This document shows positions 1-64,000 of a stretch of DNA of 64,000 bases, in pieces. The position numbers and the translations under genes are program-made. Under the pieces are notes generated by a model, which was not told the DNA's origin, did not search any database, and saw only the letters and a list, made by a program, of their open reading frames with translations. Source of the DNA: Bdellovibrionales bacterium (GTDB taxonomy: Bacteria; Bdellovibrionota; Bdellovibrionia; Bdellovibrionales; JAGQZY01); assembly GCA_964229765.1 (NCBI GenBank), contig CAXREJ010000053.1, forward strand, positions 121,129 through 185,128. Direction: 5' to 3'. How positions within the stretch are numbered: position 1 is the stretch's first letter; each line of letters begins with the position of its first letter.

Positions 1-2456
1 AGAGTTTTTTCAAGTTCCGCCTGTACAACCCCTGCTGTGGATTTAGCTAAGTAGCCATTAACCTGAATAATTCGATTTCGATCACGCCGCCAAATATTAG
101 GAGTGGCTTCGGTTCTGCGTATGGTTCCAAGGTTTGTAATAGGCACAAGTCCGAAGTTTGTAAGGATATTCATTTTATCAAAAGCCGAGGCGTTTTGTTT
201 ATAACTTTCCTTCATTTCAACTCGGATGTCGTACTCTTCGCCATCTTCTCTAAATACATTGGTGTCATCACCATAAATAGATGTTCTGATCGCACTCCCT
301 ATAAGGGCTCCATTGACACCATATTGTTCCATCTTTTTTAAATTAGGAACAAAGGTGAGTTCCGAGCTTGGGTTTTTATAAGAAAGAGTGAGGGAGCGGA
401 AATAACCGGATTCTTTCATTTTCTGCTCCACTTCTTTGGAAAGTTTGATCATATCAGAGTAGTTTTTTCCGATAATGTTTAATGAAAGATCGGCCTCGGC
501 ATTTCCTCCAGCTCGTCCTCTGCGAAACTCAATTTCTACGTTCGGTATTTTGGCTACTTGTGGGGTGAGTTTATCAATAATGGATTTATCACTCTCTGGC
601 CTATTCTCAGCGGGATGGAGGTTGACAATAATTTTACCATTTTCTGTTCCATTTTCTCCAAGAATTACAACCCGAGATTCAATATTAGGGTTATTGTCGA
701 GTAAGGACTCAACTTCCTTGGAAACAGCACTTGTCTCCCAAATGGTGGAGCCTTGTGGAAGAGTCATAATAATTTCAATCCGATCTTCGTCAGAAATAGG
801 GATAAACTCATTTCCAACATAAGAAGCCAGCTTAAAGCCGCCAATAACGGTTGCGATAATGAAAACGGTCCAAATGATGGGATGCTTAAACATAAGGTTA
901 AAAAGAAGTCGGTATTCTTTTAATAAGAAAGCGACAATTCTATCGGTGTTTCTAACAAGAAAACCTTTTTTCTCCTCCCCTTTCTTAACGGGCTTGAGGA
1001 GAAGTCCACACATCATGGGAGTCAGAGTAAAGGACGCTAAGAGGGAAAATAAAGTGGCATAAACCACAGTCATACCAAATTGCAGCATAAACTGCCCCAC
1101 AATTCCTCCCATAAAGGCAATGGGGGTGAAAACCACTAGATTGGTACCACAAGAAGCGAGTACAGGAATAAGAACCTCTTTTGTTCCATCGATGGCAGCA
1201 CTTTTAGGATCTTTACCTTGTTGTAATTGCGTTAATACCGCTTCAATAATAACGATGGCATTGGCGATCAGAGTTCCAAGAGCTGTTGCCATAGCAAGAA
1301 GAGATATAAAGTTAATGGTGAATCCAGAGAAGTCCATTAAGAGGAAACCCGAGACCAAGGATGAAGGAATAACAACAGACGCAATGATGGTGAGTCTAAA
1401 GTTACCCGAAAATATAAATAAAATGATCACTGTGAGTATCACTCCAAGAATGATACTTTGAATAGTGCTTTCCGTTTCACTGACAATTCTTTTTGAACCA
1501 TCGTAAGAAACTTGTAGCTCCATACCTTCGGGAAGTGACTTTTGCAGATTAGGGATCATGTCCTTAACACCTCTGGCCACATTAATTTCGTTTCCATCTG
1601 AAATCTTTTTTACAGACATGGAAACAACGGGTTTGTCGTTGAATCTGGAAATGGTCTCAATCTTTTTTGAGCCATCATAGACAAGAGCAACATCATCTAG
1701 AGTAAAGGTCACTCCATCTTTATTTTGAAGAGTGAGTTTTTTAAGGGCGTCCACACTGGTGAATTCACCCTCATAGCGTACACTGAAAGAAGCTATATGG
1801 TTGTCAATTTTACCTGCGGGTAAGTTCAAATTTTGAGACTTTAATGCGTTAACCACATCAATGATTGATAAATACCGTGCTTGTAACTGCACGGGATCCA
1901 CTTCAATTTTGATTTCTCTTTCTTCACCACCAAACAAATCAACAGCTCCGACGCCAGTCACTTTGGTGAATTCATTCTTAAGTTTTTTATCGGCGTATTC
2001 AAAAAGGTCTCTTGGACTATGTTTGTCGCTTGTTAGAGCGATATTAACCACGGGAGTGGCAAAGGGATCAATCCTTGCGACAATTGGTTTTTCGATACCA
2101 TCTGGCAATTCGTTAATGATGGCATCAACTTTATCTTTAACCTCGGAGGACTTCACATTAACGTCTGCAGAGAGATTAAATTCAATGAGTACATAGCCAA
2201 AGTTTTCAAAGGCCCGACTTTTAATCTTTTTTATCTCGGAAACTTCGACAATGGCGTCTTCGATGGGTTTGATGATTTGAGTTTCAATTTCTTCTGGGGA
2301 CGCGCCAAAATATGTTACATTCACGTTAATTAAAGGAAAATCAATACGTGGGGATTGTTCAACATTGAGGTTATTGAAGGATACGTAGCCTAAAAGAACG
2401 AACACAAGAATTAAAATTGTCGTCGTGACGGGACGTTCAACAGATAGTTTAATCAT
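1..2456 (-). CDS. RND-family (AcrB/HAE1-like) inner-membrane efflux permease, C-terminus cut by the left window edge
   Basis: Absent from the ORF track because it runs off the edge. My minus-strand translation from ATG at 2456 reads MIKLSVERPVTTTILILVFVLLGYVSFNNLNVEQSPRIDFPLINVNVTYFGASPEEIETQIIKPIEDAI..., a canonical RND N-terminus. The same frame is still open at position 1 (...NGYLAKSTAGVVQAELEKT). The start overlaps the stop of the upstream adaptor gene (2449-2456). Confidence 0.85.
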   Translation of the reverse strand, partial: MIKLSVERPVTTTILILVFVLLGYVSFNNLNVEQSPRIDFPLINVNVTYFGASPEEIETQIIKPIEDAIVEVSEIKKIKSRAFENFGYVLIEFNLSADVNVKSSEVKDKVDAIINELPDGIEKPIVARIDPFATPVVNIALTSDKHSPRDLFEYADKKLKNEFTKVTGVGAVDLFGGEEREIKIEVDPVQLQARYLSIIDVVNALKSQNLNLPAGKIDNHIASFSVRYEGEFTSVDALKKLTLQNKDGVTFTLDDVALVYDGSKKIETISRFNDKPVVSMSVKKISDGNEINVARGVKDMIPNLQKSLPEGMELQVSYDGSKRIVSETESTIQSIILGVILTVIILFIFSGNFRLTIIASVVIPSSLVSGFLLMDFSGFTINFISLLAMATALGTLIANAIVIIEAVLTQLQQGKDPKSAAIDGTKEVLIPVLASCGTNLVVFTPIAFMGGIVGQFMLQFGMTVVYATLFSLLASFTLTPMMCGLLLKPVKKGEEKKGFLVRNTDRIVAFLLKEYRLLFNLMFKHPIIWTVFIIATVIGGFKLASYVGNEFIPISDEDRIEIIMTLPQGSTIWETSAVSKEVESLLDNNPNIESRVVILGENGTENGKIIVNLHPAENRPESDKSIIDKLTPQVAKIPNVEIEFRRGRAGGNAEADLSLNIIGKNYSDMIKLSKEVEQKMKESGYFRSLTLSYKNPSSELTFVPNLKKMEQYGVNGALIGSAIRTSIYGDDTNVFREDGEEYDIRVEMKESYKQNASAFDKMNILTNFGLVPITNLGTIRRTEATPNIWRRDRNRIIQVNGYLAKSTAGVVQAELEKT

Positions 2457-3159
2457 TTTTTACCACTCCTTCGCAGCTTTCACATTTTCTTACTCGTAGT
2501 TTTGATTCTGAGTTAAGAGTTTTTCCACCATTGATTACGACCCTCATGCCTTCACTAAGACCTTTGGTAATCTCATAATCAAGATTATAATTTTTCCCGA
2601 GTTCTATTTCTTTCTTCTTTGATACACCCTTGTCATCGACCCAAATAAAGGATCCTCCGTCTTCTGAGAAAAGAATTGCCGACTGGGGAAGGGCTAGTAC
2701 ATTGCTTGATTTACCCACAATAACATCAAGTGATTTCAGTTTTAGCTGGGACAAATCCTGATCCTTATCGAGCTGTATTTTTCCTTTATAAAGACCGAGA
2801 CCAGAGGAAAGATTGCGGGCAAGAAAGGTAACTTTCCCAATGGCTTGTTGCTTGTCCGTATCAATTACTTTTTGATTCTTCTTCAACTGTTTTCTTTGAG
2901 TGGAATCAAAATAAAAGGTAAGGGTTTTATTTTTCTTATTAATTTCAGTGACTGTGACTCTAATGGTTTTAATCAACTGTTTTGGGTGAACTTCTGTAAT
3001 GTCGACAGGTATACCATTCTGTAATTTTTCACCGATAAGAGTGATGGCTGTTTGTTGTCTCGATTCTATAACCTGTTTTTTACCTATTTGGATGTAAGCA
3101 ACAAAGACAATAGCTATGGATAGGTAAATGAGAACTCTAAAGATATTAGTTTTTTTCAT
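2449..3159 (-). CDS. RND efflux periplasmic adaptor (membrane-fusion protein), unusually short
   Basis: 236 aa with an N-terminal TM anchor (IFRVLIYLSIAIVFVAYI). The C-terminal half fits the MFP beta-barrel/membrane-proximal pattern (VLALPQSAILFSEDGGSFIWVDDKGVSKKKEIELGKNY..YEITKGLSEGMRVVING). It sits between the TolC-like and RND genes. Confidence 0.75.
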   Translation of the reverse strand: MKKTNIFRVLIYLSIAIVFVAYIQIGKKQVIESRQQTAITLIGEKLQNGIPVDITEVHPKQLIKTIRVTVTEINKKNKTLTFYFDSTQRKQLKKNQKVIDTDKQQAIGKVTFLARNLSSGLGLYKGKIQLDKDQDLSQLKLKSLDVIVGKSSNVLALPQSAILFSEDGGSFIWVDDKGVSKKKEIELGKNYNLDYEITKGLSEGMRVVINGGKTLNSESKLRVRKCESCEGVVKND

Positions 3160-3160
3160 G

Positions 3161-4489
3161 TTAATGCTCCGCTGAGTGGCCCGCTATTAATTCAATTTCA
3201 GCGTGTGTCGCCAGTAAATTATAACGAATGTTGGCTAAGTTTAATCGAGTTTGATTAAGAGAGAATTGGTTATTGTTAATTTCAGTAATGGCAGTCTGAC
3301 CAGATGAAAATCTTTTTTGTGAGATTTTAAAAGTTCTTTCTGCGAGACTCACAGCCTCTTGTGTTTCTCTTAAGTTTTTCTGCAAAGTGATATAATCATT
3401 AAATTTCTTGTTGAGATCTAAATTGAGTTTCTCTTTTTCTTTAGCTAATTGTAACTCAGCTGAAATGCGATCAGAAACCGCCTGTCTGTATTTAGCACGT
3501 GTTGAACCACCATCCCAAATATTCCACTTTAAAGAGAGAGCGGCGTAAACCGAGTCGTTCAGGTCGTCTCCAGTAACAGAAGTCATTGAAGCCCCAGCAT
3601 AATTATAACCAGCGGTTAGATTTAAAGTGGGAAGGTCTGCTTGGTTCATGGATTTTGAGACTTTTTCAGAATAATGAATCTGTTCTTCGAGCAGCTTTAT
3701 TCTTGGATGATCTTTTCTTAAATCAGCGGCCAGTGTTTGATGACTGTAGTTGGAGATTTGATCCGTATCTTTTAAATCGATTCTTAGATTTTTATAATCT
3801 GTCAAACCGCAAATTTGGGCGAGCGTCATACGGGCTTGGTCATATTGACTTTCTGCCGTTCTGACTAAGGGGGTGGTTGAAGCGATATCCGATTGCAAAC
3901 GCAGTAGATCAGATTGTGGAGGTCTGCCTCCTCTGAATTTTCTTTGCAGTATTCTTAGGTTTTCCTGTGAGTTTTCTAAATTTTTCTTAGCCACTTCCCA
4001 CTGGTCTTTACTTAAAAGAACGGTGTAGTAGGCAACCCGTGTGATGTACTCCACTTGAATTGTGGCATACTCTTTTTCATGTTTGACCACTTCGAGGGCT
4101 GCTTGAGCCGCTTTAAGAGTGTTCCCTACTCGACCAAAAGCCCATAGTAGTTGGTTCACTACGATTCCCGCTTGAGCTTGATCTTGAATGGGGACTCGAT
4201 TTCCAAAAAAGACCGGCTCCTTAAAGTATCTTTGATATGTGGCCTCTAGGGAGACTTGAGGTAAAATGGTTCCAAAGGCTTCATCGTATTGATCTTTTCT
4301 TTTTTGAGAATTGACCTGACTAAGTTGTAGGTCTTCACTGTTCTTTTTAGCTAACCCGATCGCCTCATTGAGGCTGATAACACGAGTTTGAGCGTTGCCT
4401 AAAGTACCTAAAAGAAGGATGCTCAGTGCAAATAAACACTGCCTTATAGGAAGATATAGCCACGATCGAGAATTAGAGTTTGGGGACAT
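3161..4489 (-). CDS. TolC-like outer-membrane efflux protein (OMF family)
   Basis: 442 aa with a signal peptide. Typical OEP start (VISLNEAIGLAKKNSEDLQLSQ) and two-repeat helical architecture. First gene of the TolC-MFP-RND operon, 1 nt from the adaptor gene. Confidence 0.85.
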   Translation of the reverse strand: MSPNSNSRSWLYLPIRQCLFALSILLLGTLGNAQTRVISLNEAIGLAKKNSEDLQLSQVNSQKRKDQYDEAFGTILPQVSLEATYQRYFKEPVFFGNRVPIQDQAQAGIVVNQLLWAFGRVGNTLKAAQAALEVVKHEKEYATIQVEYITRVAYYTVLLSKDQWEVAKKNLENSQENLRILQRKFRGGRPPQSDLLRLQSDIASTTPLVRTAESQYDQARMTLAQICGLTDYKNLRIDLKDTDQISNYSHQTLAADLRKDHPRIKLLEEQIHYSEKVSKSMNQADLPTLNLTAGYNYAGASMTSVTGDDLNDSVYAALSLKWNIWDGGSTRAKYRQAVSDRISAELQLAKEKEKLNLDLNKKFNDYITLQKNLRETQEAVSLAERTFKISQKRFSSGQTAITEINNNQFSLNQTRLNLANIRYNLLATHAEIELIAGHSAEH

Positions 4490-4508
4490 TTTGGCTCCTA
4501 ATAATATT

Positions 4509-4576
4509 TCAAACGTTTGTTTAAAACTAACAGTCTCTGAGCGCTTTGTAAAATAAAATCAAACGTTTGTTTAAAA
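4509..4576. promoter_or_regulatory. Two identical 18-bp direct repeats TCAAACGTTTGTTTAAAA (4509-4526 and 4559-4576), each containing the perfect 10-bp palindrome CAAACGTTTG; candidate operator pair
   Basis: Read directly from the sequence. The copies are exactly 50 bp apart (start to start). They lie in the divergent intergenic region between the efflux operon (start 4489) and the glycosyltransferase gene (start 4709). Confidence 0.55.
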
Positions 4577-4708
4577 TAGAGAAGAGGCTTTATGGATTTA
4601 ATCTAAGTATATGAAATAATTTATTTATTTAAATTGCTGCTAAGTTGTGCGAGGTCTGGTTTTGTATAAAATTATGACTTTTTATAAGAGCTTTCGTAAA
4701 ATAAGAAA

Positions 4709-5740
4709 ATGAAAGTGTCTCAAGTCGATACGTTAGCTCCCCCACTCATTTCTGTAATTATACCCACTCACTTTCGCACTGAAAGACTGAGACATTTGTT
4801 AGTCACCTTAGAAAAACAAACATTGGAACCCAATAAGTTTGAAGTGATAGTTGTGACAAGCCCCCTTGATCCATCCCTTGCATTCTTAAAGGAATTTAAA
4901 TCCAGCTTCGCCCTGAAGGTATTTACGACGACTGAAGACCCAGAAATGGGCCGTAATGTGTCTTTAAAGCGAAATAAGGGAGCGGGGCAAGCTCAGGGAT
5001 CTTGGTTGGCATTTACGGATGATGATTGTCTCCCCTCCCCTTTGTGGCTTGAGTCGTGCTTGAAGTACTTTGCAGATCCCAACATTCATGGTGTGGAAGG
5101 TTTAACTATCACAAATAAGAATGAGTCCCATACGTTAACTTGGAAAGGTTTGCAGAGATTGGCTCGACCAGGAACTTATCAAACTTGTAATATCGTTTAT
5201 AGAAAAGAGACTTTTAATGATCTTGGGGGTTTTGATGCAAAACAATTTCCTTGGTATTTAGAGGATACCGATCTTGCTTGGACTTTTTTAAACCATAATA
5301 AAAAAATAGCGTTTAATGATAAAGCCATTGTGGAGCATCCTGTGGGAGCACCAGCTCCTTGGAGACTTTTACATGAAGCAAGAAATGCAGGTCTTAAAGT
5401 CATTTTGTATTTAAAGCATAATGATTTGTATAAAACCAAAAAAATGCAAGTATTGAGAGGTCCCCATTTTCTTTATTTAATTTTAGCCTTGTTGATATTG
5501 ATCAGTTTATTTCTATTAAGAATTGAAGTAACAGGGATCTTATCCCTTTTGTATCTTTGTCTTTTTCTCACACACTTGGTTAAAACTTTTTGGGGCTTAC
5601 AGTTTACTATGACTGAGTTATTATCGACGGCTTATGGGCTGTTCCTTTATCCTTATTTCGCCCTATTTTCTTTGGTTAAACATTCAATTAAAAGAAAAAT
5701 AGATGTCTTAAGTTTTTTTAGAATGTTATTTGCCTTTTAA
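4709..5740 (+). CDS. Family-2 glycosyltransferase with C-terminal membrane domain
   Basis: N-terminal GT2 pattern (ISVIIPTHFRTERLRHLLVTLEKQT, DxD-like FTDDDCLP). The last ~100 aa are hydrophobic (LYLILALLILISLFLL..., LFLYPYFALFSLV). Confidence 0.75.
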   Translation: MKVSQVDTLAPPLISVIIPTHFRTERLRHLLVTLEKQTLEPNKFEVIVVTSPLDPSLAFLKEFKSSFALKVFTTTEDPEMGRNVSLKRNKGAGQAQGSWLAFTDDDCLPSPLWLESCLKYFADPNIHGVEGLTITNKNESHTLTWKGLQRLARPGTYQTCNIVYRKETFNDLGGFDAKQFPWYLEDTDLAWTFLNHNKKIAFNDKAIVEHPVGAPAPWRLLHEARNAGLKVILYLKHNDLYKTKKMQVLRGPHFLYLILALLILISLFLLRIEVTGILSLLYLCLFLTHLVKTFWGLQFTMTELLSTAYGLFLYPYFALFSLVKHSIKRKIDVLSFFRMLFAF

Positions 5741-5756
5741 TGCCAGTCGCTTTTGC

Positions 5757-6212
5757 TTAGAACAATTGATTCGTCAATTTTAAAACTCCACCAACACAGG
5801 CAAAAAGAAATGTTCCCCAAAGAACATCAACAATCACAAAAGATAAGGGGTAGTCTTTTAATAAAGCAAGATTTGTGAAATCAAAAATAGCAAAAACTAA
5901 AAAGCCAAGGGCAGCGGAATAAAGAAGTCCTGTCCATAAGTAAGAGCCGGTGAGCTTGTTGGGGAGGAACAATGTGACAATAAGTGCCATACATAAATAA
6001 GCGATTATGGCAGCAGTCATATTAACATCCATAGCTCCATTAGACTGAGTTTTGAGTAGAGGTCTTAACTGATTGAGGGCAAATTTCTTCATGAATAGGC
6101 TAAACCATACCCAATCAAGTGCTAAAAATAATATCAATGAGATTGTAAAGGTTCTAATCATTGCGGCCTCCATTGGATTAAAAGAGCCTAACATAGACTC
6201 AATGGCTGACAA
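5757..6212 (-). CDS. Small polytopic membrane protein (DUF2177-like)
   Basis: 151 aa with four hydrophobic helices. The pattern LDWVWFSLFMKKF...L..L resembles the DUF2177 family as I remember it. Confidence 0.5.
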   Translation of the reverse strand: MSAIESMLGSFNPMEAAMIRTFTISLILFLALDWVWFSLFMKKFALNQLRPLLKTQSNGAMDVNMTAAIIAYLCMALIVTLFLPNKLTGSYLWTGLLYSAALGFLVFAIFDFTNLALLKDYPLSFVIVDVLWGTFLFACVGGVLKLTNQLF

Positions 6213-6315
6213 GTGAATTTCAGTTCAACCTGTTAAATGACTGGAGTTTTAAGCTCGGTATGTTTTTTTTTAACTTCAACCTCAGATCTACGCAAAGCCA
6301 AATTGAATGTTAAGG

Positions 6316-6331
6316 TCACAATCAATTGTGA
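6316..6331. promoter_or_regulatory. Inverted repeat TCACAAT-CA-ATTGTGA upstream of the 6535 lipoprotein gene
   Basis: Perfect 7-bp arms read from the sequence. Three GATC-containing TGATCA motifs follow at about 6340-6375. Confidence 0.3.
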
Positions 6332-6534
6332 ATGGAGGCTGATCTTTTTGATCAACTTCTGATCAAATTGAAAATTAATGTTTTTCTTTGAAACAAAAAC
6401 ACGAATTTAGGTCAGGTTTTCTAAAAACTTCCAGCATCCAAGTCGATAAAACTTTGTCTTCATGAAGCGAAACCATACGACACTTCTAATTTTCCAATAA
6501 GCTTATTAATTAATTTGTGGCGGAGGAGTGTCCC

Positions 6535-6744
6535 ATGCTGTGTAGTGCCTATCCTAGAAAAATATTTTCCTTTTTAATATTTGGCTTGTTGCTGCAAGCT
6601 TGTAGTCAGGGAGGTCAGGTCAGTGAAGCGGAAAGGCGGGCTTTGCAGTCAGTGGCCTTATCTCAAAGTTTTAACGTTCATGAGCGCGTGGGAGATGTTT
6701 ATTCCAGTGTGGACGCTATTCCCGATCTCGTCCCTTTCATGTGA
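6535..6744 (+). CDS. Short lipoprotein-leader ORF, probably the detached N-terminus of the downstream 582-aa protein
   Basis: GGAGGAG RBS 6 nt before ATG 6535. Lipobox-type signal (FLIFGLLLQAC|SQG). It ends in ATGTGA, overlapping the GTG of the next ORF, which lacks any signal peptide. Confidence 0.5.
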   Translation: MLCSAYPRKIFSFLIFGLLLQACSQGGQVSEAERRALQSVALSQSFNVHERVGDVYSSVDAIPDLVPFM

Positions 6745-8489
6745 ATCAAATTTCTGAAGCGATAGAAATTCCAGTGCGAGATTGCACCACTCCTGGGCTT
6801 TACGAGATGGAAAAGCAGATGGCATTAAATGAAGCAGCTCAAGATCCATCGGGTGTGACAGTGCCGGTTAAATTTTCATATTCCTTTGGAAAAAAACACG
6901 ATGCATTGGCTAAGTACGCCAATCAAAGGGCTGTGTTAAGTGAAACAAATAATGGTATTAGTTACATTCCTATTGCTGGCAAAACATCCAATAAGTATCA
7001 AAATGGAAAATCGGCATATTACACAGTCGATAATACAGATGTAGCTCGACAGTATAGAACAGGAGAGAAGTGCTTTTTTAGCACCATAAAAATTGATCCT
7101 TCGGCATTGACTGTTGCTGGAGGCTATTTTGATTTTATTGATGTCAATGAATCAGACATTCCGCCCATGGCGGATTTATTAAAAAATAAAAAAACAATTT
7201 CCCAAAAGCTCAATGGTATTCGCCATATGATACATTATATGTATGTGGGATATTGCGCCGTTGGGCGATGTGCTCAGGGACAAGCTTTTGCTGGTGAATA
7301 CGCCAATCGATTATTCAGTACGGTCCCCTCTCTTGATAATGGCGAACCTCAAATTATTAAACTCTATATGGCGGATCTACGTTCAGAACAAATGAAACAT
7401 GATATTGTGAGGCTTTCAGAAGATACCGTTAGAGGATTAGAAATAGACTCCTCCATTGATAATATTTTAAATGTGTGTGAAGTCCATAAGAACTATTATG
7501 ATGTGACAAAAAACTTAAGTTTACCCGAAGAGGTCAATGGTTATCAATTTGATCCCATTCAAGGAGCGGTACAGTTAGTTAATAATATTTTATCCCATGA
7601 TGTGGATGGGACAGTCCTCTCTTCGCAGTACACCCCTATTGTGATTGATTTAGACGGAAATGGAGTTAGAACTTCAAGTGTTCGCTGGGGAACCTATTTT
7701 AATATGGCCGCCTTAGATGATGCACAGGGTGTTGGTCAGGCCCACAGAACCGCTTGGTTAGGTGGTGAATATGTTGATTATAATCAAGGGCCATCTCCTG
7801 ATCATCGAGTGAGCCTTGATGTGAGACTTAAATCAACAGATGGGTTTTTAGTTATTCCCGATGATCAAGGCTTAGTAAGTAGTAGTACGCAAATGTTTGG
7901 TGATAATATTCAGATCAACGGCAAAACATACATTAATGGGTTTAAGGCCTTGCAAGCTTTTGCTGGAAAAGACTGTACGAGTTCTGGTACGCGCAATCGT
8001 TATGTCGGCCCATGGGATCATGATATTTATGAAAATCAACTAAAGATTTGGATTGATGAAAACCGTAATGGTGTGAGCGAAGAGGGAGAACTGAGAGGTT
8101 TGAGAGATCTGGGTATTGCTGCCATTAATGCTTGTCATATTGTGCACCAAGATGAAGAAGACTCTTTTGGTAATGGAACGCAGCTGCGGTCAGCGGTTTT
8201 AATGGCTGGTCCCTACCCTAATTTACTTCTTCGCCCTGAAGAGATTGTTTATCATCTCGAAAATGGCCATGGTTATGAAGGTGAAAAGAGTTACTTCAAC
8301 CTTGCTATCGATTTGATTTTTAAAGTTGATGAAAATAAAATATGTCCTGGGGCTTCAAAGCTAATAAGAAATTATGCTGGTATTCTTCTTGAAAAAGAAG
8401 GATCTGATGGAGGCGATGGTGATGTAGGAATTCCATCGACCTCTCCTCCTTCGGAACCAGAAGATGACGAGAGGCCATCAAACTTTTAA
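6741..8489 (+). CDS. Putative secreted calcium-binding (DxDxDG-type) protein with acidic/Pro-rich tail
   Basis: Motifs VIDLDGNGVRT, DGFLVIPDDQG...MFGDN...NGFKALQAF, IWIDENRNGVSEEGELRGLRDLGIAAI match the calcium-binding module often found N-terminal to RTX-type repeats. No signal peptide is present from the annotated GTG start. Confidence 0.55.
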   Translation: MNQISEAIEIPVRDCTTPGLYEMEKQMALNEAAQDPSGVTVPVKFSYSFGKKHDALAKYANQRAVLSETNNGISYIPIAGKTSNKYQNGKSAYYTVDNTDVARQYRTGEKCFFSTIKIDPSALTVAGGYFDFIDVNESDIPPMADLLKNKKTISQKLNGIRHMIHYMYVGYCAVGRCAQGQAFAGEYANRLFSTVPSLDNGEPQIIKLYMADLRSEQMKHDIVRLSEDTVRGLEIDSSIDNILNVCEVHKNYYDVTKNLSLPEEVNGYQFDPIQGAVQLVNNILSHDVDGTVLSSQYTPIVIDLDGNGVRTSSVRWGTYFNMAALDDAQGVGQAHRTAWLGGEYVDYNQGPSPDHRVSLDVRLKSTDGFLVIPDDQGLVSSSTQMFGDNIQINGKTYINGFKALQAFAGKDCTSSGTRNRYVGPWDHDIYENQLKIWIDENRNGVSEEGELRGLRDLGIAAINACHIVHQDEEDSFGNGTQLRSAVLMAGPYPNLLLRPEEIVYHLENGHGYEGEKSYFNLAIDLIFKVDENKICPGASKLIRNYAGILLEKEGSDGGDGDVGIPSTSPPSEPEDDERPSNF

Positions 8490-8592
8490 AAATGCTGAGA
8501 AGTTCTTTGAGTGAGAGTGTTTTTAATGTAAGCTCTGTTCTATAGAGAATAAATAATTTGTATTAACGTTTGCTTTATGGAACAGAGTTATT

Positions 8593-9043
8593 ATGAGAAC
8601 AGTAAATCAATGGTTTGAAGAGTATTCCTTAAGTCATCAACATAGTGGTAATAAACTCATCCACTATATTTGCGTTCCCTTAATTACTTATTCTACTTTA
8701 GGAATTATTGATGCTCTTTCAAGACCAAATTATCTGAATCTCCCCATTTCACTAGCTTTTATTGTTATTGCTTTTTGTGGTCTTTTTTATCTGCGTTTAA
8801 GTTATAAATTGGGATTGCTGATGAGTTTTATTAACAGTCTTAATGGTCCTGTCTTTTGACTTTTTTAATGACTCTAAAACACAACTCATTACAAATATTT
8901 TTATCTTTTTAATTTCTTGGGCTTTTCAATTTGTTGGTCATAAATTTGAAGAAGCAAAACCGTCCTTTTTACAAGATCTTACTTTTTTATTGATTGGCTC
9001 TCTTTGGATTTTAGATAAATTTTTTTCAGGGCGATTGAGATAA
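8593..9043 (+). pseudogene. DUF962/Mpo1-like membrane protein split by a frameshift near 8843-8859
   Basis: ORF 8593-8859 carries the family N-terminus (WFEEYSLSHQHSGNKLIHYICVPL). ORF 8843-9043, in another frame, carries the C-terminal motif (WAFQFVGHKFEEAKPSFLQDL). Together they total about 150 aa, the normal family length. The junction lies in a T-rich tract (gtcttttgactttttt). Confidence 0.65.
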
Positions 9044-9055
9044 CCTTTAGTTCTG

Positions 9056-10096
9056 TTAATTGAGTGATTCGCTAAGTTCTTGCAAGTCTTGAAAATAATG
9101 AAAAGCCACCCCGATGTCATCAGCCATTTTTTTAAATTCATCGTTGACGACAAAGTGAGAATGCCACCAGGACTCTCTAATCAAGATAGCCCTCACCCGC
9201 TCTTTGTATTTTTTTGCAATACTTAAATAAAGTTGTGGATCCTCTTGCCCCGCATCTCCAATTAATAAAATTTCTAGTTTGGGATACATTGACATAATCT
9301 CTTCAATGCGTGCTTTTTTATGGCGATGTTTCAATGTCGAGTCAGTCACCGGTGTTTTGGTCTGCGTATCATTAAGAATGAGAGCGCCCGCAGGGAAATC
9401 ATTGTGCTCTAAAAAGCCAGAAAGGACGGGATAAATATTCCAAGTGCTGCTGGAGACATAAAAAAAGAGTCCTGGTTTGCCAGTGTAGGCACCTTTTTGC
9501 AGGTCTTTATAAAAGGCACTGGCTTCATCAAAAGTTTTACGTTTTGAGACCGGAAAAAAGAGCGTTCTAAAAGCCACTTGTAAAAAACTCGTGGCTCGAC
9601 TTTTAATTATTGTGTCGTCGACATCGCTTATAACAAGAAGCTGTGTCTTCTGCTCTGGTAATATAAAGCGACCTGGCCAAACGCGGTCTGGTTTTTGATA
9701 AAAAGGTTTGAGTGAGAAGTAAACCCGAGGGCGCTCCTCATCAAGATCTGTCTTAATAGAGTCATTTAATTCGACTGTTTTGTAAAAGAAACCTTGGGAG
9801 TTTGTTTGAACTTCAAACATTTCTTCATGCACTTTGATATAAACTTTTTTGTTAGGAACTTTAAAGGTCAGAAAGAGTTTAGCCACTTGGTAAAAGTGAT
9901 AGATTCTTAATGAGTTTTTAGTAAAGTCATAGGGGTGGAATTCCTCCACCACGCGTCCCATAAGGTGAATTTGGGTTCCGTTGCCATAACCCGTGTAGGC
10001 TAATACGACATGGGAACCATGGGTGCCTATAAAAGTTCTTATTTGTCGTACAAGTGAACTAACGACAATTTCTAATTTTGCAAAAAACCATTTCAT
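9056..10096 (-). CDS. App1-like phosphatidate phosphatase family protein (DUF2183, HAD-like)
   Basis: Motifs LLVISDVDDTIIKS, LFFYVSSSTWNIYPVLSGFL, FPAGALILND and LLIGDAGQEDPQLY match the App1/DUF2183 DxDxT phosphatase pattern. Confidence 0.75.
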   Translation of the reverse strand: MKWFFAKLEIVVSSLVRQIRTFIGTHGSHVVLAYTGYGNGTQIHLMGRVVEEFHPYDFTKNSLRIYHFYQVAKLFLTFKVPNKKVYIKVHEEMFEVQTNSQGFFYKTVELNDSIKTDLDEERPRVYFSLKPFYQKPDRVWPGRFILPEQKTQLLVISDVDDTIIKSRATSFLQVAFRTLFFPVSKRKTFDEASAFYKDLQKGAYTGKPGLFFYVSSSTWNIYPVLSGFLEHNDFPAGALILNDTQTKTPVTDSTLKHRHKKARIEEIMSMYPKLEILLIGDAGQEDPQLYLSIAKKYKERVRAILIRESWWHSHFVVNDEFKKMADDIGVAFHYFQDLQELSESLN

Positions 10097-10250
10097 ACTT
10101 CGGGTTTAGATTATGGGTTTTTAAAGGGAAAGGATAGTTTGTGACTTATGGAGCTATGCGAAATGTGTCAGTTCTTGCAAATATTTTACTCATTTTTAAC
10201 AAGTTTTACGCAGAGTGAAACTGGCATAATTAGCCTGTTAAGGAGGAGTT

Positions 10251-10418
10251 ATGAAATTAACCGATACCATTCACTTTACAGAGAACCAAAAAAGATTGGC
10301 TGAAATTCTTATTCATACTTACATGCACGAGGGGGATTCAAGACCAAGGGCTACAGATAAGGCCTGGAAGCGTATTATTCAAAGATACCGTTTAGATCGC
10401 CGCCATAGAGCCTCATAA
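10251..10418 (+). CDS. Unlisted 55-aa basic micro-protein
   Basis: Below the 60-aa cut-off of the ORF track. AGGAGG lies 4-5 nt upstream of ATG 10251. Translation: MKLTDTIHFTENQKRLAEILIHTYMHEGDSRPRATDKAWKRIIQRYRLDRRHRAS, with stop TAA at 10416-10418. Confidence 0.5.
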   Translation: MKLTDTIHFTENQKRLAEILIHTYMHEGDSRPRATDKAWKRIIQRYRLDRRHRAS

Positions 10419-10511
10419 ATACACATAAACTCAGAAAAGACTTCCTTTACACGTTTATCTCTTATTCCTAACTCTGAGTCCTTCAAAATTTTAAACAGCG
10501 CACAATAATAA

Positions 10512-10561
10512 GGTGAAAAGTTAAGTTGATACTAAATTGTAAGTAAACTTAACTTTCCACC
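10512..10561 (+). terminator. Long hairpin (16-bp arms, one mismatch, 18-nt loop) followed by a T-run; terminator or small structured RNA
   Basis: Arms are GGTGAAAAGTTAAGTT (10512-10527) and AACTTAACTTTCCACC (10546-10561), then tgtccattttt. It sits 94 nt downstream of the micro-ORF and upstream of the phoD-like gene. Confidence 0.4.
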
Positions 10562-10725
10562 TGTCCATTTTTCCCAAATCGAATTCTTAATAATATAAAA
10601 TTAGGTTAAGTTTCTATTCCAATCACACATTCTTTTGTCATGCCCCTTCTTTGGGTATAAAAGTGGTTTTGTTTTTAAGCCTATGGCTCAATCATTATTA
10701 TCTTAAACACAGGATGTAGCTCACT

Positions 10726-12126
10726 ATGCGTTTTTTATTAATATTTATTTTAATTCTATGTGGTTGCCAGTCGTTACCCCAGAAATCAATAGAATCAACG
10801 ATTCAAGGTGATCAAACGAAGGCTCCTGGTTGGGTCTCTGCTTTTCAAACGATGACAACTGACAGAGCAACAAATATTAACATCCTTAGACCTCGCTATG
10901 CTCATTTATACTATTATCTCTCTGAGTATGATCCTCAAAATGTAGATTCCTGGAAGAACGGAAAAGAGATAAAAAAAATTCGCACCACCAAGGGTAAAAA
11001 AATTCATTGGGAAGTGGATAGAGTTTTAATCAATAATCTCGACCCCGAAAAAACATATCAATTGAGTATGGTCAATCGTGGAAGAAACAAGACCATTGAT
11101 TGGCGAGTGTTTAAGACTTTGCCTGTTAACAACAATAAAACTCGCTTTATTCTTGGATCCTGTATGTCAGACTCTTTTGCCTATGAGCACGTGCGCTCTA
11201 GAATTTGGGACCAGATGTTAGAGAAGAAAGCGGACTTTATTGTTCTACTTGGAGACGAAGTTTACGTTGATGACTTTGATTTTGTAAAAAGAAATCAAGC
11301 AACAGAGTTTGATATATGGACTCGTTATATTGATAGTTTTAGAAAAATCCCTCTATTTCAGAATCGACAACTTATCCCCATTTTGGCGGTTTGGGATGAT
11401 CATGATTTCGGAACTAATAATTCTGATAAGACTTTTAAAAGTAAAGAATCTGCTAAAAAGATATTCCAAGCCTTTTTTGGTGGGGAACCATTGAAAAATT
11501 ATTATGAGTTTTCTCGCAACGGTGTCTCTTTTAGCTTCAAAGGTTTTGGTCAAAAATTTATTTTTATGGATAATCGCTATTTCCGAGATCCAGTAAATAC
11601 AGCTCCTTTCGGGCAATGGGGTAAGGAACAGCATCAATGGTTTGAAAGACAAATTAGTGAATCTAAGTCCCCTATTTGGTTAGCTAATGGTGGGCAGTTT
11701 TTTGCCAAAGCCACTGTCGTGGAGCGCGATAATGGAACAAAGAAACAAGTTAATGAGTCTTTTGTTGATGATCATCCAAAGCATTTTAAAAAACTATTGC
11801 AAGGATTAAAAGGTTTGAAACAGCCTGCGATTTTCTTATCTGGTGATATTCATTACTCTGAAATTGCGAAGATCGAAAAAGAACTTCTTGGTTACGAGAC
11901 CTATGAGATCACTTCCAGTCCTATCCATAGCTTTATTTTTCGCAATAATGATGGTTCAGAGAGTTGGTTAAATAATCCGAGAAGAATTGTTTCTGTAAAA
12001 GAACACAATTATTTAGTCGTGGATTTTGAGTTCAACAACAAAATAGAGATCAATGTTAAATCTTTTGGGGTAAAACAAGAGTCACCTTATTTTGAACAAG
12101 ATCTGGTGGTGGACAAAAAGCTTTAA
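10726..12126 (+). CDS. phoD: PhoD-family alkaline phosphatase / metallophosphoesterase lipoprotein
   Basis: Lipobox LILCGC|Q. Motifs LGDEVYVDD, AVWDDHDFGTNNSD and FLSGDIHYSE are typical of PhoD-like phosphatases. Confidence 0.8.
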   Translation: MRFLLIFILILCGCQSLPQKSIESTIQGDQTKAPGWVSAFQTMTTDRATNINILRPRYAHLYYYLSEYDPQNVDSWKNGKEIKKIRTTKGKKIHWEVDRVLINNLDPEKTYQLSMVNRGRNKTIDWRVFKTLPVNNNKTRFILGSCMSDSFAYEHVRSRIWDQMLEKKADFIVLLGDEVYVDDFDFVKRNQATEFDIWTRYIDSFRKIPLFQNRQLIPILAVWDDHDFGTNNSDKTFKSKESAKKIFQAFFGGEPLKNYYEFSRNGVSFSFKGFGQKFIFMDNRYFRDPVNTAPFGQWGKEQHQWFERQISESKSPIWLANGGQFFAKATVVERDNGTKKQVNESFVDDHPKHFKKLLQGLKGLKQPAIFLSGDIHYSEIAKIEKELLGYETYEITSSPIHSFIFRNNDGSESWLNNPRRIVSVKEHNYLVVDFEFNNKIEINVKSFGVKQESPYFEQDLVVDKKL

Positions 12127-12554
12127 GCCGCTTTTTCTTTATCTTGTATTGCTTTAACAGCACTGGAGAGCGACTCATCGACGATGCCATTTCTTCTTAA
12201 GATATCGTTGGTTCTATGAAGTTTGAAGACCAAGCCGCGAGTGAGTGCCGATAACCAGTTAGGCACTTTTTTAAGTTCCTCATCTAAAACTTGACTGGAA
12301 ATTTTAATACACTCTGTTTTAGTAAGAGCAACGGCGTTTGCCGAATGAGGGCGACTAGAGATAAGGGACATTTCTCCCAAGTACTCACCCGACTGCACCA
12401 TACCCATGATGATCTTTTTCTTGTGAGAATTAAGTCTATAAATTTGCACTTGCCCTGATTTTACAATGAAAAGAGAATCGCATTGAGCTCCTTCTCTTAA
12501 GATAAACTCGCCAGGTAAATAGCTAATGGTTTGAACTTTCTCATTTTGATTCAT
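12123..12554 (-). CDS. Stand-alone cyclic-nucleotide-binding domain protein
   Basis: 143 aa. cNMP-binding beta-barrel pattern (FILREGAQCDSLFIVKSGQVQIY....GEYLGEMSLIS.RPHSANAVA). No HTH or other output domain. Its stop overlaps the phoD stop (TTAA at 12123-12126). Confidence 0.75.
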   Translation of the reverse strand: MNQNEKVQTISYLPGEFILREGAQCDSLFIVKSGQVQIYRLNSHKKKIIMGMVQSGEYLGEMSLISSRPHSANAVALTKTECIKISSQVLDEELKKVPNWLSALTRGLVFKLHRTNDILRRNGIVDESLSSAVKAIQDKEKAA

Positions 12555-12589
12555 CGTACACCCTTAAAAACAATTACTAGAAGATCTTC

Positions 12590-12640
12590 ATCATTCTTTT
12601 CGGAATGATCAAATAAGAACTTTATCATTCTAAGAATGAT
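12590..12640. promoter_or_regulatory. Two copies of the inverted repeat ATCATTC-Nx-GAATGAT (12590-12609, loop 6; 12624-12640, loop 3)
   Basis: Read from the sequence. Located 36-86 nt upstream of the cNMP-domain gene start (12554) and downstream of the 12697 gene. Could be an operator pair or tandem terminator hairpins. Confidence 0.4.
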
Positions 12641-12696
12641 TTAAAGACTTTGATAGATTTTTTGAGACTTTGTTAAACGGTAAAAGATGATATTAA

Positions 12697-12993
12697 CTAA
12701 TTGGAAGACTTGTTGCCTCGACGAGAAGATCGCCCCTGATCTTCAGTGCTAATGCCGTTCTGTCCTTCCGCTTTGAAGGGTGTCTCGCTGTCGCCGCCGA
12801 GGGTGACTTGACTGCTTTGATCGCTTAAGACCACATAGGGTTGAAAATCAGACCACAGAAGATTCATGGCTGAAACAGATGGACCGCTCTCTCTACCAAT
12901 GCGGTCATTGGGGTCTGTTGAGCTGGAGTTTGTCTGTGACCATGCCACAGAAGAGCTTAATAAAAATAATAAAATTAATATTTGTTTTTTCAT
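12697..12993 (-). CDS. Small secreted hypothetical protein
   Basis: I place the start at the internal ATG 12993, giving MKKQILILLFLLSSSVAWSQ, a clean signal peptide. The rest is low-complexity and Ser/Gly/Asp-rich. Confidence 0.5.
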   Translation of the reverse strand: MKKQILILLFLLSSSVAWSQTNSSSTDPNDRIGRESGPSVSAMNLLWSDFQPYVVLSDQSSQVTLGGDSETPFKAEGQNGISTEDQGRSSRRGNKSSN

Positions 12994-13275
12994 TATTATC
13001 CGTATCGGTAGATCTTTTAAAAGACCATACTTAAAAATAACAAAAGCGGCTCTAAGGGTCCACTTTTGATTCAAAAACCTGATTTTTTTCTTTGCAAAGC
13101 CCTAAAAACTGGTAAAAAGTACATGAGTATGTCTCATTTTTAGACCACGAATGTAACGAATGCCGCTTTAGTAAAGCTCCCTGTTTGGTTGACGACATCG
13201 TCGAAGTACAGTTTGTTGGACTTTATTAAAGTGGTATCAACAAGAATCCTTAACTAAAGGGTTTTACGATTTAAA

Positions 13276-14022
13276 GTGCTAATGCTTAATGGAGTGCAAT
13301 TGGAATTTCCAAAGAGAGAAAAAATATTTGTTGTGCTGGCAGCCCTCTTCTTTTGTTTTATGACTTTACTCAATATTTTGGGTATCACACGTTTTGTCCA
13401 ACTTGGCCCCTTTGCCATAGCGATTGGTGTGCTTCCCTACCCGTTGACTTTTTTAATTACAGATTTAATCAGTGAGTTGTATGGAAAAAGTCGAGCTAAC
13501 TTTGTGGTGTGGGTTGGGTTAGGTCTTAATATTTTTATTTTTGTATTTTTATTTTTTGCGGATTTATTCCCATCGGTGGAGCCGAGCTCACAGCCTCCTT
13601 GGCAAAACCTAAATCTAAAAGATGGTATTTTGTTAGCGACGGGACAGAAAGTAACAGGACAAGTAGAGCTTTTTAAAATTCTTTATTCCTGTGCTTCAGG
13701 AGCGGTTTTTGCTTCCATGGTTGCATACGTCGCTGCACAGTTTATAGATGTTCAGATATTTCATTTTTTAAAAAAGAAAACTAAGGGAAAAGCTCTTTGG
13801 TTAAGAAATAACGTCAGTACAATGGTGTCGCAACTTCTTGACTCAATTGTTGTGATATCGGTGACTTTTGGGCAGAGCCTTCTTCATGGTGAGATCACTT
13901 CATCAACATTTATAACATTACTGATGAGTAATTATTTGTTTAAATGGACAGCATCACTTTTAGATACTCTGCCAATGTACTATCTTGTAGCTAAACTTAA
14001 GCCCCATGTAGAAGCTCTTTAA
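13276..14022 (+). CDS. yhhQ: Queuosine-precursor transporter (YhhQ/DUF165, VUT family)
   Basis: Motif LPYPLTFLITDLISELYGKSRAN and six hydrophobic segments are typical of YhhQ. GTG 13276 or ATG 13282 could be the start. Confidence 0.75.
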   Translation: MLMLNGVQLEFPKREKIFVVLAALFFCFMTLLNILGITRFVQLGPFAIAIGVLPYPLTFLITDLISELYGKSRANFVVWVGLGLNIFIFVFLFFADLFPSVEPSSQPPWQNLNLKDGILLATGQKVTGQVELFKILYSCASGAVFASMVAYVAAQFIDVQIFHFLKKKTKGKALWLRNNVSTMVSQLLDSIVVISVTFGQSLLHGEITSSTFITLLMSNYLFKWTASLLDTLPMYYLVAKLKPHVEAL

Positions 14023-14110
14023 GTCGTCAACTTGACCTAAGTCTTACGCCTACCTTTTGCTTTTTCTATTATTCATTCATAATAGAAATATACAACAAGG
14101 GGCGAATAAC

Positions 14111-14917
14111 ATGCGCGCTGCAATTTTAGGATTCTTCATTTTACCTTTTGTCATCAGTTCTTGCTCAACCAATCCTCCCGTGCAGGAAGAAGTGATTCCT
14201 CCTCCATCCCAGGATAGCTCATCAGAAAAAAAAGCCGATATCTGGAGTTGGCAGTACGACAACGGGCCTCGTGGGCCTGAGAATTGGTCAAAACTAAACC
14301 GTCAGTATGATATGTGTTCAGCCGGAGCAAAGCAGTCTCCCGTGAACTTAGTTTGGCATGCTCCTCAAAAGAATAATCCTTTAGAGATTAGTTATAAGCC
14401 AGGTACTGCCACAATTATTGATGCTGGTTATACTTTACGGGTGGACTTAACTCCACAAAGTCAGATTAGTTATTTGGGTCGAGACTATTTATTAGAAAAG
14501 ATTGAAATACGTTCTCCTAGTGAACATACCTTGTCTGGTAATCAGCTGCCTATGGAGTTGCAGTTTTATCACAGGTCTTCTAATGGCCTCAAGCAAGCAG
14601 TTATCAGTCTTTTTGTTATTACAGGCCGAGGCAGTGCTTGGTTTGATGATTTATGGCAAAAAAGTGAGGGTTTGCCAAACTTTCAATCTTCAACCTCTTT
14701 TCGCTTTAATCCTGAGCAGTTGATTCCGCCGCGAAAAACATTTTACCACTACGAAGGATCTTTAACGCATCCACCTTGCCTTGAAGGCGTACAATGGTTT
14801 GTATTCAATACGCCTTTACAGTTGAGCCAAGAGCAAATTCAACGTTTTAGAGATCGTTTTGAAAAAAACAATCGACCCACTCAAAAGTTAAATGATCGCA
14901 CTATAATCAATTATTAA
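14111..14917 (+). CDS. Alpha-carbonic-anhydrase-fold lipoprotein, apparently lacking the zinc-ligand histidines
   Basis: I place the start at ATG 14111 (AAGGGG upstream), giving the lipobox FVISSC|S. Alpha-CA signatures are present: WSWQYDNGPRGPENWSKL, CSAGAKQSPVNL, SPSEHTLSGNQLPMEL, YEGSLTHPPCLEGVQWFVF. The HFH and HLVH positions read IEIR and QFYH. Confidence 0.8.
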   Translation: MRAAILGFFILPFVISSCSTNPPVQEEVIPPPSQDSSSEKKADIWSWQYDNGPRGPENWSKLNRQYDMCSAGAKQSPVNLVWHAPQKNNPLEISYKPGTATIIDAGYTLRVDLTPQSQISYLGRDYLLEKIEIRSPSEHTLSGNQLPMELQFYHRSSNGLKQAVISLFVITGRGSAWFDDLWQKSEGLPNFQSSTSFRFNPEQLIPPRKTFYHYEGSLTHPPCLEGVQWFVFNTPLQLSQEQIQRFRDRFEKNNRPTQKLNDRTIINY

Positions 14918-14925
14918 AGATGAAG

Positions 14926-14956
14926 AGCCTGTGTCTCGTTAAATGATTCACAGGCT
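14926..14956. terminator. Hairpin between convergent genes (AGCCTGTG ... CACAGGCT, 8-bp stem, 15-nt loop)
   Basis: Read from the sequence. No strong T-run on either side. Confidence 0.35.
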
Positions 14957-15002
14957 AAAGATTGATTTAAAAATACAATAAGAAATAATATTTTCAAGTT
15001 CT

Positions 15003-15575
15003 CTAGAGATTGACCAAGTTAGGTAGGTCAAGTTCAGGAAGAAACTCAAGGCCACAATGGCTAAACTGTGCTGCAATAGCATCAGAAGATCCTCTTAAGG
15101 AGAACCTTATAGACTTCACCTCACCAGAACTATCTAAATAACGTGATGTTAAGTTATTATAACGGCGAATGGCACTCACTAGTCCTTCACGATCATCAAA
15201 AAGTACTCTTGCGCCCACTAAGTTGGTGTTTTGTGGTTGTATGGGTAACAATTGAAATTGTTGAGAGGAACCGTCTGTTCTAACGACCACGTCAAGAAAG
15301 CTAAAATTAGCTTGAGTGACTACATTAACCTCAGGTTCAGAAAATAAGTCTGTGTTGAGGTCGTAGTAAGCCACTACTTCTAAAGTGGATTGACCATCTT
15401 CACTCATCGTAAAAGCTGAACATGTGGGTCTTTGCCAAATTTCATGGTTTTGAGATGTTTCACTATCCCAGGCTTTACCGGTTTGTTGAGAGTCTACGAT
15501 GATTTCGTCAACGATTTGCGCTTGAGCGTTTAGTGCAATGACTAAATAAGACAATATTAAAATTAATTTTCCCAT
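15003..15575 (-). CDS. Secreted hypothetical protein
   Basis: Start placed at ATG 15575 (GGGGGA RBS), giving signal peptide MGKLILILSYLVIALNAQAQ. It begins 1 nt after the stop of the upstream coiled-coil gene. Confidence 0.55.
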   Translation of the reverse strand: MGKLILILSYLVIALNAQAQIVDEIIVDSQQTGKAWDSETSQNHEIWQRPTCSAFTMSEDGQSTLEVVAYYDLNTDLFSEPEVNVVTQANFSFLDVVVRTDGSSQQFQLLPIQPQNTNLVGARVLFDDREGLVSAIRRYNNLTSRYLDSSGEVKSIRFSLRGSSDAIAAQFSHCGLEFLPELDLPNLVNL

Positions 15576-15576
15576 T

Positions 15577-17142
15577 TTAGTTTCCCCCGTTTTTTTGTAA
15601 CTCGATTGAATCCATAAGTTGATTCGCAAGATCATTTAGTTTTTCTTTTTTACTATTTATTTTTGTAATTAGGTTGTTAAAGAGTTTGGCCGCACTCTCA
15701 TAAGCAAGTTTGTCTTTATCCGCTTGGTTTTTTAGAGGACTAATTTCTTGAACTTTGCTTTGAAGGTTGGCTTCTCTTTCTTGAATCAATGTTTGCTGCG
15801 CCGGTATTTTATTTTGAGCCGTCGCTATATTTTGATCCTGTGTGACCAAGTCGTTTCTTGCTGCTAAAAGTTGATTTTTTCGACTGAGGAGAACTCTTTT
15901 CTCTCCATTAAGTTGATCAATTAAGTTTTTAATAGGTCTGATATGAGTGCTGTGGAATTGATTGATCTGAGATTGAACCGAAGCAATTTGATTTTCAAAG
16001 TTTCGTATATCATTTTGAAGATTAACAGCCTCTATTTCTAGGTTGGTGATCAAACGACGACTTTCTTGAATGTCGCCGTTAATACGAATTTGTCTGATAT
16101 CTTCGTTGGCGATCTCTCTTTGTTTTTGAACAACTTCGTTTTCCAATCGACTGATCTGGCGATCGTTGTTGTCTTGTCGGGATTGAAGCTGAGAAATCTT
16201 GTTGCGGTTGCTTTGGATCTGAGTTGTCAATCTGTCGATCCTTTGATTTTGTTTGCGAAGTTGTTGTCTGAGTTCGCGTAGCCTGGCTTGAATGGCTGGA
16301 ACATCAGCACCAGGTTGGTTGAGTTCATTTTCTTTTTGTTGAATTCTTTGTTTAGTTTGATCTCTTCTTGCGACAACCTGTTGGCGGGTTTGATTTTTTG
16401 ATTGAGTATCCTGTCTTAGACTTCGAATTTCAGTCTGAATATTTTGATTTTCTCGTCGTAAATTAGGAATCTCATTCTGTCTTATCTGCACGACTCTGAT
16501 TCTGGCATTTTCTTCTCTATGTTCTGACCTTTGTAAATCCATTTGAAGCTGACTCAGTCTTGAAGTCTGAGATCGAATATCATTTCTTACTCGATTCAAT
16601 TGGTAAGTGGATTGCTGTTTTTGGTTTTCAAGACGTTCTTTTTGATTGATGTAGTTTTTGTACTCACTCGATAATTTGAGGTTTTCAATTTTATTATTAT
16701 TTTGATCGATTTCGGACTGTTTTCCATTGGCCTCTTGAGTGAGAGTCTGTGCTTTTTGCTCTAAAGAGTTAAGTGTCACTAGGTTAGCACTTGTAAATTC
16801 CCCCGAGTTAACAACCGATTGTTTAATTTTATCTTTTTCTTGTAATGATAGTGGCTCGACTTGTTTTAAGAAATTGAGGTGAAGCTTCTGAGTTTCAAGA
16901 TCTTGTGTTAATAATTGTATTTCTCTCCGAACGGAAGCATAGATGTTTTGAGAAGTAGTAGAAGCTTCTTTGGCCTGCTGAAGGTCAGCTGACTGCTGCT
17001 CAATTTGTTGTGGCCATTGTTTTTTTTCTAATAGAACTTCAGTATACAAATCATTGTAACTTTTTTGAATATTCTGAGTTGTGTTTTGCGCAAATCCTAT
17101 GCTGGTGCTGAATAGCAGACTTAATATAATACTCGTTTTCAT
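15577..17142 (-). CDS. Secreted Q/N/R/E-rich coiled-coil protein
   Basis: 521 aa with signal peptide MKTSIILSLLFSTSIGFAQN. The remainder is almost entirely heptad-like polar sequence (e.g. IRQNEIPNLRRENQNIQTEIRSLRQDTQSKNQTRQQVVARRDQTKQRIQQKENELNQ). Confidence 0.6.
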   Translation of the reverse strand: MKTSIILSLLFSTSIGFAQNTTQNIQKSYNDLYTEVLLEKKQWPQQIEQQSADLQQAKEASTTSQNIYASVRREIQLLTQDLETQKLHLNFLKQVEPLSLQEKDKIKQSVVNSGEFTSANLVTLNSLEQKAQTLTQEANGKQSEIDQNNNKIENLKLSSEYKNYINQKERLENQKQQSTYQLNRVRNDIRSQTSRLSQLQMDLQRSEHREENARIRVVQIRQNEIPNLRRENQNIQTEIRSLRQDTQSKNQTRQQVVARRDQTKQRIQQKENELNQPGADVPAIQARLRELRQQLRKQNQRIDRLTTQIQSNRNKISQLQSRQDNNDRQISRLENEVVQKQREIANEDIRQIRINGDIQESRRLITNLEIEAVNLQNDIRNFENQIASVQSQINQFHSTHIRPIKNLIDQLNGEKRVLLSRKNQLLAARNDLVTQDQNIATAQNKIPAQQTLIQEREANLQSKVQEISPLKNQADKDKLAYESAAKLFNNLITKINSKKEKLNDLANQLMDSIELQKNGGN

Positions 17143-17291
17143 AATCCCCTCCCCCGACAGAATCTGAAAAGTACTGTCTAGGAAAGAGTCCTAGCATGGG
17201 TTTTGTGCAAAAAACAATGTTTAAGATCTGTTTTCAATTTAAGAAAATAAAACTATGAGATTACAATTACTTAGGGGCTGTTGGTAGAGTT

Positions 17292-17675
17292 TTATATCGT
17301 ATCAATCCAATCAAAAACAGTTTGAAGCTCATTTTCAGAGACTGTGCCAGTTGGTGGCATATTCTTAGGTCTCTGGGCTCCGGAGCTATTTTGCATCCTA
17401 TAAAAAAGAGGAGAGCTATTAGGAGATCCTGGAATGACGTAGTTAGCCTCAATGAGTTCGTCTTCTGTTTGCAGATGAAACCCATGGCAGTTAGAACATT
17501 TTGAAACGAATACGGATCGTGCGGCAAGAAACTCAACGCTTCCTGCTGGTGCTTGGTCGCCGTATTGATCGGCATCTTGAGAGCTAGAATTCTCGGTTTG
17601 CAAGCATGAAGTTAATAATAATGTTAATAAAGAAAGTCTAATGAAGAGACGAATTTTTTTTTCGACTTTAGACAT
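17292..17675 (-). CDS. Mono-haem c-type cytochrome lipoprotein
   Basis: Lipobox LLLTSC|L. CxxCH motif (CSNCHGF) with a distal Met candidate (PKNMPPTG). Confidence 0.7.
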   Translation of the reverse strand: MSKVEKKIRLFIRLSLLTLLLTSCLQTENSSSQDADQYGDQAPAGSVEFLAARSVFVSKCSNCHGFHLQTEDELIEANYVIPGSPNSSPLFYRMQNSSGAQRPKNMPPTGTVSENELQTVFDWIDTI

Positions 17676-17678
17676 TCG

Positions 17679-18218
17679 TTATTTTCCATTTTTAGCAGGA
17701 GTTCTCATGCTCGTGTGAGCGGCAACAGGAACTGTAACGTGAACTTGAAGCTTGTCCTTTACGCCCACTCCCATGTAGCGAACACCTTCAATCCCAAGTT
17801 CGGTGAGTGTTATTGGGAAGTGAGCTGTTAATTGATTGCCTTTGACTTCAAGCTGACCTTTCACTTTTATTTTTTTACCTTTAATATTAATTAAAGCAAT
17901 CCCTTTGCCATTGGCTCCCTGGGCTTTAATGAGGGTGGCTTTAGGGTATTTATCCACTTCTAAATATTTTTTCAGATGCTTATCTCTAAGGCTCACACCT
18001 GTTTTAATGGTTCGCAGGTCAATTTCAATATTTTTAGCGGCAAAAAAGTCTTTTCCATTTTTATTCATTTTTAATGCGGTTCCTTTGATGGAAGTTGTTT
18101 TTGCAACAAAGTCACCGGCGGGGCTTAAATCGACATCAACATTAAGTTCAGCCGCATGCAGGTTGAAGACAAAAAATAATGAGATAGACAAGAGAATTAG
18201 AAATCGTTTTATTTTCAT
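17679..18218 (-). CDS. YceI-like periplasmic (polyisoprenoid-binding) protein
   Basis: 179 aa with a signal peptide. YceI pattern (IDLRTIKTGVSLRDKHLKKYLEVDKYPKATL). Lies 3 nt upstream of the cytochrome c gene. Confidence 0.75.
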   Translation of the reverse strand: MKIKRFLILLSISLFFVFNLHAAELNVDVDLSPAGDFVAKTTSIKGTALKMNKNGKDFFAAKNIEIDLRTIKTGVSLRDKHLKKYLEVDKYPKATLIKAQGANGKGIALINIKGKKIKVKGQLEVKGNQLTAHFPITLTELGIEGVRYMGVGVKDKLQVHVTVPVAAHTSMRTPAKNGK

Positions 18219-18305
18219 TTTCCACCTTACTTTTAATAGTTACTTTTCACTATTAATTATTTTAGTATAATCTTAGCGAATATTAAATAATTCATCCAAG
18301 GTATT

Positions 18306-19466
18306 TTGCACGTGAGATTATTTTGCTTTATTTTAGTTATCCTTGCTGGAGCTTCGTCGCAAGCTTATCCCGAATTTATTGGCTATAAATACACTTCTTG
18401 CTTAACCTGCCACTACAATAGCCAAGGGAATGGCGCCATTAACGACTATGGTCGCGCTTTATGGGCAGCTGAAATTGGGGGGCGCCTTTGGGCTGGAAAA
18501 ACCTCGAATGAAGAGCTTGGAGAGTCCTCAGGTTTTTTAGGAAAAACAGAGATGCCTTATTGGATTAGACCCGGTCTCAAGATGAGACAGCTTTGGTATA
18601 AATCAAATCCGGGTAGCTCTGCTGAGGTTAGTGGCGATGTGTTGATGCAAGCTGAGGGTAATCTTGCCTTAATTTTTGATGAATCCTATAAATTTTTATT
18701 TGTAGGTTCTTATGGTTATGCTCCTACCCCACGAAGATTCCAGGGGCAGACACGAGCCGATGAGATAGAGAACTGGATTTCTAGGGAACATTATTTCCGC
18801 TGGCAAGCTCTCGATAAGCTCTTTCTTTTTGTTGGGATGATGGATAAGGCCTACGGCATTAGAATTGTGGATCACACAGCCTATAGCCGCTCAATGACTG
18901 GAATTGGGCAAAATGATCAAACTCATGGAGTCATGTCTCATTGGATTGATGATGGCTTTGAAGTTACCTTGCACACCTTTTTAGGGAATATGTATCAAGA
19001 TGCAGATTTACGGCAAAAAGGTGTATCAACAATTGTAGAGTTTGATGTGGAGGAGGCCTGGAGAGTGGGCTTCTCATCTTTAGTATCCTCTAATGATTAT
19101 GAAGATCAAAAAAGACTGGCGCTTCACTCTAAGAATGGTTTAGGGCATGGTTCGTCCCTCTTGTTTGAAGTGGGGCTTCTTGAGGATAAGTCAAATCTTG
19201 GTGATTCTATGGGTTATTATATTTATTCTGAAATCATGCAAAAGATCTTTCGAGGATATCATTTATTTGCGACAGGACAGGCTTATAAACCTGAGCTTGT
19301 AAGTCAGCAAGCCGATACGATCAAAACTGGTTTTGGGATGCTTGCCTTTCCTCGATCTCGTTACGAATTTCGTGTAGAAGCTCAAAACACAAGGCAAATT
19401 CTGAGTTCAAATCAAGTTCCTGATGATTTTTGGTCTTTACTAATGCAGGTTCATTTATCTCTTTAA
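18306..19466 (+). CDS. Secreted protein with N-terminal CxxCH motif and beta-barrel-like body
   Basis: TTG start and signal peptide (LAGASSQA|YPE). CLTCHYNSQGNG follows immediately after the signal. The rest has alternating hydrophobic strands and aromatic-rich segments. Confidence 0.5.
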   Translation: MHVRLFCFILVILAGASSQAYPEFIGYKYTSCLTCHYNSQGNGAINDYGRALWAAEIGGRLWAGKTSNEELGESSGFLGKTEMPYWIRPGLKMRQLWYKSNPGSSAEVSGDVLMQAEGNLALIFDESYKFLFVGSYGYAPTPRRFQGQTRADEIENWISREHYFRWQALDKLFLFVGMMDKAYGIRIVDHTAYSRSMTGIGQNDQTHGVMSHWIDDGFEVTLHTFLGNMYQDADLRQKGVSTIVEFDVEEAWRVGFSSLVSSNDYEDQKRLALHSKNGLGHGSSLLFEVGLLEDKSNLGDSMGYYIYSEIMQKIFRGYHLFATGQAYKPELVSQQADTIKTGFGMLAFPRSRYEFRVEAQNTRQILSSNQVPDDFWSLLMQVHLSL

Positions 19467-19482
19467 TGAGGAGTGCTTTATT

Positions 19483-20109
19483 TTGAAAAGAATTAAAATG
19501 ATATGTGTTTGCATAGGCTTGCTTTTAAGCGTTTCTGTTTTTGCCCAGGAAAAATCTGGAAAAAATAAAGACCGATTTTATTCTTTTCTCACTAAAAAAT
19601 CTTTTCAGTTTGGAGTGGGGTATAGTTTTTGGCAACAGCAGGTTGGTTTGTATCAACGTGGAGCCACTGGTGAAATGAATGTTGAGTATAAAGGCATAGA
19701 GATCATTGCAAACTATGTAAAGCCGAGTACTAAAAATGTTCATTGGGTTTATGGAATCAATGGTAAGTTGACATTTGGAAATGCTAAAGGAAGTGCTCAG
19801 GGAACTATTAATGAAGAGTTTGACACTCAAAACTTCACCGATGTGCAATTTGCTCCCACAATAATGTACCGTTCTAATTTAAAAACCGAGTTTGGTATTG
19901 TCTTACCAATTGGATATCGAATGAGTTTTTGGGCTCCCCCCACTCAGCCGGATATTATTTTGGAAGATGAAAATCTTTTTTATTTTGGTTATGGATTAAC
20001 GATGTTGACACGTTTTAGTTTAAGGTCAGCAATTGTTGTAACCCTTGCTCATCAGCATAATATTGAGTCTTCACGCTGGTCATTAGCTTGGCAATATGAT
20101 TGGAAATAA
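19483..20109 (+). CDS. Small outer-membrane beta-barrel-like protein
   Basis: 208 aa with a signal peptide (LLLSVSVFAQE). Alternating-hydrophobicity strands (FQFGVGYSFW, LTMLTRFSL, WSLAWQYDW). TTG start preceded by GAGGAG. Confidence 0.45.
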   Translation: MKRIKMICVCIGLLLSVSVFAQEKSGKNKDRFYSFLTKKSFQFGVGYSFWQQQVGLYQRGATGEMNVEYKGIEIIANYVKPSTKNVHWVYGINGKLTFGNAKGSAQGTINEEFDTQNFTDVQFAPTIMYRSNLKTEFGIVLPIGYRMSFWAPPTQPDIILEDENLFYFGYGLTMLTRFSLRSAIVVTLAHQHNIESSRWSLAWQYDWK

Positions 20110-20124
20110 TCCTTAAGAATATCT

Positions 20125-21294
20125 TTAATGAAAAACTATGTCGAAGTCGGGTCGCTCTGTTTGAGTAATGAGTTGATTGTCCTCTCTTAATTCAGACTCA
20201 TGAATAACTTGATAAAGAGTCGCAGGTAGCTCTACGTTGATGTGGCCTTTTTTCAAGAGCCTTTTGCCCATATTGTAATGGGAGGGCTCATGCACGGTGA
20301 TAGAGTGATAACGTTCGTCTTTTGGTAAAGTTCTCTGTAGGCAATTAATGAAGTTGAAGAATTGACTCAAATAGGTGGTTCTATCATTTAAATTATTAGA
20401 CTGTATTTTTAGAAAGCTGATGTAACCAAGCCTTAGAGGTTCATTCTCCGTGACTTTGGGTTTGCCGAGAAAATAGGCTAGCATTTGACTGAGTTTAATC
20501 CCTAAAGTGAGCTGAGAAACTTTTGCTTTACGGTAGAGATAATCACTCAATAAAGCACAGCAAGCTGTAATTTTATGATTTTCATCGCGAAACAAAAGAA
20601 AATCACTCCAAGAAAATTGGTGAACTCTCTTTCTTCTTAAAATTTCATCTTCGGTCCAAGAGATATTTTGGTTTGAGTCAGTCGTCAAAAAATTTATAAT
20701 TTCTTCGTGATCCTTCTCTTGAGCCCTCACAATATTATGATTTATTTTGTGCAGAGGTAAGCTTCCGATAACATTTATATTAGAATAAGAGTAGAAAGGA
20801 CGATGTATGAGATGGCCTTTGTTCTGCCCTCGTTTATCGACCATAACCTTTTTTGCGGCAACATTGCCATCAAGTATGCTCGCTATAATGTACTGACAAG
20901 AGCTTAATTCAGAAATATTTTTAAATTCTTTAATAAGTAGCTCGTAAAACTGATAAAACTGAATTTTTGTTTCTTTTTCCATGTTGGGAGAGAATCTCAA
21001 GTCACTGGTGTAGCCTAAGTATTCTTTTTGGCCCTTGATCATCATAGGTGTTATAGAGACGCAACCATAGCCGGTTAATGAGTTATCAGAGTTTCTAAAT
21101 AAAAATGTGTAAGTTTTTTCTCCTTGAATTTTAGATAGAGCAAAAAAATCGGGGTTACGATCAAACTTTAAGCCACCGGATTCCGTTTGCATTTGAATAT
21201 TTTCACTGAGTTCTAAAATTTCCTGACTATGTTTTTCACTCGCTAAACTCACGCGGTTAAAATTCTGGAGAAGGTCTTGAAAATTCTTTTCCAT
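20125..21294 (-). CDS. Cytoplasmic hypothetical protein (possible tandem GNAT-like fold)
   Basis: 389 aa with no signal or TM segment. I recognise no diagnostic motif. Coupled (1-nt gap) to the upstream 244-aa gene. Confidence 0.4.
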   Translation of the reverse strand: MEKNFQDLLQNFNRVSLASEKHSQEILELSENIQMQTESGGLKFDRNPDFFALSKIQGEKTYTFLFRNSDNSLTGYGCVSITPMMIKGQKEYLGYTSDLRFSPNMEKETKIQFYQFYELLIKEFKNISELSSCQYIIASILDGNVAAKKVMVDKRGQNKGHLIHRPFYSYSNINVIGSLPLHKINHNIVRAQEKDHEEIINFLTTDSNQNISWTEDEILRRKRVHQFSWSDFLLFRDENHKITACCALLSDYLYRKAKVSQLTLGIKLSQMLAYFLGKPKVTENEPLRLGYISFLKIQSNNLNDRTTYLSQFFNFINCLQRTLPKDERYHSITVHEPSHYNMGKRLLKKGHINVELPATLYQVIHESELREDNQLITQTERPDFDIVFH

Positions 21295-21295
21295 G

Positions 21296-22030
21296 CTAAC
21301 TAATCCATTTCAGTTTTTTAACAGTGCCATTAAAGGCTCTGTCCATAAGGAAGGTGGGGTTTTTTGCAATATTAACTGGAAGTCTTTTAATGCATCCCAT
21401 TTCTATCACTTCTGATCCAGGGTTTTCGCAACCAGGCAAGGCTTTAACCGGCCCCTCATATATTTTCCAAGAGTTAAAATTCTTATAGAACTCACGAAGC
21501 TTATCATTGTTTGAACTGTATGCGTAGACGTACTTGTGTTTACCTTTGAGGCCTAGCCTGATAGCATACTTCATGCACTCTAAGTAAAGCTGTAGGCGAC
21601 TTCCCTGTGGAGCCTGACTTTTATTTAACCATAAACCATTGATCTCAAAACAATGAGATCGATTTTTTATAAGTAAATCGTGTTCCCTTAAGACCTTTTC
21701 TGGCAACTGCTCAAGGCATCTTAAAGGGCCATCATAGGCCATTACAAAGCCACCATAGATATCGCCCCTTTTATTTTTAAGGCCGATCACGAGAGCTTTC
21801 TCGAGATAAGTTGTTGGTAAATCGACGCCCACAAAATGATTTGCATGCTTTTTGAAAGTTAATAAATCCAATGAGGATTGCAGTCTTTGAAACTGAGTTT
21901 TTTCCATAGAGACACAAGGGTAGCAGCATTCATATTTAAGTTCATATGTCCTATTCATAAATTGGACCTTTATGACAGATCTGTCATGGCTTTCGGGCTT
22001 TATACTAGGAATTAAATTCCAGTGAAGCAA
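21296..22030 (-). CDS. Cytoplasmic hypothetical protein (possible GNAT-type acyltransferase)
   Basis: 244 aa. The segment CFEINGLWLNKSQAPQGSRLQLYLECMKYAIRLGLKGKHKYVYAYS loosely resembles the GNAT/acyl-amino-acid-synthase core. This is weak, by-eye evidence only. Confidence 0.35.
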   Translation of the reverse strand: MLHWNLIPSIKPESHDRSVIKVQFMNRTYELKYECCYPCVSMEKTQFQRLQSSLDLLTFKKHANHFVGVDLPTTYLEKALVIGLKNKRGDIYGGFVMAYDGPLRCLEQLPEKVLREHDLLIKNRSHCFEINGLWLNKSQAPQGSRLQLYLECMKYAIRLGLKGKHKYVYAYSSNNDKLREFYKNFNSWKIYEGPVKALPGCENPGSEVIEMGCIKRLPVNIAKNPTFLMDRAFNGTVKKLKWIS

Positions 22031-22293
22031 AGAGAATTTAATATGCTGATATTAGATGAAGTTAAAGCGAATTATATGATCAAAGGAAAATCTAGGAGTA
22101 AGGTAAAAAGCCTGCAGTTCTAGTGTACTCAATCGGGAGTTTGTGGTTGATGAGATTCTTGTAGGCCTTTTAATTCTATTTAGATTCTCTCATCAAGATC
22201 TTAATCCTGGGCTAAGGTAAGTGTTTTGATGAATTTAAAGTGTTATCACGATTATAGGCTTCAATATTATTAATTTTATATTATACTTAAAAA

Positions 22294-23016
22294 GTGAGAT
22301 ATTTAAGTCTATTGAATCTAATTTTTCTAATATCCTTTCTCCCCTATTTCAGTCATGCTGAGGTTACAAGGGGGAATGGCTCGCAAGCTATCGATCCCAC
22401 AAATAGCAACTTTGAAAACATTGGTGTTAATGAAAATGTTCGTCTCGCCAGCTATGAAAGTTCTGATATATCAGGATTTGAATTGCAGTGTTATGATAAT
22501 GATCCCAATAGTAATCGTATCATGTTTTGTCAGGATGGATGTGGTGAAAATCCGACACCTCAAAGTGATGGTCCTAGGACTTCCCAGGAGTGCGCTAATT
22601 TTTTAGATGCATGGATTAGAGAATGTGTGGAAGAAATGGGTTGTTATAATCAGGTTCGCTTTTGTGGTGTTGGTGGACATGCTAAGAGAAAGAAAAACAC
22701 ACCTAGTGGACCCGGATCACCCAGCCGTCACAGTTCAGGAGATGCGTTGGATCTCTTTGGAATCACTTGTCGGCAACGTAATGGCTCACAACTGGCAATG
22801 GACTTATCGAGCCAAGGGCGTAATCAAAACACAGAAGCTTACGATAAGTTTGTGGCTTGTTGGAGAAAAAAAGTGGAAGAGTATGAAGGGCCCAAGGATG
22901 CTTCTTGCAGAGGAGCAATCAGTTGCCAAGGCTCAGAAGAGCCGAACAATGAACTTCATAATGACCACGTTCATCTTTCCTGCCCCACGCCGCGCTCTAA
23001 TACGGGAGGAACATAA
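22294..23016 (+). CDS. Secreted Cys-rich LAS-family (peptidase M15 / hedgehog-N-like) zinc peptidase homologue
   Basis: GTG start and signal peptide (LIFLISFLPYFSHA|EV). Carries the SxHxxGxAxD motif (SRHSSGDALDL, H146/D153) and the HxH motif (NDHVHLS, H225/H227). Confidence 0.65.
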   Translation: MRYLSLLNLIFLISFLPYFSHAEVTRGNGSQAIDPTNSNFENIGVNENVRLASYESSDISGFELQCYDNDPNSNRIMFCQDGCGENPTPQSDGPRTSQECANFLDAWIRECVEEMGCYNQVRFCGVGGHAKRKKNTPSGPGSPSRHSSGDALDLFGITCRQRNGSQLAMDLSSQGRNQNTEAYDKFVACWRKKVEEYEGPKDASCRGAISCQGSEEPNNELHNDHVHLSCPTPRSNTGGT

Positions 23017-23375
23017 TGATCTATTTGTATCCTGTTTTATTAACGTTTTTAATGGCTGCCGATGCTGATCCCAACGGTTTTTTTAAAGATAAAAACTGGA
23101 GTGTTAGTACTTCTAGTGGTCAAAAGATCTTTGCTGAGTCTCGCTATTTAGGTGAGCCTGTGCAGTTCCCCAACAAAGTGGATGTTTATTTAGTCTGTAG
23201 TAAGAATAAAAAAGAACTTATTTTTTCAAAAAAATACTGTGGAATTAATTATATTAAGGAAGTGGCTGGAAAATTAGAAGTGATGTTTCTCGACTTTAAT
23301 TCTAAAGACTCAAGAGGTTATTGTACTAAAAAACGTATTAAGCATTATCCTCTCCCCTCTTGTTCAAAAAAATAA
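23016..23375 (+). CDS. Small exported Cys-containing protein coupled to the LAS peptidase gene
   Basis: 119 aa. ATG overlaps the upstream stop (TAATG at 23014-23018). Hydrophobic N-terminus (IYLYPVLLTFLMAADA), four Cys, Lys-rich. Confidence 0.5.
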   Translation: MIYLYPVLLTFLMAADADPNGFFKDKNWSVSTSSGQKIFAESRYLGEPVQFPNKVDVYLVCSKNKKELIFSKKYCGINYIKEVAGKLEVMFLDFNSKDSRGYCTKKRIKHYPLPSCSKK

Positions 23376-23385
23376 AGGCCCTCGC

Positions 23386-24417
23386 TTAAATTAATTGAGC
23401 CTTTGCTTCAGCAAGACCCATAGATAGTAAGAAAGGGTCTTTTTTTTGTTGATTTATAAAGCTCTCTTTTGAATCGATATTTCTCCATTGATTTTTAATT
23501 AGAATTTGTCCTATGGCCCCACCAAGACTATTTCCTGGCCCTAAAAGAACTAAATGATCCGGTGCGAACTCTTTTAAAGCGACTTCTATGGATTTGGTGA
23601 AGTCATAAGTTTCCAGTACCTGTTTTTTAAAAGTGTATTCATAAAGTTTTTTAATATCCGTTGAGAAAGGCTGCCAAATTTGTCCTTCGCCATCAATCAT
23701 GGGAAGAATCGGTTTTTGGAAATTCAATTGATAAAGTGAATGTGTGGCTTTCTCAGAGATATCTTTTAATAAGGGAGTGTGAAAGGCGCCGTGGTTAACC
23801 AGTTGAAAGGGGTAGTTATCAATTTTAGGTAGTCTTTCCGAGAGTTCTTTTAAGCCCTCTTTGTTGCCGGCAAGAACTTTATAACCACCAAGATGAATAG
23901 AGTAAAAAACCTTGTTATTGGAGGAAGTGTTCACTTCAGTTATCAATTCATCAATGAGTTGGATTTTCTGAGGGTCTATTTGCCAATTTTCATCAATAAC
24001 GGGATAAATGATCTGTCCCCCTATTAGGCCTGATTCCATCATTGAGCCCATGGTTTGTATGAGCTTAAAAGAGTCCAATGGATTTAACACTCCGGCAAAA
24101 GCTAAGGTTAGATACCATCCCATTGAATTGCCAGCGATTGCGACAATCTCGTATTGTTCGCGATTGATTTCTAAATAATCCGCTTTGCTGCAAGCATAGA
24201 TGAGTGGAGAAGCGTGCTCTCCTTTGGTGTGAAGGGAGGTCTTGAAGGTCTCAGCACTGTCTAATTCCGTTAGGCTTGGATAATTCAGCTTCACTCTTTC
24301 TTGATCTAAGATATTAAGCTCTTTATCTATACTCTTGCGATTTAATAGTGTGCCGAGATTGTCTTTTGTGTAAGAGCCTCGACCAGGGCAAATAACCACA
24401 ACTCTTTTTTTACTCAT
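23386..24417 (-). CDS. FabD-like acyltransferase (malonyl-CoA:ACP transacylase fold), divergent
   Basis: Start placed at ATG 24417 (GGAGG 5 nt upstream). Motifs VVVICPGRGSY (compare FPGQGSQ), nucleophile elbow GNSMGWY (compare GHSLGEY) and NHGAFHTPLL (the AT-domain catalytic His motif). Confidence 0.7.
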   Translation of the reverse strand: MSKKRVVVICPGRGSYTKDNLGTLLNRKSIDKELNILDQERVKLNYPSLTELDSAETFKTSLHTKGEHASPLIYACSKADYLEINREQYEIVAIAGNSMGWYLTLAFAGVLNPLDSFKLIQTMGSMMESGLIGGQIIYPVIDENWQIDPQKIQLIDELITEVNTSSNNKVFYSIHLGGYKVLAGNKEGLKELSERLPKIDNYPFQLVNHGAFHTPLLKDISEKATHSLYQLNFQKPILPMIDGEGQIWQPFSTDIKKLYEYTFKKQVLETYDFTKSIEVALKEFAPDHLVLLGPGNSLGGAIGQILIKNQWRNIDSKESFINQQKKDPFLLSMGLAEAKAQLI

Positions 24418-26623
24418 TAGAGCCTCCAATCAATTTGAGAGCCGCTTCTACGATTGACTCTTTTGACGGCAATCCTGCTGTTGCTGCAGGCCCCAGAGGT
24501 ATAAAACAATCGGCTGCTGCATGAATGTTATATTGAATTTGCGGCAAACTCATTGCCAACTCAGAGATGACGGACTCAGCAAAAGAACCGGTTTTACGAC
24601 ACTCTTCTACAAACAAAACATGGGTTTTGTTTTTTAACTTTTTCTTTAAGTTCTCTAGGTCGAGCGGGGCAATCCATTTTAAATCAATAACTTGAGAAGA
24701 GATGTTGTGCTTATCTTTTAGAATTTTCTGGGCTTGCAGTGAGTAATAGGTTCCATTGCCATAAGTGAGGATTGTGAAATCACTCTCGCCAAAAACACTC
24801 ATTTCCCCCAGTGGAGAAAATTGGTCAGGATCGGGGTAAGGGTGACTCCACAACTTATCCCCTTCTTCGTGAAGGTCGCGAGTCATATATAAAGCGATGG
24901 GTTCTATAAAAACCGAAACTCTCCCCTCTTCATGGGCCATTTTTATACAAGTTCTTAGCATTTTTACAGCATCGGCTCCATGGCTGGGAACAGCAATGAT
25001 TAATCCGGGGATATCTCTAAATACAGCTAAAGAATTGTCGTTATGAAAATGGCCGCCAAACCCTTTTTGATAAGCAAGGCCTGCTACTCGAATAACCATG
25101 GGATTTGAGTATTGTCCTTTGGAAAAAAACGCAAGAGTGGCCGCTTCTCCTCGGATCTGATCTTCAGCATTATGAACATAGGCTAAAAATTGAATTTCAG
25201 GAATCGGTAAAAAATTATTATGAGCCAGTCCTATCGCCGCTCCTAAAATGGATTGCTCATCAAGAGGCGAGTTGAAAACTCTTCTGGATCGAAAGCGATT
25301 TTTTAAATTGTCTGTGACATGGTAAACGCCTCCTTTTTGAGCCACATCCTCTCCGAAAACCACGGTTTGAGGATATTGTAACATGATGTCTGTTAGTCCC
25401 CAGTTAATAAGCTTTGCCATATGCTGAGGAACCTGTAGCTTTGAATACTCTCGTTCAAAAATCTTTTCTCGTTCACTCTCACTAGCTAAGGGCTGAGGTG
25501 GTTTCTTGTGGTCACAGGCGGTGATTGAGTTTGCAACCTCTTCAATTGTTTTAAGAGGTTCGCGGATAACAACTTCATTGGAAATATTTTTAATGCGTTC
25601 GCGCGTACTATGGTAAAGATTCAAAATTTCTTCACTCGACAAAAGATTGTTTTCTATAAGGAGTCTTGCCGAGTGAAGTATGGGGTCATTTTTTTCAGTG
25701 TCTTTAATTTGTGTAAGACTGTGATAGTTGGATTCCACGTCAGAACCCGCATGGCCCAATAATCGAATGGTTTTCATGCGAATAAAAACGGGTTTTTTGC
25801 GATTTCTCGCAAAAGTAGCCGCTTGTTTACATGTTTGATAGACATCAATTAAATTGAGTCCATCACATTCTAAATAGAGAAGACTGGGGCGATCGGAAAA
25901 GTTTCTTTTGATCCAGTCGTTAGGAGTTTTGACAGAAATGCCTAAGCCATTATCTTCACAGAAAAAAACAAGAGGAAGTTTAATGTTTTGGTATGCAATC
26001 CAGGAGGCTGTATTGATGGCTCCGAGGGCTGTGGAGTGATTCGCTGAAGCGTCCCCAAAACTACAAAGAGCCACACTGTCATGGGGTAAATAAGGAGTGA
26101 GGTTTAAATCTTTAGATTTAGAAATGGAAAGGGCCGCTCCCACCGCTTTAGGGAGATGAGAAGAGATGGTGCTTGTTTGTGGTGGAATAAATAGTTCTTT
26201 TGAGCCAAAAACCTTGTGACGACCTCCAGAGATGGGGTCTTCTTTTGAAGCCATAAAAGATAATAGAAGGTCATATAAAGGAGTGGTTCCTCCCTTTTTC
26301 TTAGCTCTTTGAATAAAAAAAGCACCACTACGATAATGGAGAAAGGCTATGTCGCTCACTTCAAAGGCCTTAGCAAAAGCCGCATTGCCTTCGTGGCCAG
26401 AGCTACCGATGGTATAATAACACAAGTTTTCTTTTTTTAATTCCCGAGCTCTTAAGTCAAGAAGGCGACTCATCACTTGAGTTTCAAAAAGATCAATTAA
26501 TTCACTACTCGAAAGAGAGGATCCAGAAAATTCCCAATGAGTTCGAGCCTCTGGAAAGGTTCCTTGCCGAACGGATTTAATAAAATTTTTGTCTACGACT
26601 TCAGCACGATTGAATGTACTCAC
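24410..26623 (-). CDS. Fused E1 alpha-beta component of a 2-oxoacid (branched-chain-type) dehydrogenase, TPP-dependent
   Basis: 737 aa with a GTG start. The N-terminal half has a TPP motif (FGDASANHSTALGAINTASW....FCEDNGLGIS). The C-terminal half is transketolase-pyrimidine/E1-beta-like (VVFGEDVAQKGGVYHVT, FNSPLDEQSILGAAIGLA). Confidence 0.8.
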   Translation of the reverse strand: MSTFNRAEVVDKNFIKSVRQGTFPEARTHWEFSGSSLSSSELIDLFETQVMSRLLDLRARELKKENLCYYTIGSSGHEGNAAFAKAFEVSDIAFLHYRSGAFFIQRAKKKGGTTPLYDLLLSFMASKEDPISGGRHKVFGSKELFIPPQTSTISSHLPKAVGAALSISKSKDLNLTPYLPHDSVALCSFGDASANHSTALGAINTASWIAYQNIKLPLVFFCEDNGLGISVKTPNDWIKRNFSDRPSLLYLECDGLNLIDVYQTCKQAATFARNRKKPVFIRMKTIRLLGHAGSDVESNYHSLTQIKDTEKNDPILHSARLLIENNLLSSEEILNLYHSTRERIKNISNEVVIREPLKTIEEVANSITACDHKKPPQPLASESEREKIFEREYSKLQVPQHMAKLINWGLTDIMLQYPQTVVFGEDVAQKGGVYHVTDNLKNRFRSRRVFNSPLDEQSILGAAIGLAHNNFLPIPEIQFLAYVHNAEDQIRGEAATLAFFSKGQYSNPMVIRVAGLAYQKGFGGHFHNDNSLAVFRDIPGLIIAVPSHGADAVKMLRTCIKMAHEEGRVSVFIEPIALYMTRDLHEEGDKLWSHPYPDPDQFSPLGEMSVFGESDFTILTYGNGTYYSLQAQKILKDKHNISSQVIDLKWIAPLDLENLKKKLKNKTHVLFVEECRKTGSFAESVISELAMSLPQIQYNIHAAADCFIPLGPAATAGLPSKESIVEAALKLIGGSNE

Positions 26624-26792
26624 CTCAAGGACTCCTTTCGGACTTTACATGATGCATAAGTTTTAATGCTTATAGGCAAGAATCCTATTTTCACTTATCC
26701 TCATACAGCACGCAATGCCATTCTTTCAAATCAATGTTAAGATGGCAAATAAACTGATGAGGAAGACACTCTAAAGGTGTAAAGGAGTCTCG

Positions 26793-27959
26793 ATGGCCGC
26801 TTATGAATCTTTAAATTATATGGATTTTGATAGTCTATTAACAGAAGAAGAACTTATGGTTCGGAACACTGTGCGAGAGTTTGCAACTAAAGAAATTATT
26901 CCTCGCTTGCAAGACTGTCACAGAGAAGAAAAGTTTCCCATGGATTTGGTGCCACAATTTGCAGAGCTGGGTTTGTTTGGTTCGACAATCAAGGGTTATG
27001 ACTGCCCTGGTCTAGGTGATGTTTCTTACGGTCTTTTGATGCAAGAGCTGGAGCGTGCCGATTCAGGCGTCCGCTCTTTTTGCTCAGTTCAAGGGGCCCT
27101 TGTGATGTCCCCTATTTATGCTTTTGGTTCTGAAGAACAAAAACAAAAATACCTTCCTAAAATGGCTAAAGGTGAAATGATTGGTTGCTTTGGGTTAACT
27201 GAGCCTGATGCGGGATCCAACCCTGGTGGAATGTTAACCACCGCTGAAAAAGTCAGTGGTGGTTATAAACTCAATGGAAATAAAATGTGGATAACCAATG
27301 GATGTGTGGCTGATGTCGCTGTTGTTTGGGCTAAGCTTGATGGTAAAGTCAGAGGTTTTATTGTTGAAAAAGGCACAAAGGGATTTAGTACTTCCACAAT
27401 GAAGGGGAAGTTTTCCCTGCGAGTGAGCACCACCAGTGAGCTGCACATGCAAGACTGTGTTGTTCCTGAGGATGCCATTCTTCCAGGAGTAGAAGGTCTT
27501 CGTGGGCCATTGAGTTGTTTAACACAGGCTCGCTATGGCATAGCCTGGGGTGTTTTAGGGGCTGCGAACACTTGCTATCATGAAGCTCTTAATTACGCTA
27601 AAGAGAGAACCATCTTTACAAAACCTCTTGCTGGATATCAATTGGCTCAAGCTAAGCTAGTTAAAATGGTTCAAGAGATTACCAAAGGACAATTGCTAGT
27701 TTTACAGTTAGGGCGTTTAAAAGAAAGAGGTGAAATGCATCCTCATCAAGTATCTTTGGCTAAGATGAATAATTGTCGTATGGCATTGGATGTGGCTAGA
27801 GAAGCTCGTGATATGTTGGGCGGTAATGGAATCATAGATGAGTACCCTGTGATCAGACATATGATGAACCTCGAAACGGTGAACACTTATGAAGGAACTG
27901 AGGATATTCATCGACTGGTCGTTGGTCTGGAAGTGACTGGAATTGAAGCTATCCGCTAG
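26793..27959 (+). CDS. gcdH: Glutaryl-CoA dehydrogenase (acyl-CoA dehydrogenase family)
   Basis: 388 aa. Motifs GCFGLTEPDAGSNPGGM, KMWITNG and SLAKMNNCRMALDVAREARDMLGGNGIIDEYPVIRHMMNLETVNTYEGTEDIH are GCDH-like. Confidence 0.85.
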   Translation: MAAYESLNYMDFDSLLTEEELMVRNTVREFATKEIIPRLQDCHREEKFPMDLVPQFAELGLFGSTIKGYDCPGLGDVSYGLLMQELERADSGVRSFCSVQGALVMSPIYAFGSEEQKQKYLPKMAKGEMIGCFGLTEPDAGSNPGGMLTTAEKVSGGYKLNGNKMWITNGCVADVAVVWAKLDGKVRGFIVEKGTKGFSTSTMKGKFSLRVSTTSELHMQDCVVPEDAILPGVEGLRGPLSCLTQARYGIAWGVLGAANTCYHEALNYAKERTIFTKPLAGYQLAQAKLVKMVQEITKGQLLVLQLGRLKERGEMHPHQVSLAKMNNCRMALDVAREARDMLGGNGIIDEYPVIRHMMNLETVNTYEGTEDIHRLVVGLEVTGIEAIR

Positions 27960-28024
27960 ATTAAGGTACTAATAATAAATAATCCTTATTTAACATAATT
28001 AAAACAATTCAACAGATGTGCCGA

Positions 28025-28052
28025 GATGAGACATATGAAAATGTGTCTCATC
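28025..28052 (+). promoter_or_regulatory. 9-bp perfect hairpin enclosing all three candidate start codons of the next gene
   Basis: GATGAGACA (28025-28033) pairs with TGTCTCATC (28044-52), with loop TATGAAAATG. The ATGs at 28026, 28035 and 28041 lie in the stem or loop. Confidence 0.4.
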
Positions 28053-28964
28053 GTTCTATTTTTATGCCCCCTCCTCTTTTCTTGTGGAAAAGAACAGGGT
28101 GATATTCTGTCGGTGAATTCCTCTTCTGAAAACACCCTCACTCCTGTGCAAATCATAACTCTCGGGGGAGATACCAATCACAGAGGTGTTACTTTATATG
28201 ATGAGAATGGATCCTTTCTGTCGGCTTTTAATTTTAGAGCCGAAGGGGCCACTCCTAGAAATTTAGTTCAATGGTCTGAAGACTCTGTCTTGATCTCATT
28301 GGATGTCACTGACTCTGTTTATGAACTTTCCTTTGATGGCACAAAAAACTTATTTCACGGTTCAAACCAACTCAATGGGAATATTTATGGTATAGCCGTT
28401 GACTCCCAAAGTTTTGTTTATGTGGTAGAAAGTAATAGAATTGAAGTGTTCGACTCTAATGGAAATCGTGATGGTTCAAAACTTATAAACACAACTGTTG
28501 GTGGCTGTACTCTATCTAATCCACGTGGAATTTTTATGAACTCCTCTGATCAACTTTATGTTTTGAATCAGGGAGGTGCGGATAATCTACTTATTTATGA
28601 TGTTTCTGGAAGTGCTGCGACTTGTGTGAGTTCTCAAGCCATTGGAAATAATCCTTATTCTTTAGTGATGCACTCGAATGGATATCTTTATATTACAACT
28701 CAAGCCGATGATCGTGTCTATCGCGCTGATCTCGATGGATCAAACCTGCAAGTCGTTTGGGATACAGATACATCTTTAATAAATAATCCAACTGGTATAG
28801 CTGAACTTCCTAACGGAGACCTTATTGTCGCTTCTTCGCAAACTGATTCGGTTGAGAGAATCACCACTTCGGGAGTGCGGGTTGGAAACTCGCCATTTAT
28901 CGAGGACTCTTTGAGTCTCAATCTACAAGATATCATTGTAGTGGGTGGAAGTGATGCGCAGTAA
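28026..28964 (+). CDS. NHL-repeat / beta-propeller lipoprotein
   Basis: Lipobox LLFSC|GK. Repeated units such as YVVESNRIEVFDSNGN, LYVLNQGGADNLLIYD, LYITTQADDRVYRADLDG and LIVASSQTDSVERI fit NHL-type propeller blades. Confidence 0.6.
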   Translation: MRHMKMCLIVLFLCPLLFSCGKEQGDILSVNSSSENTLTPVQIITLGGDTNHRGVTLYDENGSFLSAFNFRAEGATPRNLVQWSEDSVLISLDVTDSVYELSFDGTKNLFHGSNQLNGNIYGIAVDSQSFVYVVESNRIEVFDSNGNRDGSKLINTTVGGCTLSNPRGIFMNSSDQLYVLNQGGADNLLIYDVSGSAATCVSSQAIGNNPYSLVMHSNGYLYITTQADDRVYRADLDGSNLQVVWDTDTSLINNPTGIAELPNGDLIVASSQTDSVERITTSGVRVGNSPFIEDSLSLNLQDIIVVGGSDAQ

Positions 28965-29598
28965 GTTGATTTTGCTTTTCATTCTTTTTCCCTTAAGCAC
29001 TTTTGCAACCACTCAAAATGGGATTGGTTTAGAGTTAGGATTGGGGTATCCACAAGTACAACTCTCTGACGATGGGCAAAGAGCTCTTTACAGTGGTGTG
29101 GGAGTACAAGGTACAGCTTTATTTCCATTGCTCGATTATGGCAGTTTCTCTACCGATTTAGAAGTGAGTTACACTTATTACTCTTTAGAGAATAATAACG
29201 AAAGTGCACTCGTTAAGGAATGGAGTCATTACAGTGCCTTTGGCAGTGGTTTAAGGTTCAATCTTTCCTATTTATTTGTGGGATTAAATTACGCTTTTGC
29301 AAATAGTAAGCATTTACAAAGTGGCTCTAGTGGCGTGAATATCGAGTATGAGTTTAATCCTTTTGTTTGGCATGCAGGACTGGCTCTTCCCCTTTCTCCA
29401 CTCACGGCTTTAGTCATCGGCTATTCTGGCAACTTCCAAGGAGATATTTCTGTGGATGGAAGCGATTTAAAGTTTAATGATCAAACCGTGTGGGTACGGT
29501 TTCAGATAGATTTTGGAGTGAGCTTTCTGAATCTTCTCACTCCAGGTCAATCTTTTGAAAAAACACGAGACAGTTTTTTTCCCCAAGGAAATTTCTAG
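28954..29598 (+). CDS. Small outer-membrane beta-barrel-like protein
   Basis: Start placed at ATG 28954 (overlaps the upstream gene by 11 nt). Signal peptide LFILFPLSTFA|TT, alternating strands and a C-terminal Phe. Confidence 0.5.
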   Translation: MRSKLILLFILFPLSTFATTQNGIGLELGLGYPQVQLSDDGQRALYSGVGVQGTALFPLLDYGSFSTDLEVSYTYYSLENNNESALVKEWSHYSAFGSGLRFNLSYLFVGLNYAFANSKHLQSGSSGVNIEYEFNPFVWHAGLALPLSPLTALVIGYSGNFQGDISVDGSDLKFNDQTVWVRFQIDFGVSFLNLLTPGQSFEKTRDSFFPQGNF

Positions 29599-29606
29599 GT
29601 TTTAAT

Positions 29607-30767
29607 TTAAAATGTCTCTTGGATAACGCGACTCAAAGTTTTCCCCATATCCGCTGAAATTGAAATTCCTTGGAAAATATAGGTTTCTCCAAAATCAATT
29701 TCGTCATCAATAATAACGCGATGAGAAGTTCTTAATACATTATCACTGGTAGTAATGAACTCGGAGCCATCACTTCTTTTCACTAGAGCCTGAGCTGTCG
29801 CTGGTATATCTGTTTCCCAGGTGACAATAGCCAGCCCCTCGCCAATATCTTGAACTTTAAAATCAGTGATTTTTGGATTGGTTCCTTCGGTGCAAGGGTT
29901 AAAGATCTCCTTTAAGGGAAGATTCCAATTAGAGGCTGCAATAGGTTGCCAACCTCTTAATAGCATATCGGTATAAGTCTTTGTCGCTAAAGAGTTGTTA
30001 TTAGGATCAAAGAAGCGATGATTGCCAGAACGTCCACACTCCCCTTCACTTCGAGTCCCTGCATCCACTTTTCTCCAAAGAGGAATTAAAGAGATGTGAA
30101 AGCGTGGCCCTTGATAGTACTCAATTTGAACATCCATTGTTGTATCGTGGTCAAAATGAACGGTATCACCACAACCCATTTTAGTTTCGTGATCGCCGTC
30201 ATTGTTAACCACAATTTTTTGAACTCCATCGATATCTGTGAACTTCATAATAGTTCCATCATCTGACAAAAGTGCTAACTCGTACTCGCCCTCTTCATCT
30301 TCAGGGCTGAGTTTTAGAACGGATTTAAATCTTAGAGCAAAATATTCTATCAATTCATTTCCGGCGTCGTCTTTGATCACCTCACCGGTTTGTGATGGAA
30401 AGCCAGAATCAAACATTCGTGTGGGGATATTGAGATCTGTAAAGAAAAGCTCTTGCGTAGAAGCAGTTCCGTATTGGAAATAGTCTTCTAAACGATTGTA
30501 ATGTGGCTGAGTACTATCAAGATAAAAGAGTTCAGCAATCAAACCAGCTTGACTGTTATTATTACCACCGCCCCCCATAGGGTCACACACAACTTTATTA
30601 AGTGCGTGTTTATTGACATCATAGGGATGAAGATTAACGCTTTCCTCTGTGTTTTCAGAGAGGTTGTTTTGCGAATTAATAGAGTCATTGGAGCAAGCCG
30701 CTATCAATAAGATAAAAGAAAGAGTCATTGCTTTATGAAAACCCTTCTTTAAGTTTTGTTTTAGCAT
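29607..30767 (-). CDS. PA14-domain lipoprotein with C-terminal FN3/Ig-like domain
   Basis: Lipobox LLIAAC|S. PA14 pattern (GLIAELFYLD...FALRFKSVLKL...GEYELALLSDDGTIMKF...IEYYQGPRFHISLIPLW). The C-terminus ITDFKVQDIGEGLAIVTWETDIPATAQALV is FN3-like. Confidence 0.65.
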   Translation of the reverse strand: MLKQNLKKGFHKAMTLSFILLIAACSNDSINSQNNLSENTEESVNLHPYDVNKHALNKVVCDPMGGGGNNNSQAGLIAELFYLDSTQPHYNRLEDYFQYGTASTQELFFTDLNIPTRMFDSGFPSQTGEVIKDDAGNELIEYFALRFKSVLKLSPEDEEGEYELALLSDDGTIMKFTDIDGVQKIVVNNDGDHETKMGCGDTVHFDHDTTMDVQIEYYQGPRFHISLIPLWRKVDAGTRSEGECGRSGNHRFFDPNNNSLATKTYTDMLLRGWQPIAASNWNLPLKEIFNPCTEGTNPKITDFKVQDIGEGLAIVTWETDIPATAQALVKRSDGSEFITTSDNVLRTSHRVIIDDEIDFGETYIFQGISISADMGKTLSRVIQETF

Positions 30768-31028
30768 AAAACCTCCGCGCTCGAAGCTTTTTATATCTTA
30801 GCTTAAAAATAAAAAAACGCTTAGATTTTAATGATTTATCCTAATTTAAGATAATAGGATTTAGACAAAAAATAGATTTTTCGATGGGTCTCATAATAAA
30901 ATAGACATTTTTTTAAAGAAACAGCCTCAGCTTTAGAAAGCGAATGGATCCTTTTTATTTTTTAAATTAGTCTTCGCGAGAATAGGTTCAGTCATTTGGA
31001 GACGCATCGCATACCCAAAACATGACAG

Positions 31029-31739
31029 TCACCAAACTTTTCTTCTTATGAAAACAATAAGCCAAACTAGAAAAACAAAAATAAAATCTCCGCTTAATCC
31101 TTTTAAAGACAAGAAAGGTTGATTGTGATTAGGAGTTCCCGCTAAAGCCGAGCAGCCACCAAAAAGAAGTAAATTAGGATCTGTAGGATATAAATAACGA
31201 ACTCCATCTTTATCATCCTCAGAGAGGCTAGAAGGTAAGAACCAGTCATGATTTCGATAGGTCATAACTGAGGCGGGATCGTCACTATGGTGAAGCCCTA
31301 AAGCATGACCCATTTCGTGAACAAGAGTGCTCTCGATCGCCCCAGGTAGGTAGCCCCCAGGAACCAAGGTGTTGGCATTTAAAGCAATGGCAGCAGAACC
31401 ATTCTCCTCTGAATTAAAGGTAATTCCATTGGCATTACCCAACGGAAAGCAGCCAACCAAAATTTCACCTGGATTTGGAGTGTCCATAACATTTCTTGAG
31501 ACCTCTCCTCCCTTTTTTAATATAAGAGAGCTTCCAGGAATTTCATTCCACCAAGTTATTGTTGTGCTAATGGCTGAAGATAATTCTTCGTCAGAAACTC
31601 CATTGGCTCGACAAGCACCATTGGCAATATTAACTGTTGTATTAGAAGGGTCAGAGAGTCTATAGCCAGGACTAATTAGAACAAAAGCCATTGTAGGCTG
31701 TGAAATTAAAGTGAAGAGAAGGCTAAGTAAAAAAATCAT
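31029..31739 (-). CDS. Matrixin-type (M10) zinc metalloprotease with C-terminal hydrophobic/basic tail
   Basis: Signal peptide present. HExxHxxGxxH (HEMGHALGLHH) plus Met-turn (ASVMTY). The tail is GGCSALAG...FIFVFLVWLIVFIRRKVW. Confidence 0.8.
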   Translation of the reverse strand: MIFLLSLLFTLISQPTMAFVLISPGYRLSDPSNTTVNIANGACRANGVSDEELSSAISTTITWWNEIPGSSLILKKGGEVSRNVMDTPNPGEILVGCFPLGNANGITFNSEENGSAAIALNANTLVPGGYLPGAIESTLVHEMGHALGLHHSDDPASVMTYRNHDWFLPSSLSEDDKDGVRYLYPTDPNLLLFGGCSALAGTPNHNQPFLSLKGLSGDFIFVFLVWLIVFIRRKVW

Positions 31740-32383
31740 TAAAAATACCCCGTTAATGCAATTTGGTAGGACCAGGTTGCTTTATCTGAGTCTAAAATTT
31801 CAAAAAGAAAGAGAGAGAATCTTAAGCCCCAATTGACTCCACCCCCAAAACCATCTTGGTAGCCAGTGTCTGAGCTGAATAGAGAACTCGCTCCTCCAAA
31901 ACTGGGTTCAAAAAAATAGTAATCCATCCCAAGATCAAGACTTGTCGAGTAAGATGTGGAGGTGGATCCTGGTCTATAAGCGGTATCAAATCCTGATCCG
32001 TTGGGAACGGTCACAGCTCCTCCCTCCCCTTTGATACTTCTCATAAAGTTCCCTATTCCGTAGCGAAACTTTAAACGCTGACTCCAGCTGGGATTATAGA
32101 AAAAGTCGAAAAGTATAAAAACAGAATAGGATGTGTACTTTCCATAACTATCATCAGAACCTAAAATATGGTGAATGTATCCAAGTTGCGGAGACATCTC
32201 CCAACCATCAAAGAGGAAAAAATTGTGCCCGATAGCAAGATTCGGACTTAAGGAGGCTGCGGTTTTACTGCCAGAAGAATCTTGCACAGCATTTCGATGC
32301 TGAAAACCACCGAGCGAGGCATGAAAACCATGGGATATATGTGTAATGGAAAGGAGAATTAGTATAAGTCCAATTCTTAGCAT
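31739..32383 (-). CDS. Small outer-membrane beta-barrel-like protein
   Basis: 214 aa with a signal peptide. Aromatic-rich alternating strands and C-terminal GYF. TAATG overlap with the matrixin gene. Confidence 0.5.
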   Translation of the reverse strand: MLRIGLILILLSITHISHGFHASLGGFQHRNAVQDSSGSKTAASLSPNLAIGHNFFLFDGWEMSPQLGYIHHILGSDDSYGKYTSYSVFILFDFFYNPSWSQRLKFRYGIGNFMRSIKGEGGAVTVPNGSGFDTAYRPGSTSTSYSTSLDLGMDYYFFEPSFGGASSLFSSDTGYQDGFGGGVNWGLRFSLFLFEILDSDKATWSYQIALTGYF

Positions 32384-32452
32384 ATGTAGATAATATGCCT
32401 AAGAGGGATTAAAAAGAATCGCGGATCAAAATTCAAGCCTTAGGTAAGTGAT

Positions 32453-33178
32453 TTAAGTATGACTGTGCTTTGCAAAGTACTTATTCACCCAAGGGCGACA
32501 TTCACGGTTGATAATTTCAATGGTGAGCTTGTGTTGACCATCAATCGTCGTAATTCTCACATCAGATCCTCTTCTTTTAAAAGGACAAAGATGAGCGAGT
32601 TTTTCTAAATCTTTTCTGGAAATGGAATCAGTGGGTATGCTGATTAAAATGGAAGGCCCCCCTTTTTTGGAATGAACCTCAAAAGGACTCTGTAATATAT
32701 GGTAATTTGGAATAAAAGTTTTTGAACCTGTTTTAGATTGAATTTGAGTATTAAAGGGACCAATAGCTAAGACCTCGCCTTCAAGAGAGCCAATACTCAT
32801 ATAATCACCCACCCTCAATTCTCCTCTCATAGCAATAAAAAGTGAGCTTAATATGTTTCTTGCAGGTTCAATTAGAGAGAAACCAAAAATAACACTAAAG
32901 ATTACAAAAAAGAGGAGCGAAACAAATAAAGAGTTTTGAGAGACCGTGGTGAGGCCATAGAGAAATATAACTCCAGGAACTATAAAAGTTGTAATATTTA
33001 AAACTTGATAAAATAGGGTTCTCTTCTCAAGTGCTCCAGAGTTGCCCATAATAATGAAGAAGCGTCTTAACAAAAAATAGCTGGCGCCAGAAAATACAAT
33101 AAAAAAGCCAATTTGAAAAAAAGAGGCCACTTGTAAGGAGAGTTCAGGAAAGTCCATAGCTAGTGAATTATCATTCAT
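32453..33178 (-). CDS. Small MscS-family mechanosensitive channel
   Basis: 241 aa with three N-terminal TM helices, then the MscS beta-domain pattern (LRVGDYMSIGSLEGEVLAIGPFNTQIQSKTGSKTFIPNYHILQSPFEV). 4-nt overlap with the upstream giant gene. Confidence 0.65.
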   Translation of the reverse strand: MNDNSLAMDFPELSLQVASFFQIGFFIVFSGASYFLLRRFFIIMGNSGALEKRTLFYQVLNITTFIVPGVIFLYGLTTVSQNSLFVSLLFFVIFSVIFGFSLIEPARNILSSLFIAMRGELRVGDYMSIGSLEGEVLAIGPFNTQIQSKTGSKTFIPNYHILQSPFEVHSKKGGPSILISIPTDSISRKDLEKLAHLCPFKRRGSDVRITTIDGQHKLTIEIINRECRPWVNKYFAKHSHT

Positions 33179-36100
33179 TGTAGAATCCCCTCTTTTTTAA
33201 GCTCAATTCCTATAGGTAAAATCAGTGAATTTGGAATTTCAAAACTACTGCGATCAATCCCTTTTGATTTAATAAGATGGCACTGCTCAAGGTACTGGGT
33301 TTCATTATCTACAACGGAATATGATAAGCCAAGAGTGTGACTCATTTTTTGAACACTGAGGCTATGGTTGCAATAAAGCTGATTTAAAATCTGTTTTTGT
33401 AGGAATGAAAAATCGTGAATCATAGGTAGACCACGATCAATGGATTTGCTCATAGAAAGTTGAATTGTTTTTCCATCAGAGCTTTTAAGACTTCGTAGCC
33501 ACAAATAAATTAAATGGCGTAGGTGCCCATGAGACCTTTCGTAAAGAACTCTAAAGAACATTTCATCTTCAGTGGAAAGTCCGGCCTTTAGAGCGAACTC
33601 ACTCATAAATGTTTTTGGAAACTCCACTTCAAGCCCACTCAATCGATGGCGAGTCAGAATCACTTCTTTAGCTACTTCTAAATTAATCTCGTTAAGATCA
33701 ATAATCTTACTAAATAAGCTGCGAATCTTAAAAGCACGGTTTAGGGATTCTAGGTTAAAGCGAGTTAAAGAAACGATCCAATGAGTGTTGTTTGGAGATT
33801 TGTTAATAACTTCAAAGAGAGCTTCAAATTGATCCAAATGATGTCGGTTAAGCATTTGGTCGACGTTGTCTATGATGATAGTAGCTGGTTTTCTTCTGAG
33901 AGTGGCAATAATGGAGGCAGCATTGTTTTTTGTATTTAACGATCGAGATAAAATTGCCAAAGGACCACGGTAATCATCACCTTCGATACGAATAAGTCTT
34001 TCCGTTTCAATATCCATCTGTGCGACATTGATAAGTGAGGACTTGCCAATTCCACGATCTCCGATAATTAATATTTTTTGACTTTCGCTGGATGTCGACT
34101 CAGGATTTGCAAAATCTTTAAAATGCTTTTCTCGCGCTTTATGGGCGACAAAAAATCTTCTATCTTGAATAGGGTCAAGGCTAAAAAGTCGAAAGTAAAG
34201 ACGTGGTAAATCGGGTATTTGAGTATTTAAATCGTAAGTAGAGGTAATAAACTCTCTCACAGTGGCAGTATCAAGAGTGTGGGAGCTGAGCTTCTTTTTA
34301 AGGGTCTTATCAATATCTCGATCACTTTGTTGAAGAGATAGTTTTTTAAGCTTATCGTAATAATTTTTAAATCTTAAGTTCACGGCATCTCTCACCTCTC
34401 TGAACTTAAGAACTGTGCTGTGAAGTCTTTGTCGGAATTGATTTTTAGCAGTATGAACAACAGAAAAACGTTCAATGCCTTGTCTGACTTCCATTTGACA
34501 CTCTTCTAGGAGTTTTTCAGTCGACTCGTTGGATGATTTTATATACTCCATTAAACCATTATAGAGTTCTTCAATCTTTTCTCTTTCCGTGGCGATGGAG
34601 TTCTGCAAGCTTTCGCTCATTTCTAAGGTTTCCGATGAGCCCTTTTCTCCGGCGATTTGGGTTTCTAAGCTATAATTAATAATTGAAAAAGCTTGCTCCA
34701 TTTCCATCAACAATGATTCTAAGTAATTTGAAACCCCCTCAATTCTTTCTTCAATAACAGGTAAAAAGTTAATAAGAATGCTTTGTTCAAATAGCTCATG
34801 TAAATTGATTTTTTTTACAACAATTTCAGAAGGAGATTGGACTTGGTGGGCCGCTGTGTTTTCAGAGGCAATTTGAAATGTTCCTTCTTCCTTAGGAAGA
34901 CTTTTCTTGAGGTTAATTGAAATGTCGCGATTGAGGAGCCTAAAACTACCTCTCACATATTTTGATTTTAAATCAGCCTGTAAGTTCTCTTCGGCAAATG
35001 CTTTTGTCTCAGTAAGGAGTTGTTCAAAAGTTTTAGTATCTCTCTCATCTGCCTGATTAATTTTTTCGTTAATTTTATCGAAATATTCAAAAACTTCTTT
35101 AACAAGAGTATCAGCATTTGATTTTGCAATTTCGACTTGTTGGAAAAACTTTTCTTCTAAAAGTTTCTCAACCGCATGGGATAATAGAGCCGATTGAACA
35201 ATGACCTTCAGTCGATTGCGACAATAGATAAACTTTTCGTCCCAATTGAGTGAGTCGCTCTTTGCTTTTTCAAACATTTCTGTGATTTCAGGCTCAACTT
35301 GAGAGTATCGAATGGAACTGTCAGAAAGATAAGGTGTATTGATTTGTTGTAAGTGCTTAACCCACTTGTTAGCACATCTTGAAAATTCTTTATTGAAATC
35401 ACTTTTAACTGTGCGTAGCCAAAAATCATTTTCTTTTTGAATCTTTGCCATAATCTCTTGATTTTCAAAATTTTGATTTTCAAGAGAACGTTGAAAGATT
35501 TCAATGTGGCGACCAAGCAAATGATACCATGAACTTATTAATTCTGTAGTAAAGGAGCCAATAAGTGGTTCTAAGTTATACTTGGCTATTTTACGAAGAG
35601 GAACATCTCTTTCTGGTTTTTTATTAAACCAAAAGAGAGGGCGACGTAAAATTTTCCTCATTTTGATCCAAAGAGAATCGCCTTTTTGTATATAAATTCC
35701 TGAGTTCGGGAAAGGTCGTTTTTGTAAAACCAGGATAGAATCAATTTCCTTTTGCAACTGACTCATGGAATTGTAAGTGTCTTTGCCTTTGGCCGACATT
35801 TTTTTGAAATGATCATCAATTTTAGCGACAATCTCTCGTTCAGAAAGACCTTCCATTTGACCGAGTTCTTGTACAAAAGCAGTGAGAATTCCTTTTTGTG
35901 GAAAGAGTTGATTTTTTCTAAATATTTCAAAGTAATTGTTAGAGATTTCTAGAAAATGTTTTTCCAGATAAGGGTCTTCAAAAGTTTCAGCTTTAGAGTG
36001 AAGCATAAGATTAAAATCGTCTTCGTAAGAAGATGAGGTTGGTAAATCTTGAGTCTCGCTGGACTCTAAATCACTTTTTTCCTCTTTTTGGGACATGCTG

Positions 36101-37389
36101 TCCTCCTCTTCGGTATTGTCGGCATCGGGCTCTTCACTTTTTAAAACCATACGTAAAAAGACAGGACCTACTAATAAATTGAGAGTGACGAGGCCAATTC
36201 CTATATTAGTAATCAGTTCTGCATGATCAGATAAGTCACGACTGGCGATTTGAATTAATCCTAATGTCACACCGGCTTGGGGCAGATATCCTAACCAAGC
36301 TTTATTTTTGATTCCAGGTGCTTCTCCGTGGAAGTTACCTGCAATCCATGAAGAGGCTAAGAATGAGAGGGCTCGGGCAGCAAATAAAATCCCAGCCACA
36401 GGTAGAAACTGCCATGTGGTTGTTAGGTTTAGACCGGCTCCAACATTCGTAAAGAACACAACGAAAACTGGGAGGGATACTTTTTCTAGAGCATCATGAA
36501 GAAAATGGGGGTCTTTTGAAAAGTTTCTGACAACTATCCCCGCCATAATAAAGACTAATAAAAGTTCAAGATGGATGGCTTCGCTAATTTCAGCCGTGCC
36601 AAGAATCATGGCCGCAATAAAAATAAACATTTCCTGGCGAATAAAACGAATATAGGCAATAAAAAGTCCACCAAGGATAATACCTGCAATAAGAGAGTAA
36701 CCGATTTCTTTCATTAGGCGCATGAAGCTTCCGCCCATGTCTCCCCCACCACTGGCTACCGAATTAGCAAAAGACAACGCGACTGCTAAAATGATAACGA
36801 CAACCACGTCTTTTACAATGGCTGAGCCTAGAACCATCTGACTCATACGGCTCTTGGCTTTCATCTCTGAAATAACAGCAATCGAAATAGAAGGTGAAGT
36901 TCCAAGTGCAAGTGCTGCAAACACGAGTGTAATTGAAATAAGAGGAAGCCCCATGGGCATTCCAAAATCATAAACAAACTCATTGCTGAGGAAAACGCCA
37001 CCAATAAAGGTCAGCGCGAGTAAGATAATTTTTATGGCTGTTGTTGATAAAATAGGGGCAATAACCTTTTTTAAAGAACTAAAATGAAGCTCTAACCCAG
37101 CGGTTATGGCGATCAGTCCAATGGCCAGAGTGTTAAACATTTCAATTTCTTTAACAACGTTGGTTGAAAGAATTTTGAGAGCAAAAGGACCAAGTAGAAG
37201 TCCTGTTAAAATATAGCCGGTGACTCTGGGAAGTTTTAGTGATGATCCTATTTCAGATAAAGTGTAGGCCGATAAAAGAACTAAACCAATAGCAAGTAGG
37301 ACGGAATTGTGTGAATCACTCAGTATTCCAAACTGTTTGAGAACAACACAGATAGAAAATAGAATAAATAGAATAAATATTTTTCTCAT
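33175..37389 (-). CDS. Giant fusion: CPA2/Kef-type cation:proton antiporter domain, long helical region, P-loop (AAA_16/ORC-like) ATPase, winged-helix-like tail
   Basis: 1404 aa. N-terminal ~415 aa are polytopic with LKLPRVTGYILTGLLLGPFALKIL. An acidic linker follows. Walker A is ILIIGDRGIGKSSL (around nt 34040-34080) and Walker B-like is ATIIIDNVDQ. The C-terminal segment LSVQKMSHTLGLSYSVVDNETQYLEQCHLIKSKG is wHTH-like. Confidence 0.7.
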   Translation of the reverse strand: MRKIFILFILFSICVVLKQFGILSDSHNSVLLAIGLVLLSAYTLSEIGSSLKLPRVTGYILTGLLLGPFALKILSTNVVKEIEMFNTLAIGLIAITAGLELHFSSLKKVIAPILSTTAIKIILLALTFIGGVFLSNEFVYDFGMPMGLPLISITLVFAALALGTSPSISIAVISEMKAKSRMSQMVLGSAIVKDVVVVIILAVALSFANSVASGGGDMGGSFMRLMKEIGYSLIAGIILGGLFIAYIRFIRQEMFIFIAAMILGTAEISEAIHLELLLVFIMAGIVVRNFSKDPHFLHDALEKVSLPVFVVFFTNVGAGLNLTTTWQFLPVAGILFAARALSFLASSWIAGNFHGEAPGIKNKAWLGYLPQAGVTLGLIQIASRDLSDHAELITNIGIGLVTLNLLVGPVFLRMVLKSEEPDADNTEEEDSMSQKEEKSDLESSETQDLPTSSSYEDDFNLMLHSKAETFEDPYLEKHFLEISNNYFEIFRKNQLFPQKGILTAFVQELGQMEGLSEREIVAKIDDHFKKMSAKGKDTYNSMSQLQKEIDSILVLQKRPFPNSGIYIQKGDSLWIKMRKILRRPLFWFNKKPERDVPLRKIAKYNLEPLIGSFTTELISSWYHLLGRHIEIFQRSLENQNFENQEIMAKIQKENDFWLRTVKSDFNKEFSRCANKWVKHLQQINTPYLSDSSIRYSQVEPEITEMFEKAKSDSLNWDEKFIYCRNRLKVIVQSALLSHAVEKLLEEKFFQQVEIAKSNADTLVKEVFEYFDKINEKINQADERDTKTFEQLLTETKAFAEENLQADLKSKYVRGSFRLLNRDISINLKKSLPKEEGTFQIASENTAAHQVQSPSEIVVKKINLHELFEQSILINFLPVIEERIEGVSNYLESLLMEMEQAFSIINYSLETQIAGEKGSSETLEMSESLQNSIATEREKIEELYNGLMEYIKSSNESTEKLLEECQMEVRQGIERFSVVHTAKNQFRQRLHSTVLKFREVRDAVNLRFKNYYDKLKKLSLQQSDRDIDKTLKKKLSSHTLDTATVREFITSTYDLNTQIPDLPRLYFRLFSLDPIQDRRFFVAHKAREKHFKDFANPESTSSESQKILIIGDRGIGKSSLINVAQMDIETERLIRIEGDDYRGPLAILSRSLNTKNNAASIIATLRRKPATIIIDNVDQMLNRHHLDQFEALFEVINKSPNNTHWIVSLTRFNLESLNRAFKIRSLFSKIIDLNEINLEVAKEVILTRHRLSGLEVEFPKTFMSEFALKAGLSTEDEMFFRVLYERSHGHLRHLIYLWLRSLKSSDGKTIQLSMSKSIDRGLPMIHDFSFLQKQILNQLYCNHSLSVQKMSHTLGLSYSVVDNETQYLEQCHLIKSKGIDRSSFEIPNSLILPIGIELKKEGILQ

Positions 37390-38850
37390 TTATCCCTTTC
37401 TCCAGAAGGATGGGGTGAAAAGAGTTAAAAGAGCGAAAATTTCCAGACGCCCAGCAATCATATAGAAGCAAAGAACATATTTACCAAGAGGATGGATGAA
37501 TTCGTAATTTTGAGTGGGCCCAACAGACCCGAAGCCAGGGCCGACACTGGAAAGACAAGCAACAACACTGCTGGCAGCCCCGACCCAGTCCATCCCTAGT
37601 GCAAACATGATAAATACACCAAAGATATAAAGAAAAAAGTAGGTGCAGAAGAAAATAAAAACAGAAGCTAAGACACGTCTTGATATTGTTTGGTTTCCTA
37701 ACTTTGTACTTACAACCTCTTGAGGATGCAAAGTGAGACGAAGCTCTTGAATACATCTCTTGAAAACAATTAAGACTCGTGACACTTTTAAACCGCCGGC
37801 TGTCGATCCTGCACAGCCTCCAATAAACATACATAAAAAAAGTAAGTATTTACTGACGAGAGGATAGATGTCGAAGTCAGCAGTCATTAAGCCCGTGGTT
37901 GTGGTCACAGCCACGGTTTGGAAGAGAGCGTCTCGAAACTCTTCATGCCAGTAATAGGCATCAAATTTTGTGGTGGCAAAAAAGATGACAACGGCAACGG
38001 CTAAATTGAGTCCAATAAAAAACCTCACCTCAGTACTAGTAAAGAGTCGATCCACCTGTCCGCGGAATAGACCATAATAAAGCCCGAAGTTGATTCCACC
38101 AATCAGCATAAAAATAATAACAACCCATTCAGCAAAGGGGTTTTCAAAGGCACCAAGACTTGCTGCTTTTGTAGAGAAACCACCGGTAGACAGAGTTGAA
38201 AACGCATGGCAAACGGCATCGAAAACACTCATGCCAGCCAATATGAGTAGACCAGTACAGGTAGCGGTGAAGAACATATAAACCCACCACAAACGCAATG
38301 CGGTTTGTTTGATTCTTGGCTTCAATCCTTCAGTGATGGGGCCTGCGACTTCTGTTTTGAAAAGATGTTTTCCTCCCAAGCCCAGTTGCGGAAAAATCGC
38401 TACAAAGAGTACAACAATTCCCATTCCACCAATCCAATGAAGTAGCACTCTCCACAGATGTGTGGCTCTAGAGAGCCCCTCAATATCACTGATAACAGTG
38501 GCGCCAGTGGTGGTTAAACCAGATATGGCTTCAAATGTGGATGAGCTAATGGATGAAATACTTCCTTCTATAAAAAAAGGCAGACCAGCCACCACTCCCG
38601 ACCCCATCCATCCAATGGCAACAATTCCAAAAGCCTCTTTGCGAGAGACCATACGAATATCAACCTTAAAGCGATAACTTAAGTATCTTAATAAAAGTCC
38701 CATCCCCATGGAAACTCCACTGGCGACAGAGTAGGCAAAAAGTGAGGCTTGTGAACTATCAACATAGGCCAAGGCGAGAGGAGCCATCATAAAGAAAGCC
38801 AGCACAATAAAAAGTTGTCCTACATAATAGGAGACAATTGTTTTATGCAA
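37390..38850 (-). CDS. trkH: TrkH-type potassium uptake membrane subunit
   Basis: 486 aa. Repeated pore-loop motifs (SGLTTTGATV, LSTGGFS, TTTGLMT, CAGSTAGGLKVSR) are typical of TrkH/KtrB. The stop is immediately followed by the ATG of the giant gene (TAAATG). Confidence 0.85.
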   Translation of the reverse strand: MHKTIVSYYVGQLFIVLAFFMMAPLALAYVDSSQASLFAYSVASGVSMGMGLLLRYLSYRFKVDIRMVSRKEAFGIVAIGWMGSGVVAGLPFFIEGSISSISSSTFEAISGLTTTGATVISDIEGLSRATHLWRVLLHWIGGMGIVVLFVAIFPQLGLGGKHLFKTEVAGPITEGLKPRIKQTALRLWWVYMFFTATCTGLLILAGMSVFDAVCHAFSTLSTGGFSTKAASLGAFENPFAEWVVIIFMLIGGINFGLYYGLFRGQVDRLFTSTEVRFFIGLNLAVAVVIFFATTKFDAYYWHEEFRDALFQTVAVTTTTGLMTADFDIYPLVSKYLLFLCMFIGGCAGSTAGGLKVSRVLIVFKRCIQELRLTLHPQEVVSTKLGNQTISRRVLASVFIFFCTYFFLYIFGVFIMFALGMDWVGAASSVVACLSSVGPGFGSVGPTQNYEFIHPLGKYVLCFYMIAGRLEIFALLTLFTPSFWRKG

Positions 38851-38857
38851 TAATAAC

Positions 38858-40195
38858 CTACTTCAGTTTTCGGAACATATACTCTAGTCCCTTGAGTTCA
38901 CTTCTTTTTAACACAATAATAATGATATCTCCCCCATAAACGTCGGAATCACCATCGCTAAAAGAGAATTCTTCGCTGCGTGATATACCGACAAGATAGC
39001 ATCCAGGAGGAATAGGGAGATCTCGTATTTTCAAAGTACTGTTTTTAATATTTTGAGGAACCTGAAATTCTCCCACTAAGTAATCGGTCTCTGGGATAGC
39101 CGCATCGGTGAGTAAGGTTTGATTCGGAAAATATTTATTCACCGCTTGAGAAATAAGCTCATGGGCACTGGCCGTTCCTTTGACTCCAAGATGTTCGTAA
39201 ACATGAGCGTAACCAGGACGGTGCACAAGAGTATAGGAGTGTTTCACTCCAATTTCTTGACTGACGAGTGAAGACATAAGGTTCACCTCATCAGCGCGAG
39301 TAACGGCCAATGTATAGTCGGCCATTTCCACATGCTCATCTTGTAGTAATGGTAAACTTGTTCCATCCCCATGAACAATGGTGGCGTGATCTAGTTTGTC
39401 GGCAAGAAACTCACATCGTCTGCGATCAACATCAATAAGGGTGAGTCGGTTTTCCACTTCTTGTAAAGACTTAGCCAGCTGATATCCCACGTCACCACCA
39501 CCGATAATCACGGCTTTTTTTCCAGGGATTTGCACAAGTCTTCTCATAGCGATGGGAAGTTTTTCAAGTTTTGAAGCTAGAAGAATTTTATCACCATTGT
39601 AGAGATGGGAGAGGTCGGCACATCGTCTTAATTCTCCATCTCGGAAAACACCAATGACTTTGGCACTTTTTCCAAGTTCAACATCGGAACCTGATTTTTC
39701 TAAATAACGACAGTTTTCAGTAACCTCAACAAGGGCCACTGAAATTGAATTGGAAGAGAAGTTTTCGACAAAGGGCATGTCGATTTTGCGGACAAGCCTC
39801 AGTAGTTCAGCACTGACAAGGCGAGCGGCACAAACGATAGCAAAACTTCCAAGGACTCCCCGCTCAATTCCTCCTGAAGTCATAATAAACTCAGGAGCAT
39901 CCACTCGAGCAACCGTCCGTTTAGCACCAAGAGAGTTAGCGAGTGATGTAATAACAAGGTTGGTGTCATCATGACTAGTTACGCCAACAACAAGATCCGC
40001 AGAACTAACACCCACCTCTTGTAAAGTTTTACGAAAAGTTCCGTTACCCCTTAAGGTCATAACATCTGTTTTCTCTTCCACTCTTTCAAGAGCTCGCTCG
40101 TTGGTATCTATAATGATGACATCTTCTGATCTTTGGGAAAGCTCTTTAGCAAGAAAGCTACCCACATCTCCTGCTCCGACTATGACAATTTTCAC
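38858..40195 (-). CDS. trkA: TrkA, tandem RCK/KTN NAD-binding regulatory subunit
   Basis: 445 aa with two Rossmann GxGxxG motifs (MKIVIVGAGDVGSFLA; AVIIGGGDVGYQLA), each followed by a TrkA-C-like segment. Confidence 0.85.
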   Translation of the reverse strand: MKIVIVGAGDVGSFLAKELSQRSEDVIIIDTNERALERVEEKTDVMTLRGNGTFRKTLQEVGVSSADLVVGVTSHDDTNLVITSLANSLGAKRTVARVDAPEFIMTSGGIERGVLGSFAIVCAARLVSAELLRLVRKIDMPFVENFSSNSISVALVEVTENCRYLEKSGSDVELGKSAKVIGVFRDGELRRCADLSHLYNGDKILLASKLEKLPIAMRRLVQIPGKKAVIIGGGDVGYQLAKSLQEVENRLTLIDVDRRRCEFLADKLDHATIVHGDGTSLPLLQDEHVEMADYTLAVTRADEVNLMSSLVSQEIGVKHSYTLVHRPGYAHVYEHLGVKGTASAHELISQAVNKYFPNQTLLTDAAIPETDYLVGEFQVPQNIKNSTLKIRDLPIPPGCYLVGISRSEEFSFSDGDSDVYGGDIIIIVLKRSELKGLEYMFRKLK

Positions 40196-41481
40196 TCGTC
40201 CCCCTCTTCAATGGGTTTCACTTCAATAACCTGCTCATTGTCTAAAATAACTTTTTTAAGTACAGAATTGGCTACGACATCGTTGAAGAAAATGCTACCA
40301 AGAATTGTGGTTAAAAATAACTGGGAAAGCTCTGGAAACTCTTTTGAAAGACTCAAAGCAATCGCCACAGCAATAAGATCTTGACCTAATAAGCCCTGAC
40401 CCAGTCTTGATAGCTTTCTTTTGGTAATAAGAGTGTAAATCCTATGAACGAATCCTGTTAACAAAATCGCACGCACCACAAAATAAGTGGCTGGCAAGAG
40501 CCAACTTTGATTGATCTCGGGTCTCCAAGTGGCGCCGCCAAAGACAAGGAGTAAAACGAAAATAGGCTCTTCAATTCGTATGAGATTCTCTTTTAATACC
40601 GCAGCGTAGGTTGAAAATAAACCGATGGTGAGCCCTGTGATAAAGCATACAAACATGGAAGAGACGCTTAAGAGTGTTCCAAGGCCTGCTGCAAAAATAA
40701 TGGCACCAAGAGCAGCGAGCATAATGCGATTTTCATCGGACTGTTTACCAATAAAAAGTGAAAAGAGTAAGCCACAAAGAAGTCCTGAAGTGATCGTGGC
40801 TAACAACCACTCTGGAATGGAAATGTGAAGAGAAGTGGCCGTGGTATCACCACTGGCCATTGCCAATACAATTCCCAATAAAGTGACGGCGACGACTTGC
40901 CCAGTGGGAGCCAAAATACTGAGGACTCTCGTTATTTCTGAGCGTGTTTTGTGAAATTTAGAAATCATTCCCAAACTTAATAGTGAGGCTGAACAGGCCG
41001 TGGCACTCACTCCTAAGGCAAACCAAAACTGTCTTCTATTAATTTCTTGGATCATCCCAAGTATTTTAAAACGAGAGGCATTTTCTTCTGAAAAGAAATT
41101 CAATGTCCCAAGGTCAAAACCAATATTTTCAAACTCTACAGCCAAAGGAGCTAGAAAATAAAAGGTTATGGTCATAGCAACGAAAACCAGAAGTCCGCTA
41201 ATAATTCCACTAAAAAAGGTTTTTTTATTTTGCATTAGAAATTTAACTCTCACTCCGAGAAGAAATCCCGCAAAGCCAGTTAATAAATCAATGAGTGGGT
41301 CCATTCTGTAAAGAAGCTCCTCAGAGAGAATTCCAAAACCCATATAGGAACCGAGAAGTAAACCAATGATTAAATAAATCACACCAGAGAATACAAAGTG
41401 TGGAGTCTCAAAGCGTCGGAGAAACCGACCAATGAGGAAACTGAATACGAGCAGAACAGTTAAAATAGTGGTGCTTGTCAT
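40192..41481 (-). CDS. CPA-type cation:proton antiporter-like membrane protein (no soluble domain)
   Basis: 429 aa with about 12 TM helices. N-terminal pattern RRFETPHFVFSGVIYLIIGLLLGSYMGFGIL ... LLTGFAGFLLGVRVKF resembles Na+/H+-exchanger-family proteins. 4-nt overlap with trkA. Confidence 0.55.
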   Translation of the reverse strand: MTSTTILTVLLVFSFLIGRFLRRFETPHFVFSGVIYLIIGLLLGSYMGFGILSEELLYRMDPLIDLLTGFAGFLLGVRVKFLMQNKKTFFSGIISGLLVFVAMTITFYFLAPLAVEFENIGFDLGTLNFFSEENASRFKILGMIQEINRRQFWFALGVSATACSASLLSLGMISKFHKTRSEITRVLSILAPTGQVVAVTLLGIVLAMASGDTTATSLHISIPEWLLATITSGLLCGLLFSLFIGKQSDENRIMLAALGAIIFAAGLGTLLSVSSMFVCFITGLTIGLFSTYAAVLKENLIRIEEPIFVLLLVFGGATWRPEINQSWLLPATYFVVRAILLTGFVHRIYTLITKRKLSRLGQGLLGQDLIAVAIALSLSKEFPELSQLFLTTILGSIFFNDVVANSVLKKVILDNEQVIEVKPIEEGDE

Positions 41482-41514
41482 GGTGCGTCCTTATCCATAG
41501 TTTACTCTTTATAC

Positions 41515-41886
41515 TTGAGTCAAGCAAAGCTGTCCCCTACTTTTGATCCTGGTATGGCGATTAAAGAAACTCTCCAATGGTCCATTGTAAAAAAATACGC
41601 TCGTAGAGCGGGCAAGGAAGTATTGGCTATCGCAGAGGCAGCCTATATTACACTCAACGACCCTGATGTCTCTTGGCGCCATAAAAGTGTTATCTTGGGT
41701 GCTCTTGTTTATTTGATCACACCCATTGATGCTCTTCCCGACTTTCTTCCAGGAGGCTACGCCGATGATCTTTCTGTGATGCTGACGGCGATATTAGCTA
41801 CAGGTCATGCTGGTAAAAAACATTTGAAAAACTGCCGATTAAAACATGGGCTCAAAGAGCCTGATGATAATAAGGAAAAAACGTGA
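41515..41886 (+). CDS. DUF1232 (YkvA-like) membrane protein
   Basis: Motif LVYLITPIDALPDFLPGGYADDLSVM is the DUF1232 signature. TTG start; the internal ATG (MAIKE) is an alternative. Confidence 0.65.
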   Translation: MSQAKLSPTFDPGMAIKETLQWSIVKKYARRAGKEVLAIAEAAYITLNDPDVSWRHKSVILGALVYLITPIDALPDFLPGGYADDLSVMLTAILATGHAGKKHLKNCRLKHGLKEPDDNKEKT

Positions 41887-42854
41887 ATCTTTTGAAACGA
41901 CCCAGACGTAATCGTAAAAATGCAACCTTTAGACATTGGAGAAAAGAGACCTCTTTAACAAGAGAAGACTTTGTGTTCCCTGTTTTCGTAGTTGATGGAC
42001 AAAAACAAAAACAAGAGATCTCGGCTATGCCAGGTCAGTTTCGATACTCTATAGATGAGCTTTTGCCTGTTTGTGAAAAGGCTTTAAATAAAGGTGTAAA
42101 AGCCTTAGCCCTGTTCCCAGCCATCGAAGATTCCTTAAAAGACTCACAAGCCTCAGAAGCTCTCAATCCAGAAAACCTTCTTTGTCGCACCCTCAAAACA
42201 ATCAAAAAAGAATTTCCTGAACTCATTCTTATTTCTGATGTGGCACTTGATCCTTATTCCAGTGATGGTCATGATGGATTAGTCAAAAATGGAGAAATTC
42301 TCAATGATGAAACTCTTGAGATTTTAGAGAAGATGGCTTGTTTGCAGGCTATGAATGGAGCTGATGTTGTGGCCCCTTCTGATATGATGGATGGAAGAGT
42401 CTTAAAAATAAGACAAGGTTTGGATAATCTAGGTCTTCAGAACACCTCTATTATTTCTTATTGTGCAAAATATGCTTCGGCTTTTTACGGCCCCTTTAGA
42501 GAGGCCCTCGACTCCGCTCCGAGAGGGGGAGATAAGAAGACTTACCAGATGGACCCTGGGAGTAAAAGAGAAGCTTTGATTGAAGCTGAGCTTGATGAGG
42601 ACGAAGGAGCTGACATTTTAATGGTTAAACCTGCACTGGCTTATTTGGATATCATTAACGATTTAAGACAACACTCTCATCTGCCCATTGCTGCCTATAA
42701 TGTCAGTGGAGAGTACGCTATGATTAAGGCGGCTTCAGAAAAAGGTTGGATTGATGAGAAAAAAGCCATTGGTGAGATGTTATTAAGCATTAAAAGATCT
42801 GGTGCTGACCTTATTTTTACTTACTTTGCGTTAGATGATTTTACAATAGAGTGA
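41883..42854 (+). CDS. hemB: Porphobilinogen synthase (delta-aminolevulinate dehydratase)
   Basis: 323 aa. Motifs RPRRNRKN, LIFPVFV-type segment, SDVALDPYSSDGHDG, MVKPALAYLDII and YNVSGEYAM. GTGA overlap with the upstream gene. Confidence 0.93.
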   Translation: MNLLKRPRRNRKNATFRHWRKETSLTREDFVFPVFVVDGQKQKQEISAMPGQFRYSIDELLPVCEKALNKGVKALALFPAIEDSLKDSQASEALNPENLLCRTLKTIKKEFPELILISDVALDPYSSDGHDGLVKNGEILNDETLEILEKMACLQAMNGADVVAPSDMMDGRVLKIRQGLDNLGLQNTSIISYCAKYASAFYGPFREALDSAPRGGDKKTYQMDPGSKREALIEAELDEDEGADILMVKPALAYLDIINDLRQHSHLPIAAYNVSGEYAMIKAASEKGWIDEKKAIGEMLLSIKRSGADLIFTYFALDDFTIE

Positions 42855-42887
42855 TTTGGTTTTTTAATAATATATTATGTAACATTA

Positions 42888-42907
42888 AGAGGGAAAGTTC
42901 TCCCTCT
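42888..42907. terminator. Hairpin AGAGGGA-aagttc-TCCCTCT between convergent genes
   Basis: 7-bp GC-containing stem read from the sequence. No clear T-run. Confidence 0.35.
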
Positions 42908-42911
42908 AATA

Positions 42912-43685
42912 TTAATCAATAAATTGTGACCATTTAAAAAGATTGCGATAGCGTGTTTTTTGATTACTTGCAGGAGTTCTCTTGTTGGAGACTTTAACGT
43001 CTTCAAAGATATAGATCTGAGTTCCTTTTTTGGGAAAACCGTGAACTTGGCTAAGGAAATAGTAGCCCCCCGCTTTTTGGCAGACTTTCTTTTCATCGTA
43101 CTTAGAGCGTTCATGACCAAAGCGATCCGGAGCCGTAATATCAAGTTTCAAAACAGAACCTGATGTGCAGCCACCAAAGGCATTGTATTGTGTAACAGGC
43201 TCATACTCTCCCGTTGGGATTTTTTCAAAACGCACTTGTTTGTTGATCACAGACTTCACTTCTTTTTTTGTTTTATCAATAAGAATATAAGATGTGGCCC
43301 GTAATTTTTTGTATCCATCGTGGTAAGCGCTCACTTCTTTAGTGACATACTTTGAAGAAGGACTTCGACCCTTTAATCTATTTTCAAAAAAAGTTTTAGG
43401 TAAGTTCAGTGAATATCGATAACGGCCTTTGTTGCAATCCGTAGCCATTTTCTTTTGATCAACTTCAACATAAATCACTTTTTGCCCTGGAGCACAGTTA
43501 CCAAAAAGGTCCATTTGAATATTTGATCCGCCGTCTTCAAAGTATAGATCGCCAGAGGTTTCTATTGATACCACGGGATATTTTTCGTTCACTTCAGCTC
43601 TTTGAGCGTCAGTTTCAGAGTTATGAGCACAGCTTGTAACGATAAGAAGTAAAGGTAAAATTAGGATTCTTTTCATAGAATCCAT
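42912..43685 (-). CDS. Hypothetical lipoprotein
   Basis: 257 aa with lipobox LLIVTSC|A. Several Cys. No motif recognised. Confidence 0.55.
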   Translation of the reverse strand: MDSMKRILILPLLLIVTSCAHNSETDAQRAEVNEKYPVVSIETSGDLYFEDGGSNIQMDLFGNCAPGQKVIYVEVDQKKMATDCNKGRYRYSLNLPKTFFENRLKGRSPSSKYVTKEVSAYHDGYKKLRATSYILIDKTKKEVKSVINKQVRFEKIPTGEYEPVTQYNAFGGCTSGSVLKLDITAPDRFGHERSKYDEKKVCQKAGGYYFLSQVHGFPKKGTQIYIFEDVKVSNKRTPASNQKTRYRNLFKWSQFID

Positions 43686-43691
43686 CTTAAC

Positions 43692-44267
43692 TTAATTTTC
43701 GGGTTTGTAATCCCCTCCGTGGAGCTTTTCAGACTTTAGGGCCTTGATAAACCGACAAAAGCCCTGTGCCTGACTTTCTAGAAGTTGGCAAATGACTTCA
43801 TCTTCAATTTTACCATCTTTAATAAGGCCCCAAACATTGTGAAGAAATACGCGGTCAGGATAAATAAAAGCGTTGCGGTAACCAAAGATCTGTTGCAGAT
43901 GCTCTACCGGCCTTAATCCACCAAATCGTCCACCTAAGCCTATAAAAGCCACCGGTCTGTGCTCAAAGGTTTCAGGGAAGCGCCAATGATCAATAAAGTA
44001 TTTAAGAGCGCCAGGCATTGAGCCATTGTACTCAGGGCAAACTACAATTAAACCATCAGAGTCTAATAGTTCATCAATGGCTTTTTTGATTTTTTCAGGC
44101 TTATGCTCTTCCGAATAACTCTCATTTTTTAAATCGTCGACTCCAACATCTTTGATATTCATAATTCGTACATCAACGCCTTGTTTTTCATAAAGGGGTT
44201 TGATGAAGTTAGCCACTTCTTCTGAGCGTGAGCCCAATCGATTTGTTCCTACTAAAATATGCAACAT
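43692..44267 (-). CDS. NAD(P)H-dependent FMN reductase family flavoprotein
   Basis: 191 aa. MLHILVGTNRLGSRSEEVA and PEYNGSMPGALKYFIDH are flavodoxin-like FMN-reductase motifs. Confidence 0.75.
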   Translation of the reverse strand: MLHILVGTNRLGSRSEEVANFIKPLYEKQGVDVRIMNIKDVGVDDLKNESYSEEHKPEKIKKAIDELLDSDGLIVVCPEYNGSMPGALKYFIDHWRFPETFEHRPVAFIGLGGRFGGLRPVEHLQQIFGYRNAFIYPDRVFLHNVWGLIKDGKIEDEVICQLLESQAQGFCRFIKALKSEKLHGGDYKPEN

Positions 44268-44286
44268 AGAATAACCTTTTAAAGTA

Positions 44287-44799
44287 TTACTTACGGTGAA
44301 TGAGTGATTGGGAAGGAAACTTTAACTTATCTCTTCCCTTCAAGAAATCGAGTTCCACTAAAAAAAGACAAGAGACAATTTCAGCTCCTAGTCGGACAGC
44401 GAGTTCACAGGCCGCCTCAGCTGTTCCCCCAGTTGCCAATACATCATCAAGGACGAGCACCTTCTCCCCTTTTTCAATGGAGGTTGGAAGCATTTCGATG
44501 GTGTCCGTGCCATATTCTAAGTCATAAGTGAAACTCTCTGTTTTACCAGGCAGCTTTCCTTTTTTCCTGACCATAACCATGCCTTTATTCATATGAAGTG
44601 CTAGTGCACTTCCAAGAATAAATCCTCTGGACTCGATACAAACTATTTTAGAAAAGTCATATTTTTCAGCCACTTCTGCCAGACTCTTAATTAGATGTTG
44701 GAAGACTTCTGGGTTCTCCAATAACGGGGAGATATCAAGAAAATCGACCCCTTCTTTTGGGAAGTTTGGAACCACTCTCAATGCACTTTCTAAATTCAT
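44287..44799 (-). CDS. apt: Adenine phosphoribosyltransferase
   Basis: 170 aa. VPNFPKEGVDFLDISPLL and the PRPP loop VLVLDDVLATGGTAEA. Confidence 0.9.
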   Translation of the reverse strand: MNLESALRVVPNFPKEGVDFLDISPLLENPEVFQHLIKSLAEVAEKYDFSKIVCIESRGFILGSALALHMNKGMVMVRKKGKLPGKTESFTYDLEYGTDTIEMLPTSIEKGEKVLVLDDVLATGGTAEAACELAVRLGAEIVSCLFLVELDFLKGRDKLKFPSQSLIHRK

Positions 44800-44877
44800 A
44801 AATTCCTCTTGTCGCTTGCGACTGAGGGAAAGTGATTCAAGTTAAAAGACACTTAGAGAGTTTAAAATTCTCCCTAA

Positions 44878-45900
44878 TTAAACTTTCCCACCTTTTTGTC
44901 GTACCATTCTTTTAGCTTTTTGATTGATGATAGAAAAGTCGCTAGAAGTCACCTGACCTTTTCCTGAGGATATTTGAGCTGCCATTTCATTCATTTGGTT
45001 GACTCTTTCTTGGCTTGGAGGGTGTGTGCTCAAAGCATCAGCAAATGAGGCTAAAATACCTCCTCCTCTTTTTCTCTCTTTTTCCATTTGTAACAGCTTT
45101 GAGTAGAAGCGTCCCACGTGGTTTTTATCATAACCGGCTCGAGTTGAGGTGCGAAAACCAATACGATCCGCTTCCATTTCGTCTTCACGTGAGTTGGCCA
45201 TAAATCCATACTTTTGTATGAGAAGTCCTCCTCCAACACCAGCAGCGCCACCATAAGTAGCGGCACGAGCGATACATTCCTTATCTCTTGGTGGACAAAC
45301 CAATTGACCGACACCAAAACCCACTACGGCCCCAGCCAAACCTCCACCCAGAGCATAAAGCCAGGATTTCTTCTGAGCTTGCTTGGCCGCGTGAATTCTC
45401 TCGGCCGAATGTCTTGCTTTCACATGTCCGACCTCATGGCCTATAACTCCCGCCAACTCAGCTTCCGACTCGGCCATCGCTAAAAGAGGAGTTGTCACAA
45501 AAATAGTGCCTGCAGGGAGCGCAAAGGCATTAACGTAATTCACATCAACCACAGTAAAATTGTAGTTGTAAGGTCTCCCTTCAAGATTGTTTTGCTTTAC
45601 AATTTTTTGGCCGAGTCCTCTTATGTAATTTTGAGTCTGGGAATCCTTCAGAGGAGGATAATCCTTTCTCATTTGTGGCAGAACTTCTGAGGTCATTTTT
45701 TTTTCGTCGGCAACACTCAACGAACTGGCTTGTCCCGTGTTGTCACCTTCTCTGTAGCGTGTTTTCGGAGCGCTGGAACAAGCGGCCAGCAACAGAGGCA
45801 TGGCTTTTAAAAAACTGCGGCGACCGGATTGGGTTGAGGTCAATTCTTTCAAGGTTTTTTCGAGTTCATTCAAAATCCCACTGTTGTTTTTATTGTCCAT
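44878..45900 (-). CDS. M48-family zinc metalloprotease lipoprotein with Tat-like leader
   Basis: SGRRSFLKAMPLLLAAC|S leader. HExxH (IGHEVGHVKARH). Downstream EMEADRIG motif. Confidence 0.75.
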   Translation of the reverse strand: MDNKNNSGILNELEKTLKELTSTQSGRRSFLKAMPLLLAACSSAPKTRYREGDNTGQASSLSVADEKKMTSEVLPQMRKDYPPLKDSQTQNYIRGLGQKIVKQNNLEGRPYNYNFTVVDVNYVNAFALPAGTIFVTTPLLAMAESEAELAGVIGHEVGHVKARHSAERIHAAKQAQKKSWLYALGGGLAGAVVGFGVGQLVCPPRDKECIARAATYGGAAGVGGGLLIQKYGFMANSREDEMEADRIGFRTSTRAGYDKNHVGRFYSKLLQMEKERKRGGGILASFADALSTHPPSQERVNQMNEMAAQISSGKGQVTSSDFSIINQKAKRMVRQKGGKV

Positions 45901-46029
45901 AGCAAGTCTCGCAAAAAGTTGTTTTCTCTTTTAGTCTTCTATATCATGCATAATAGAAGCCTTTAGATCAAGGTTACAAGAGTCTACCGGACGGTAAGAT
46001 TTTGCTAATAGGACTCTTAAATAAAGGGA

Positions 46030-46911
46030 GTGAAATTGCCGTTTTTATTGTTATTTTTTACTGTTTTTTCATTGGCAAAAGGAAATACTAAAAATGATTG
46101 GGAACTCTGGAAAAAGGAAAACTATGAAAGAGCTCTCACCTCTCCCACCTCATTCCTCAATGCTTATTCCCTCTCTCAAACAGAAAAAGGTAATTCGCTC
46201 TATTTAGTCATCGACAATAGTCGACATAATACAAAGTGGGTTACAGCTAAACCCAAAAAATTCTATATGGATGCTGAGCACTTAGGTGAAAAGATTCGAG
46301 TAAAAAAGCAAGGCAAAACCATTGGCTATCTTTTTGATCAACCCAATAAACGAAGAAAAAAAGTGGAACTTCCCAATGGGGCCATTGCTGAGATTGTTTA
46401 TGGCAAAAGATCTCAAAAGCTTTGGACTTATTTATATGATCCTGAACAAATAAAACAATTCACAGGGTTTAGGTTTTATGAGTTTAATCCTCAGGCTATT
46501 GTTAAGGGATCACTTAAAGTTCATCCTCCGCGTTTTGTCAGTTATAAAACCGTTCAAGGTGACGCGACTCAAGTGAACCAAGTTGGTAATGTTAGTTTTC
46601 ATCTTATGGGGCAAGACTTTTATTTGCCGGCCTACAATTGGCAAAAAAAAGGCGAGAAAATCACTTATGTCGCTCTTGTTTTTTCTGATAATACAGCTGG
46701 ACTTGAAACCTATCCTGGAGGCAGAGAGCTTGTTGTTGATACCCCTGCAGGTCTTCATCAGAACCAAGAACTCACGCTTGATTTTAACCGTGCCATGAAT
46801 TTTTTCTGCGCTCATTCTCCTTTTTGGCATTGTCCTGTGGGGTTACAGAAAAAACTTGAAGTTAAAGTAAATGCTGGGGAAATGCTACCGGAGCGAAAAA
46901 TTGTCAATTAA
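46030..46911 (+). CDS. DUF1684 family protein (secreted)
   Basis: 293 aa with a GTG start and signal peptide. The C-terminal pattern YPGGRELVVD ... NFFCAHSPFWHCP is typical of DUF1684. Confidence 0.65.
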   Translation: MKLPFLLLFFTVFSLAKGNTKNDWELWKKENYERALTSPTSFLNAYSLSQTEKGNSLYLVIDNSRHNTKWVTAKPKKFYMDAEHLGEKIRVKKQGKTIGYLFDQPNKRRKKVELPNGAIAEIVYGKRSQKLWTYLYDPEQIKQFTGFRFYEFNPQAIVKGSLKVHPPRFVSYKTVQGDATQVNQVGNVSFHLMGQDFYLPAYNWQKKGEKITYVALVFSDNTAGLETYPGGRELVVDTPAGLHQNQELTLDFNRAMNFFCAHSPFWHCPVGLQKKLEVKVNAGEMLPERKIVN

Positions 46912-47000
46912 TATAAGTCGCGTTCTCGGAGAACTTTTAAGGAAATTAAGCGCACGCCCACTTGGTTTCACTGATACACGGTCTCTAAACTGAGGCCAAC

Positions 47001-47027
47001 GCTTAGGATAGTTCATTTATCCTAAGC
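47001..47027. terminator. 10-bp perfect hairpin GCTTAGGATA-gttcatt-TATCCTAAGC between convergent genes
   Basis: Read from the sequence. Lies between the DUF1684 gene (+) and gdh (-). A weak T-run (gacttttt) follows downstream on the plus strand. Confidence 0.45.
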
Positions 47028-47063
47028 ATTCATGAGACTTTTTCCTCTTAATAAATTTCGCCT

Positions 47064-48482
47064 TTAGCCTGGGAAAATACCTGCTAATTCGTAGGATTTG
47101 CCCACCTTTTTTATGGCTGTCACAAAGGCTGCTGTCCTCAAATCAATCTTGTAGTCATTCTCCTCGACCACTTCGATGATTTGTCTAAGTGCCTCAATCA
47201 TTGTTTCTTCCAGTCCTGACGCAATTAACTGAGCTTCATCGCCTTGCTTTGAAAACTTCTCAATCAGACTAGAGCTGATATCTTTCTGTGTCACTTCTGA
47301 CATGAGGGAAGCCATATTTTCAAACTTACCCTGATCAAATCTTTTGTCGATTCTTCCAAAACGAATGTGAGAAAGATTTTTAACCCATTCAAAGTAGGAG
47401 ACTGTCACCCCTCCAGCGTTAAGGTAAATATCTGGAACAATAATTTTGCCTTTTTCAAAAAGCTTTTGGCTTGCAATCGCTGTTATAGGACCATTGGCGG
47501 CCTCTCCAATAATAGGTGCTTTTATTGTTTTATAATTATCCTCATGAATTTGATTTTCCAATGCTGCTGGCACAAAAATATCACAGTCGACTGAAAAAAT
47601 ATCATCACGTTTTTTTGAAAAAGAACCTGAAGGATATTTCTCAAAGGATTTATTTTCCTGACGAAATTCCGCAAGAGACTTAATATCAAGGCCTTCAGGG
47701 TTGGAAATAATTCCTTCAAACTCAGCAATATGTGTGACTCGAGCGCCCATCTCGGACAAGTACTTAGCGGCATGATAGCCCACATTTCCAAACCCTTGAA
47801 CAGTGACTCTTTTGCCTAAAATATCAGTCGGTAAGCCTACTTTTTCCATGAGTACTTTATTGCGACAAATCTCTCTTAGACCAAAGGCCACACCCATTCC
47901 GGTAGCTTCTGTGCGCCCTCTCACGCCTCCCATCGCAACAGGTTTGCCGGTTACACAGGCTGGAGCATTGAGTTCATGGTTCAGCGAACTGTATGTGTCA
48001 GAGATCCAAGCCATTTCCTGCTCTCCAGAACCATAGTCAGGAGCCGGCACGTCAATACCGGGACCTATAAAATTTTTGTTATGCAACTCAAAGGTGAGTC
48101 TTCTACAAATACGCTCCCTTTCTGCGACAGAGTATTTTTTAGAATCAATTTTCACAGCTCCCTTGGCACCCCCAAAAGGCACTTCAACTATGGCACACTT
48201 ATAAGTCATCAAAGCTGCCAGTGCCTTAACCTCATCTTCATTGGCAATCTCAGCAAAACGGATTCCCCCTTTACAGGGCTTTCGATGATGGGAGTGTTGC
48301 GCTCTCCAGGCTTCAATAACTTCAATACGTCCATTATCTCGTCGGATAGGAAATTTAAAATGAACAATGGCGTTGGTTTCTCTGATTTGATTAAGAACAT
48401 CTTTATCAATATCAAGGTACTGACAAGCCTTTTGAAAGTTATCTTCCACTTGTTTGCAAAACTGACTTTTATTTTCTGACAA
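47064..48482 (-). CDS. gdh: Glutamate dehydrogenase (Glu/Leu/Phe/Val dehydrogenase family)
   Basis: 472 aa. Catalytic Lys region VPFGGAKGAVKID and Rossmann motif VTVQGFGNVGYHAAKYL. Confidence 0.85.
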   Translation of the reverse strand: MSENKSQFCKQVEDNFQKACQYLDIDKDVLNQIRETNAIVHFKFPIRRDNGRIEVIEAWRAQHSHHRKPCKGGIRFAEIANEDEVKALAALMTYKCAIVEVPFGGAKGAVKIDSKKYSVAERERICRRLTFELHNKNFIGPGIDVPAPDYGSGEQEMAWISDTYSSLNHELNAPACVTGKPVAMGGVRGRTEATGMGVAFGLREICRNKVLMEKVGLPTDILGKRVTVQGFGNVGYHAAKYLSEMGARVTHIAEFEGIISNPEGLDIKSLAEFRQENKSFEKYPSGSFSKKRDDIFSVDCDIFVPAALENQIHEDNYKTIKAPIIGEAANGPITAIASQKLFEKGKIIVPDIYLNAGGVTVSYFEWVKNLSHIRFGRIDKRFDQGKFENMASLMSEVTQKDISSSLIEKFSKQGDEAQLIASGLEETMIEALRQIIEVVEENDYKIDLRTAAFVTAIKKVGKSYELAGIFPG

Positions 48483-48729
48483 TGGGTCCTCCTGAATGAA
48501 TTCTTAAAGGTTAGCACCCTATAAATTGATATCCAATAACTTACCAGTTGCGTTCATTGTTTAAATTTAATTGTGAAGAAATAATATTAAAAAACACAAG
48601 AAATCAAAATATTTAAGGGTAAAAGTAAAATCAATAGTTTTTAAAATTTACACCTATTTAAAGTGATAGGATAAAGTGTATCCAATCAAAACTCTATGAC
48701 CAAGATGAGGGGTTATTCATTTTTCAACC

Positions 48730-50034
48730 CTAGTAATCTTCGTGACCTTCTTTAGAGAAATCAACCAGCTCTAGATCAAAGTTTGTTTGAGAAACCTCAA
48801 AAAAGTCTTCATCAATAGAAATATTGGACTCACTCAATTCACTGGCTGTAACCACAGTCGTTTCTTCAGGCTCATAATCTTCTTCAAAAATCTGTAAAAG
48901 ATTACTTTTTGAGTTTTTACGTTGCCTCGCTGTTTTCTCAATATCAATGGCTAATCTAAAGTGACTGGCTAAAACTTCAAACAGTGATTTTTGATTTAGA
49001 ACTAAAAAGGTACAAACAGTTTCTGTTAGAACACTGGCCGTTCTTGGCTCATGAAACATTGCTGCGACTTCACCAAAGTAATTTCCTTCAGCCAAACTTG
49101 TTACAGGCATTGAGTCTTTTATAATAGAAACAGAACCTTGCAAGACAAAGTAAAAGTCACCACTACGCTCCCCTTGCTCTATAACCATTTGCTCTTTTCC
49201 GTATTTTTCTATACGGCACTTAGAAATAAAGAATTGCATCACATCAGTGGGAAGAGATCTAAAAAGTGGATTGGCAGCCAATGTTTGGTTGAGAATCAAT
49301 CGAGATTTCAGGCCTTTATAAGCTTCAAAGGAAGTTGGACTTGAGGTGTCCACAATTTTACTAGCTTTAATTTTCAAAAGCCAACAGGTTTGGCTTGCCA
49401 TAACATCAGCATTTCTCACTTTATTAAAGATAGCAGCACTTTCTCCAAACACAGACAATGGACCAAGGGTTGCAATAAATTCTGCTCCTTTAAAAACGCC
49501 CACCTCTCCAGTCAAGAGAACGAAAAACTCATCACTCTTAGTTCCTTCTCTAATGAGTTTATCACCCTCGTTAACTTGTATAAGTTCCGAAACATTCAAT
49601 ATTTTTTGAGCCGTGGAGCGATCACATTTCAAAAATAAAGTGGTTTTTTGTATAAGAGCGATCAGGCGTTCACTGGAAAAATAACTCTTATCCCAAGTTT
49701 TTGATTGTAGGTGATTGAGTTTCCCAGGAACAGCTCCATTGACAGTGTCGTAGAAGTCCGCGGCGTTTTGCAAGACCTTAAGCGAGGCTAAATGTTTTAA
49801 CATCATTAATGACTTATCAATACTGAACTTTTCACCCTTATCATTGAGAAAAAGAAAGATTTCTCTAAGAGACATGTGACCATTAATTTGCTTTAAAAAA
49901 GGAGCGACTTCCTCTTCGACCGGTATTGAGTCTGAATCGGGAACTTGTAAAATAGAGACACCACCGCCACCTTCAAGGCGAACATTTTTATTCATCTTTG
50001 GAATAAAGTTTTCTAATCTTCCCATGGCACTCAT
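48730..50034 (-). CDS. Protein with two cyclic-nucleotide-binding domains and an acidic tail, no recognisable output domain
   Basis: 434 aa. Domain 1: SVFGESAAIFNKVRNADVMA. Domain 2: NYFGEVAAMFHEPRTASVLT. The C-terminus is Glu/Asp-rich (EEDYEPEETT..., DLELVDFSKEGHEDY). Confidence 0.75.
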   Translation of the reverse strand: MSAMGRLENFIPKMNKNVRLEGGGGVSILQVPDSDSIPVEEEVAPFLKQINGHMSLREIFLFLNDKGEKFSIDKSLMMLKHLASLKVLQNAADFYDTVNGAVPGKLNHLQSKTWDKSYFSSERLIALIQKTTLFLKCDRSTAQKILNVSELIQVNEGDKLIREGTKSDEFFVLLTGEVGVFKGAEFIATLGPLSVFGESAAIFNKVRNADVMASQTCWLLKIKASKIVDTSSPTSFEAYKGLKSRLILNQTLAANPLFRSLPTDVMQFFISKCRIEKYGKEQMVIEQGERSGDFYFVLQGSVSIIKDSMPVTSLAEGNYFGEVAAMFHEPRTASVLTETVCTFLVLNQKSLFEVLASHFRLAIDIEKTARQRKNSKSNLLQIFEEDYEPEETTVVTASELSESNISIDEDFFEVSQTNFDLELVDFSKEGHEDY

Positions 50035-50258
50035 AGTATCATCGTTGAATTATAAAGAGCTAGTGAGTGACTAGAGGTTGGTCGAGACAACCTCTTCCAT
50101 AGAAAATAGTAAAAGTCTGCATAACAAGGGCCTATTGAAGTTTTATGTAAATGAGCGATGATATAAAACGAAAGGTACTAAGAGGAGTCATCACTAAGTC
50201 TATTGCGACCACAAGTTATGATGATCTTATTTTTTACTGAACACAAGAATAAAAGACT

Positions 50259-50693
50259 CTAGTTATTCCGCGAGGTTCTACGAATAACTTCAGCAGGAAC
50301 CCGCAATTGTTCTTTTAAATATTTTTTAAAACTTTCTTTGTAGTTTTGCTCATCAATGGCCTTATCCATACAAATTAGCCAAGCGTCCTTTTCCGCTTCA
50401 TTGATGATAAAGTTTTTATGGGCCTGCGGCATACCTACAAATTGATATTTTTCTCTGTAGGTCTTGGGACCACCGAGCCACATGGAGAGGAAAAGAGTAA
50501 GTTTTTCCGTCATATCCTCTAGACTTTCTTTGTGCATCTCGCGTATGACCTGAGCTTCAGGGAAGGTTTCCATGTTGCGGTAAAAGACTTCACAGAGTTT
50601 TCTGAGTCCTTGGTATTCTCCAGCCGCTTTATAAGAGGAGTCTAGGAATCCATAGCTTTCTTGTTCCCTATCATCATTTGTAAAATTCGACAT
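50259..50693 (-). CDS. Group-II truncated haemoglobin (trHb)
   Basis: Start placed at ATG 50693 (AGGAG upstream). Pattern GEYQGLRKLCEVFYRNM....LTLFLSMWLGGPKTYREKY..GMPQAHKNFIINEAEKDAWLICM is typical of 2-on-2 globins. Confidence 0.7.
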   Translation of the reverse strand: MSNFTNDDREQESYGFLDSSYKAAGEYQGLRKLCEVFYRNMETFPEAQVIREMHKESLEDMTEKLTLFLSMWLGGPKTYREKYQFVGMPQAHKNFIINEAEKDAWLICMDKAIDEQNYKESFKKYLKEQLRVPAEVIRRTSRNN

Positions 50694-50949
50694 AAAAGAG
50701 AACCTCTCCTTTAGGAGTGATGTAATGTTTAACCTCAGGCTCAACCACACCAAAATAATCTGGTGTTAAAATATAGGATTTTGTTTCAGGCTCAGAGATC
50801 ACATATTCAATCTCCCCTTTTTCTAGAACAATTTTACCCCAAACTCCGGCCTTCGTATTGTGGTCATTGAGTAAGCCTTTTGGAACCGTTTTCTCCGTGA
50901 ATTTAGGAGTTTGCTTATACTTGCTAAGGTTTTTTGGCAGGGTTTTCAT
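50674..50949 (-). CDS. DUF1971 (YeaR/TehB-N-like) protein
   Basis: 91 aa. The pattern TPKFTEKTVPKGLLNDHNTKAGVWGKIVLEKGEIEY matches the DUF1971 motif. 20-nt overlap with the globin gene. Confidence 0.65.
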   Translation of the reverse strand: MKTLPKNLSKYKQTPKFTEKTVPKGLLNDHNTKAGVWGKIVLEKGEIEYVISEPETKSYILTPDYFGVVEPEVKHYITPKGEVLFYVEFYK

Positions 50950-50959
50950 AAGAATAAAA

Positions 50960-51367
50960 TTAGTTTTCCTTTGATTTCATTTTCATAACTGTAAAGCCTG
51001 CCTTTTGCGCTTTACGTAGGTCTTGATGTCGAATCTCATAAATATTGAGCATTCCGGTGTCGGCCCCGCAAGACTGTATTCTCATTAAGCCATCATTCTT
51101 TTTTTCTGAAGAAAGAATTTGAACACCAGGAAGTTCCTTCTTTGCCATTTCCTTTAAAGGAACACCTTCTCTCATTCCACATTGTAAACTTCCGTCTGAT
51201 TTTCCAACAAAAAGACTGCCTAAGTTTTCTTCCTCATACCCGGTCGGAGGTTTAGGGTCTAAAGGTTTTAAAATGTCCTTTTCTCCTCTGCGACAATGCC
51301 CTGTGGAACAAGCGACGACAACTAACATTGAAGACCATAAGAGCCACTGTGAGAAGGATTTTGTCAT
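50960..51367 (-). CDS. Small hypothetical lipoprotein
   Basis: Start placed at ATG 51367 (ATGA overlap with the BamB-like stop). Lipobox MLVVVAC|S. Confidence 0.5.
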   Translation of the reverse strand: MTKSFSQWLLWSSMLVVVACSTGHCRRGEKDILKPLDPKPPTGYEEENLGSLFVGKSDGSLQCGMREGVPLKEMAKKELPGVQILSSEKKNDGLMRIQSCGADTGMLNIYEIRHQDLRKAQKAGFTVMKMKSKEN

Positions 51368-52482
51368 TGTGAAATACTCCATTGGAAAGCATTAGAAGGT
51401 CTTTGCGTCAAATCCAGACGATACAAATTAGCATCATTACTTATAAGATAAATCTGGTTTTTATCGGTATCAACTGTCGGTCTCGCAAAAACCCCAAGGC
51501 CTGAGTCAAATTCTAAAGCCTTATTTAAAGTGCTTATCTCTCTCAGGACCAAAGACCCCTGACTCTCACCATAAACGAGAAAGTTATCAAGACGAACAAT
51601 CTCGGTAGCCATTCCTTCAAGGTTAATGACTTTCTTTAACAATTTTCCAGAGTCCTCATCTAGCACATGGATTTCATTATCAACCGTTGGAAAATAAACC
51701 TTATCCTCAATAACAAGAACAGCGTTGTAGCCACCAAAATCATGGCGCCACTTTATTGTCCCGTTATCGCGATCAAGGCAATAAAGAGCATTGGCGTAGC
51801 TCGACACAAGAAGACAGTGTTGAGATAGTACCACTCGGGCATCAACATCATTGAATTTTTTGTCATCACCGATTCTTTTGCTCCAAAGCTCTCTTCCATT
51901 TTGGGCATTAACAGCGACAAAGCCTCCGTCACTGCTTCCCACATAAAGAATGCCACTTTCGTAAACGGGAGCTGTCTGTCCTCGCACAGTCATATTGGCT
52001 TTAGCTGAGTTCGTTTTTACCCATACTGTCTCCCCTGTTTTTTTGTTGAGAGAGTAAAGAGTGTTATTACCAGCGACATGGTAAACGAAATCTCCATGGA
52101 CCAAAGGTTGTGTTAGGGACTCGGAATTCAGTTTAAAAGTCCAAAGAACTTTTCCTGAAAGAGCGTCGACACAGTAAAACTTACCGTTATTTGCTCCAAA
52201 GTAGAGGCGATTTTCATCAAGAGCGGCTCCACCTTCAACTCCATTTTTTAAAGTCATTTCCCATTTCTTATTACCAGAATTACGATCATAGGCTGAAATA
52301 CCATCGACTGCATTTCCCTGAATAATAAAGTCACCAGCTAGTAAAGGCGGCATTCTATTAAGATAGCGAAAACCTAAATGACTGGTCGAAAGTGTCGTAC
52401 GTGACCACTGTCTTTCGAGGTGAGGGGCACTTTGAGTCCCGAAGGAATAGTTAAAGGAAATTATAAAGAGAAGCCATTTCAT
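51364..52482 (-). CDS. bamB: BamB-like PQQ-repeat beta-propeller protein
   Basis: 372 aa with a signal peptide. Repeated motifs (LYFGANNGKFYCVDALSGKVLW, NTLYSLNKKTGETVW, GGFVAVNAQNGRELW, ALYCLDRDNGTIKW). Synteny with the upstream YfgM-like gene mirrors E. coli yfgM-bamB. Confidence 0.65.
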   Translation of the reverse strand: MKWLLFIISFNYSFGTQSAPHLERQWSRTTLSTSHLGFRYLNRMPPLLAGDFIIQGNAVDGISAYDRNSGNKKWEMTLKNGVEGGAALDENRLYFGANNGKFYCVDALSGKVLWTFKLNSESLTQPLVHGDFVYHVAGNNTLYSLNKKTGETVWVKTNSAKANMTVRGQTAPVYESGILYVGSSDGGFVAVNAQNGRELWSKRIGDDKKFNDVDARVVLSQHCLLVSSYANALYCLDRDNGTIKWRHDFGGYNAVLVIEDKVYFPTVDNEIHVLDEDSGKLLKKVINLEGMATEIVRLDNFLVYGESQGSLVLREISTLNKALEFDSGLGVFARPTVDTDKNQIYLISNDANLYRLDLTQRPSNAFQWSISQ

Positions 52483-53318
52483 GAAGCTTTTTGTTTATCC
52501 TTTTTATTTTGCTGGGCTTTTCCTGATTGAGCAGGAACATCTGAATTTTTCATTTTAAACTGAATATAACGCAAGTAGCGAGTGGCACTGAATGAATCGG
52601 GATTCATTCCCTGACTCTCGCCACTGCCCTTCTTGATCTCTTCAAATATGTTTTTTGCTTCTTCAAGTTTCCCAATCTCTTGCAAACAAACCCCTTTTTT
52701 AAGTTTTGCTTGTGAAGTCATAAAGCTTGAACCTTCGGTGATAGGCTGCCAGAATTTCAATGCTTTTTCACATTGATTCTGACTCGCTAGCAAATCACCG
52801 GCTCTCATTTGCATGACATAATAAACGATATCTTGGCTTCCCCATTTTTCGATGGCTTTCTCAAGAGCGGCCACACCTTTTTCTGGTTGCTTATACTCTT
52901 CATAGATTTCGGAGAGTGTTAAGGCCGCCTCACCAGAAGCTTTATCTCCTAAATGATCAGCCAGAAACTTTTCTAATTTTTCTACAATTTGAGGATAGTC
53001 TTTTTCAAGCTCGCCGGAGGCTTCAACAGCGGTCACTTTATCTTCTTCAGAATCCTTTTTTTCTTTCTTTTCTTCTTTGGCTATTTTGGCTTCATCAAAG
53101 GATTCTTTTTTTTCTTCATAGACCTTTGTAATGGCATAGAGTTTTTTAAAAGACTCCTTTTCGTTGCCTGATTTCAAATTAGACATGTAGGCCCAGACAC
53201 TGCTTGCAACTATAATAGCAATGAATAAGCCCAAAACTAATTTAAAGTTTTTTTCGATAATCTTGCCCACTTGCGAAACGAACTCCAGGGAGTCGAATTC
53301 TTTTTTATCTTCGCTCAC
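52479..53318 (-). CDS. YfgM-like membrane-anchored TPR protein
   Basis: 279 aa with a single N-terminal TM helix (LVLGLFIAIIVASSVWAY) and a helical TPR-like C-terminal region. ATGA overlap with the BamB-like gene. Confidence 0.5.
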   Translation of the reverse strand: MSEDKKEFDSLEFVSQVGKIIEKNFKLVLGLFIAIIVASSVWAYMSNLKSGNEKESFKKLYAITKVYEEKKESFDEAKIAKEEKKEKKDSEEDKVTAVEASGELEKDYPQIVEKLEKFLADHLGDKASGEAALTLSEIYEEYKQPEKGVAALEKAIEKWGSQDIVYYVMQMRAGDLLASQNQCEKALKFWQPITEGSSFMTSQAKLKKGVCLQEIGKLEEAKNIFEEIKKGSGESQGMNPDSFSATRYLRYIQFKMKNSDVPAQSGKAQQNKKDKQKAS

Positions 53319-53357
53319 TTAGCACTCCTTCTTGAAGTTTACAGGTAACCAGTATTC

Positions 53358-54470
53358 CTAGCGGTTGTAAACCTCTTTTAAAGTGGTAAAGGGTCGAGAA
53401 CCTAAACCTTGGTGTTTTCTTTTTAACTCACCAATAATTTTAAGACGCTCATCAGCCATCTTGAACGCCGCATCATAAGTCGAGCAATTGTCCCTTTTAG
53501 CCACAGCAAAGACTTTCGTCATATTGTCATAAACAGATGTGGTGCGTTCAAGAGCACGCTCCACAGAATAACCTTCAAGCTCAGCGAAAACATTCATCAG
53601 GCCCCCTGCGTTAGCAACAAAATCAGGAGCATAAAGAATGCCCACTTCTCTTAGGGCATCAGCATGACGAGTCTCAGCAAGAACATTATTGGCACCACCG
53701 GCTAGAATTTTACATTTTAACTCAGGAATGGTCTTATCATTGATGATGGCACCTAAAGCACATGGAGCGAAAACATCGCACTCTACAGTGTGAATGGTAT
53801 CTGGATTTGCAACTTCAGAACCATGCTTTTCAGACAAAGCTTCCACTCTCTCACTATCAATATCAGCAATGATAGTTTCAGCTCCCTCTTCACTCAGATA
53901 ATTAAGGAGATTGGATCCAACGTTTCCTAGACCTTGAACGGCCACTCGAACACCATTCAAATTGTCAGAGCCTAACTTTTCTTTACAGGAGGCTTTGATA
54001 GCCATAAGAACACCGTGAGCCGTGTAAGGAGAAGGGTCTCCTGATCCACCAAGACCTTTTGGAATACCAGTCACCCATGATGTTTCCATATAGATATTTT
54101 CCATATCTTTAACAGTGGTCCCAACATCTTCGGCTGTAATATAGCGACCATTGAGAGCATTAATATACATTCCAAAAGCTCTAAAGAGACCTTCTGATTT
54201 ATCCTTTTTTGGATCACCTATAATAACAGCTTTACCGCCTCCTAAATTGAGTCCAGCCGCAGCCGCTTTGTAAGTCATTCCCTCAGAGAGGCGAAGAACA
54301 TCAACAAGAGCTTCTTCTTCGCTTTTATAGTTCCACATTCTTGTTCCGCCGAGGGCTGGACCGAGGGTGGTGTTATGGATGGCAATGATTCCCTTAAGAC
54401 CTGTTGCTTTATCGTGGCAAAAAATTACTTGTTCGTGATTCCCGCATTTTTGAATATTTTCAAAAACCAT
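53358..54470 (-). CDS. ldh: Leucine dehydrogenase (branched-chain amino-acid dehydrogenase)
   Basis: 370 aa. Colinear, by my recollection, with Bacillus LeuDH (GIIAIHNTTLGPALGGTRMW, GLNLGGGKAVIIGDP, GRYITAEDVGTT, VAVQGLGNVG, YAPDFVANAGG). Confidence 0.85.
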   Translation of the reverse strand: MVFENIQKCGNHEQVIFCHDKATGLKGIIAIHNTTLGPALGGTRMWNYKSEEEALVDVLRLSEGMTYKAAAAGLNLGGGKAVIIGDPKKDKSEGLFRAFGMYINALNGRYITAEDVGTTVKDMENIYMETSWVTGIPKGLGGSGDPSPYTAHGVLMAIKASCKEKLGSDNLNGVRVAVQGLGNVGSNLLNYLSEEGAETIIADIDSERVEALSEKHGSEVANPDTIHTVECDVFAPCALGAIINDKTIPELKCKILAGGANNVLAETRHADALREVGILYAPDFVANAGGLMNVFAELEGYSVERALERTTSVYDNMTKVFAVAKRDNCSTYDAAFKMADERLKIIGELKRKHQGLGSRPFTTLKEVYNR

Positions 54471-54508
54471 TGTGATCCTCCCACGCTAAAAAGAAAGATA
54501 GCGTCATT

Positions 54509-54520
54509 GTGAGCGCTCAC
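54509..54520. promoter_or_regulatory. Perfect 12-bp palindrome GTGAGCGCTCAC (context cATTGTGAGCGCTCACctt) upstream of the leucine dehydrogenase gene
   Basis: Read from the sequence, 39-50 nt upstream of the ldh start codon. Identical to the core of the symmetric ideal lac operator, so a LacI-family-type operator is plausible. Confidence 0.45.
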
Positions 54521-54550
54521 CTTAATAAAAAGAACTTATTGTTTGCAAGA

Positions 54551-54579
54551 AAAAAACCGCGTTCTGCCTATAGAACGGG
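54551..54579 (-). terminator. Rho-independent-type terminator on the minus strand
   Basis: The minus strand reads CCGTTCT-ATAGGC-AGAACGcGG followed by TTTTTTT. It lies 135 nt downstream of the 962-aa gene stop. Confidence 0.5.
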
Positions 54580-54714
54580 ATGGGATATGATATTAATTAA
54601 ACGGGCTCTATAAGGAAAAGTTATAAGTTTAGCTTATTGAAAATCAAATGCCAGCAAAACAGACAATTTAAGCTATTTCTCCGAAGCCCCATCCACAATT
54701 TAGAGGGCAGCACC

Positions 54715-57603
54715 CTAAGGAACTCTCTGTCCAGACAACTTAATATTGGCTCTTCTCGTATCACCATTAGCTGTGTATATAACAGTTAAGATATCCTCAA
54801 AGGTGCCCACACCGGAATCCACAAACTTCACATTCATCGTACAACTATTACCAGAGCTCAGAGTGGCACAAGTATGACCAGTCACAAGAAATGCTGGACC
54901 AACACTATGACTTGAGAAAGTCAAAGAGTCACTTCCTCTATTATAAAGAGTGAAGGTGTTAACGAGTTCTGTACTGGCCGATTGCGTTGGAAACTCATAA
55001 ATTGGTGAATCATCAAAGGCTAAAAAACCACTCACTGGTTGGTTGTTTAAAACACTAACACTTTGATGGTCTTGATGACCCGCAAATGAAAACTCTAGGT
55101 TGGTGGAGCTCAAATAAGTGGTGGGTTGATAATAAAACTTTTTAACAGTCTCTGCAGAAAGGTCTGATTGAAAGCCTAAATCGGCAACATTGTCAGCAAC
55201 AGTGGATAAGGTCGCATCATTGTCACATGGAAAACCAGAACCATTGCCATAATTTAAATTATCATTAAATAAAAGACCTTTGTCATCGCTGTTGTCGACG
55301 ATACTCACCAATGAAGTTCCCGCAGGGAAAGTTGTTGGGTAACTGTTAGGCCTGTGATTATCAAAGGCACCCACACTTATTTCACGACAACTCCCAGCGA
55401 TTTGATCACCATGCACATCGACATGGTAATGACTCACGGGCCCAGGGGTAACAACTGTGATGGAGTCATTTTGAGCGCTAATATTACTTCCACTTAAAAA
55501 ATTGGATATATTTTTAAGATTTGGAAAACCTTGGATGAAAACGGGGACCATGGCTCGATCATCGAGCAAGTTAAAAGATGACAATATATTGGTGTTACTC
55601 CTGCAATCGGATAAGCTCTCAAACACAGAAACTGAATTGCTGTCAGCATCAACAAGGCTTGAAAAACTGACACTGGAAGATGATGGAATATTGATTAGTT
55701 CTCCCCTTGAAGTTACAGAGGCAATATAAAACTTTACACACTTTTCTGTATTGGCCATCTCAAGGGCATCATTGCGCTCAAAGCTTGGCACTAGTTTTAT
55801 TTTATCAAAAGTCTCTTGTGAAATAGAAGAAAGAGAAAAGTGCCCCGAAGAAAGAGCGGCATCATTGTCAGCCGCCGTTAACTGAAAAGTAGCCTCTGTA
55901 TTGGTGGATTTTAGCCAGACAGTGTGTTGCCTATTTAAATCCACTGATGTGATCGCATCAATCTCATTAATGCAGTCTTCTTGATTATCAAAGAAAACCT
56001 GAAAGATACCATTAGATGAAAGATTGACCGTCACATCTCCATCTTCACTCTGAGCTAATTGGTTGTCTTCGTCTCTTAACTCTATATTCATGGGATAGCA
56101 GGTGCCTTCATAGGTGACTCCTGAGAATCCATCGACAGTCGGGACTTTAACAATGTTAATGCTCTCTGGTGGTCCTGAGTGATTTTCCTCTCTTAAGTTT
56201 GTGAGTGCTGTTTTATAATAACTTCCACTAGAGTTCTTAAGGCAAATGGCCACAACAGAAGGTTGATAACCACTGGTGCTCACCGTAGAAACTTGGCCCG
56301 CCCGACTGGGGTAAGTGCCGAGTGACACAAAGCCCGCATCCTTCATTTTTTCACAAAGATACCCCTCGCTCACAGGATCTCGAATCAGATCGTCATTAAA
56401 CGAATTGGCATTATTTAATATAAAGACTTCAACACCTTGAGGAAGATAGGTGTTGCCCACTATTTTCCATTTTATTTGATTATTTAATGGATCATAGTCC
56501 AATAGTTCCGTTAAGCCACTCTGAGGAGCCGGAACAAATGGTCCGTTATATCCAATGCTTGAGCTGTCACTTCCACCACGCGTGATTTGAGGCAGTTTAA
56601 TTTTCTGAGGAGCCGTCAAACCAGAGCAGGTCTCGCTTTGTCCGCTGAGAGCGGTATGACTTTTGGCAAAATCACCCCATTTAAAATACTCAGTACACTC
56701 CACTGTGGTTGCATTTTTACAAACTCGACCTTTTCCATTAGAGCCATCAAGCACTTCAGTGGCGGCAAAAGGGAGGGCGCAATATCTTCTAGTATTTGGG
56801 TTTTGACCAAAAAAACCAGCAATCACTTTTTGGGGCGGTCGTTGAACAAAAGTGCCGTCTCTGTTTCGATCAAAATAAGGAGAACCCATTGAAAAGTGAA
56901 CAATCTCCCGTCCTTGAGGAGCGATGCCTGGACTTAATAAATTAAGTCCTCTGCCATCATGGAGATCCGTAAAAAGGGGAACATCAAAATATTTGTTTCC
57001 AACCTCATCAAAGCCTGTGAAAAAGTACTGAAACGCCACAGTATCTAAGGCAAAGAGATTGATGAAGCCAGCAAAAATCTCTGTTTCTTGAATTTTAATT
57101 GCTGGTTTTCCCTGACCCACAAAGATTTTCATATCAGCGCGACCTGTAAGAAAACGGCCCGCCATAGGGAATCCGGCTTTTGGAATGTAACGACCAAAGA
57201 TTTTCCCTTCCCCTTCAAAACTTCCCTTTTTTTCTAGATTGATTTCAACAGAATTTTGGCCAGGATTTAAATCAATCAAAAGGTCACCGTAGTTAAGGTC
57301 TGCGGAAATATTATTTTCAACCACTGCTAAAACCTGAATCAATTTATTAGGGCCGGTTGTTGTTTCAATTTCAATATTAGAGCAATTTTGTTCACATTTT
57401 TTATATTGATAAGTCCCATCAGGATGATGAATGTTGACAATGAGAACATTGATATCATTGTTTAAACTTTGCAAACTCTTTGATTGAAATTGAAAAGAGA
57501 GAGACGCTGTGGATTGTTTTTTAGTACAACCCACTCCAACATATAAAAATACAATGAGAATAAAAAATTTAATACCAGAGAACGTACCTTGTTTCATCTT
57601 CAC
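54715..57603 (-). CDS. Large (962 aa) lipoprotein with choice-of-anchor-D/ASH-like C-terminal domain
   Basis: Lipobox VGVGC|T. The C-terminal ~90 aa (FTLYNRGSDSLTFSSHSV...GHTCATLSSGNSCTMNVKFVDSGVGTFEDILTVIY) fit the choice-of-anchor-D Ig-like pattern. The rest is unrecognised. Confidence 0.6.
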   Translation of the reverse strand: MKMKQGTFSGIKFFILIVFLYVGVGCTKKQSTASLSFQFQSKSLQSLNNDINVLIVNIHHPDGTYQYKKCEQNCSNIEIETTTGPNKLIQVLAVVENNISADLNYGDLLIDLNPGQNSVEINLEKKGSFEGEGKIFGRYIPKAGFPMAGRFLTGRADMKIFVGQGKPAIKIQETEIFAGFINLFALDTVAFQYFFTGFDEVGNKYFDVPLFTDLHDGRGLNLLSPGIAPQGREIVHFSMGSPYFDRNRDGTFVQRPPQKVIAGFFGQNPNTRRYCALPFAATEVLDGSNGKGRVCKNATTVECTEYFKWGDFAKSHTALSGQSETCSGLTAPQKIKLPQITRGGSDSSSIGYNGPFVPAPQSGLTELLDYDPLNNQIKWKIVGNTYLPQGVEVFILNNANSFNDDLIRDPVSEGYLCEKMKDAGFVSLGTYPSRAGQVSTVSTSGYQPSVVAICLKNSSGSYYKTALTNLREENHSGPPESINIVKVPTVDGFSGVTYEGTCYPMNIELRDEDNQLAQSEDGDVTVNLSSNGIFQVFFDNQEDCINEIDAITSVDLNRQHTVWLKSTNTEATFQLTAADNDAALSSGHFSLSSISQETFDKIKLVPSFERNDALEMANTEKCVKFYIASVTSRGELINIPSSSSVSFSSLVDADSNSVSVFESLSDCRSNTNILSSFNLLDDRAMVPVFIQGFPNLKNISNFLSGSNISAQNDSITVVTPGPVSHYHVDVHGDQIAGSCREISVGAFDNHRPNSYPTTFPAGTSLVSIVDNSDDKGLLFNDNLNYGNGSGFPCDNDATLSTVADNVADLGFQSDLSAETVKKFYYQPTTYLSSTNLEFSFAGHQDHQSVSVLNNQPVSGFLAFDDSPIYEFPTQSASTELVNTFTLYNRGSDSLTFSSHSVGPAFLVTGHTCATLSSGNSCTMNVKFVDSGVGTFEDILTVIYTANGDTRRANIKLSGQRVP

Positions 57604-57854
57604 AATCCCCTTTCCAATTCCCCTATTTATCGGTTATTTCAAAAGAATTCTTAAAAAATGAAACAATTGTTTTTCTTTAATGTGATTAAAAAATAAACCT
57701 CTATCGTTGGCTATTTAAGCCCATTTTAAGGCAATAGGAAGATAAGTTAGGTATTGCGACCAACGGTAATGCGGAAATATTTAAATTCGACCTGAAGACT
57801 GGCCCAGGAGAATAAGAATCAAGACATCCTTATAGAGACTCATATTGAGAGATT

Positions 57855-58550
57855 TTATAGAAAATTGAACGCGAGCACGACTAAACTTCCCGAAACAATT
57901 CCGCCAATAAAATAAAGGAGTCCTTTGGGCAGACCTCTGTATTTTGCTTTTTTTTGCCTTAAATCTGTTTGTTCTTTAAGCCAATCAAGGAGTTGTGCTT
58001 TAAGATTATGAATTTCCTTTGGAGAAAGTTGTGGAGTCGCAACTGCGTTTAACCAAAGGCTGGCTTTATATTGAGGATGCTTTTCTTGTAAAAGCAAAAA
58101 CCACTCTAGAGCACGATAAATGTGGGGCGGAGCCTCCCCTTTTTTCTGAGTCCATCTTGTCCAGGCCGATGGATCCACCATTAAAAGTTGAGCCATTTTC
58201 CGCTTTGAAAGTCCAAGTTTGCGACGAATCTCCTCTAATTCACCATGGGTTTTAATCATACTTGAAACTTCAGCGTCGTATTTAATCCGTAAAGAAGATT
58301 TGGGTCTCCCGTCAGCCTTTGCTGGCTTCAAATTCTCGCTTCGAGATTGTTGATTTTGATCAGAAAAATAAGGGCGTTTTTCTTGGTCAAAAGAAGCCCC
58401 TAAAAAGGGGGTATTTTGAGCCTTATTTTGAGTGTTTTTTTTGGTCCCTTCGGTGTCGATATTAAAGCTGCCTTCAAATAGGGCTTCTAAATCTGCCTTT
58501 GAAAGCCCAAGAGGATCTTCCGAGTGATTTTTGTTCTTGTCCAATTTCAA
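57855..58550 (-). CDS. Membrane-anchored XRE/MqsA-type HTH protein
   Basis: 231 aa with a TTG start. HTH segment LGLSKRKMAQLLMVDPSAWTRWTQKKGEAPPHIYRALEWFLLLQEKHP and a C-terminal TM helix (LLYFIGGIVSGSLVVLAFNFL). Confidence 0.55.
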   Translation of the reverse strand: MKLDKNKNHSEDPLGLSKADLEALFEGSFNIDTEGTKKNTQNKAQNTPFLGASFDQEKRPYFSDQNQQSRSENLKPAKADGRPKSSLRIKYDAEVSSMIKTHGELEEIRRKLGLSKRKMAQLLMVDPSAWTRWTQKKGEAPPHIYRALEWFLLLQEKHPQYKASLWLNAVATPQLSPKEIHNLKAQLLDWLKEQTDLRQKKAKYRGLPKGLLYFIGGIVSGSLVVLAFNFL

Positions 58551-58904
58551 CCCTTCTCATGTTGTGATTTATTATTTTATATATTGTATTTAGCAATACT
58601 ATACGTTGCTATACGCAATGCTTCAATAATGGAGTCGAGCGATACTCGTTTAAGCATCTAATATTACTGGTATTTTATGGATTTATATGGTGTTTTTAGA
58701 TAGGAAATAGACTAATTCACACTTATAGTTATAAGATAGATACTTAAATAATTGATATTATTGAGTAAAATAGGTGTTTGAATTCAGGCCTCCATATTTG
58801 CCCTACATGAGGCGAGAGCAAAACGAAGGGTAAGACCTAGGTAAATCTCATTTTGGTATGCTTATATTATAGGCAAATGAAAAATTGGGTTTTCACCTCT
58901 TTTT

Positions 58905-58985
58905 TTGATTTAAAAAAATCTCAATTTAAAAATCAAAATCTTTTTTCATTTTTGATTTCTAAAATCAGACTTTTCAATTTTTTAA
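58905..58985. repeat. AT-rich cluster of AAATC/GATTT motifs and short inverted repeats
   Basis: For example AAAATCAAAA (58929-58938) pairs with TTTTGATTT (58950-58958), plus GATTTaaaaaaATC at 58907-58920. Lies within a 630-bp non-coding, very AT-rich gap (58551-59181). Confidence 0.4.
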
Positions 58986-59181
58986 ACCCCCATTTTTAGA
59001 ACCCAAAAAAATTCCCTCTTTTTTTATGAGGAGTTTTGCGTTTTTATAAAGTTCGCTTAATCTTAAATTTTGACAACAATGACGTCCGGACGATTCTCCA
59101 GCCTGTTTATATCTATTGTCCTTGTGTAAGGATGACTTTTACAGCCCATTTAATGGTAGGATTTAGGAAAACAGATCGGCA

Positions 59182-60069
59182 TTACAATGCTCTAAGGGAA
59201 CTCTCCAAAAGGCTTAAAGCCTCTTTAATAAAGTCTTCTATTTTTTTTCTTTTGGAAGAGCTGAGGTTGGGCGAAAGGATTTCCAATAAGCGATTGAGCA
59301 TTGGTCGATCCCTTAAGATTCGATCTCTCAAAGTATCCACATTTACCTCAGTAACCAACTCACCACCATGAGCTGACATTTCTTCAATCGTCGGCGATAA
59401 AAACTCCAAAATTTCATTTTGTCCATGAGGGCGCAAATCAGACCCTTTTATCGGAACAGGTAAAGATCTTAAAGTGAAACTCAATAAAGATCTTGCAGGA
59501 TTATCAGCTAATTCAACCACTGATTGAGGTAAACTCTGCAAATCTTCCCATTGAGGCCTGGAGCTCCCTTGAAGTGAGATCCAGTTGTTTTCAATCAAGT
59601 CCTCCATAAATTGTTCACGCGTCCATGGTAATTGAGTCGCAGGATTCAGGTTTTCTTGATAATTTTTCAATAATTTAATACCGAATCGAGCTGAATTTAA
59701 GCCTCCTAGTAGTAAATGATAACTGAAAAATGCATGATGATTATCAACCAAGCGGATACGCCCCTCAATGTCTTTAATAATTGGGAGAGGCTTATTAGAA
59801 GTCCTTTCCAGCACGAAATCACCAGCATTTTTTCCTGGATGAGTCTCAAGCCAAGATTTGTATTTGACTCTTAACTCATCAAGCTTTCTCAGTGCCCATG
59901 CATAACCAATAAAATCTTGGGTAAAACGAATTTCTCCAAGAGCCGCTGGCTCTTCTAAGCGGAGAACATTTGAACACAAGTGCTGAGCTATCACGGGAGG
60001 TGACATGAAAATCATAAATACAGAAGCACTTAATAGCTTTAATTTGAATGTTTTCTTCAGAAATTTCAT
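59182..60069 (-). CDS. Secreted ParB-like nuclease-domain protein (ParBc_2-type)
   Basis: Signal peptide (SASVFMIFMSPPVIA|Q). Motifs EIRFTQDFIG and LPIIKDIEGRIRLVDNHHAFFSY fit the ParB/Srx-fold nuclease pattern. Confidence 0.55.
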   Translation of the reverse strand: MKFLKKTFKLKLLSASVFMIFMSPPVIAQHLCSNVLRLEEPAALGEIRFTQDFIGYAWALRKLDELRVKYKSWLETHPGKNAGDFVLERTSNKPLPIIKDIEGRIRLVDNHHAFFSYHLLLGGLNSARFGIKLLKNYQENLNPATQLPWTREQFMEDLIENNWISLQGSSRPQWEDLQSLPQSVVELADNPARSLLSFTLRSLPVPIKGSDLRPHGQNEILEFLSPTIEEMSAHGGELVTEVNVDTLRDRILRDRPMLNRLLEILSPNLSSSKRKKIEDFIKEALSLLESSLRAL

Positions 60070-60280
60070 TCTAATTATTAAACTTCCCGTAAAAAGCTTT
60101 AAAATTTATAGACCAAACTTAGACTAACTTAAACTTTCTCTAAGGCCAATCAAATTGAAAAAGAGATAGAGCTGTTCAAATTTTTTACGCATCCCTCTTA
60201 CACTACCTCTCAAGGTATGATTGTTATTAATTTTCTGGCTATCATTTGACAGATGACCTTATTCAACTTCTTATAAATAT

Positions 60281-60820
60281 ATGTCCACTCGCCGATCAAA
60301 ACCTTATGCTATTAACAAGAATAAGTACTTGCTGGATCCAGAGTATAAACACCTCGAGATTCTCCTGAAACGCTATATCTTAAAAGAACCACGGAATTGC
60401 CTACTTCTTTATTTAGCTATGCATACTGGTGCTCGCGCCACAGAACTCCTTAATATCAAAAAAGAAGATCTTAATGTGTACGATCAAAGTGTTTTTATTC
60501 ATGGAATTAAAGGCTCTAATGACCGAGAAATTCCCCTTCCTACTTGGCTTTTTGATGCCCTTGAGGCTTACTCAAAATCAGTTCCTGAGGATAGGTTATT
60601 TGATTTGAGTTATCACCGTTTAAGACAAATTTGGGAGAACTATAGACCCGTTAAAAAGAAGTTTCACTGCCTTAGACACACTTTTGCCATTCGACTATAC
60701 AAGAAAGTTAAAGATATTCGACTTTTGCAATTGGCTCTTGGTCACAGGAATATTACTAATACCATGATTTATGCCGATTTCGTATATTCCCAGGATGAAA
60801 TGCGAAAACTCATCCTCTAA
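60281..60820 (+). CDS. Minimal or truncated tyrosine recombinase (catalytic domain only)
   Basis: 179 aa. Catalytic residues are in context: HTGARATELL (Arg), HCLRHTFA (HxxR), LGHRNITNTMIYA (His...Tyr). No N-terminal core-binding domain. Confidence 0.75.
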   Translation: MSTRRSKPYAINKNKYLLDPEYKHLEILLKRYILKEPRNCLLLYLAMHTGARATELLNIKKEDLNVYDQSVFIHGIKGSNDREIPLPTWLFDALEAYSKSVPEDRLFDLSYHRLRQIWENYRPVKKKFHCLRHTFAIRLYKKVKDIRLLQLALGHRNITNTMIYADFVYSQDEMRKLIL

Positions 60821-60826
60821 ATAAGA

Positions 60827-60847
60827 AAAGGCCCATAAAGGGCCTTT
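60827..60847. terminator. Bidirectional intrinsic terminator AAAGGCCC-ataaa-GGGCCTTT
   Basis: Perfect 8-bp GC-cored stem between convergent genes. T-rich tracts follow on both strands (ttttcttattt on the minus strand; ttattcttttt on the plus strand). Confidence 0.7.
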
Positions 60848-60876
60848 AATGTTATTCTTTTTGATTATTTTAAGTT

Positions 60877-62292
60877 TTAAAATCCATCAAGATTTACAAA
60901 TTGGAATGGAACGTCTTTTTCTTTTGATAGTTTTCTTTGTAAAAACAAGTCACCCGTTACAATATCATCTGACACAAGTAAGTGGTTCTCTAAACCTTCA
61001 CCAGCCAATACAAAGTTATAAACATCACCTTTGTAAGTTTTGGAAGTCATAGCGACAATTGAGGTCCAGCTGCCATTTGAAAGAAACTGATCAGCAATTG
61101 TTACTTCTTTTGCTTGAATCACTCCACGTTGAGTTAACATTGGGTGAGCATCGGTTACAGTCACCTTTTTAGAGTTCTTTAATTTAAATTCAATAACTGG
61201 TTTTAATTCAGGACCTTTTACAATCTCTTCGATTTGAGACATTTTACCATTAGATAAAAGAACCTCATCACCCTTTCTCAATAATTCCACATCCATAGAA
61301 GTGTTTTTAGAAACTTGAATTTTAGTTCCTTCAACAAAACAACCCATTCCAAGTCTATGTCCAAGTTCTGAACAGTATTGAACATCGGCTTCAACCAGGA
61401 TAAATTGAGGAGTGTCTTTAAATTCAATATCTCGAACGAACTCACCTATAACTTCACCTTTTTTCATGTTGTTAACATAAGTTTCCATAACTTCGGCCAC
61501 GCCACCTGAAATGATAGCACTGGTTGTGAAGTCTGCTTCATCAACAAACTTATGACGATTGTGAAACAACACTAAACCTTGGTTTAATGTTTTAATGGCA
61601 GCATTATCACAAAGCTGATCAATGCGTGTGTCCTCAAGTCCCGTGGTGATATCATCTTTAATGTGACCTTTACCAGCATCATGAGTCATTTTAACTCCAT
61701 TATTGCGGATATGACCTAAGATCACCTTTGAAATCTCTTCTAGATCGTGCACACTTTCGTCTTTACAACTTCCATTAGCATTAGCATCAATACATAAAAG
61801 TAACTCAACAGAATCACCACGGTAACTAACATCCACTTGTAAGTCTTTAAGCTCTTTCACAAGATCTGGATTATCTCCTAAAGAACCAAAGTCCTTTATA
61901 AGCTTTTCTCCATCTTCATCAATGAGAGTGGCAATGACGGGAAGCTCTTTATGACACTGTAATCCGTATTTAATTACATCCAGTTCACCAACAAAACAAC
62001 TGGGAACAGGGATTGTTCCTAATTCAAAAGTGGGAAGAATTTCAGTCGGCTCTTCTCCACCAGAACCACCCGTTCCTTCACCATCAATACTACCACCCGA
62101 ACCATTTCCACCAAGACTTCCGCCATCACCATTTGGATTCAATCCATCTTGTCCATTCAGACGAGAGATATCATCGTGAATAGAATTATAAGTGACTCCA
62201 TTTGTCCCTAAAAGGGCCGAGAAAATACCACCACAACCTGTTAAAAATAGTGATGCAATTGATAAAGCTAAGAGTGTACGTAATTGAGACAT
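60877..62292 (-). CDS. Lipoprotein with Gly-rich linker and C-terminal Hint (intein/hedgehog-like) domain
   Basis: Start placed at ATG 62292 (GGAGGG RBS). Lipobox LFLTGC|GG and Gly-rich segment GDGGSLGGNGSGGSIDGEGTGGSGGEE. Hint blocks: CFVEGTKI (Cys codon 61339-61341), VTDAHPMLT, VYNFVLAGEGLENHLLVSDDIVTGD. Confidence 0.7.
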   Translation of the reverse strand: MSQLRTLLALSIASLFLTGCGGIFSALLGTNGVTYNSIHDDISRLNGQDGLNPNGDGGSLGGNGSGGSIDGEGTGGSGGEEPTEILPTFELGTIPVPSCFVGELDVIKYGLQCHKELPVIATLIDEDGEKLIKDFGSLGDNPDLVKELKDLQVDVSYRGDSVELLLCIDANANGSCKDESVHDLEEISKVILGHIRNNGVKMTHDAGKGHIKDDITTGLEDTRIDQLCDNAAIKTLNQGLVLFHNRHKFVDEADFTTSAIISGGVAEVMETYVNNMKKGEVIGEFVRDIEFKDTPQFILVEADVQYCSELGHRLGMGCFVEGTKIQVSKNTSMDVELLRKGDEVLLSNGKMSQIEEIVKGPELKPVIEFKLKNSKKVTVTDAHPMLTQRGVIQAKEVTIADQFLSNGSWTSIVAMTSKTYKGDVYNFVLAGEGLENHLLVSDDIVTGDLFLQRKLSKEKDVPFQFVNLDGF

Positions 62293-62558
62293 CAGTCCCT
62301 CCCCCCAAAAAATTAATTCCCATTGCAATGTTAATAGTGCAAAAAGAATACCGTCCAAAAACTGTTTATTTTCTTTTAGAGAGACAAAATTTGTTAACTT
62401 CTCACATTATTGTAAATAAGCTCTTCATTTTTCTCAAAATGAGAATTTCTAAAGATTAATGCAATCAATACAGTTGAGATCTTAGATAGTATTTAAAACC
62501 GTAATTTTTTATAGGTTTGTAACTATAAATAAGAAGCTATTTTGAATAGCAGCAAAAA

Positions 62559-64000
62559 TTATTTATTTTTTTCAATAGCTTTAAAAGAATAATATCCAAA
62601 ATCTCCAATATAATAATTTTTGATGTAGTCTTGAACTTGGACTGGCTTTGAAACCATAACAAGAGGAGCAAAAGGCATTTGTTTTTGATAATAGGATTCG
62701 GCCTCATTGAAGACTGTTATTCGATCTTTTGGAGTTTTAGTTGAGTTGGCCTTCTCAACAAGTTGTTTCAGTTTTGGCATTCCTTCTGATCCAAAGTACT
62801 CTCCATATGCAAAATCATAGAAAATGGATGGATCTTCTACTGGCGAGGTATAGGGCAATATAGCCAATTGAAACTCTCGATCATTGAGTTTTTGGCTCAT
62901 AATTTTATGAGGATTGATTTCAATATCAACTTTCAGATTGAGTTTATGTTTTAATTGGTACTGAATATTTTCAGCGGCTGTTTGGCAAAATGGGATTTTC
63001 CAAGTGGCTATTTTTAAATTGTGATTATTCAAGTGAGAGACAAGTTCTATATCAGCTCTACTTATTTCTTCTTTGATGGACTTTATTTGTTCAATCCCTG
63101 GTGAGATAGTGGGATAGAGAGTGCGATAAGGTACAAATCCTTCACCAAGGCTTTTTATTAATTCATCTCGATTAATAGCTCGCGCAAAGACCTGACGTAA
63201 TTCAGGACTCTTAAAGAGGGGATTCGTTAAATTAAAATTGAACAAGAGAACAGCATAATTAACTCGACTCTTAACCGATGGATCTTTTTTATGAATTATA
63301 TGGCTTGGAACTTCGAAATTAAGATCAATTTCACCCTGTTTAAAAAGCCTATGAGCCGTATTTTGATCTTCGATGGATAAGAATTGTATATATTCAAAAC
63401 TTGGTTTTTGACCAAAGTAATGGGCGTTTCTTTTTAATATGAGTTCTCCTGCATCAGTTTTTGCATAAGGGACAAAGGCTCCCGTCACAGGAACATCCAG
63501 GCGTTCTCCCCAACTTTGAGGATATTTTTCCACATGATCCAATCGAATGGGGTAAAAGCAAGGAAGAATCAGATAGTTTATAAATTGTAGTGAGGGCGTT
63601 TCAAGGGTGAATTCCAGGATATTTCCTTCTTTTATTTTTATTCCTACGGCATCTTGATTCACTTCGCCTTTATAATATTTCTCAGCATTTTTTATTTTAA
63701 ACAAAGTATCAACACGAGCGATTCCGTTTTTTGGATTTAAAATATAGAAAAACTGGTCAAGAAAGTGTTGAACTTTAAGAAGTTTACCATCTGACCATTT
63801 TATCCCTTTGCGAATTTGAAATTGCCATAATTCACCCTTATTTTGAGTTGTCCATTTCTCAGCTATAGCCGGCACGATGGCATTCTGTTTTTTTGAAAAA
63901 TCATAAGAGATTAAACCATCCATAACATTATTAATCGGCACGAAGGATCGAATGAGTGAAGCCCGATTCCAGTCAAATGTGGGGTTAAAGAACCCATTGT
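62559..64000 (-). CDS. ABC-transporter substrate-binding protein, family 5 (peptide/nickel type), N-terminus beyond the right window edge
   Basis: The listed ORF starts at GTG 63941, but the frame stays open to position 64000 (...NGFFNPTFDWNRASLIRSFVPINNVMDGLISYD). The SBP_bac_5 pattern IVPAIAEKWT....W.F.IRKGIKWSDG is present. Confidence 0.75.
   Translation of the reverse strand, partial: NGFFNPTFDWNRASLIRSFVPINNVMDGLISYDFSKKQNAIVPAIAEKWTTQNKGELWQFQIRKGIKWSDGKLLKVQHFLDQFFYILNPKNGIARVDTLFKIKNAEKYYKGEVNQDAVGIKIKEGNILEFTLETPSLQFINYLILPCFYPIRLDHVEKYPQSWGERLDVPVTGAFVPYAKTDAGELILKRNAHYFGQKPSFEYIQFLSIEDQNTAHRLFKQGEIDLNFEVPSHIIHKKDPSVKSRVNYAVLLFNFNLTNPLFKSPELRQVFARAINRDELIKSLGEGFVPYRTLYPTISPGIEQIKSIKEEISRADIELVSHLNNHNLKIATWKIPFCQTAAENIQYQLKHKLNLKVDIEINPHKIMSQKLNDREFQLAILPYTSPVEDPSIFYDFAYGEYFGSEGMPKLKQLVEKANSTKTPKDRITVFNEAESYYQKQMPFAPLVMVSKPVQVQDYIKNYYIGDFGYYSFKAIEKNK

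Follow-up and report, generated by a model that had tools for sequence, protein, structure and literature searches.

The 1404-codon ORF on the minus strand of the window (the whole 64,000-nucleotide stretch of DNA analysed) is best read as encoding a putative cytoplasmic subunit of an ion-flux complex, one that would bind ATP, hydrolyse it slowly, and have a regulatory or scaffold role. More specifically, a probability of about 0.5 was assigned to the reading that its product would serve a dedicated MscS-type channel as its cytoplasmic partner, switched by nucleotide and tethered to a CPA2-like exchanger. Most of the information is carried by the genomic context. The window contains five tightly packed genes, which encode a degenerate CPA paralogue, TrkA, TrkH, the fusion protein, and an MscS-like protein and are separated by gaps of 0-7 nt or overlap by 4 nt. 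The features of this region are as follows:

32453..33178, minus strand: MscS-like channel, 241 aa, downstream of the fusion (Pfam MS_channel_2nd, E 9.9e-13)
33175..37389, minus strand: whole ORF, 1404 aa, CPA2-helical-AAA+-winged-helix fusion (frame and full-length homologues)
33178..33444, minus strand: winged helix and C-terminal helix, aa 1316-1404, pI 6.4 (DSSP of the model, weak matches)
33445..33684, minus strand: helical lid, aa 1236-1315, with invariant R1247-H-R-L-S-G1252 and candidate sensor-2 R1291 (model, Foldseek, conservation)
33685..34224, minus strand: lead-in LPxxYxRL...FF and AAA+ alpha/beta base, aa 1056-1235 (ORC4 profile match, Foldseek, motifs)
33859..33882, minus strand: Walker B, T-I-I-I-D1174-N1175-V-D1177 (motif alignment)
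34039..34062, minus strand: Walker A, G1110-D-R-G-I-G-K1116-S1117 (motif alignment)
34225..35979, minus strand: long-helix bundle containing two small beta hairpins, aa 471-1055 (AlphaFold2 models)
35980..36138, minus strand: acidic linker, aa 418-470, pI 4.05, poorly conserved (sequence, pI, model)
36139..37389, minus strand: CPA2-like (Na_H_Exchanger) polytopic domain, aa 1-417, ~12-13 hydrophobic segments (PF00999, TIGR00932, hydropathy)
36808..36813, minus strand: K193-D194 ion-site motif, CPA motif positions 6-7 (alignment to MjNhaP1)
37390..38850, minus strand: TrkH, 486 aa (Pfam TrkH, E 1.3e-67)
38858..40195, minus strand: TrkA, 445 aa, two TrkA_N domains and TrkA_C (Pfam)
40192..41481, minus strand: polytopic divergent CPA paralogue, 429 aa, lacking the K-D site (hhalign to the fused CPA2 domain)

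The frame was read directly from the sequence as uninterrupted from ATG to TGA, in agreement with the initial annotation, which had given the same single ORF and its extent and had left out the strand. Every peptide quoted there was located in the translation. LKLPRVTGYILTGLLLGPFALKIL occupies aa 51-74, the acidic-linker peptide aa 418-447, FVAHKAREKHF aa 1080-1090, ILIIGDRGIGKSSL aa 1106-1119, and ATIIIDNVDQ aa 1169-1178; the stretch quoted for the winged helix is present at the C-terminus. The fusion has at least 17 full-length homologues, 1299-1410 aa long and 48-65% identical, in independent Bdellovibrionota-type assemblies; they support the continuity of the ORF and show that the fusion is conserved. 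More distant fusions include P0043 and P0092, and distant ones are likewise present in Myxococcota. Two N-truncated fragments (P0031 and P0126) begin within the CPA2 domain, and 'partial' proteins from Myxococcota run colinear with it into the helical region. In the NJ tree, the full-length, distant, N-truncated, and Myxococcota partial fusions formed one clade. The fusion is real, conserved, and old. Unfused versions are present in related genomes (P0010, P0021, P0022, and P0023), as might be expected if an assembly or sequencing error had merged two genes, one for a transporter and one for an ATPase; this explanation has a negligible probability, given the independent full-length fusions from different assemblies and sources and the distant ones in other lineages. 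Moreover, the unfused loci lack the CPA2 domain altogether instead of carrying it as a neighbouring gene, and TrkH directly abuts their ATPase gene.

The soluble part of the protein can be assigned by sequence to a large unnamed family of mostly stand-alone proteins. The profile search for the soluble module retrieved 2979 representatives at E<=1e-3 and 872 clusters at E<=1e-30, typically stand-alone proteins of ~1000 aa from Ignavibacteria, Bacteroidota, and KSB1. The family is characterized by a soluble length of ~950-1050 aa, the LPxxYxRL lead-in, a GxxGxG P-loop, W1204, R1247..SG1252, and W1297; the soluble part of the ORF shows the family traits, including an MscS-like gene directly downstream. 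Such an MscS-like ORF follows on the same strand in 75 of 80 genome loci (Ignavibacteria, Bacteroidota, and KSB1), usually at a spacing of -4 to +12 nt from the ATPase stop, the other five loci having less than 1 kb of downstream sequence each. It is also directly downstream in every Bdello-type locus, fused or unfused. The flanks of the 80 genome loci hold housekeeping genes; no defence gene recurs among them, and no other neighbour is broadly conserved. Hydrophobic segments are lacking in the stand-alone relatives, which were therefore regarded as soluble partners. Similarity to the query follows taxonomy (Ignavibacteria > Cytophagia > Flavobacteriia > Bacteroidia), which is the pattern expected for vertical descent. 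Neither a model in Pfam, NCBIfam, or PADLOC nor a paper was found that describes the ORF architecture, and no description of a ~1000-aa ORC-like AAA+ partner for an MscS-type channel was found.

In the window, the start of the MscS-like gene overlaps the stop codon of the fusion ORF (junction sequence ATGA), and its product is a canonical small MscS-like protein. At the other end, the TrkH stop codon abuts the ATG of the fusion ORF, with the same synteny in related Bdello-type loci. From gene spacing only, we infer that the five-gene cluster is one operon; a promoter/terminator scan gave background level. The 429-aa CPA paralogue had no Pfam match and was aligned to the fused CPA2 domain by hhalign with a probability of 98.1% and E 7e-14 over 363 columns. 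It is 34% identical to its orthologue in the distant fused locus L008, is present in L006, L008, and L090, and is absent in the unfused L001 and L002; in the Bdello-type loci, the paralogue never occurs without the fused CPA2 domain, nor the domain without the paralogue. The order ALAD-DUF1232-...-TrkA-TrkH-[ATPase]-MscS is common to the fused and the unfused loci of this type, and the synteny of hemB/ALAD, DUF1232, trkAH, and acyl-CoA dehydrogenase is kept across homologues only 41-65% identical. Outside the Bdello-type clade, the Trk association is confined to a single Ignavibacteria-like locus, and it is not a trait of the whole family. The pairing of the soluble family with an MscS-like gene, the trkAH setting, and the co-occurrence of the CPA paralogue had not been part of the initial annotation.

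The N-terminal part, earlier described as polytopic and CPA2-type, indeed matched Pfam Na_H_Exchanger (PF00999) at aa 41-417, spanning model positions 7-374 of 375 (E 1.7e-27, 96.7 bits against a cut-off of 26.2). The NCBIfam model TIGR00932 (2a37, CPA2) gave E 9.5e-19 but only 67.9 bits, below its curated cut-off of 238.3. No solved CPA2 structure was detectable by a sequence search of the PDB with this domain; MjNhaP1 was the only PDB sequence relative, as a weak match. In this weak match, K193-D194 is aligned with N160-D161 of MjNhaP1 (LGSAIVKD in the ORF, EAESIFND in MjNhaP1). According to the CPA motif definition for CPA1 and CPA2 (Masrati et al. 2018, PMC6181914), CPA1 members have a Glu at motif position 5, four residues ahead of the ND/DD motif. 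The ORF has no Glu at this position, S189 being aligned with E156 of MjNhaP1, which is consistent with CPA2. Characterised CPAs carry D-D, N-D, or Q-D at the ion site (PMC6181914, PMC11150392). In the ORF, D194 (position 7) is present and conserved, and position 6 is K193, which is not among the reported D/N/Q. The K-D pair is kept in all fused homologues and in some stand-alone uncharacterised relatives of ~30% identity; more distant CPA relatives have D-D or D-N there. The K-D site could mean that the CPA2 domain does not perform conventional cation/proton exchange. The earlier label 'Kef-type' was thus too specific, since no KTN/RCK domain (TrkA_N/TrkA_C) was detected in the ORF by Pfam, the site is K-D and not Q-D or D-D, and TIGR00932 remained below its cut-off; the RCK domains of the gene cluster are located in the separate TrkA gene. 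The acidic linker noted previously was recovered at aa 418-470, and pLDDT was below 50 where the soluble-part model begins.

The segment at aa ~455-1090 had been presented as ~600 aa of heptad-like sequence of no recognised family. A long helical region was found there; it was predicted as a folded bundle instead of a coiled coil (AlphaFold2 pLDDT 81.5, pTM 0.65). The absence of a recognisable family was upheld, with no Pfam match and no PDB structural match at E<=0.001 in Foldseek, and the fold may be of a new kind.

For the module that follows, a P-loop NTPase had been proposed, and Pfam, the PDB profile search, and Foldseek agreed with it. Pfam AAA (PF00004) matched aa 1106-1231 with 22.8 bits, just over the 21.2-bit cut-off; AAA_16 (18.5 against a cut-off of 32.6), nSTAND1 (13.1 against 27.1), and other P-loop models were below theirs. 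ORC4 was found by the PDB profile search (E 5e-6). Foldseek of the AlphaFold2 model retrieved ORC4, ORC1, Cdc6, and archaeal Orc1/Cdc6 over ~360-480 columns with E 3e-8 to 3e-6, the best matches being 8s0e_D, 7jpq_D, 5uj7, 2qby, 1fnn, and 2v1u; RuvB was also among the matches, and plant NLR resistosomes were low in the list. The C-terminal ~380 aa are therefore modelled as an ORC/Cdc6-like AAA+ base, lid, and winged helix, and the suggestion of an ORC-Cdc6/AAA_16/STAND-type P-loop module with a winged-helix tail proved correct in architecture. In the model, the order of AAA+ base, lid, and C-terminal winged helix is that of ORC/Cdc6 proteins; a replication-gene context was not observed, ion-transport genes being the neighbours in all loci.

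Motifs were counted in the fused clade (n = 24) and in the other, non-fused family members (n = 127). The Walker A sequence GDRGIGKS conforms to GxxGxGK[ST], and its Lys is present in 22/24 members of the fused clade versus 16/127 other family members. In Walker B, D1174 and N1175 are each found in 24/24 fused proteins, so that an invariant Asn occupies the position of the catalytic Glu of AAA+ proteins (IIIDN in place of hhhhDE). On the basis of alignment position and the model, R1223 is a candidate Arg finger (22/24) and R1291 a candidate sensor-2 residue (24/24 of the fused clade); elsewhere in the family, these two positions are mostly Ser or Ala. In the wider family, the majority of proteins lack the Walker A Lys as well as both arginines. 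By DSSP of the model, the protein ends directly after the winged helix, where weak Csa3/CasR/MarR-type wHTH matches were obtained. The pI of this region is 6.4 in the ORF and 5.8-7.2 in most relatives, and the predicted recognition helix YSVVDNETQYLEQCHLI contains no Lys or Arg. Of the 'DNA-binding-like module' named previously, the winged helix itself stands, and the case for DNA binding is weak; as a standard part of the ORC/Cdc6/STAND fold, here with a pI of ~6, the winged helix is not independent evidence for it.

In the proposed mechanism, the partner subunit would consist of the helical scaffold, the ORC/Cdc6-like AAA+ nucleotide switch, and the winged helix; in the Bdellovibrionota/Myxococcota clade, it would be tethered covalently to the CPA2-like exchanger via the flexible acidic linker, and this domain has a probable partner in the degenerate CPA paralogue, whose gene heads the cluster. 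The architecture, the conservation of the fusion, the strict MscS pairing, the co-occurrence of the CPA paralogue, and the state of the motifs were observed; we infer that a physical complex forms and that ATP is bound, and likewise which way regulation runs and which ions are moved. The AAA+ module is proposed to bind ATP because K1116 of Walker A, the candidate Arg finger, and the candidate sensor-2 Arg are all preserved. Hydrolysis would be slow or nil, since an invariant Asn replaces the Walker B Glu, which suggests a conformational or oligomerisation switch and not a motor. The helical domain and winged helix would touch the cytoplasmic face of the MscS-like channel, with the exchanger reached by the tether; the contact surface with channel or exchanger is a guess, as no structural analogue of the helical region was found. 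The gating or activity of release valve and exchanger would be set, in coordination with K+ uptake, by the state of nucleotide or energy or by some other cytoplasmic signal. This logic would resemble the RCK/KTN control of KefC and TrkH, and the RCK domains of KefC provide a precedent for nucleotide-binding cytoplasmic domains gating a CPA2 protein (PMC11150392). Among the three meanings offered by the initial annotation, ATP-gated or nucleotide-sensing ion flux is the best supported. Since most relatives lack the Walker A Lys and the two candidate arginines, the ancestral, conserved role of the MscS partnership cannot rely on canonical ATP hydrolysis, and perhaps does not rely on ATP binding, and the nucleotide-switch element may be specific to the fused clade, or unimportant. 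It is not obvious that the channel, exchanger, and AAA+ parts match in stoichiometry, as MscS forms heptamers, CPA exchangers form dimers, and AAA+ proteins often assemble as hexamers. A broader and more tentative idea, which we hold to be somewhat doubtful, is that of a new MscS accessory-subunit class in several phyla, combining a novel ~600-aa helical domain with an ORC/Cdc6-like AAA+ switch, and with the CPA2 pair captured in Bdellovibrionota and Myxococcota. If true, this would be the first AAA+/ORC-type nucleotide switch directly controlling the gating of an ion channel and exchanger, and one regulated complex would tie the osmotic release valve to cation/proton exchange and to K+ uptake by Trk.

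Other functions were considered as well. The AAA+ fold might be a structural relic in a nucleotide-independent scaffold or assembly factor that organises, localises, or aids the assembly of the MscS-like channel, and here also of the CPA pair, with no ATP-dependent gating. The MscS pairing is universal despite the rarity of the Walker A Lys in non-fused members and the replacement of the Arg finger and sensor-2 Arg by Ser or Ala, and ~600 aa of helix make up most of the family's length. However, the strong constraint on K1116, R1223, R1291, D1174, and N1175 in the fused clade would be unexpected for a relic site, and this alternative is rather unlikely, roughly a one-in-five matter. Another alternative, in line with the defence NTPase using ion flux that was suggested earlier, is an anti-phage or abortive-infection system. 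Here a STAND/ORC-like NTPase would detect infection and open the MscS-like and CPA2 membrane effectors, so that ion gradients collapse. An NTPase with a membrane effector is a common defence layout, and weak AAA_16, nSTAND1, and BrxC_BrxD-type P-loop similarities, together with the low-ranking NLR resistosomes, point the same way. Against this, the models of PADLOC-DB 2.0 matched neither the ATPase, apart from a generic CasR-type wHTH hit on its tail, nor the MscS partner, CPA paralogue, or stand-alone relatives; the housekeeping synteny is constant across divergent homologues, the flanks in 80 other genomes show no recurrent defence gene, similarity tracks taxonomy in a lineage-coherent distribution, and the P-loop is degenerate in most family members. 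The defence reading is thus disfavoured and improbable. Slightly more improbable still is a membrane-tethered transcription regulator whose C-terminal winged helix would bind DNA and couple ion-transport status to expression. The winged helices of ORC/Cdc6 bind DNA, the structures 2qby and 2v1u are among the Foldseek matches, and the tail shows the Csa3/CasR/MarR-type similarity; yet its pI, the recognition helix free of Lys and Arg, and its standard place in the fold speak against this role, and the one correlate conserved across the genomes is a channel gene rather than a regulon. Both a defence role and a DNA-binding role are unlikely.

Several known systems can be compared with the channel-partner reading. 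KefC/KefB are glutathione-gated K+/H+ exchangers with a C-terminal KTN/RCK domain and ancillary KefF/KefG. The ORF resembles them in that a CPA2-type membrane domain is joined by a flexible linker to a cytoplasmic regulatory module of a nucleotide-binding type, in a likely K+ homeostasis role, and in the gating logic by a tethered cytoplasmic domain (PMC11150392). It differs in the replacement of KTN/RCK by ~980 aa of helical bundle, ORC-like AAA+ module, and winged helix, in the ion site, which is K193-D194 and not Q155-D156 as in KefC (PMC11150392), and in having the degenerate CPA paralogue and the MscS-like gene as partners. ORC/Cdc6 proteins share with it the AAA+ base, helical lid, and C-terminal winged helix, a DExD-like Walker B (D-N-x-D in the ORF), and a conserved Arg on the lid helix, and they were the best structural and PDB profile matches. 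However, sequence identity is only 10-20%, the Pfam Cdc6/ORC model had no match in the ORF, and the ORF carries in addition a helical N-terminal extension of 600 aa and a membrane transporter, has Asn for the catalytic Glu and a near-neutral or acidic winged helix, and is accompanied by ion channels and not replication genes. With STAND/AAA_16 proteins, it has in common the lead-in before the P-loop (FFxGR/FVAHK...), weak AAA_16 and nSTAND1 matches, the layout of P-loop, helical domain, and winged helix, and a non-Glu second Walker B residue, which suggests a switch rather than a motor; in contrast to them, it is below all STAND-type Pfam cut-offs, has no C-terminal repeat sensor (TPR, WD40, or LRR), is structurally closer to ORC/Cdc6 and RuvB than to NLRs, and is not in a conflict-system type of setting. 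MscS-family channels such as MscK and the cNMP-domain MscS-like channels have cytoplasmic regulators, either built in or ancillary. Modulation of an MscS-type channel by extra cytoplasmic or periplasmic modules would be expected here too, but the module is a separate ~1000-aa ORC-like AAA+ protein encoded upstream with translational-coupling-type spacing. In TrkAH, a cytoplasmic partner gates a cation pathway, the RCK-domain TrkA ring gating TrkH with ATP/ADP. This K+ uptake system lies in the same tight gene cluster and exemplifies nucleotide-dependent gating, with a Rossmann-type RCK fold in contrast to the AAA+ fold of the ORF.

The ORF at 33175..37389 (-) was confirmed as a single uninterrupted reading frame of 1404 codons running from ATG to TGA, and all peptides quoted in the initial annotation were found in it at their given positions. 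Comparison with Pfam assigned aa 41-417 to Na_H_Exchanger (E 1.7e-27). About a dozen membrane segments were indicated by hydropathy within aa 1-417 and none beyond, and the linker at aa 418-470 was acidic (pI 4.05); the antiporter-type domain and the acidic linker of the initial annotation were both recovered. The Pfam AAA model matched aa 1106-1231 marginally (22.8 bits; cut-off 21.2), and the scores of AAA_16, nSTAND1, MCM, and other P-loop Pfam models on the ORF were under their cut-offs. A weak Csa3-type wHTH match was obtained with NCBIfam at aa 1326-1377, and PADLOC returned CasR-type wHTH matches only. The ORF is the fourth gene of a minus-strand cluster.

Genes of the cluster, in cluster order (window coordinates, strand, product)
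40192-41481 (-), 429-aa polytopic protein
38858-40195 (-), TrkA; 4-nt overlap with the gene of the 429-aa protein
37390-38850 (-), TrkH; 7-nt gap after the TrkA gene
33175..37389 (-), fusion ORF; ATG directly after the TrkH stop
32453-33178 (-), MscS-like protein of 241 aa (MS_channel_2nd, E 9.9e-13); overlaps the ORF stop by ATGA

A promoter and terminator scan of 31000-42500 gave background-level signals and was uninformative on operon boundaries.

The fusion is genuine and old. Searching with the soluble part recovered full-length fusions of 1299-1410 aa, 48-65% identical and derived from many independent assemblies, one of them named as a Bdellovibrionales MAG. The exhaustive profile search added two much more distant fusions (P0043 and P0092) and the fragments P0031 and P0126, which start inside the CPA2 domain. 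A search with the CPA2 domain revealed many 'partial' proteins of Myxococcota and Nannocystaceae that extend, colinear with the ORF, from this domain into the helical part. The NJ tree built on the soluble module placed all fusions and fragments in one clade, sister to the stand-alone proteins. Four proteins from Bdellovibrionota-type (Bdello-type) assemblies (P0010, P0021, P0022, and P0023) carry no CPA2 domain; TrkH directly abuts the ATPase gene in their loci, so the domain is absent and not split off. On the question of conservation raised by the initial annotation, the homologue searches and the neighbourhood comparison showed full-length and distant fusions as well as unfused versions. 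The probability that the long ORF is an artefact is negligible. In the NJ tree, the unfused P0010 (L007:1274-4207; 977 aa, 55% identity with the soluble part of the window's protein) falls within the clade of fused Bdello-type proteins, which suggests a secondary loss of the CPA2 domain; its contig has 2x long-read coverage and begins within trkH.

The transporter domain is classed as CPA2-like by the CPA motif of Masrati et al. (PMC6181914), taken as the CPA1/CPA2 criterion, because motif position 5, aligned with E156 of MjNhaP1, is S189 and not Glu. The essential Asp of position 7 is kept (D194), and a conserved R339 lies in a later helix. Position 6, which is Asp, Asn, or Gln in characterised CPAs (Q-D in KefC, D-D in NapA; PMC11150392), is K193. 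This K-D site (36808-36813) is kept in all fusions and is also present in uncharacterised stand-alone proteins of ~430-470 aa with ~30% identity; more distant relatives of the domain have D-D or D-N. The K-D site marks an uncharacterised CPA2 subfamily with stand-alone and fused members, noted in the window and in the set P0207, P0209, P0211-P0214, P0222, and P0223; related proteins have A-D, L-D, M-D, T-D, or G-D at the site. The only solved structure detectable by sequence was MjNhaP1, with a weak match. The earlier label 'Kef-type' was not justified and was rejected, since the protein has no KTN/RCK domain and bears K-D instead of Q-D; the NCBIfam CPA2 model TIGR00932 (E 9.5e-19) also remained far under its cut-off.

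The 429-aa protein at the head of the cluster had no Pfam match, and direct BLASTP against the fused CPA2 domain was not significant. Profile-profile alignment with hhalign gave a probability of 98.1% and an E-value of 7e-14 over 363 columns; by these profiles, the protein is a divergent paralogue of the fused domain, with G-Q at the K-D position. An orthologue (34% identity) was found in the distant fused locus L008, which is without trk genes. The paralogue occurs in the fused L006 and L090 but not in the unfused L001 and L002, whose synteny is otherwise the same (ALAD-DUF1232-TrkA-TrkH-ATPase-MscS). Its presence thus tracks the fused domain, the two CPA-type domains being gained or lost together. 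CPA exchangers function in dimeric form, which here would mean a heterodimer that pairs a site-bearing CPA protomer with a degenerate one. KefC is a case of a dimeric CPA exchanger (PMC11150392).

The soluble module (aa 430-1404) was modelled with AlphaFold2 from a 23-sequence alignment (mean pLDDT 76). Long helices, with two small hairpins among them, made up nearly all of the model as far as ~aa 1052; after them come a P-loop domain of alpha/beta type, a lid of helices, and a winged helix that carries a terminal helix. Foldseek comparison with the PDB retrieved ORC4, ORC1, Cdc6, and archaeal Orc1/Cdc6, then RuvB, over 350-480 columns (E 3e-8 to 1e-6), and the family sequence profile matched ORC4 (E 5e-6). 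From these matches, the C-terminal ~350-400 aa are assigned to a predicted ORC/Cdc6-like AAA+ unit. The P-loop NTPase and winged-helix tail described initially were thus recovered. The tail is a weak candidate for a DNA-binding-like module: the winged helix belongs to the ORC/Cdc6-like unit and is not an addition to it, its pI is 6.4 (most relatives: 5.8-7.2), and no basic residue occurs in the predicted recognition helix. The label 'STAND' was considered and rejected, as its defining features fail, with AAA_16 and nSTAND1 under cut-offs. Modelled alone, the helical region (aa 452-1060) reached a pLDDT of 81.5 and a pTM of 0.65. Foldseek found no PDB match for it at E<=0.001, just designed helical bundles and axonemal coiled proteins, and its fold was therefore left unnamed. 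The helical character of the heptad-like region proposed earlier stood; the region is treated as a predicted bundle of helices, of unknown kind, rather than as an established coiled coil.

The family of the soluble module comprised 2979 representatives at E<=1e-3 and 872 at E<=1e-30 in the profile search, nearly all of ~1000 aa. The stand-alone relatives have no family in Pfam, NCBIfam, or PADLOC; their source names were uninformative (only 'hypothetical protein' or 'cation:proton antiporter'), and a word-indexed homologue search with a narrower family alignment yielded five proteins and no new names. A pattern-based scan in which each species was represented by one genome, and which undercounts because it is pattern-limited, gave 80 loci in Ignavibacteria, KSB1, and many Bacteroidota (Fulvivirga, Aquimarina, Polaribacter, Flavobacteriales, Prolixibacteraceae, Saprospiraceae, and Cyclobacteriaceae). 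Fulvivirga, Aquimarina, and Polaribacter are cultured carriers of the unfused module. Of the 80 loci, 75 have an MscS-like ORF directly 3' of the ATPase gene on the same strand, mostly at -4 to +12 nt from its stop; in the remaining five, the downstream sequence is shorter than 1 kb. The same pairing was found in every Bdello-type and distant fused locus. Apart from the MscS-like gene, the 80 loci shared no broadly conserved neighbour, the flanks being housekeeping genes. A second MscS gene often occurs upstream in Ignavibacteria, directly before the ATPase gene, and in tandem downstream in Flavobacteriales (examples among L010-L089 are L010:121-1035 and 4091-5062, and L050:8772-9872 and 9872-10774); the duplicates may form heteromeric channels, or two channels may be served by one partner. 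At L004:6070-8084 (P0024, Ignavibacteria-like, stand-alone), TrkH and a short TrkA stand beside MscS-ATPase-MscS on the opposite strand, the only non-Bdello locus with a Trk gene detected nearby.

The motif alignment separated the fused/Bdello-type clade from the rest of the family.

Nucleotide-site motifs in 151 aligned family members (24 of the fused/Bdello-type clade; 127 others)
Walker A Lys (K1116): K in 22/24 and R in 2/24; Lys in 16/127 others
Walker B: hhhhD-N-x-D, D1174 and N1175 in 24/24, no catalytic Glu; E-N or E-D in others
Candidate Arg finger (R1223): 22/24; mostly Ser or Ala in others
Candidate sensor-2 Arg (R1291): 24/24; mostly Ser or Ala in others

In the 127 other members, Ala, Ile, or Thr usually takes the place of the Walker A Lys, and 92 of them have a Lys four residues earlier. 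The replacement affects ~87% of stand-alone members, with the pattern GEKGSGxT[ST] (window counterpart aa 1110-1117; 34039-34062), and such a P-loop could belong to a pseudo-ATPase or have a relocated lysine. The LPxxYxRL lead-in, G1115, W1204, R1247...S-G1252, and W1297 are invariant family-wide. Judged by these motifs, the window's protein may be an ATP-binding, slow-hydrolysing switch, and the site appears degenerate in most of the wider family, which suggests that the ancestral MscS partnership was independent of a canonical ATPase cycle.

Architecture, fusion age, strict gene pairing, co-occurrence with the CPA paralogue, and motif states are established; what we infer is that a complex forms and ATP is bound, in which direction regulation runs, and which ions are transported. 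The soluble module would serve the neighbouring MscS-like channel as a cytoplasmic partner, joined by a tether in this protein to a CPA2 pair and encoded within the trkAH cluster. Its ORC-like part would act as a nucleotide-dependent switch and the helical domain as a contact or scaffold surface, together coordinating solute release, cation/proton exchange, and K+ uptake. We give this mechanism as a whole a probability of about 0.5. The main caveat is the degenerate nucleotide site family-wide, on which the rival of a nucleotide-independent scaffold or assembly factor is based; that reading is rather unlikely. An abortive-infection system, akin to the defence NTPase with an ion-flux effector suggested initially, is very improbable: housekeeping synteny is stable, the distribution is coherent with taxonomy, and PADLOC, run on the ORF, its MscS partner, the CPA paralogue, and stand-alone relatives, gave nothing except a generic wHTH match. 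A membrane-tethered transcription factor is about as improbable, given the acidic winged helix.

MscS channels and CPA2 exchangers are textbook systems, known to be regulated by membrane tension, RCK/KTN domains, small ligands, and flavoprotein partners. The logic of the window's system resembles that of RCK-gated KefC and TrkAH, and the fold of its regulatory unit that of ORC/Cdc6. Membership in Kef, ORC/Cdc6 proper, and STAND each fails on defining features. In kind, the system belongs with transporters and channels whose cytoplasmic regulator binds nucleotides. No model, name, or paper was found for the ATPase-MscS module or for the CPA2 fusion, in keeping with the earlier statement that no described antiporter was known to be linked to such an ATPase; literature searches combining MscS or mechanosensitive channels with AAA+, ORC, Cdc6, STAND, TrkH, CPA2, or Bdellovibrio found nothing relevant, 'MscS' queries being swamped by mesenchymal stem cells. 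There is a substantial chance, though less than even, that it represents a genuinely new class of channel accessory system. A ~1000-aa ORC/Cdc6-like partner stands beside a dedicated MscS paralogue in Bacteroidota, Ignavibacteria, KSB1, Bdellovibrionota, and Myxococcota, and its strict conservation implies a further, so far unexplored level at which the channel is controlled or assembled. As a naturally occurring fusion, the window's protein is evidence that the module acts at the membrane alongside ion-flux proteins. The hypotheses that follow are open to direct test: that a complex forms, that ATP is bound but not hydrolysed, and that an active and a degenerate CPA protomer pair as a heterodimer.

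Divergent from the cluster are genes for a DUF1232 membrane protein (41515-41886, +) and HemB/ALAD (41883-42854, +), a pair that keeps this position in Bdello-type loci whether or not the CPA2 domain is fused. About 2 kb upstream of the cluster lies a 191-aa ORF of flavodoxin-like or FMN-reductase type (43692-44267, -), and its syntenic counterpart in L001 matches Flavodoxin_2/FMN_red. KefF and KefG are members of this type of family; the ORF also stands beside loci that lack the fusion, which makes a connection with the CPA2 domain doubtful. Downstream of the cluster, 28026-32383 holds a run of predicted secreted or lipoproteins, including beta-propeller-like and outer-membrane-like ORFs and a 236-aa protein (31029-31739) with the zinc-metalloprotease motif HExxHxxGxxH.
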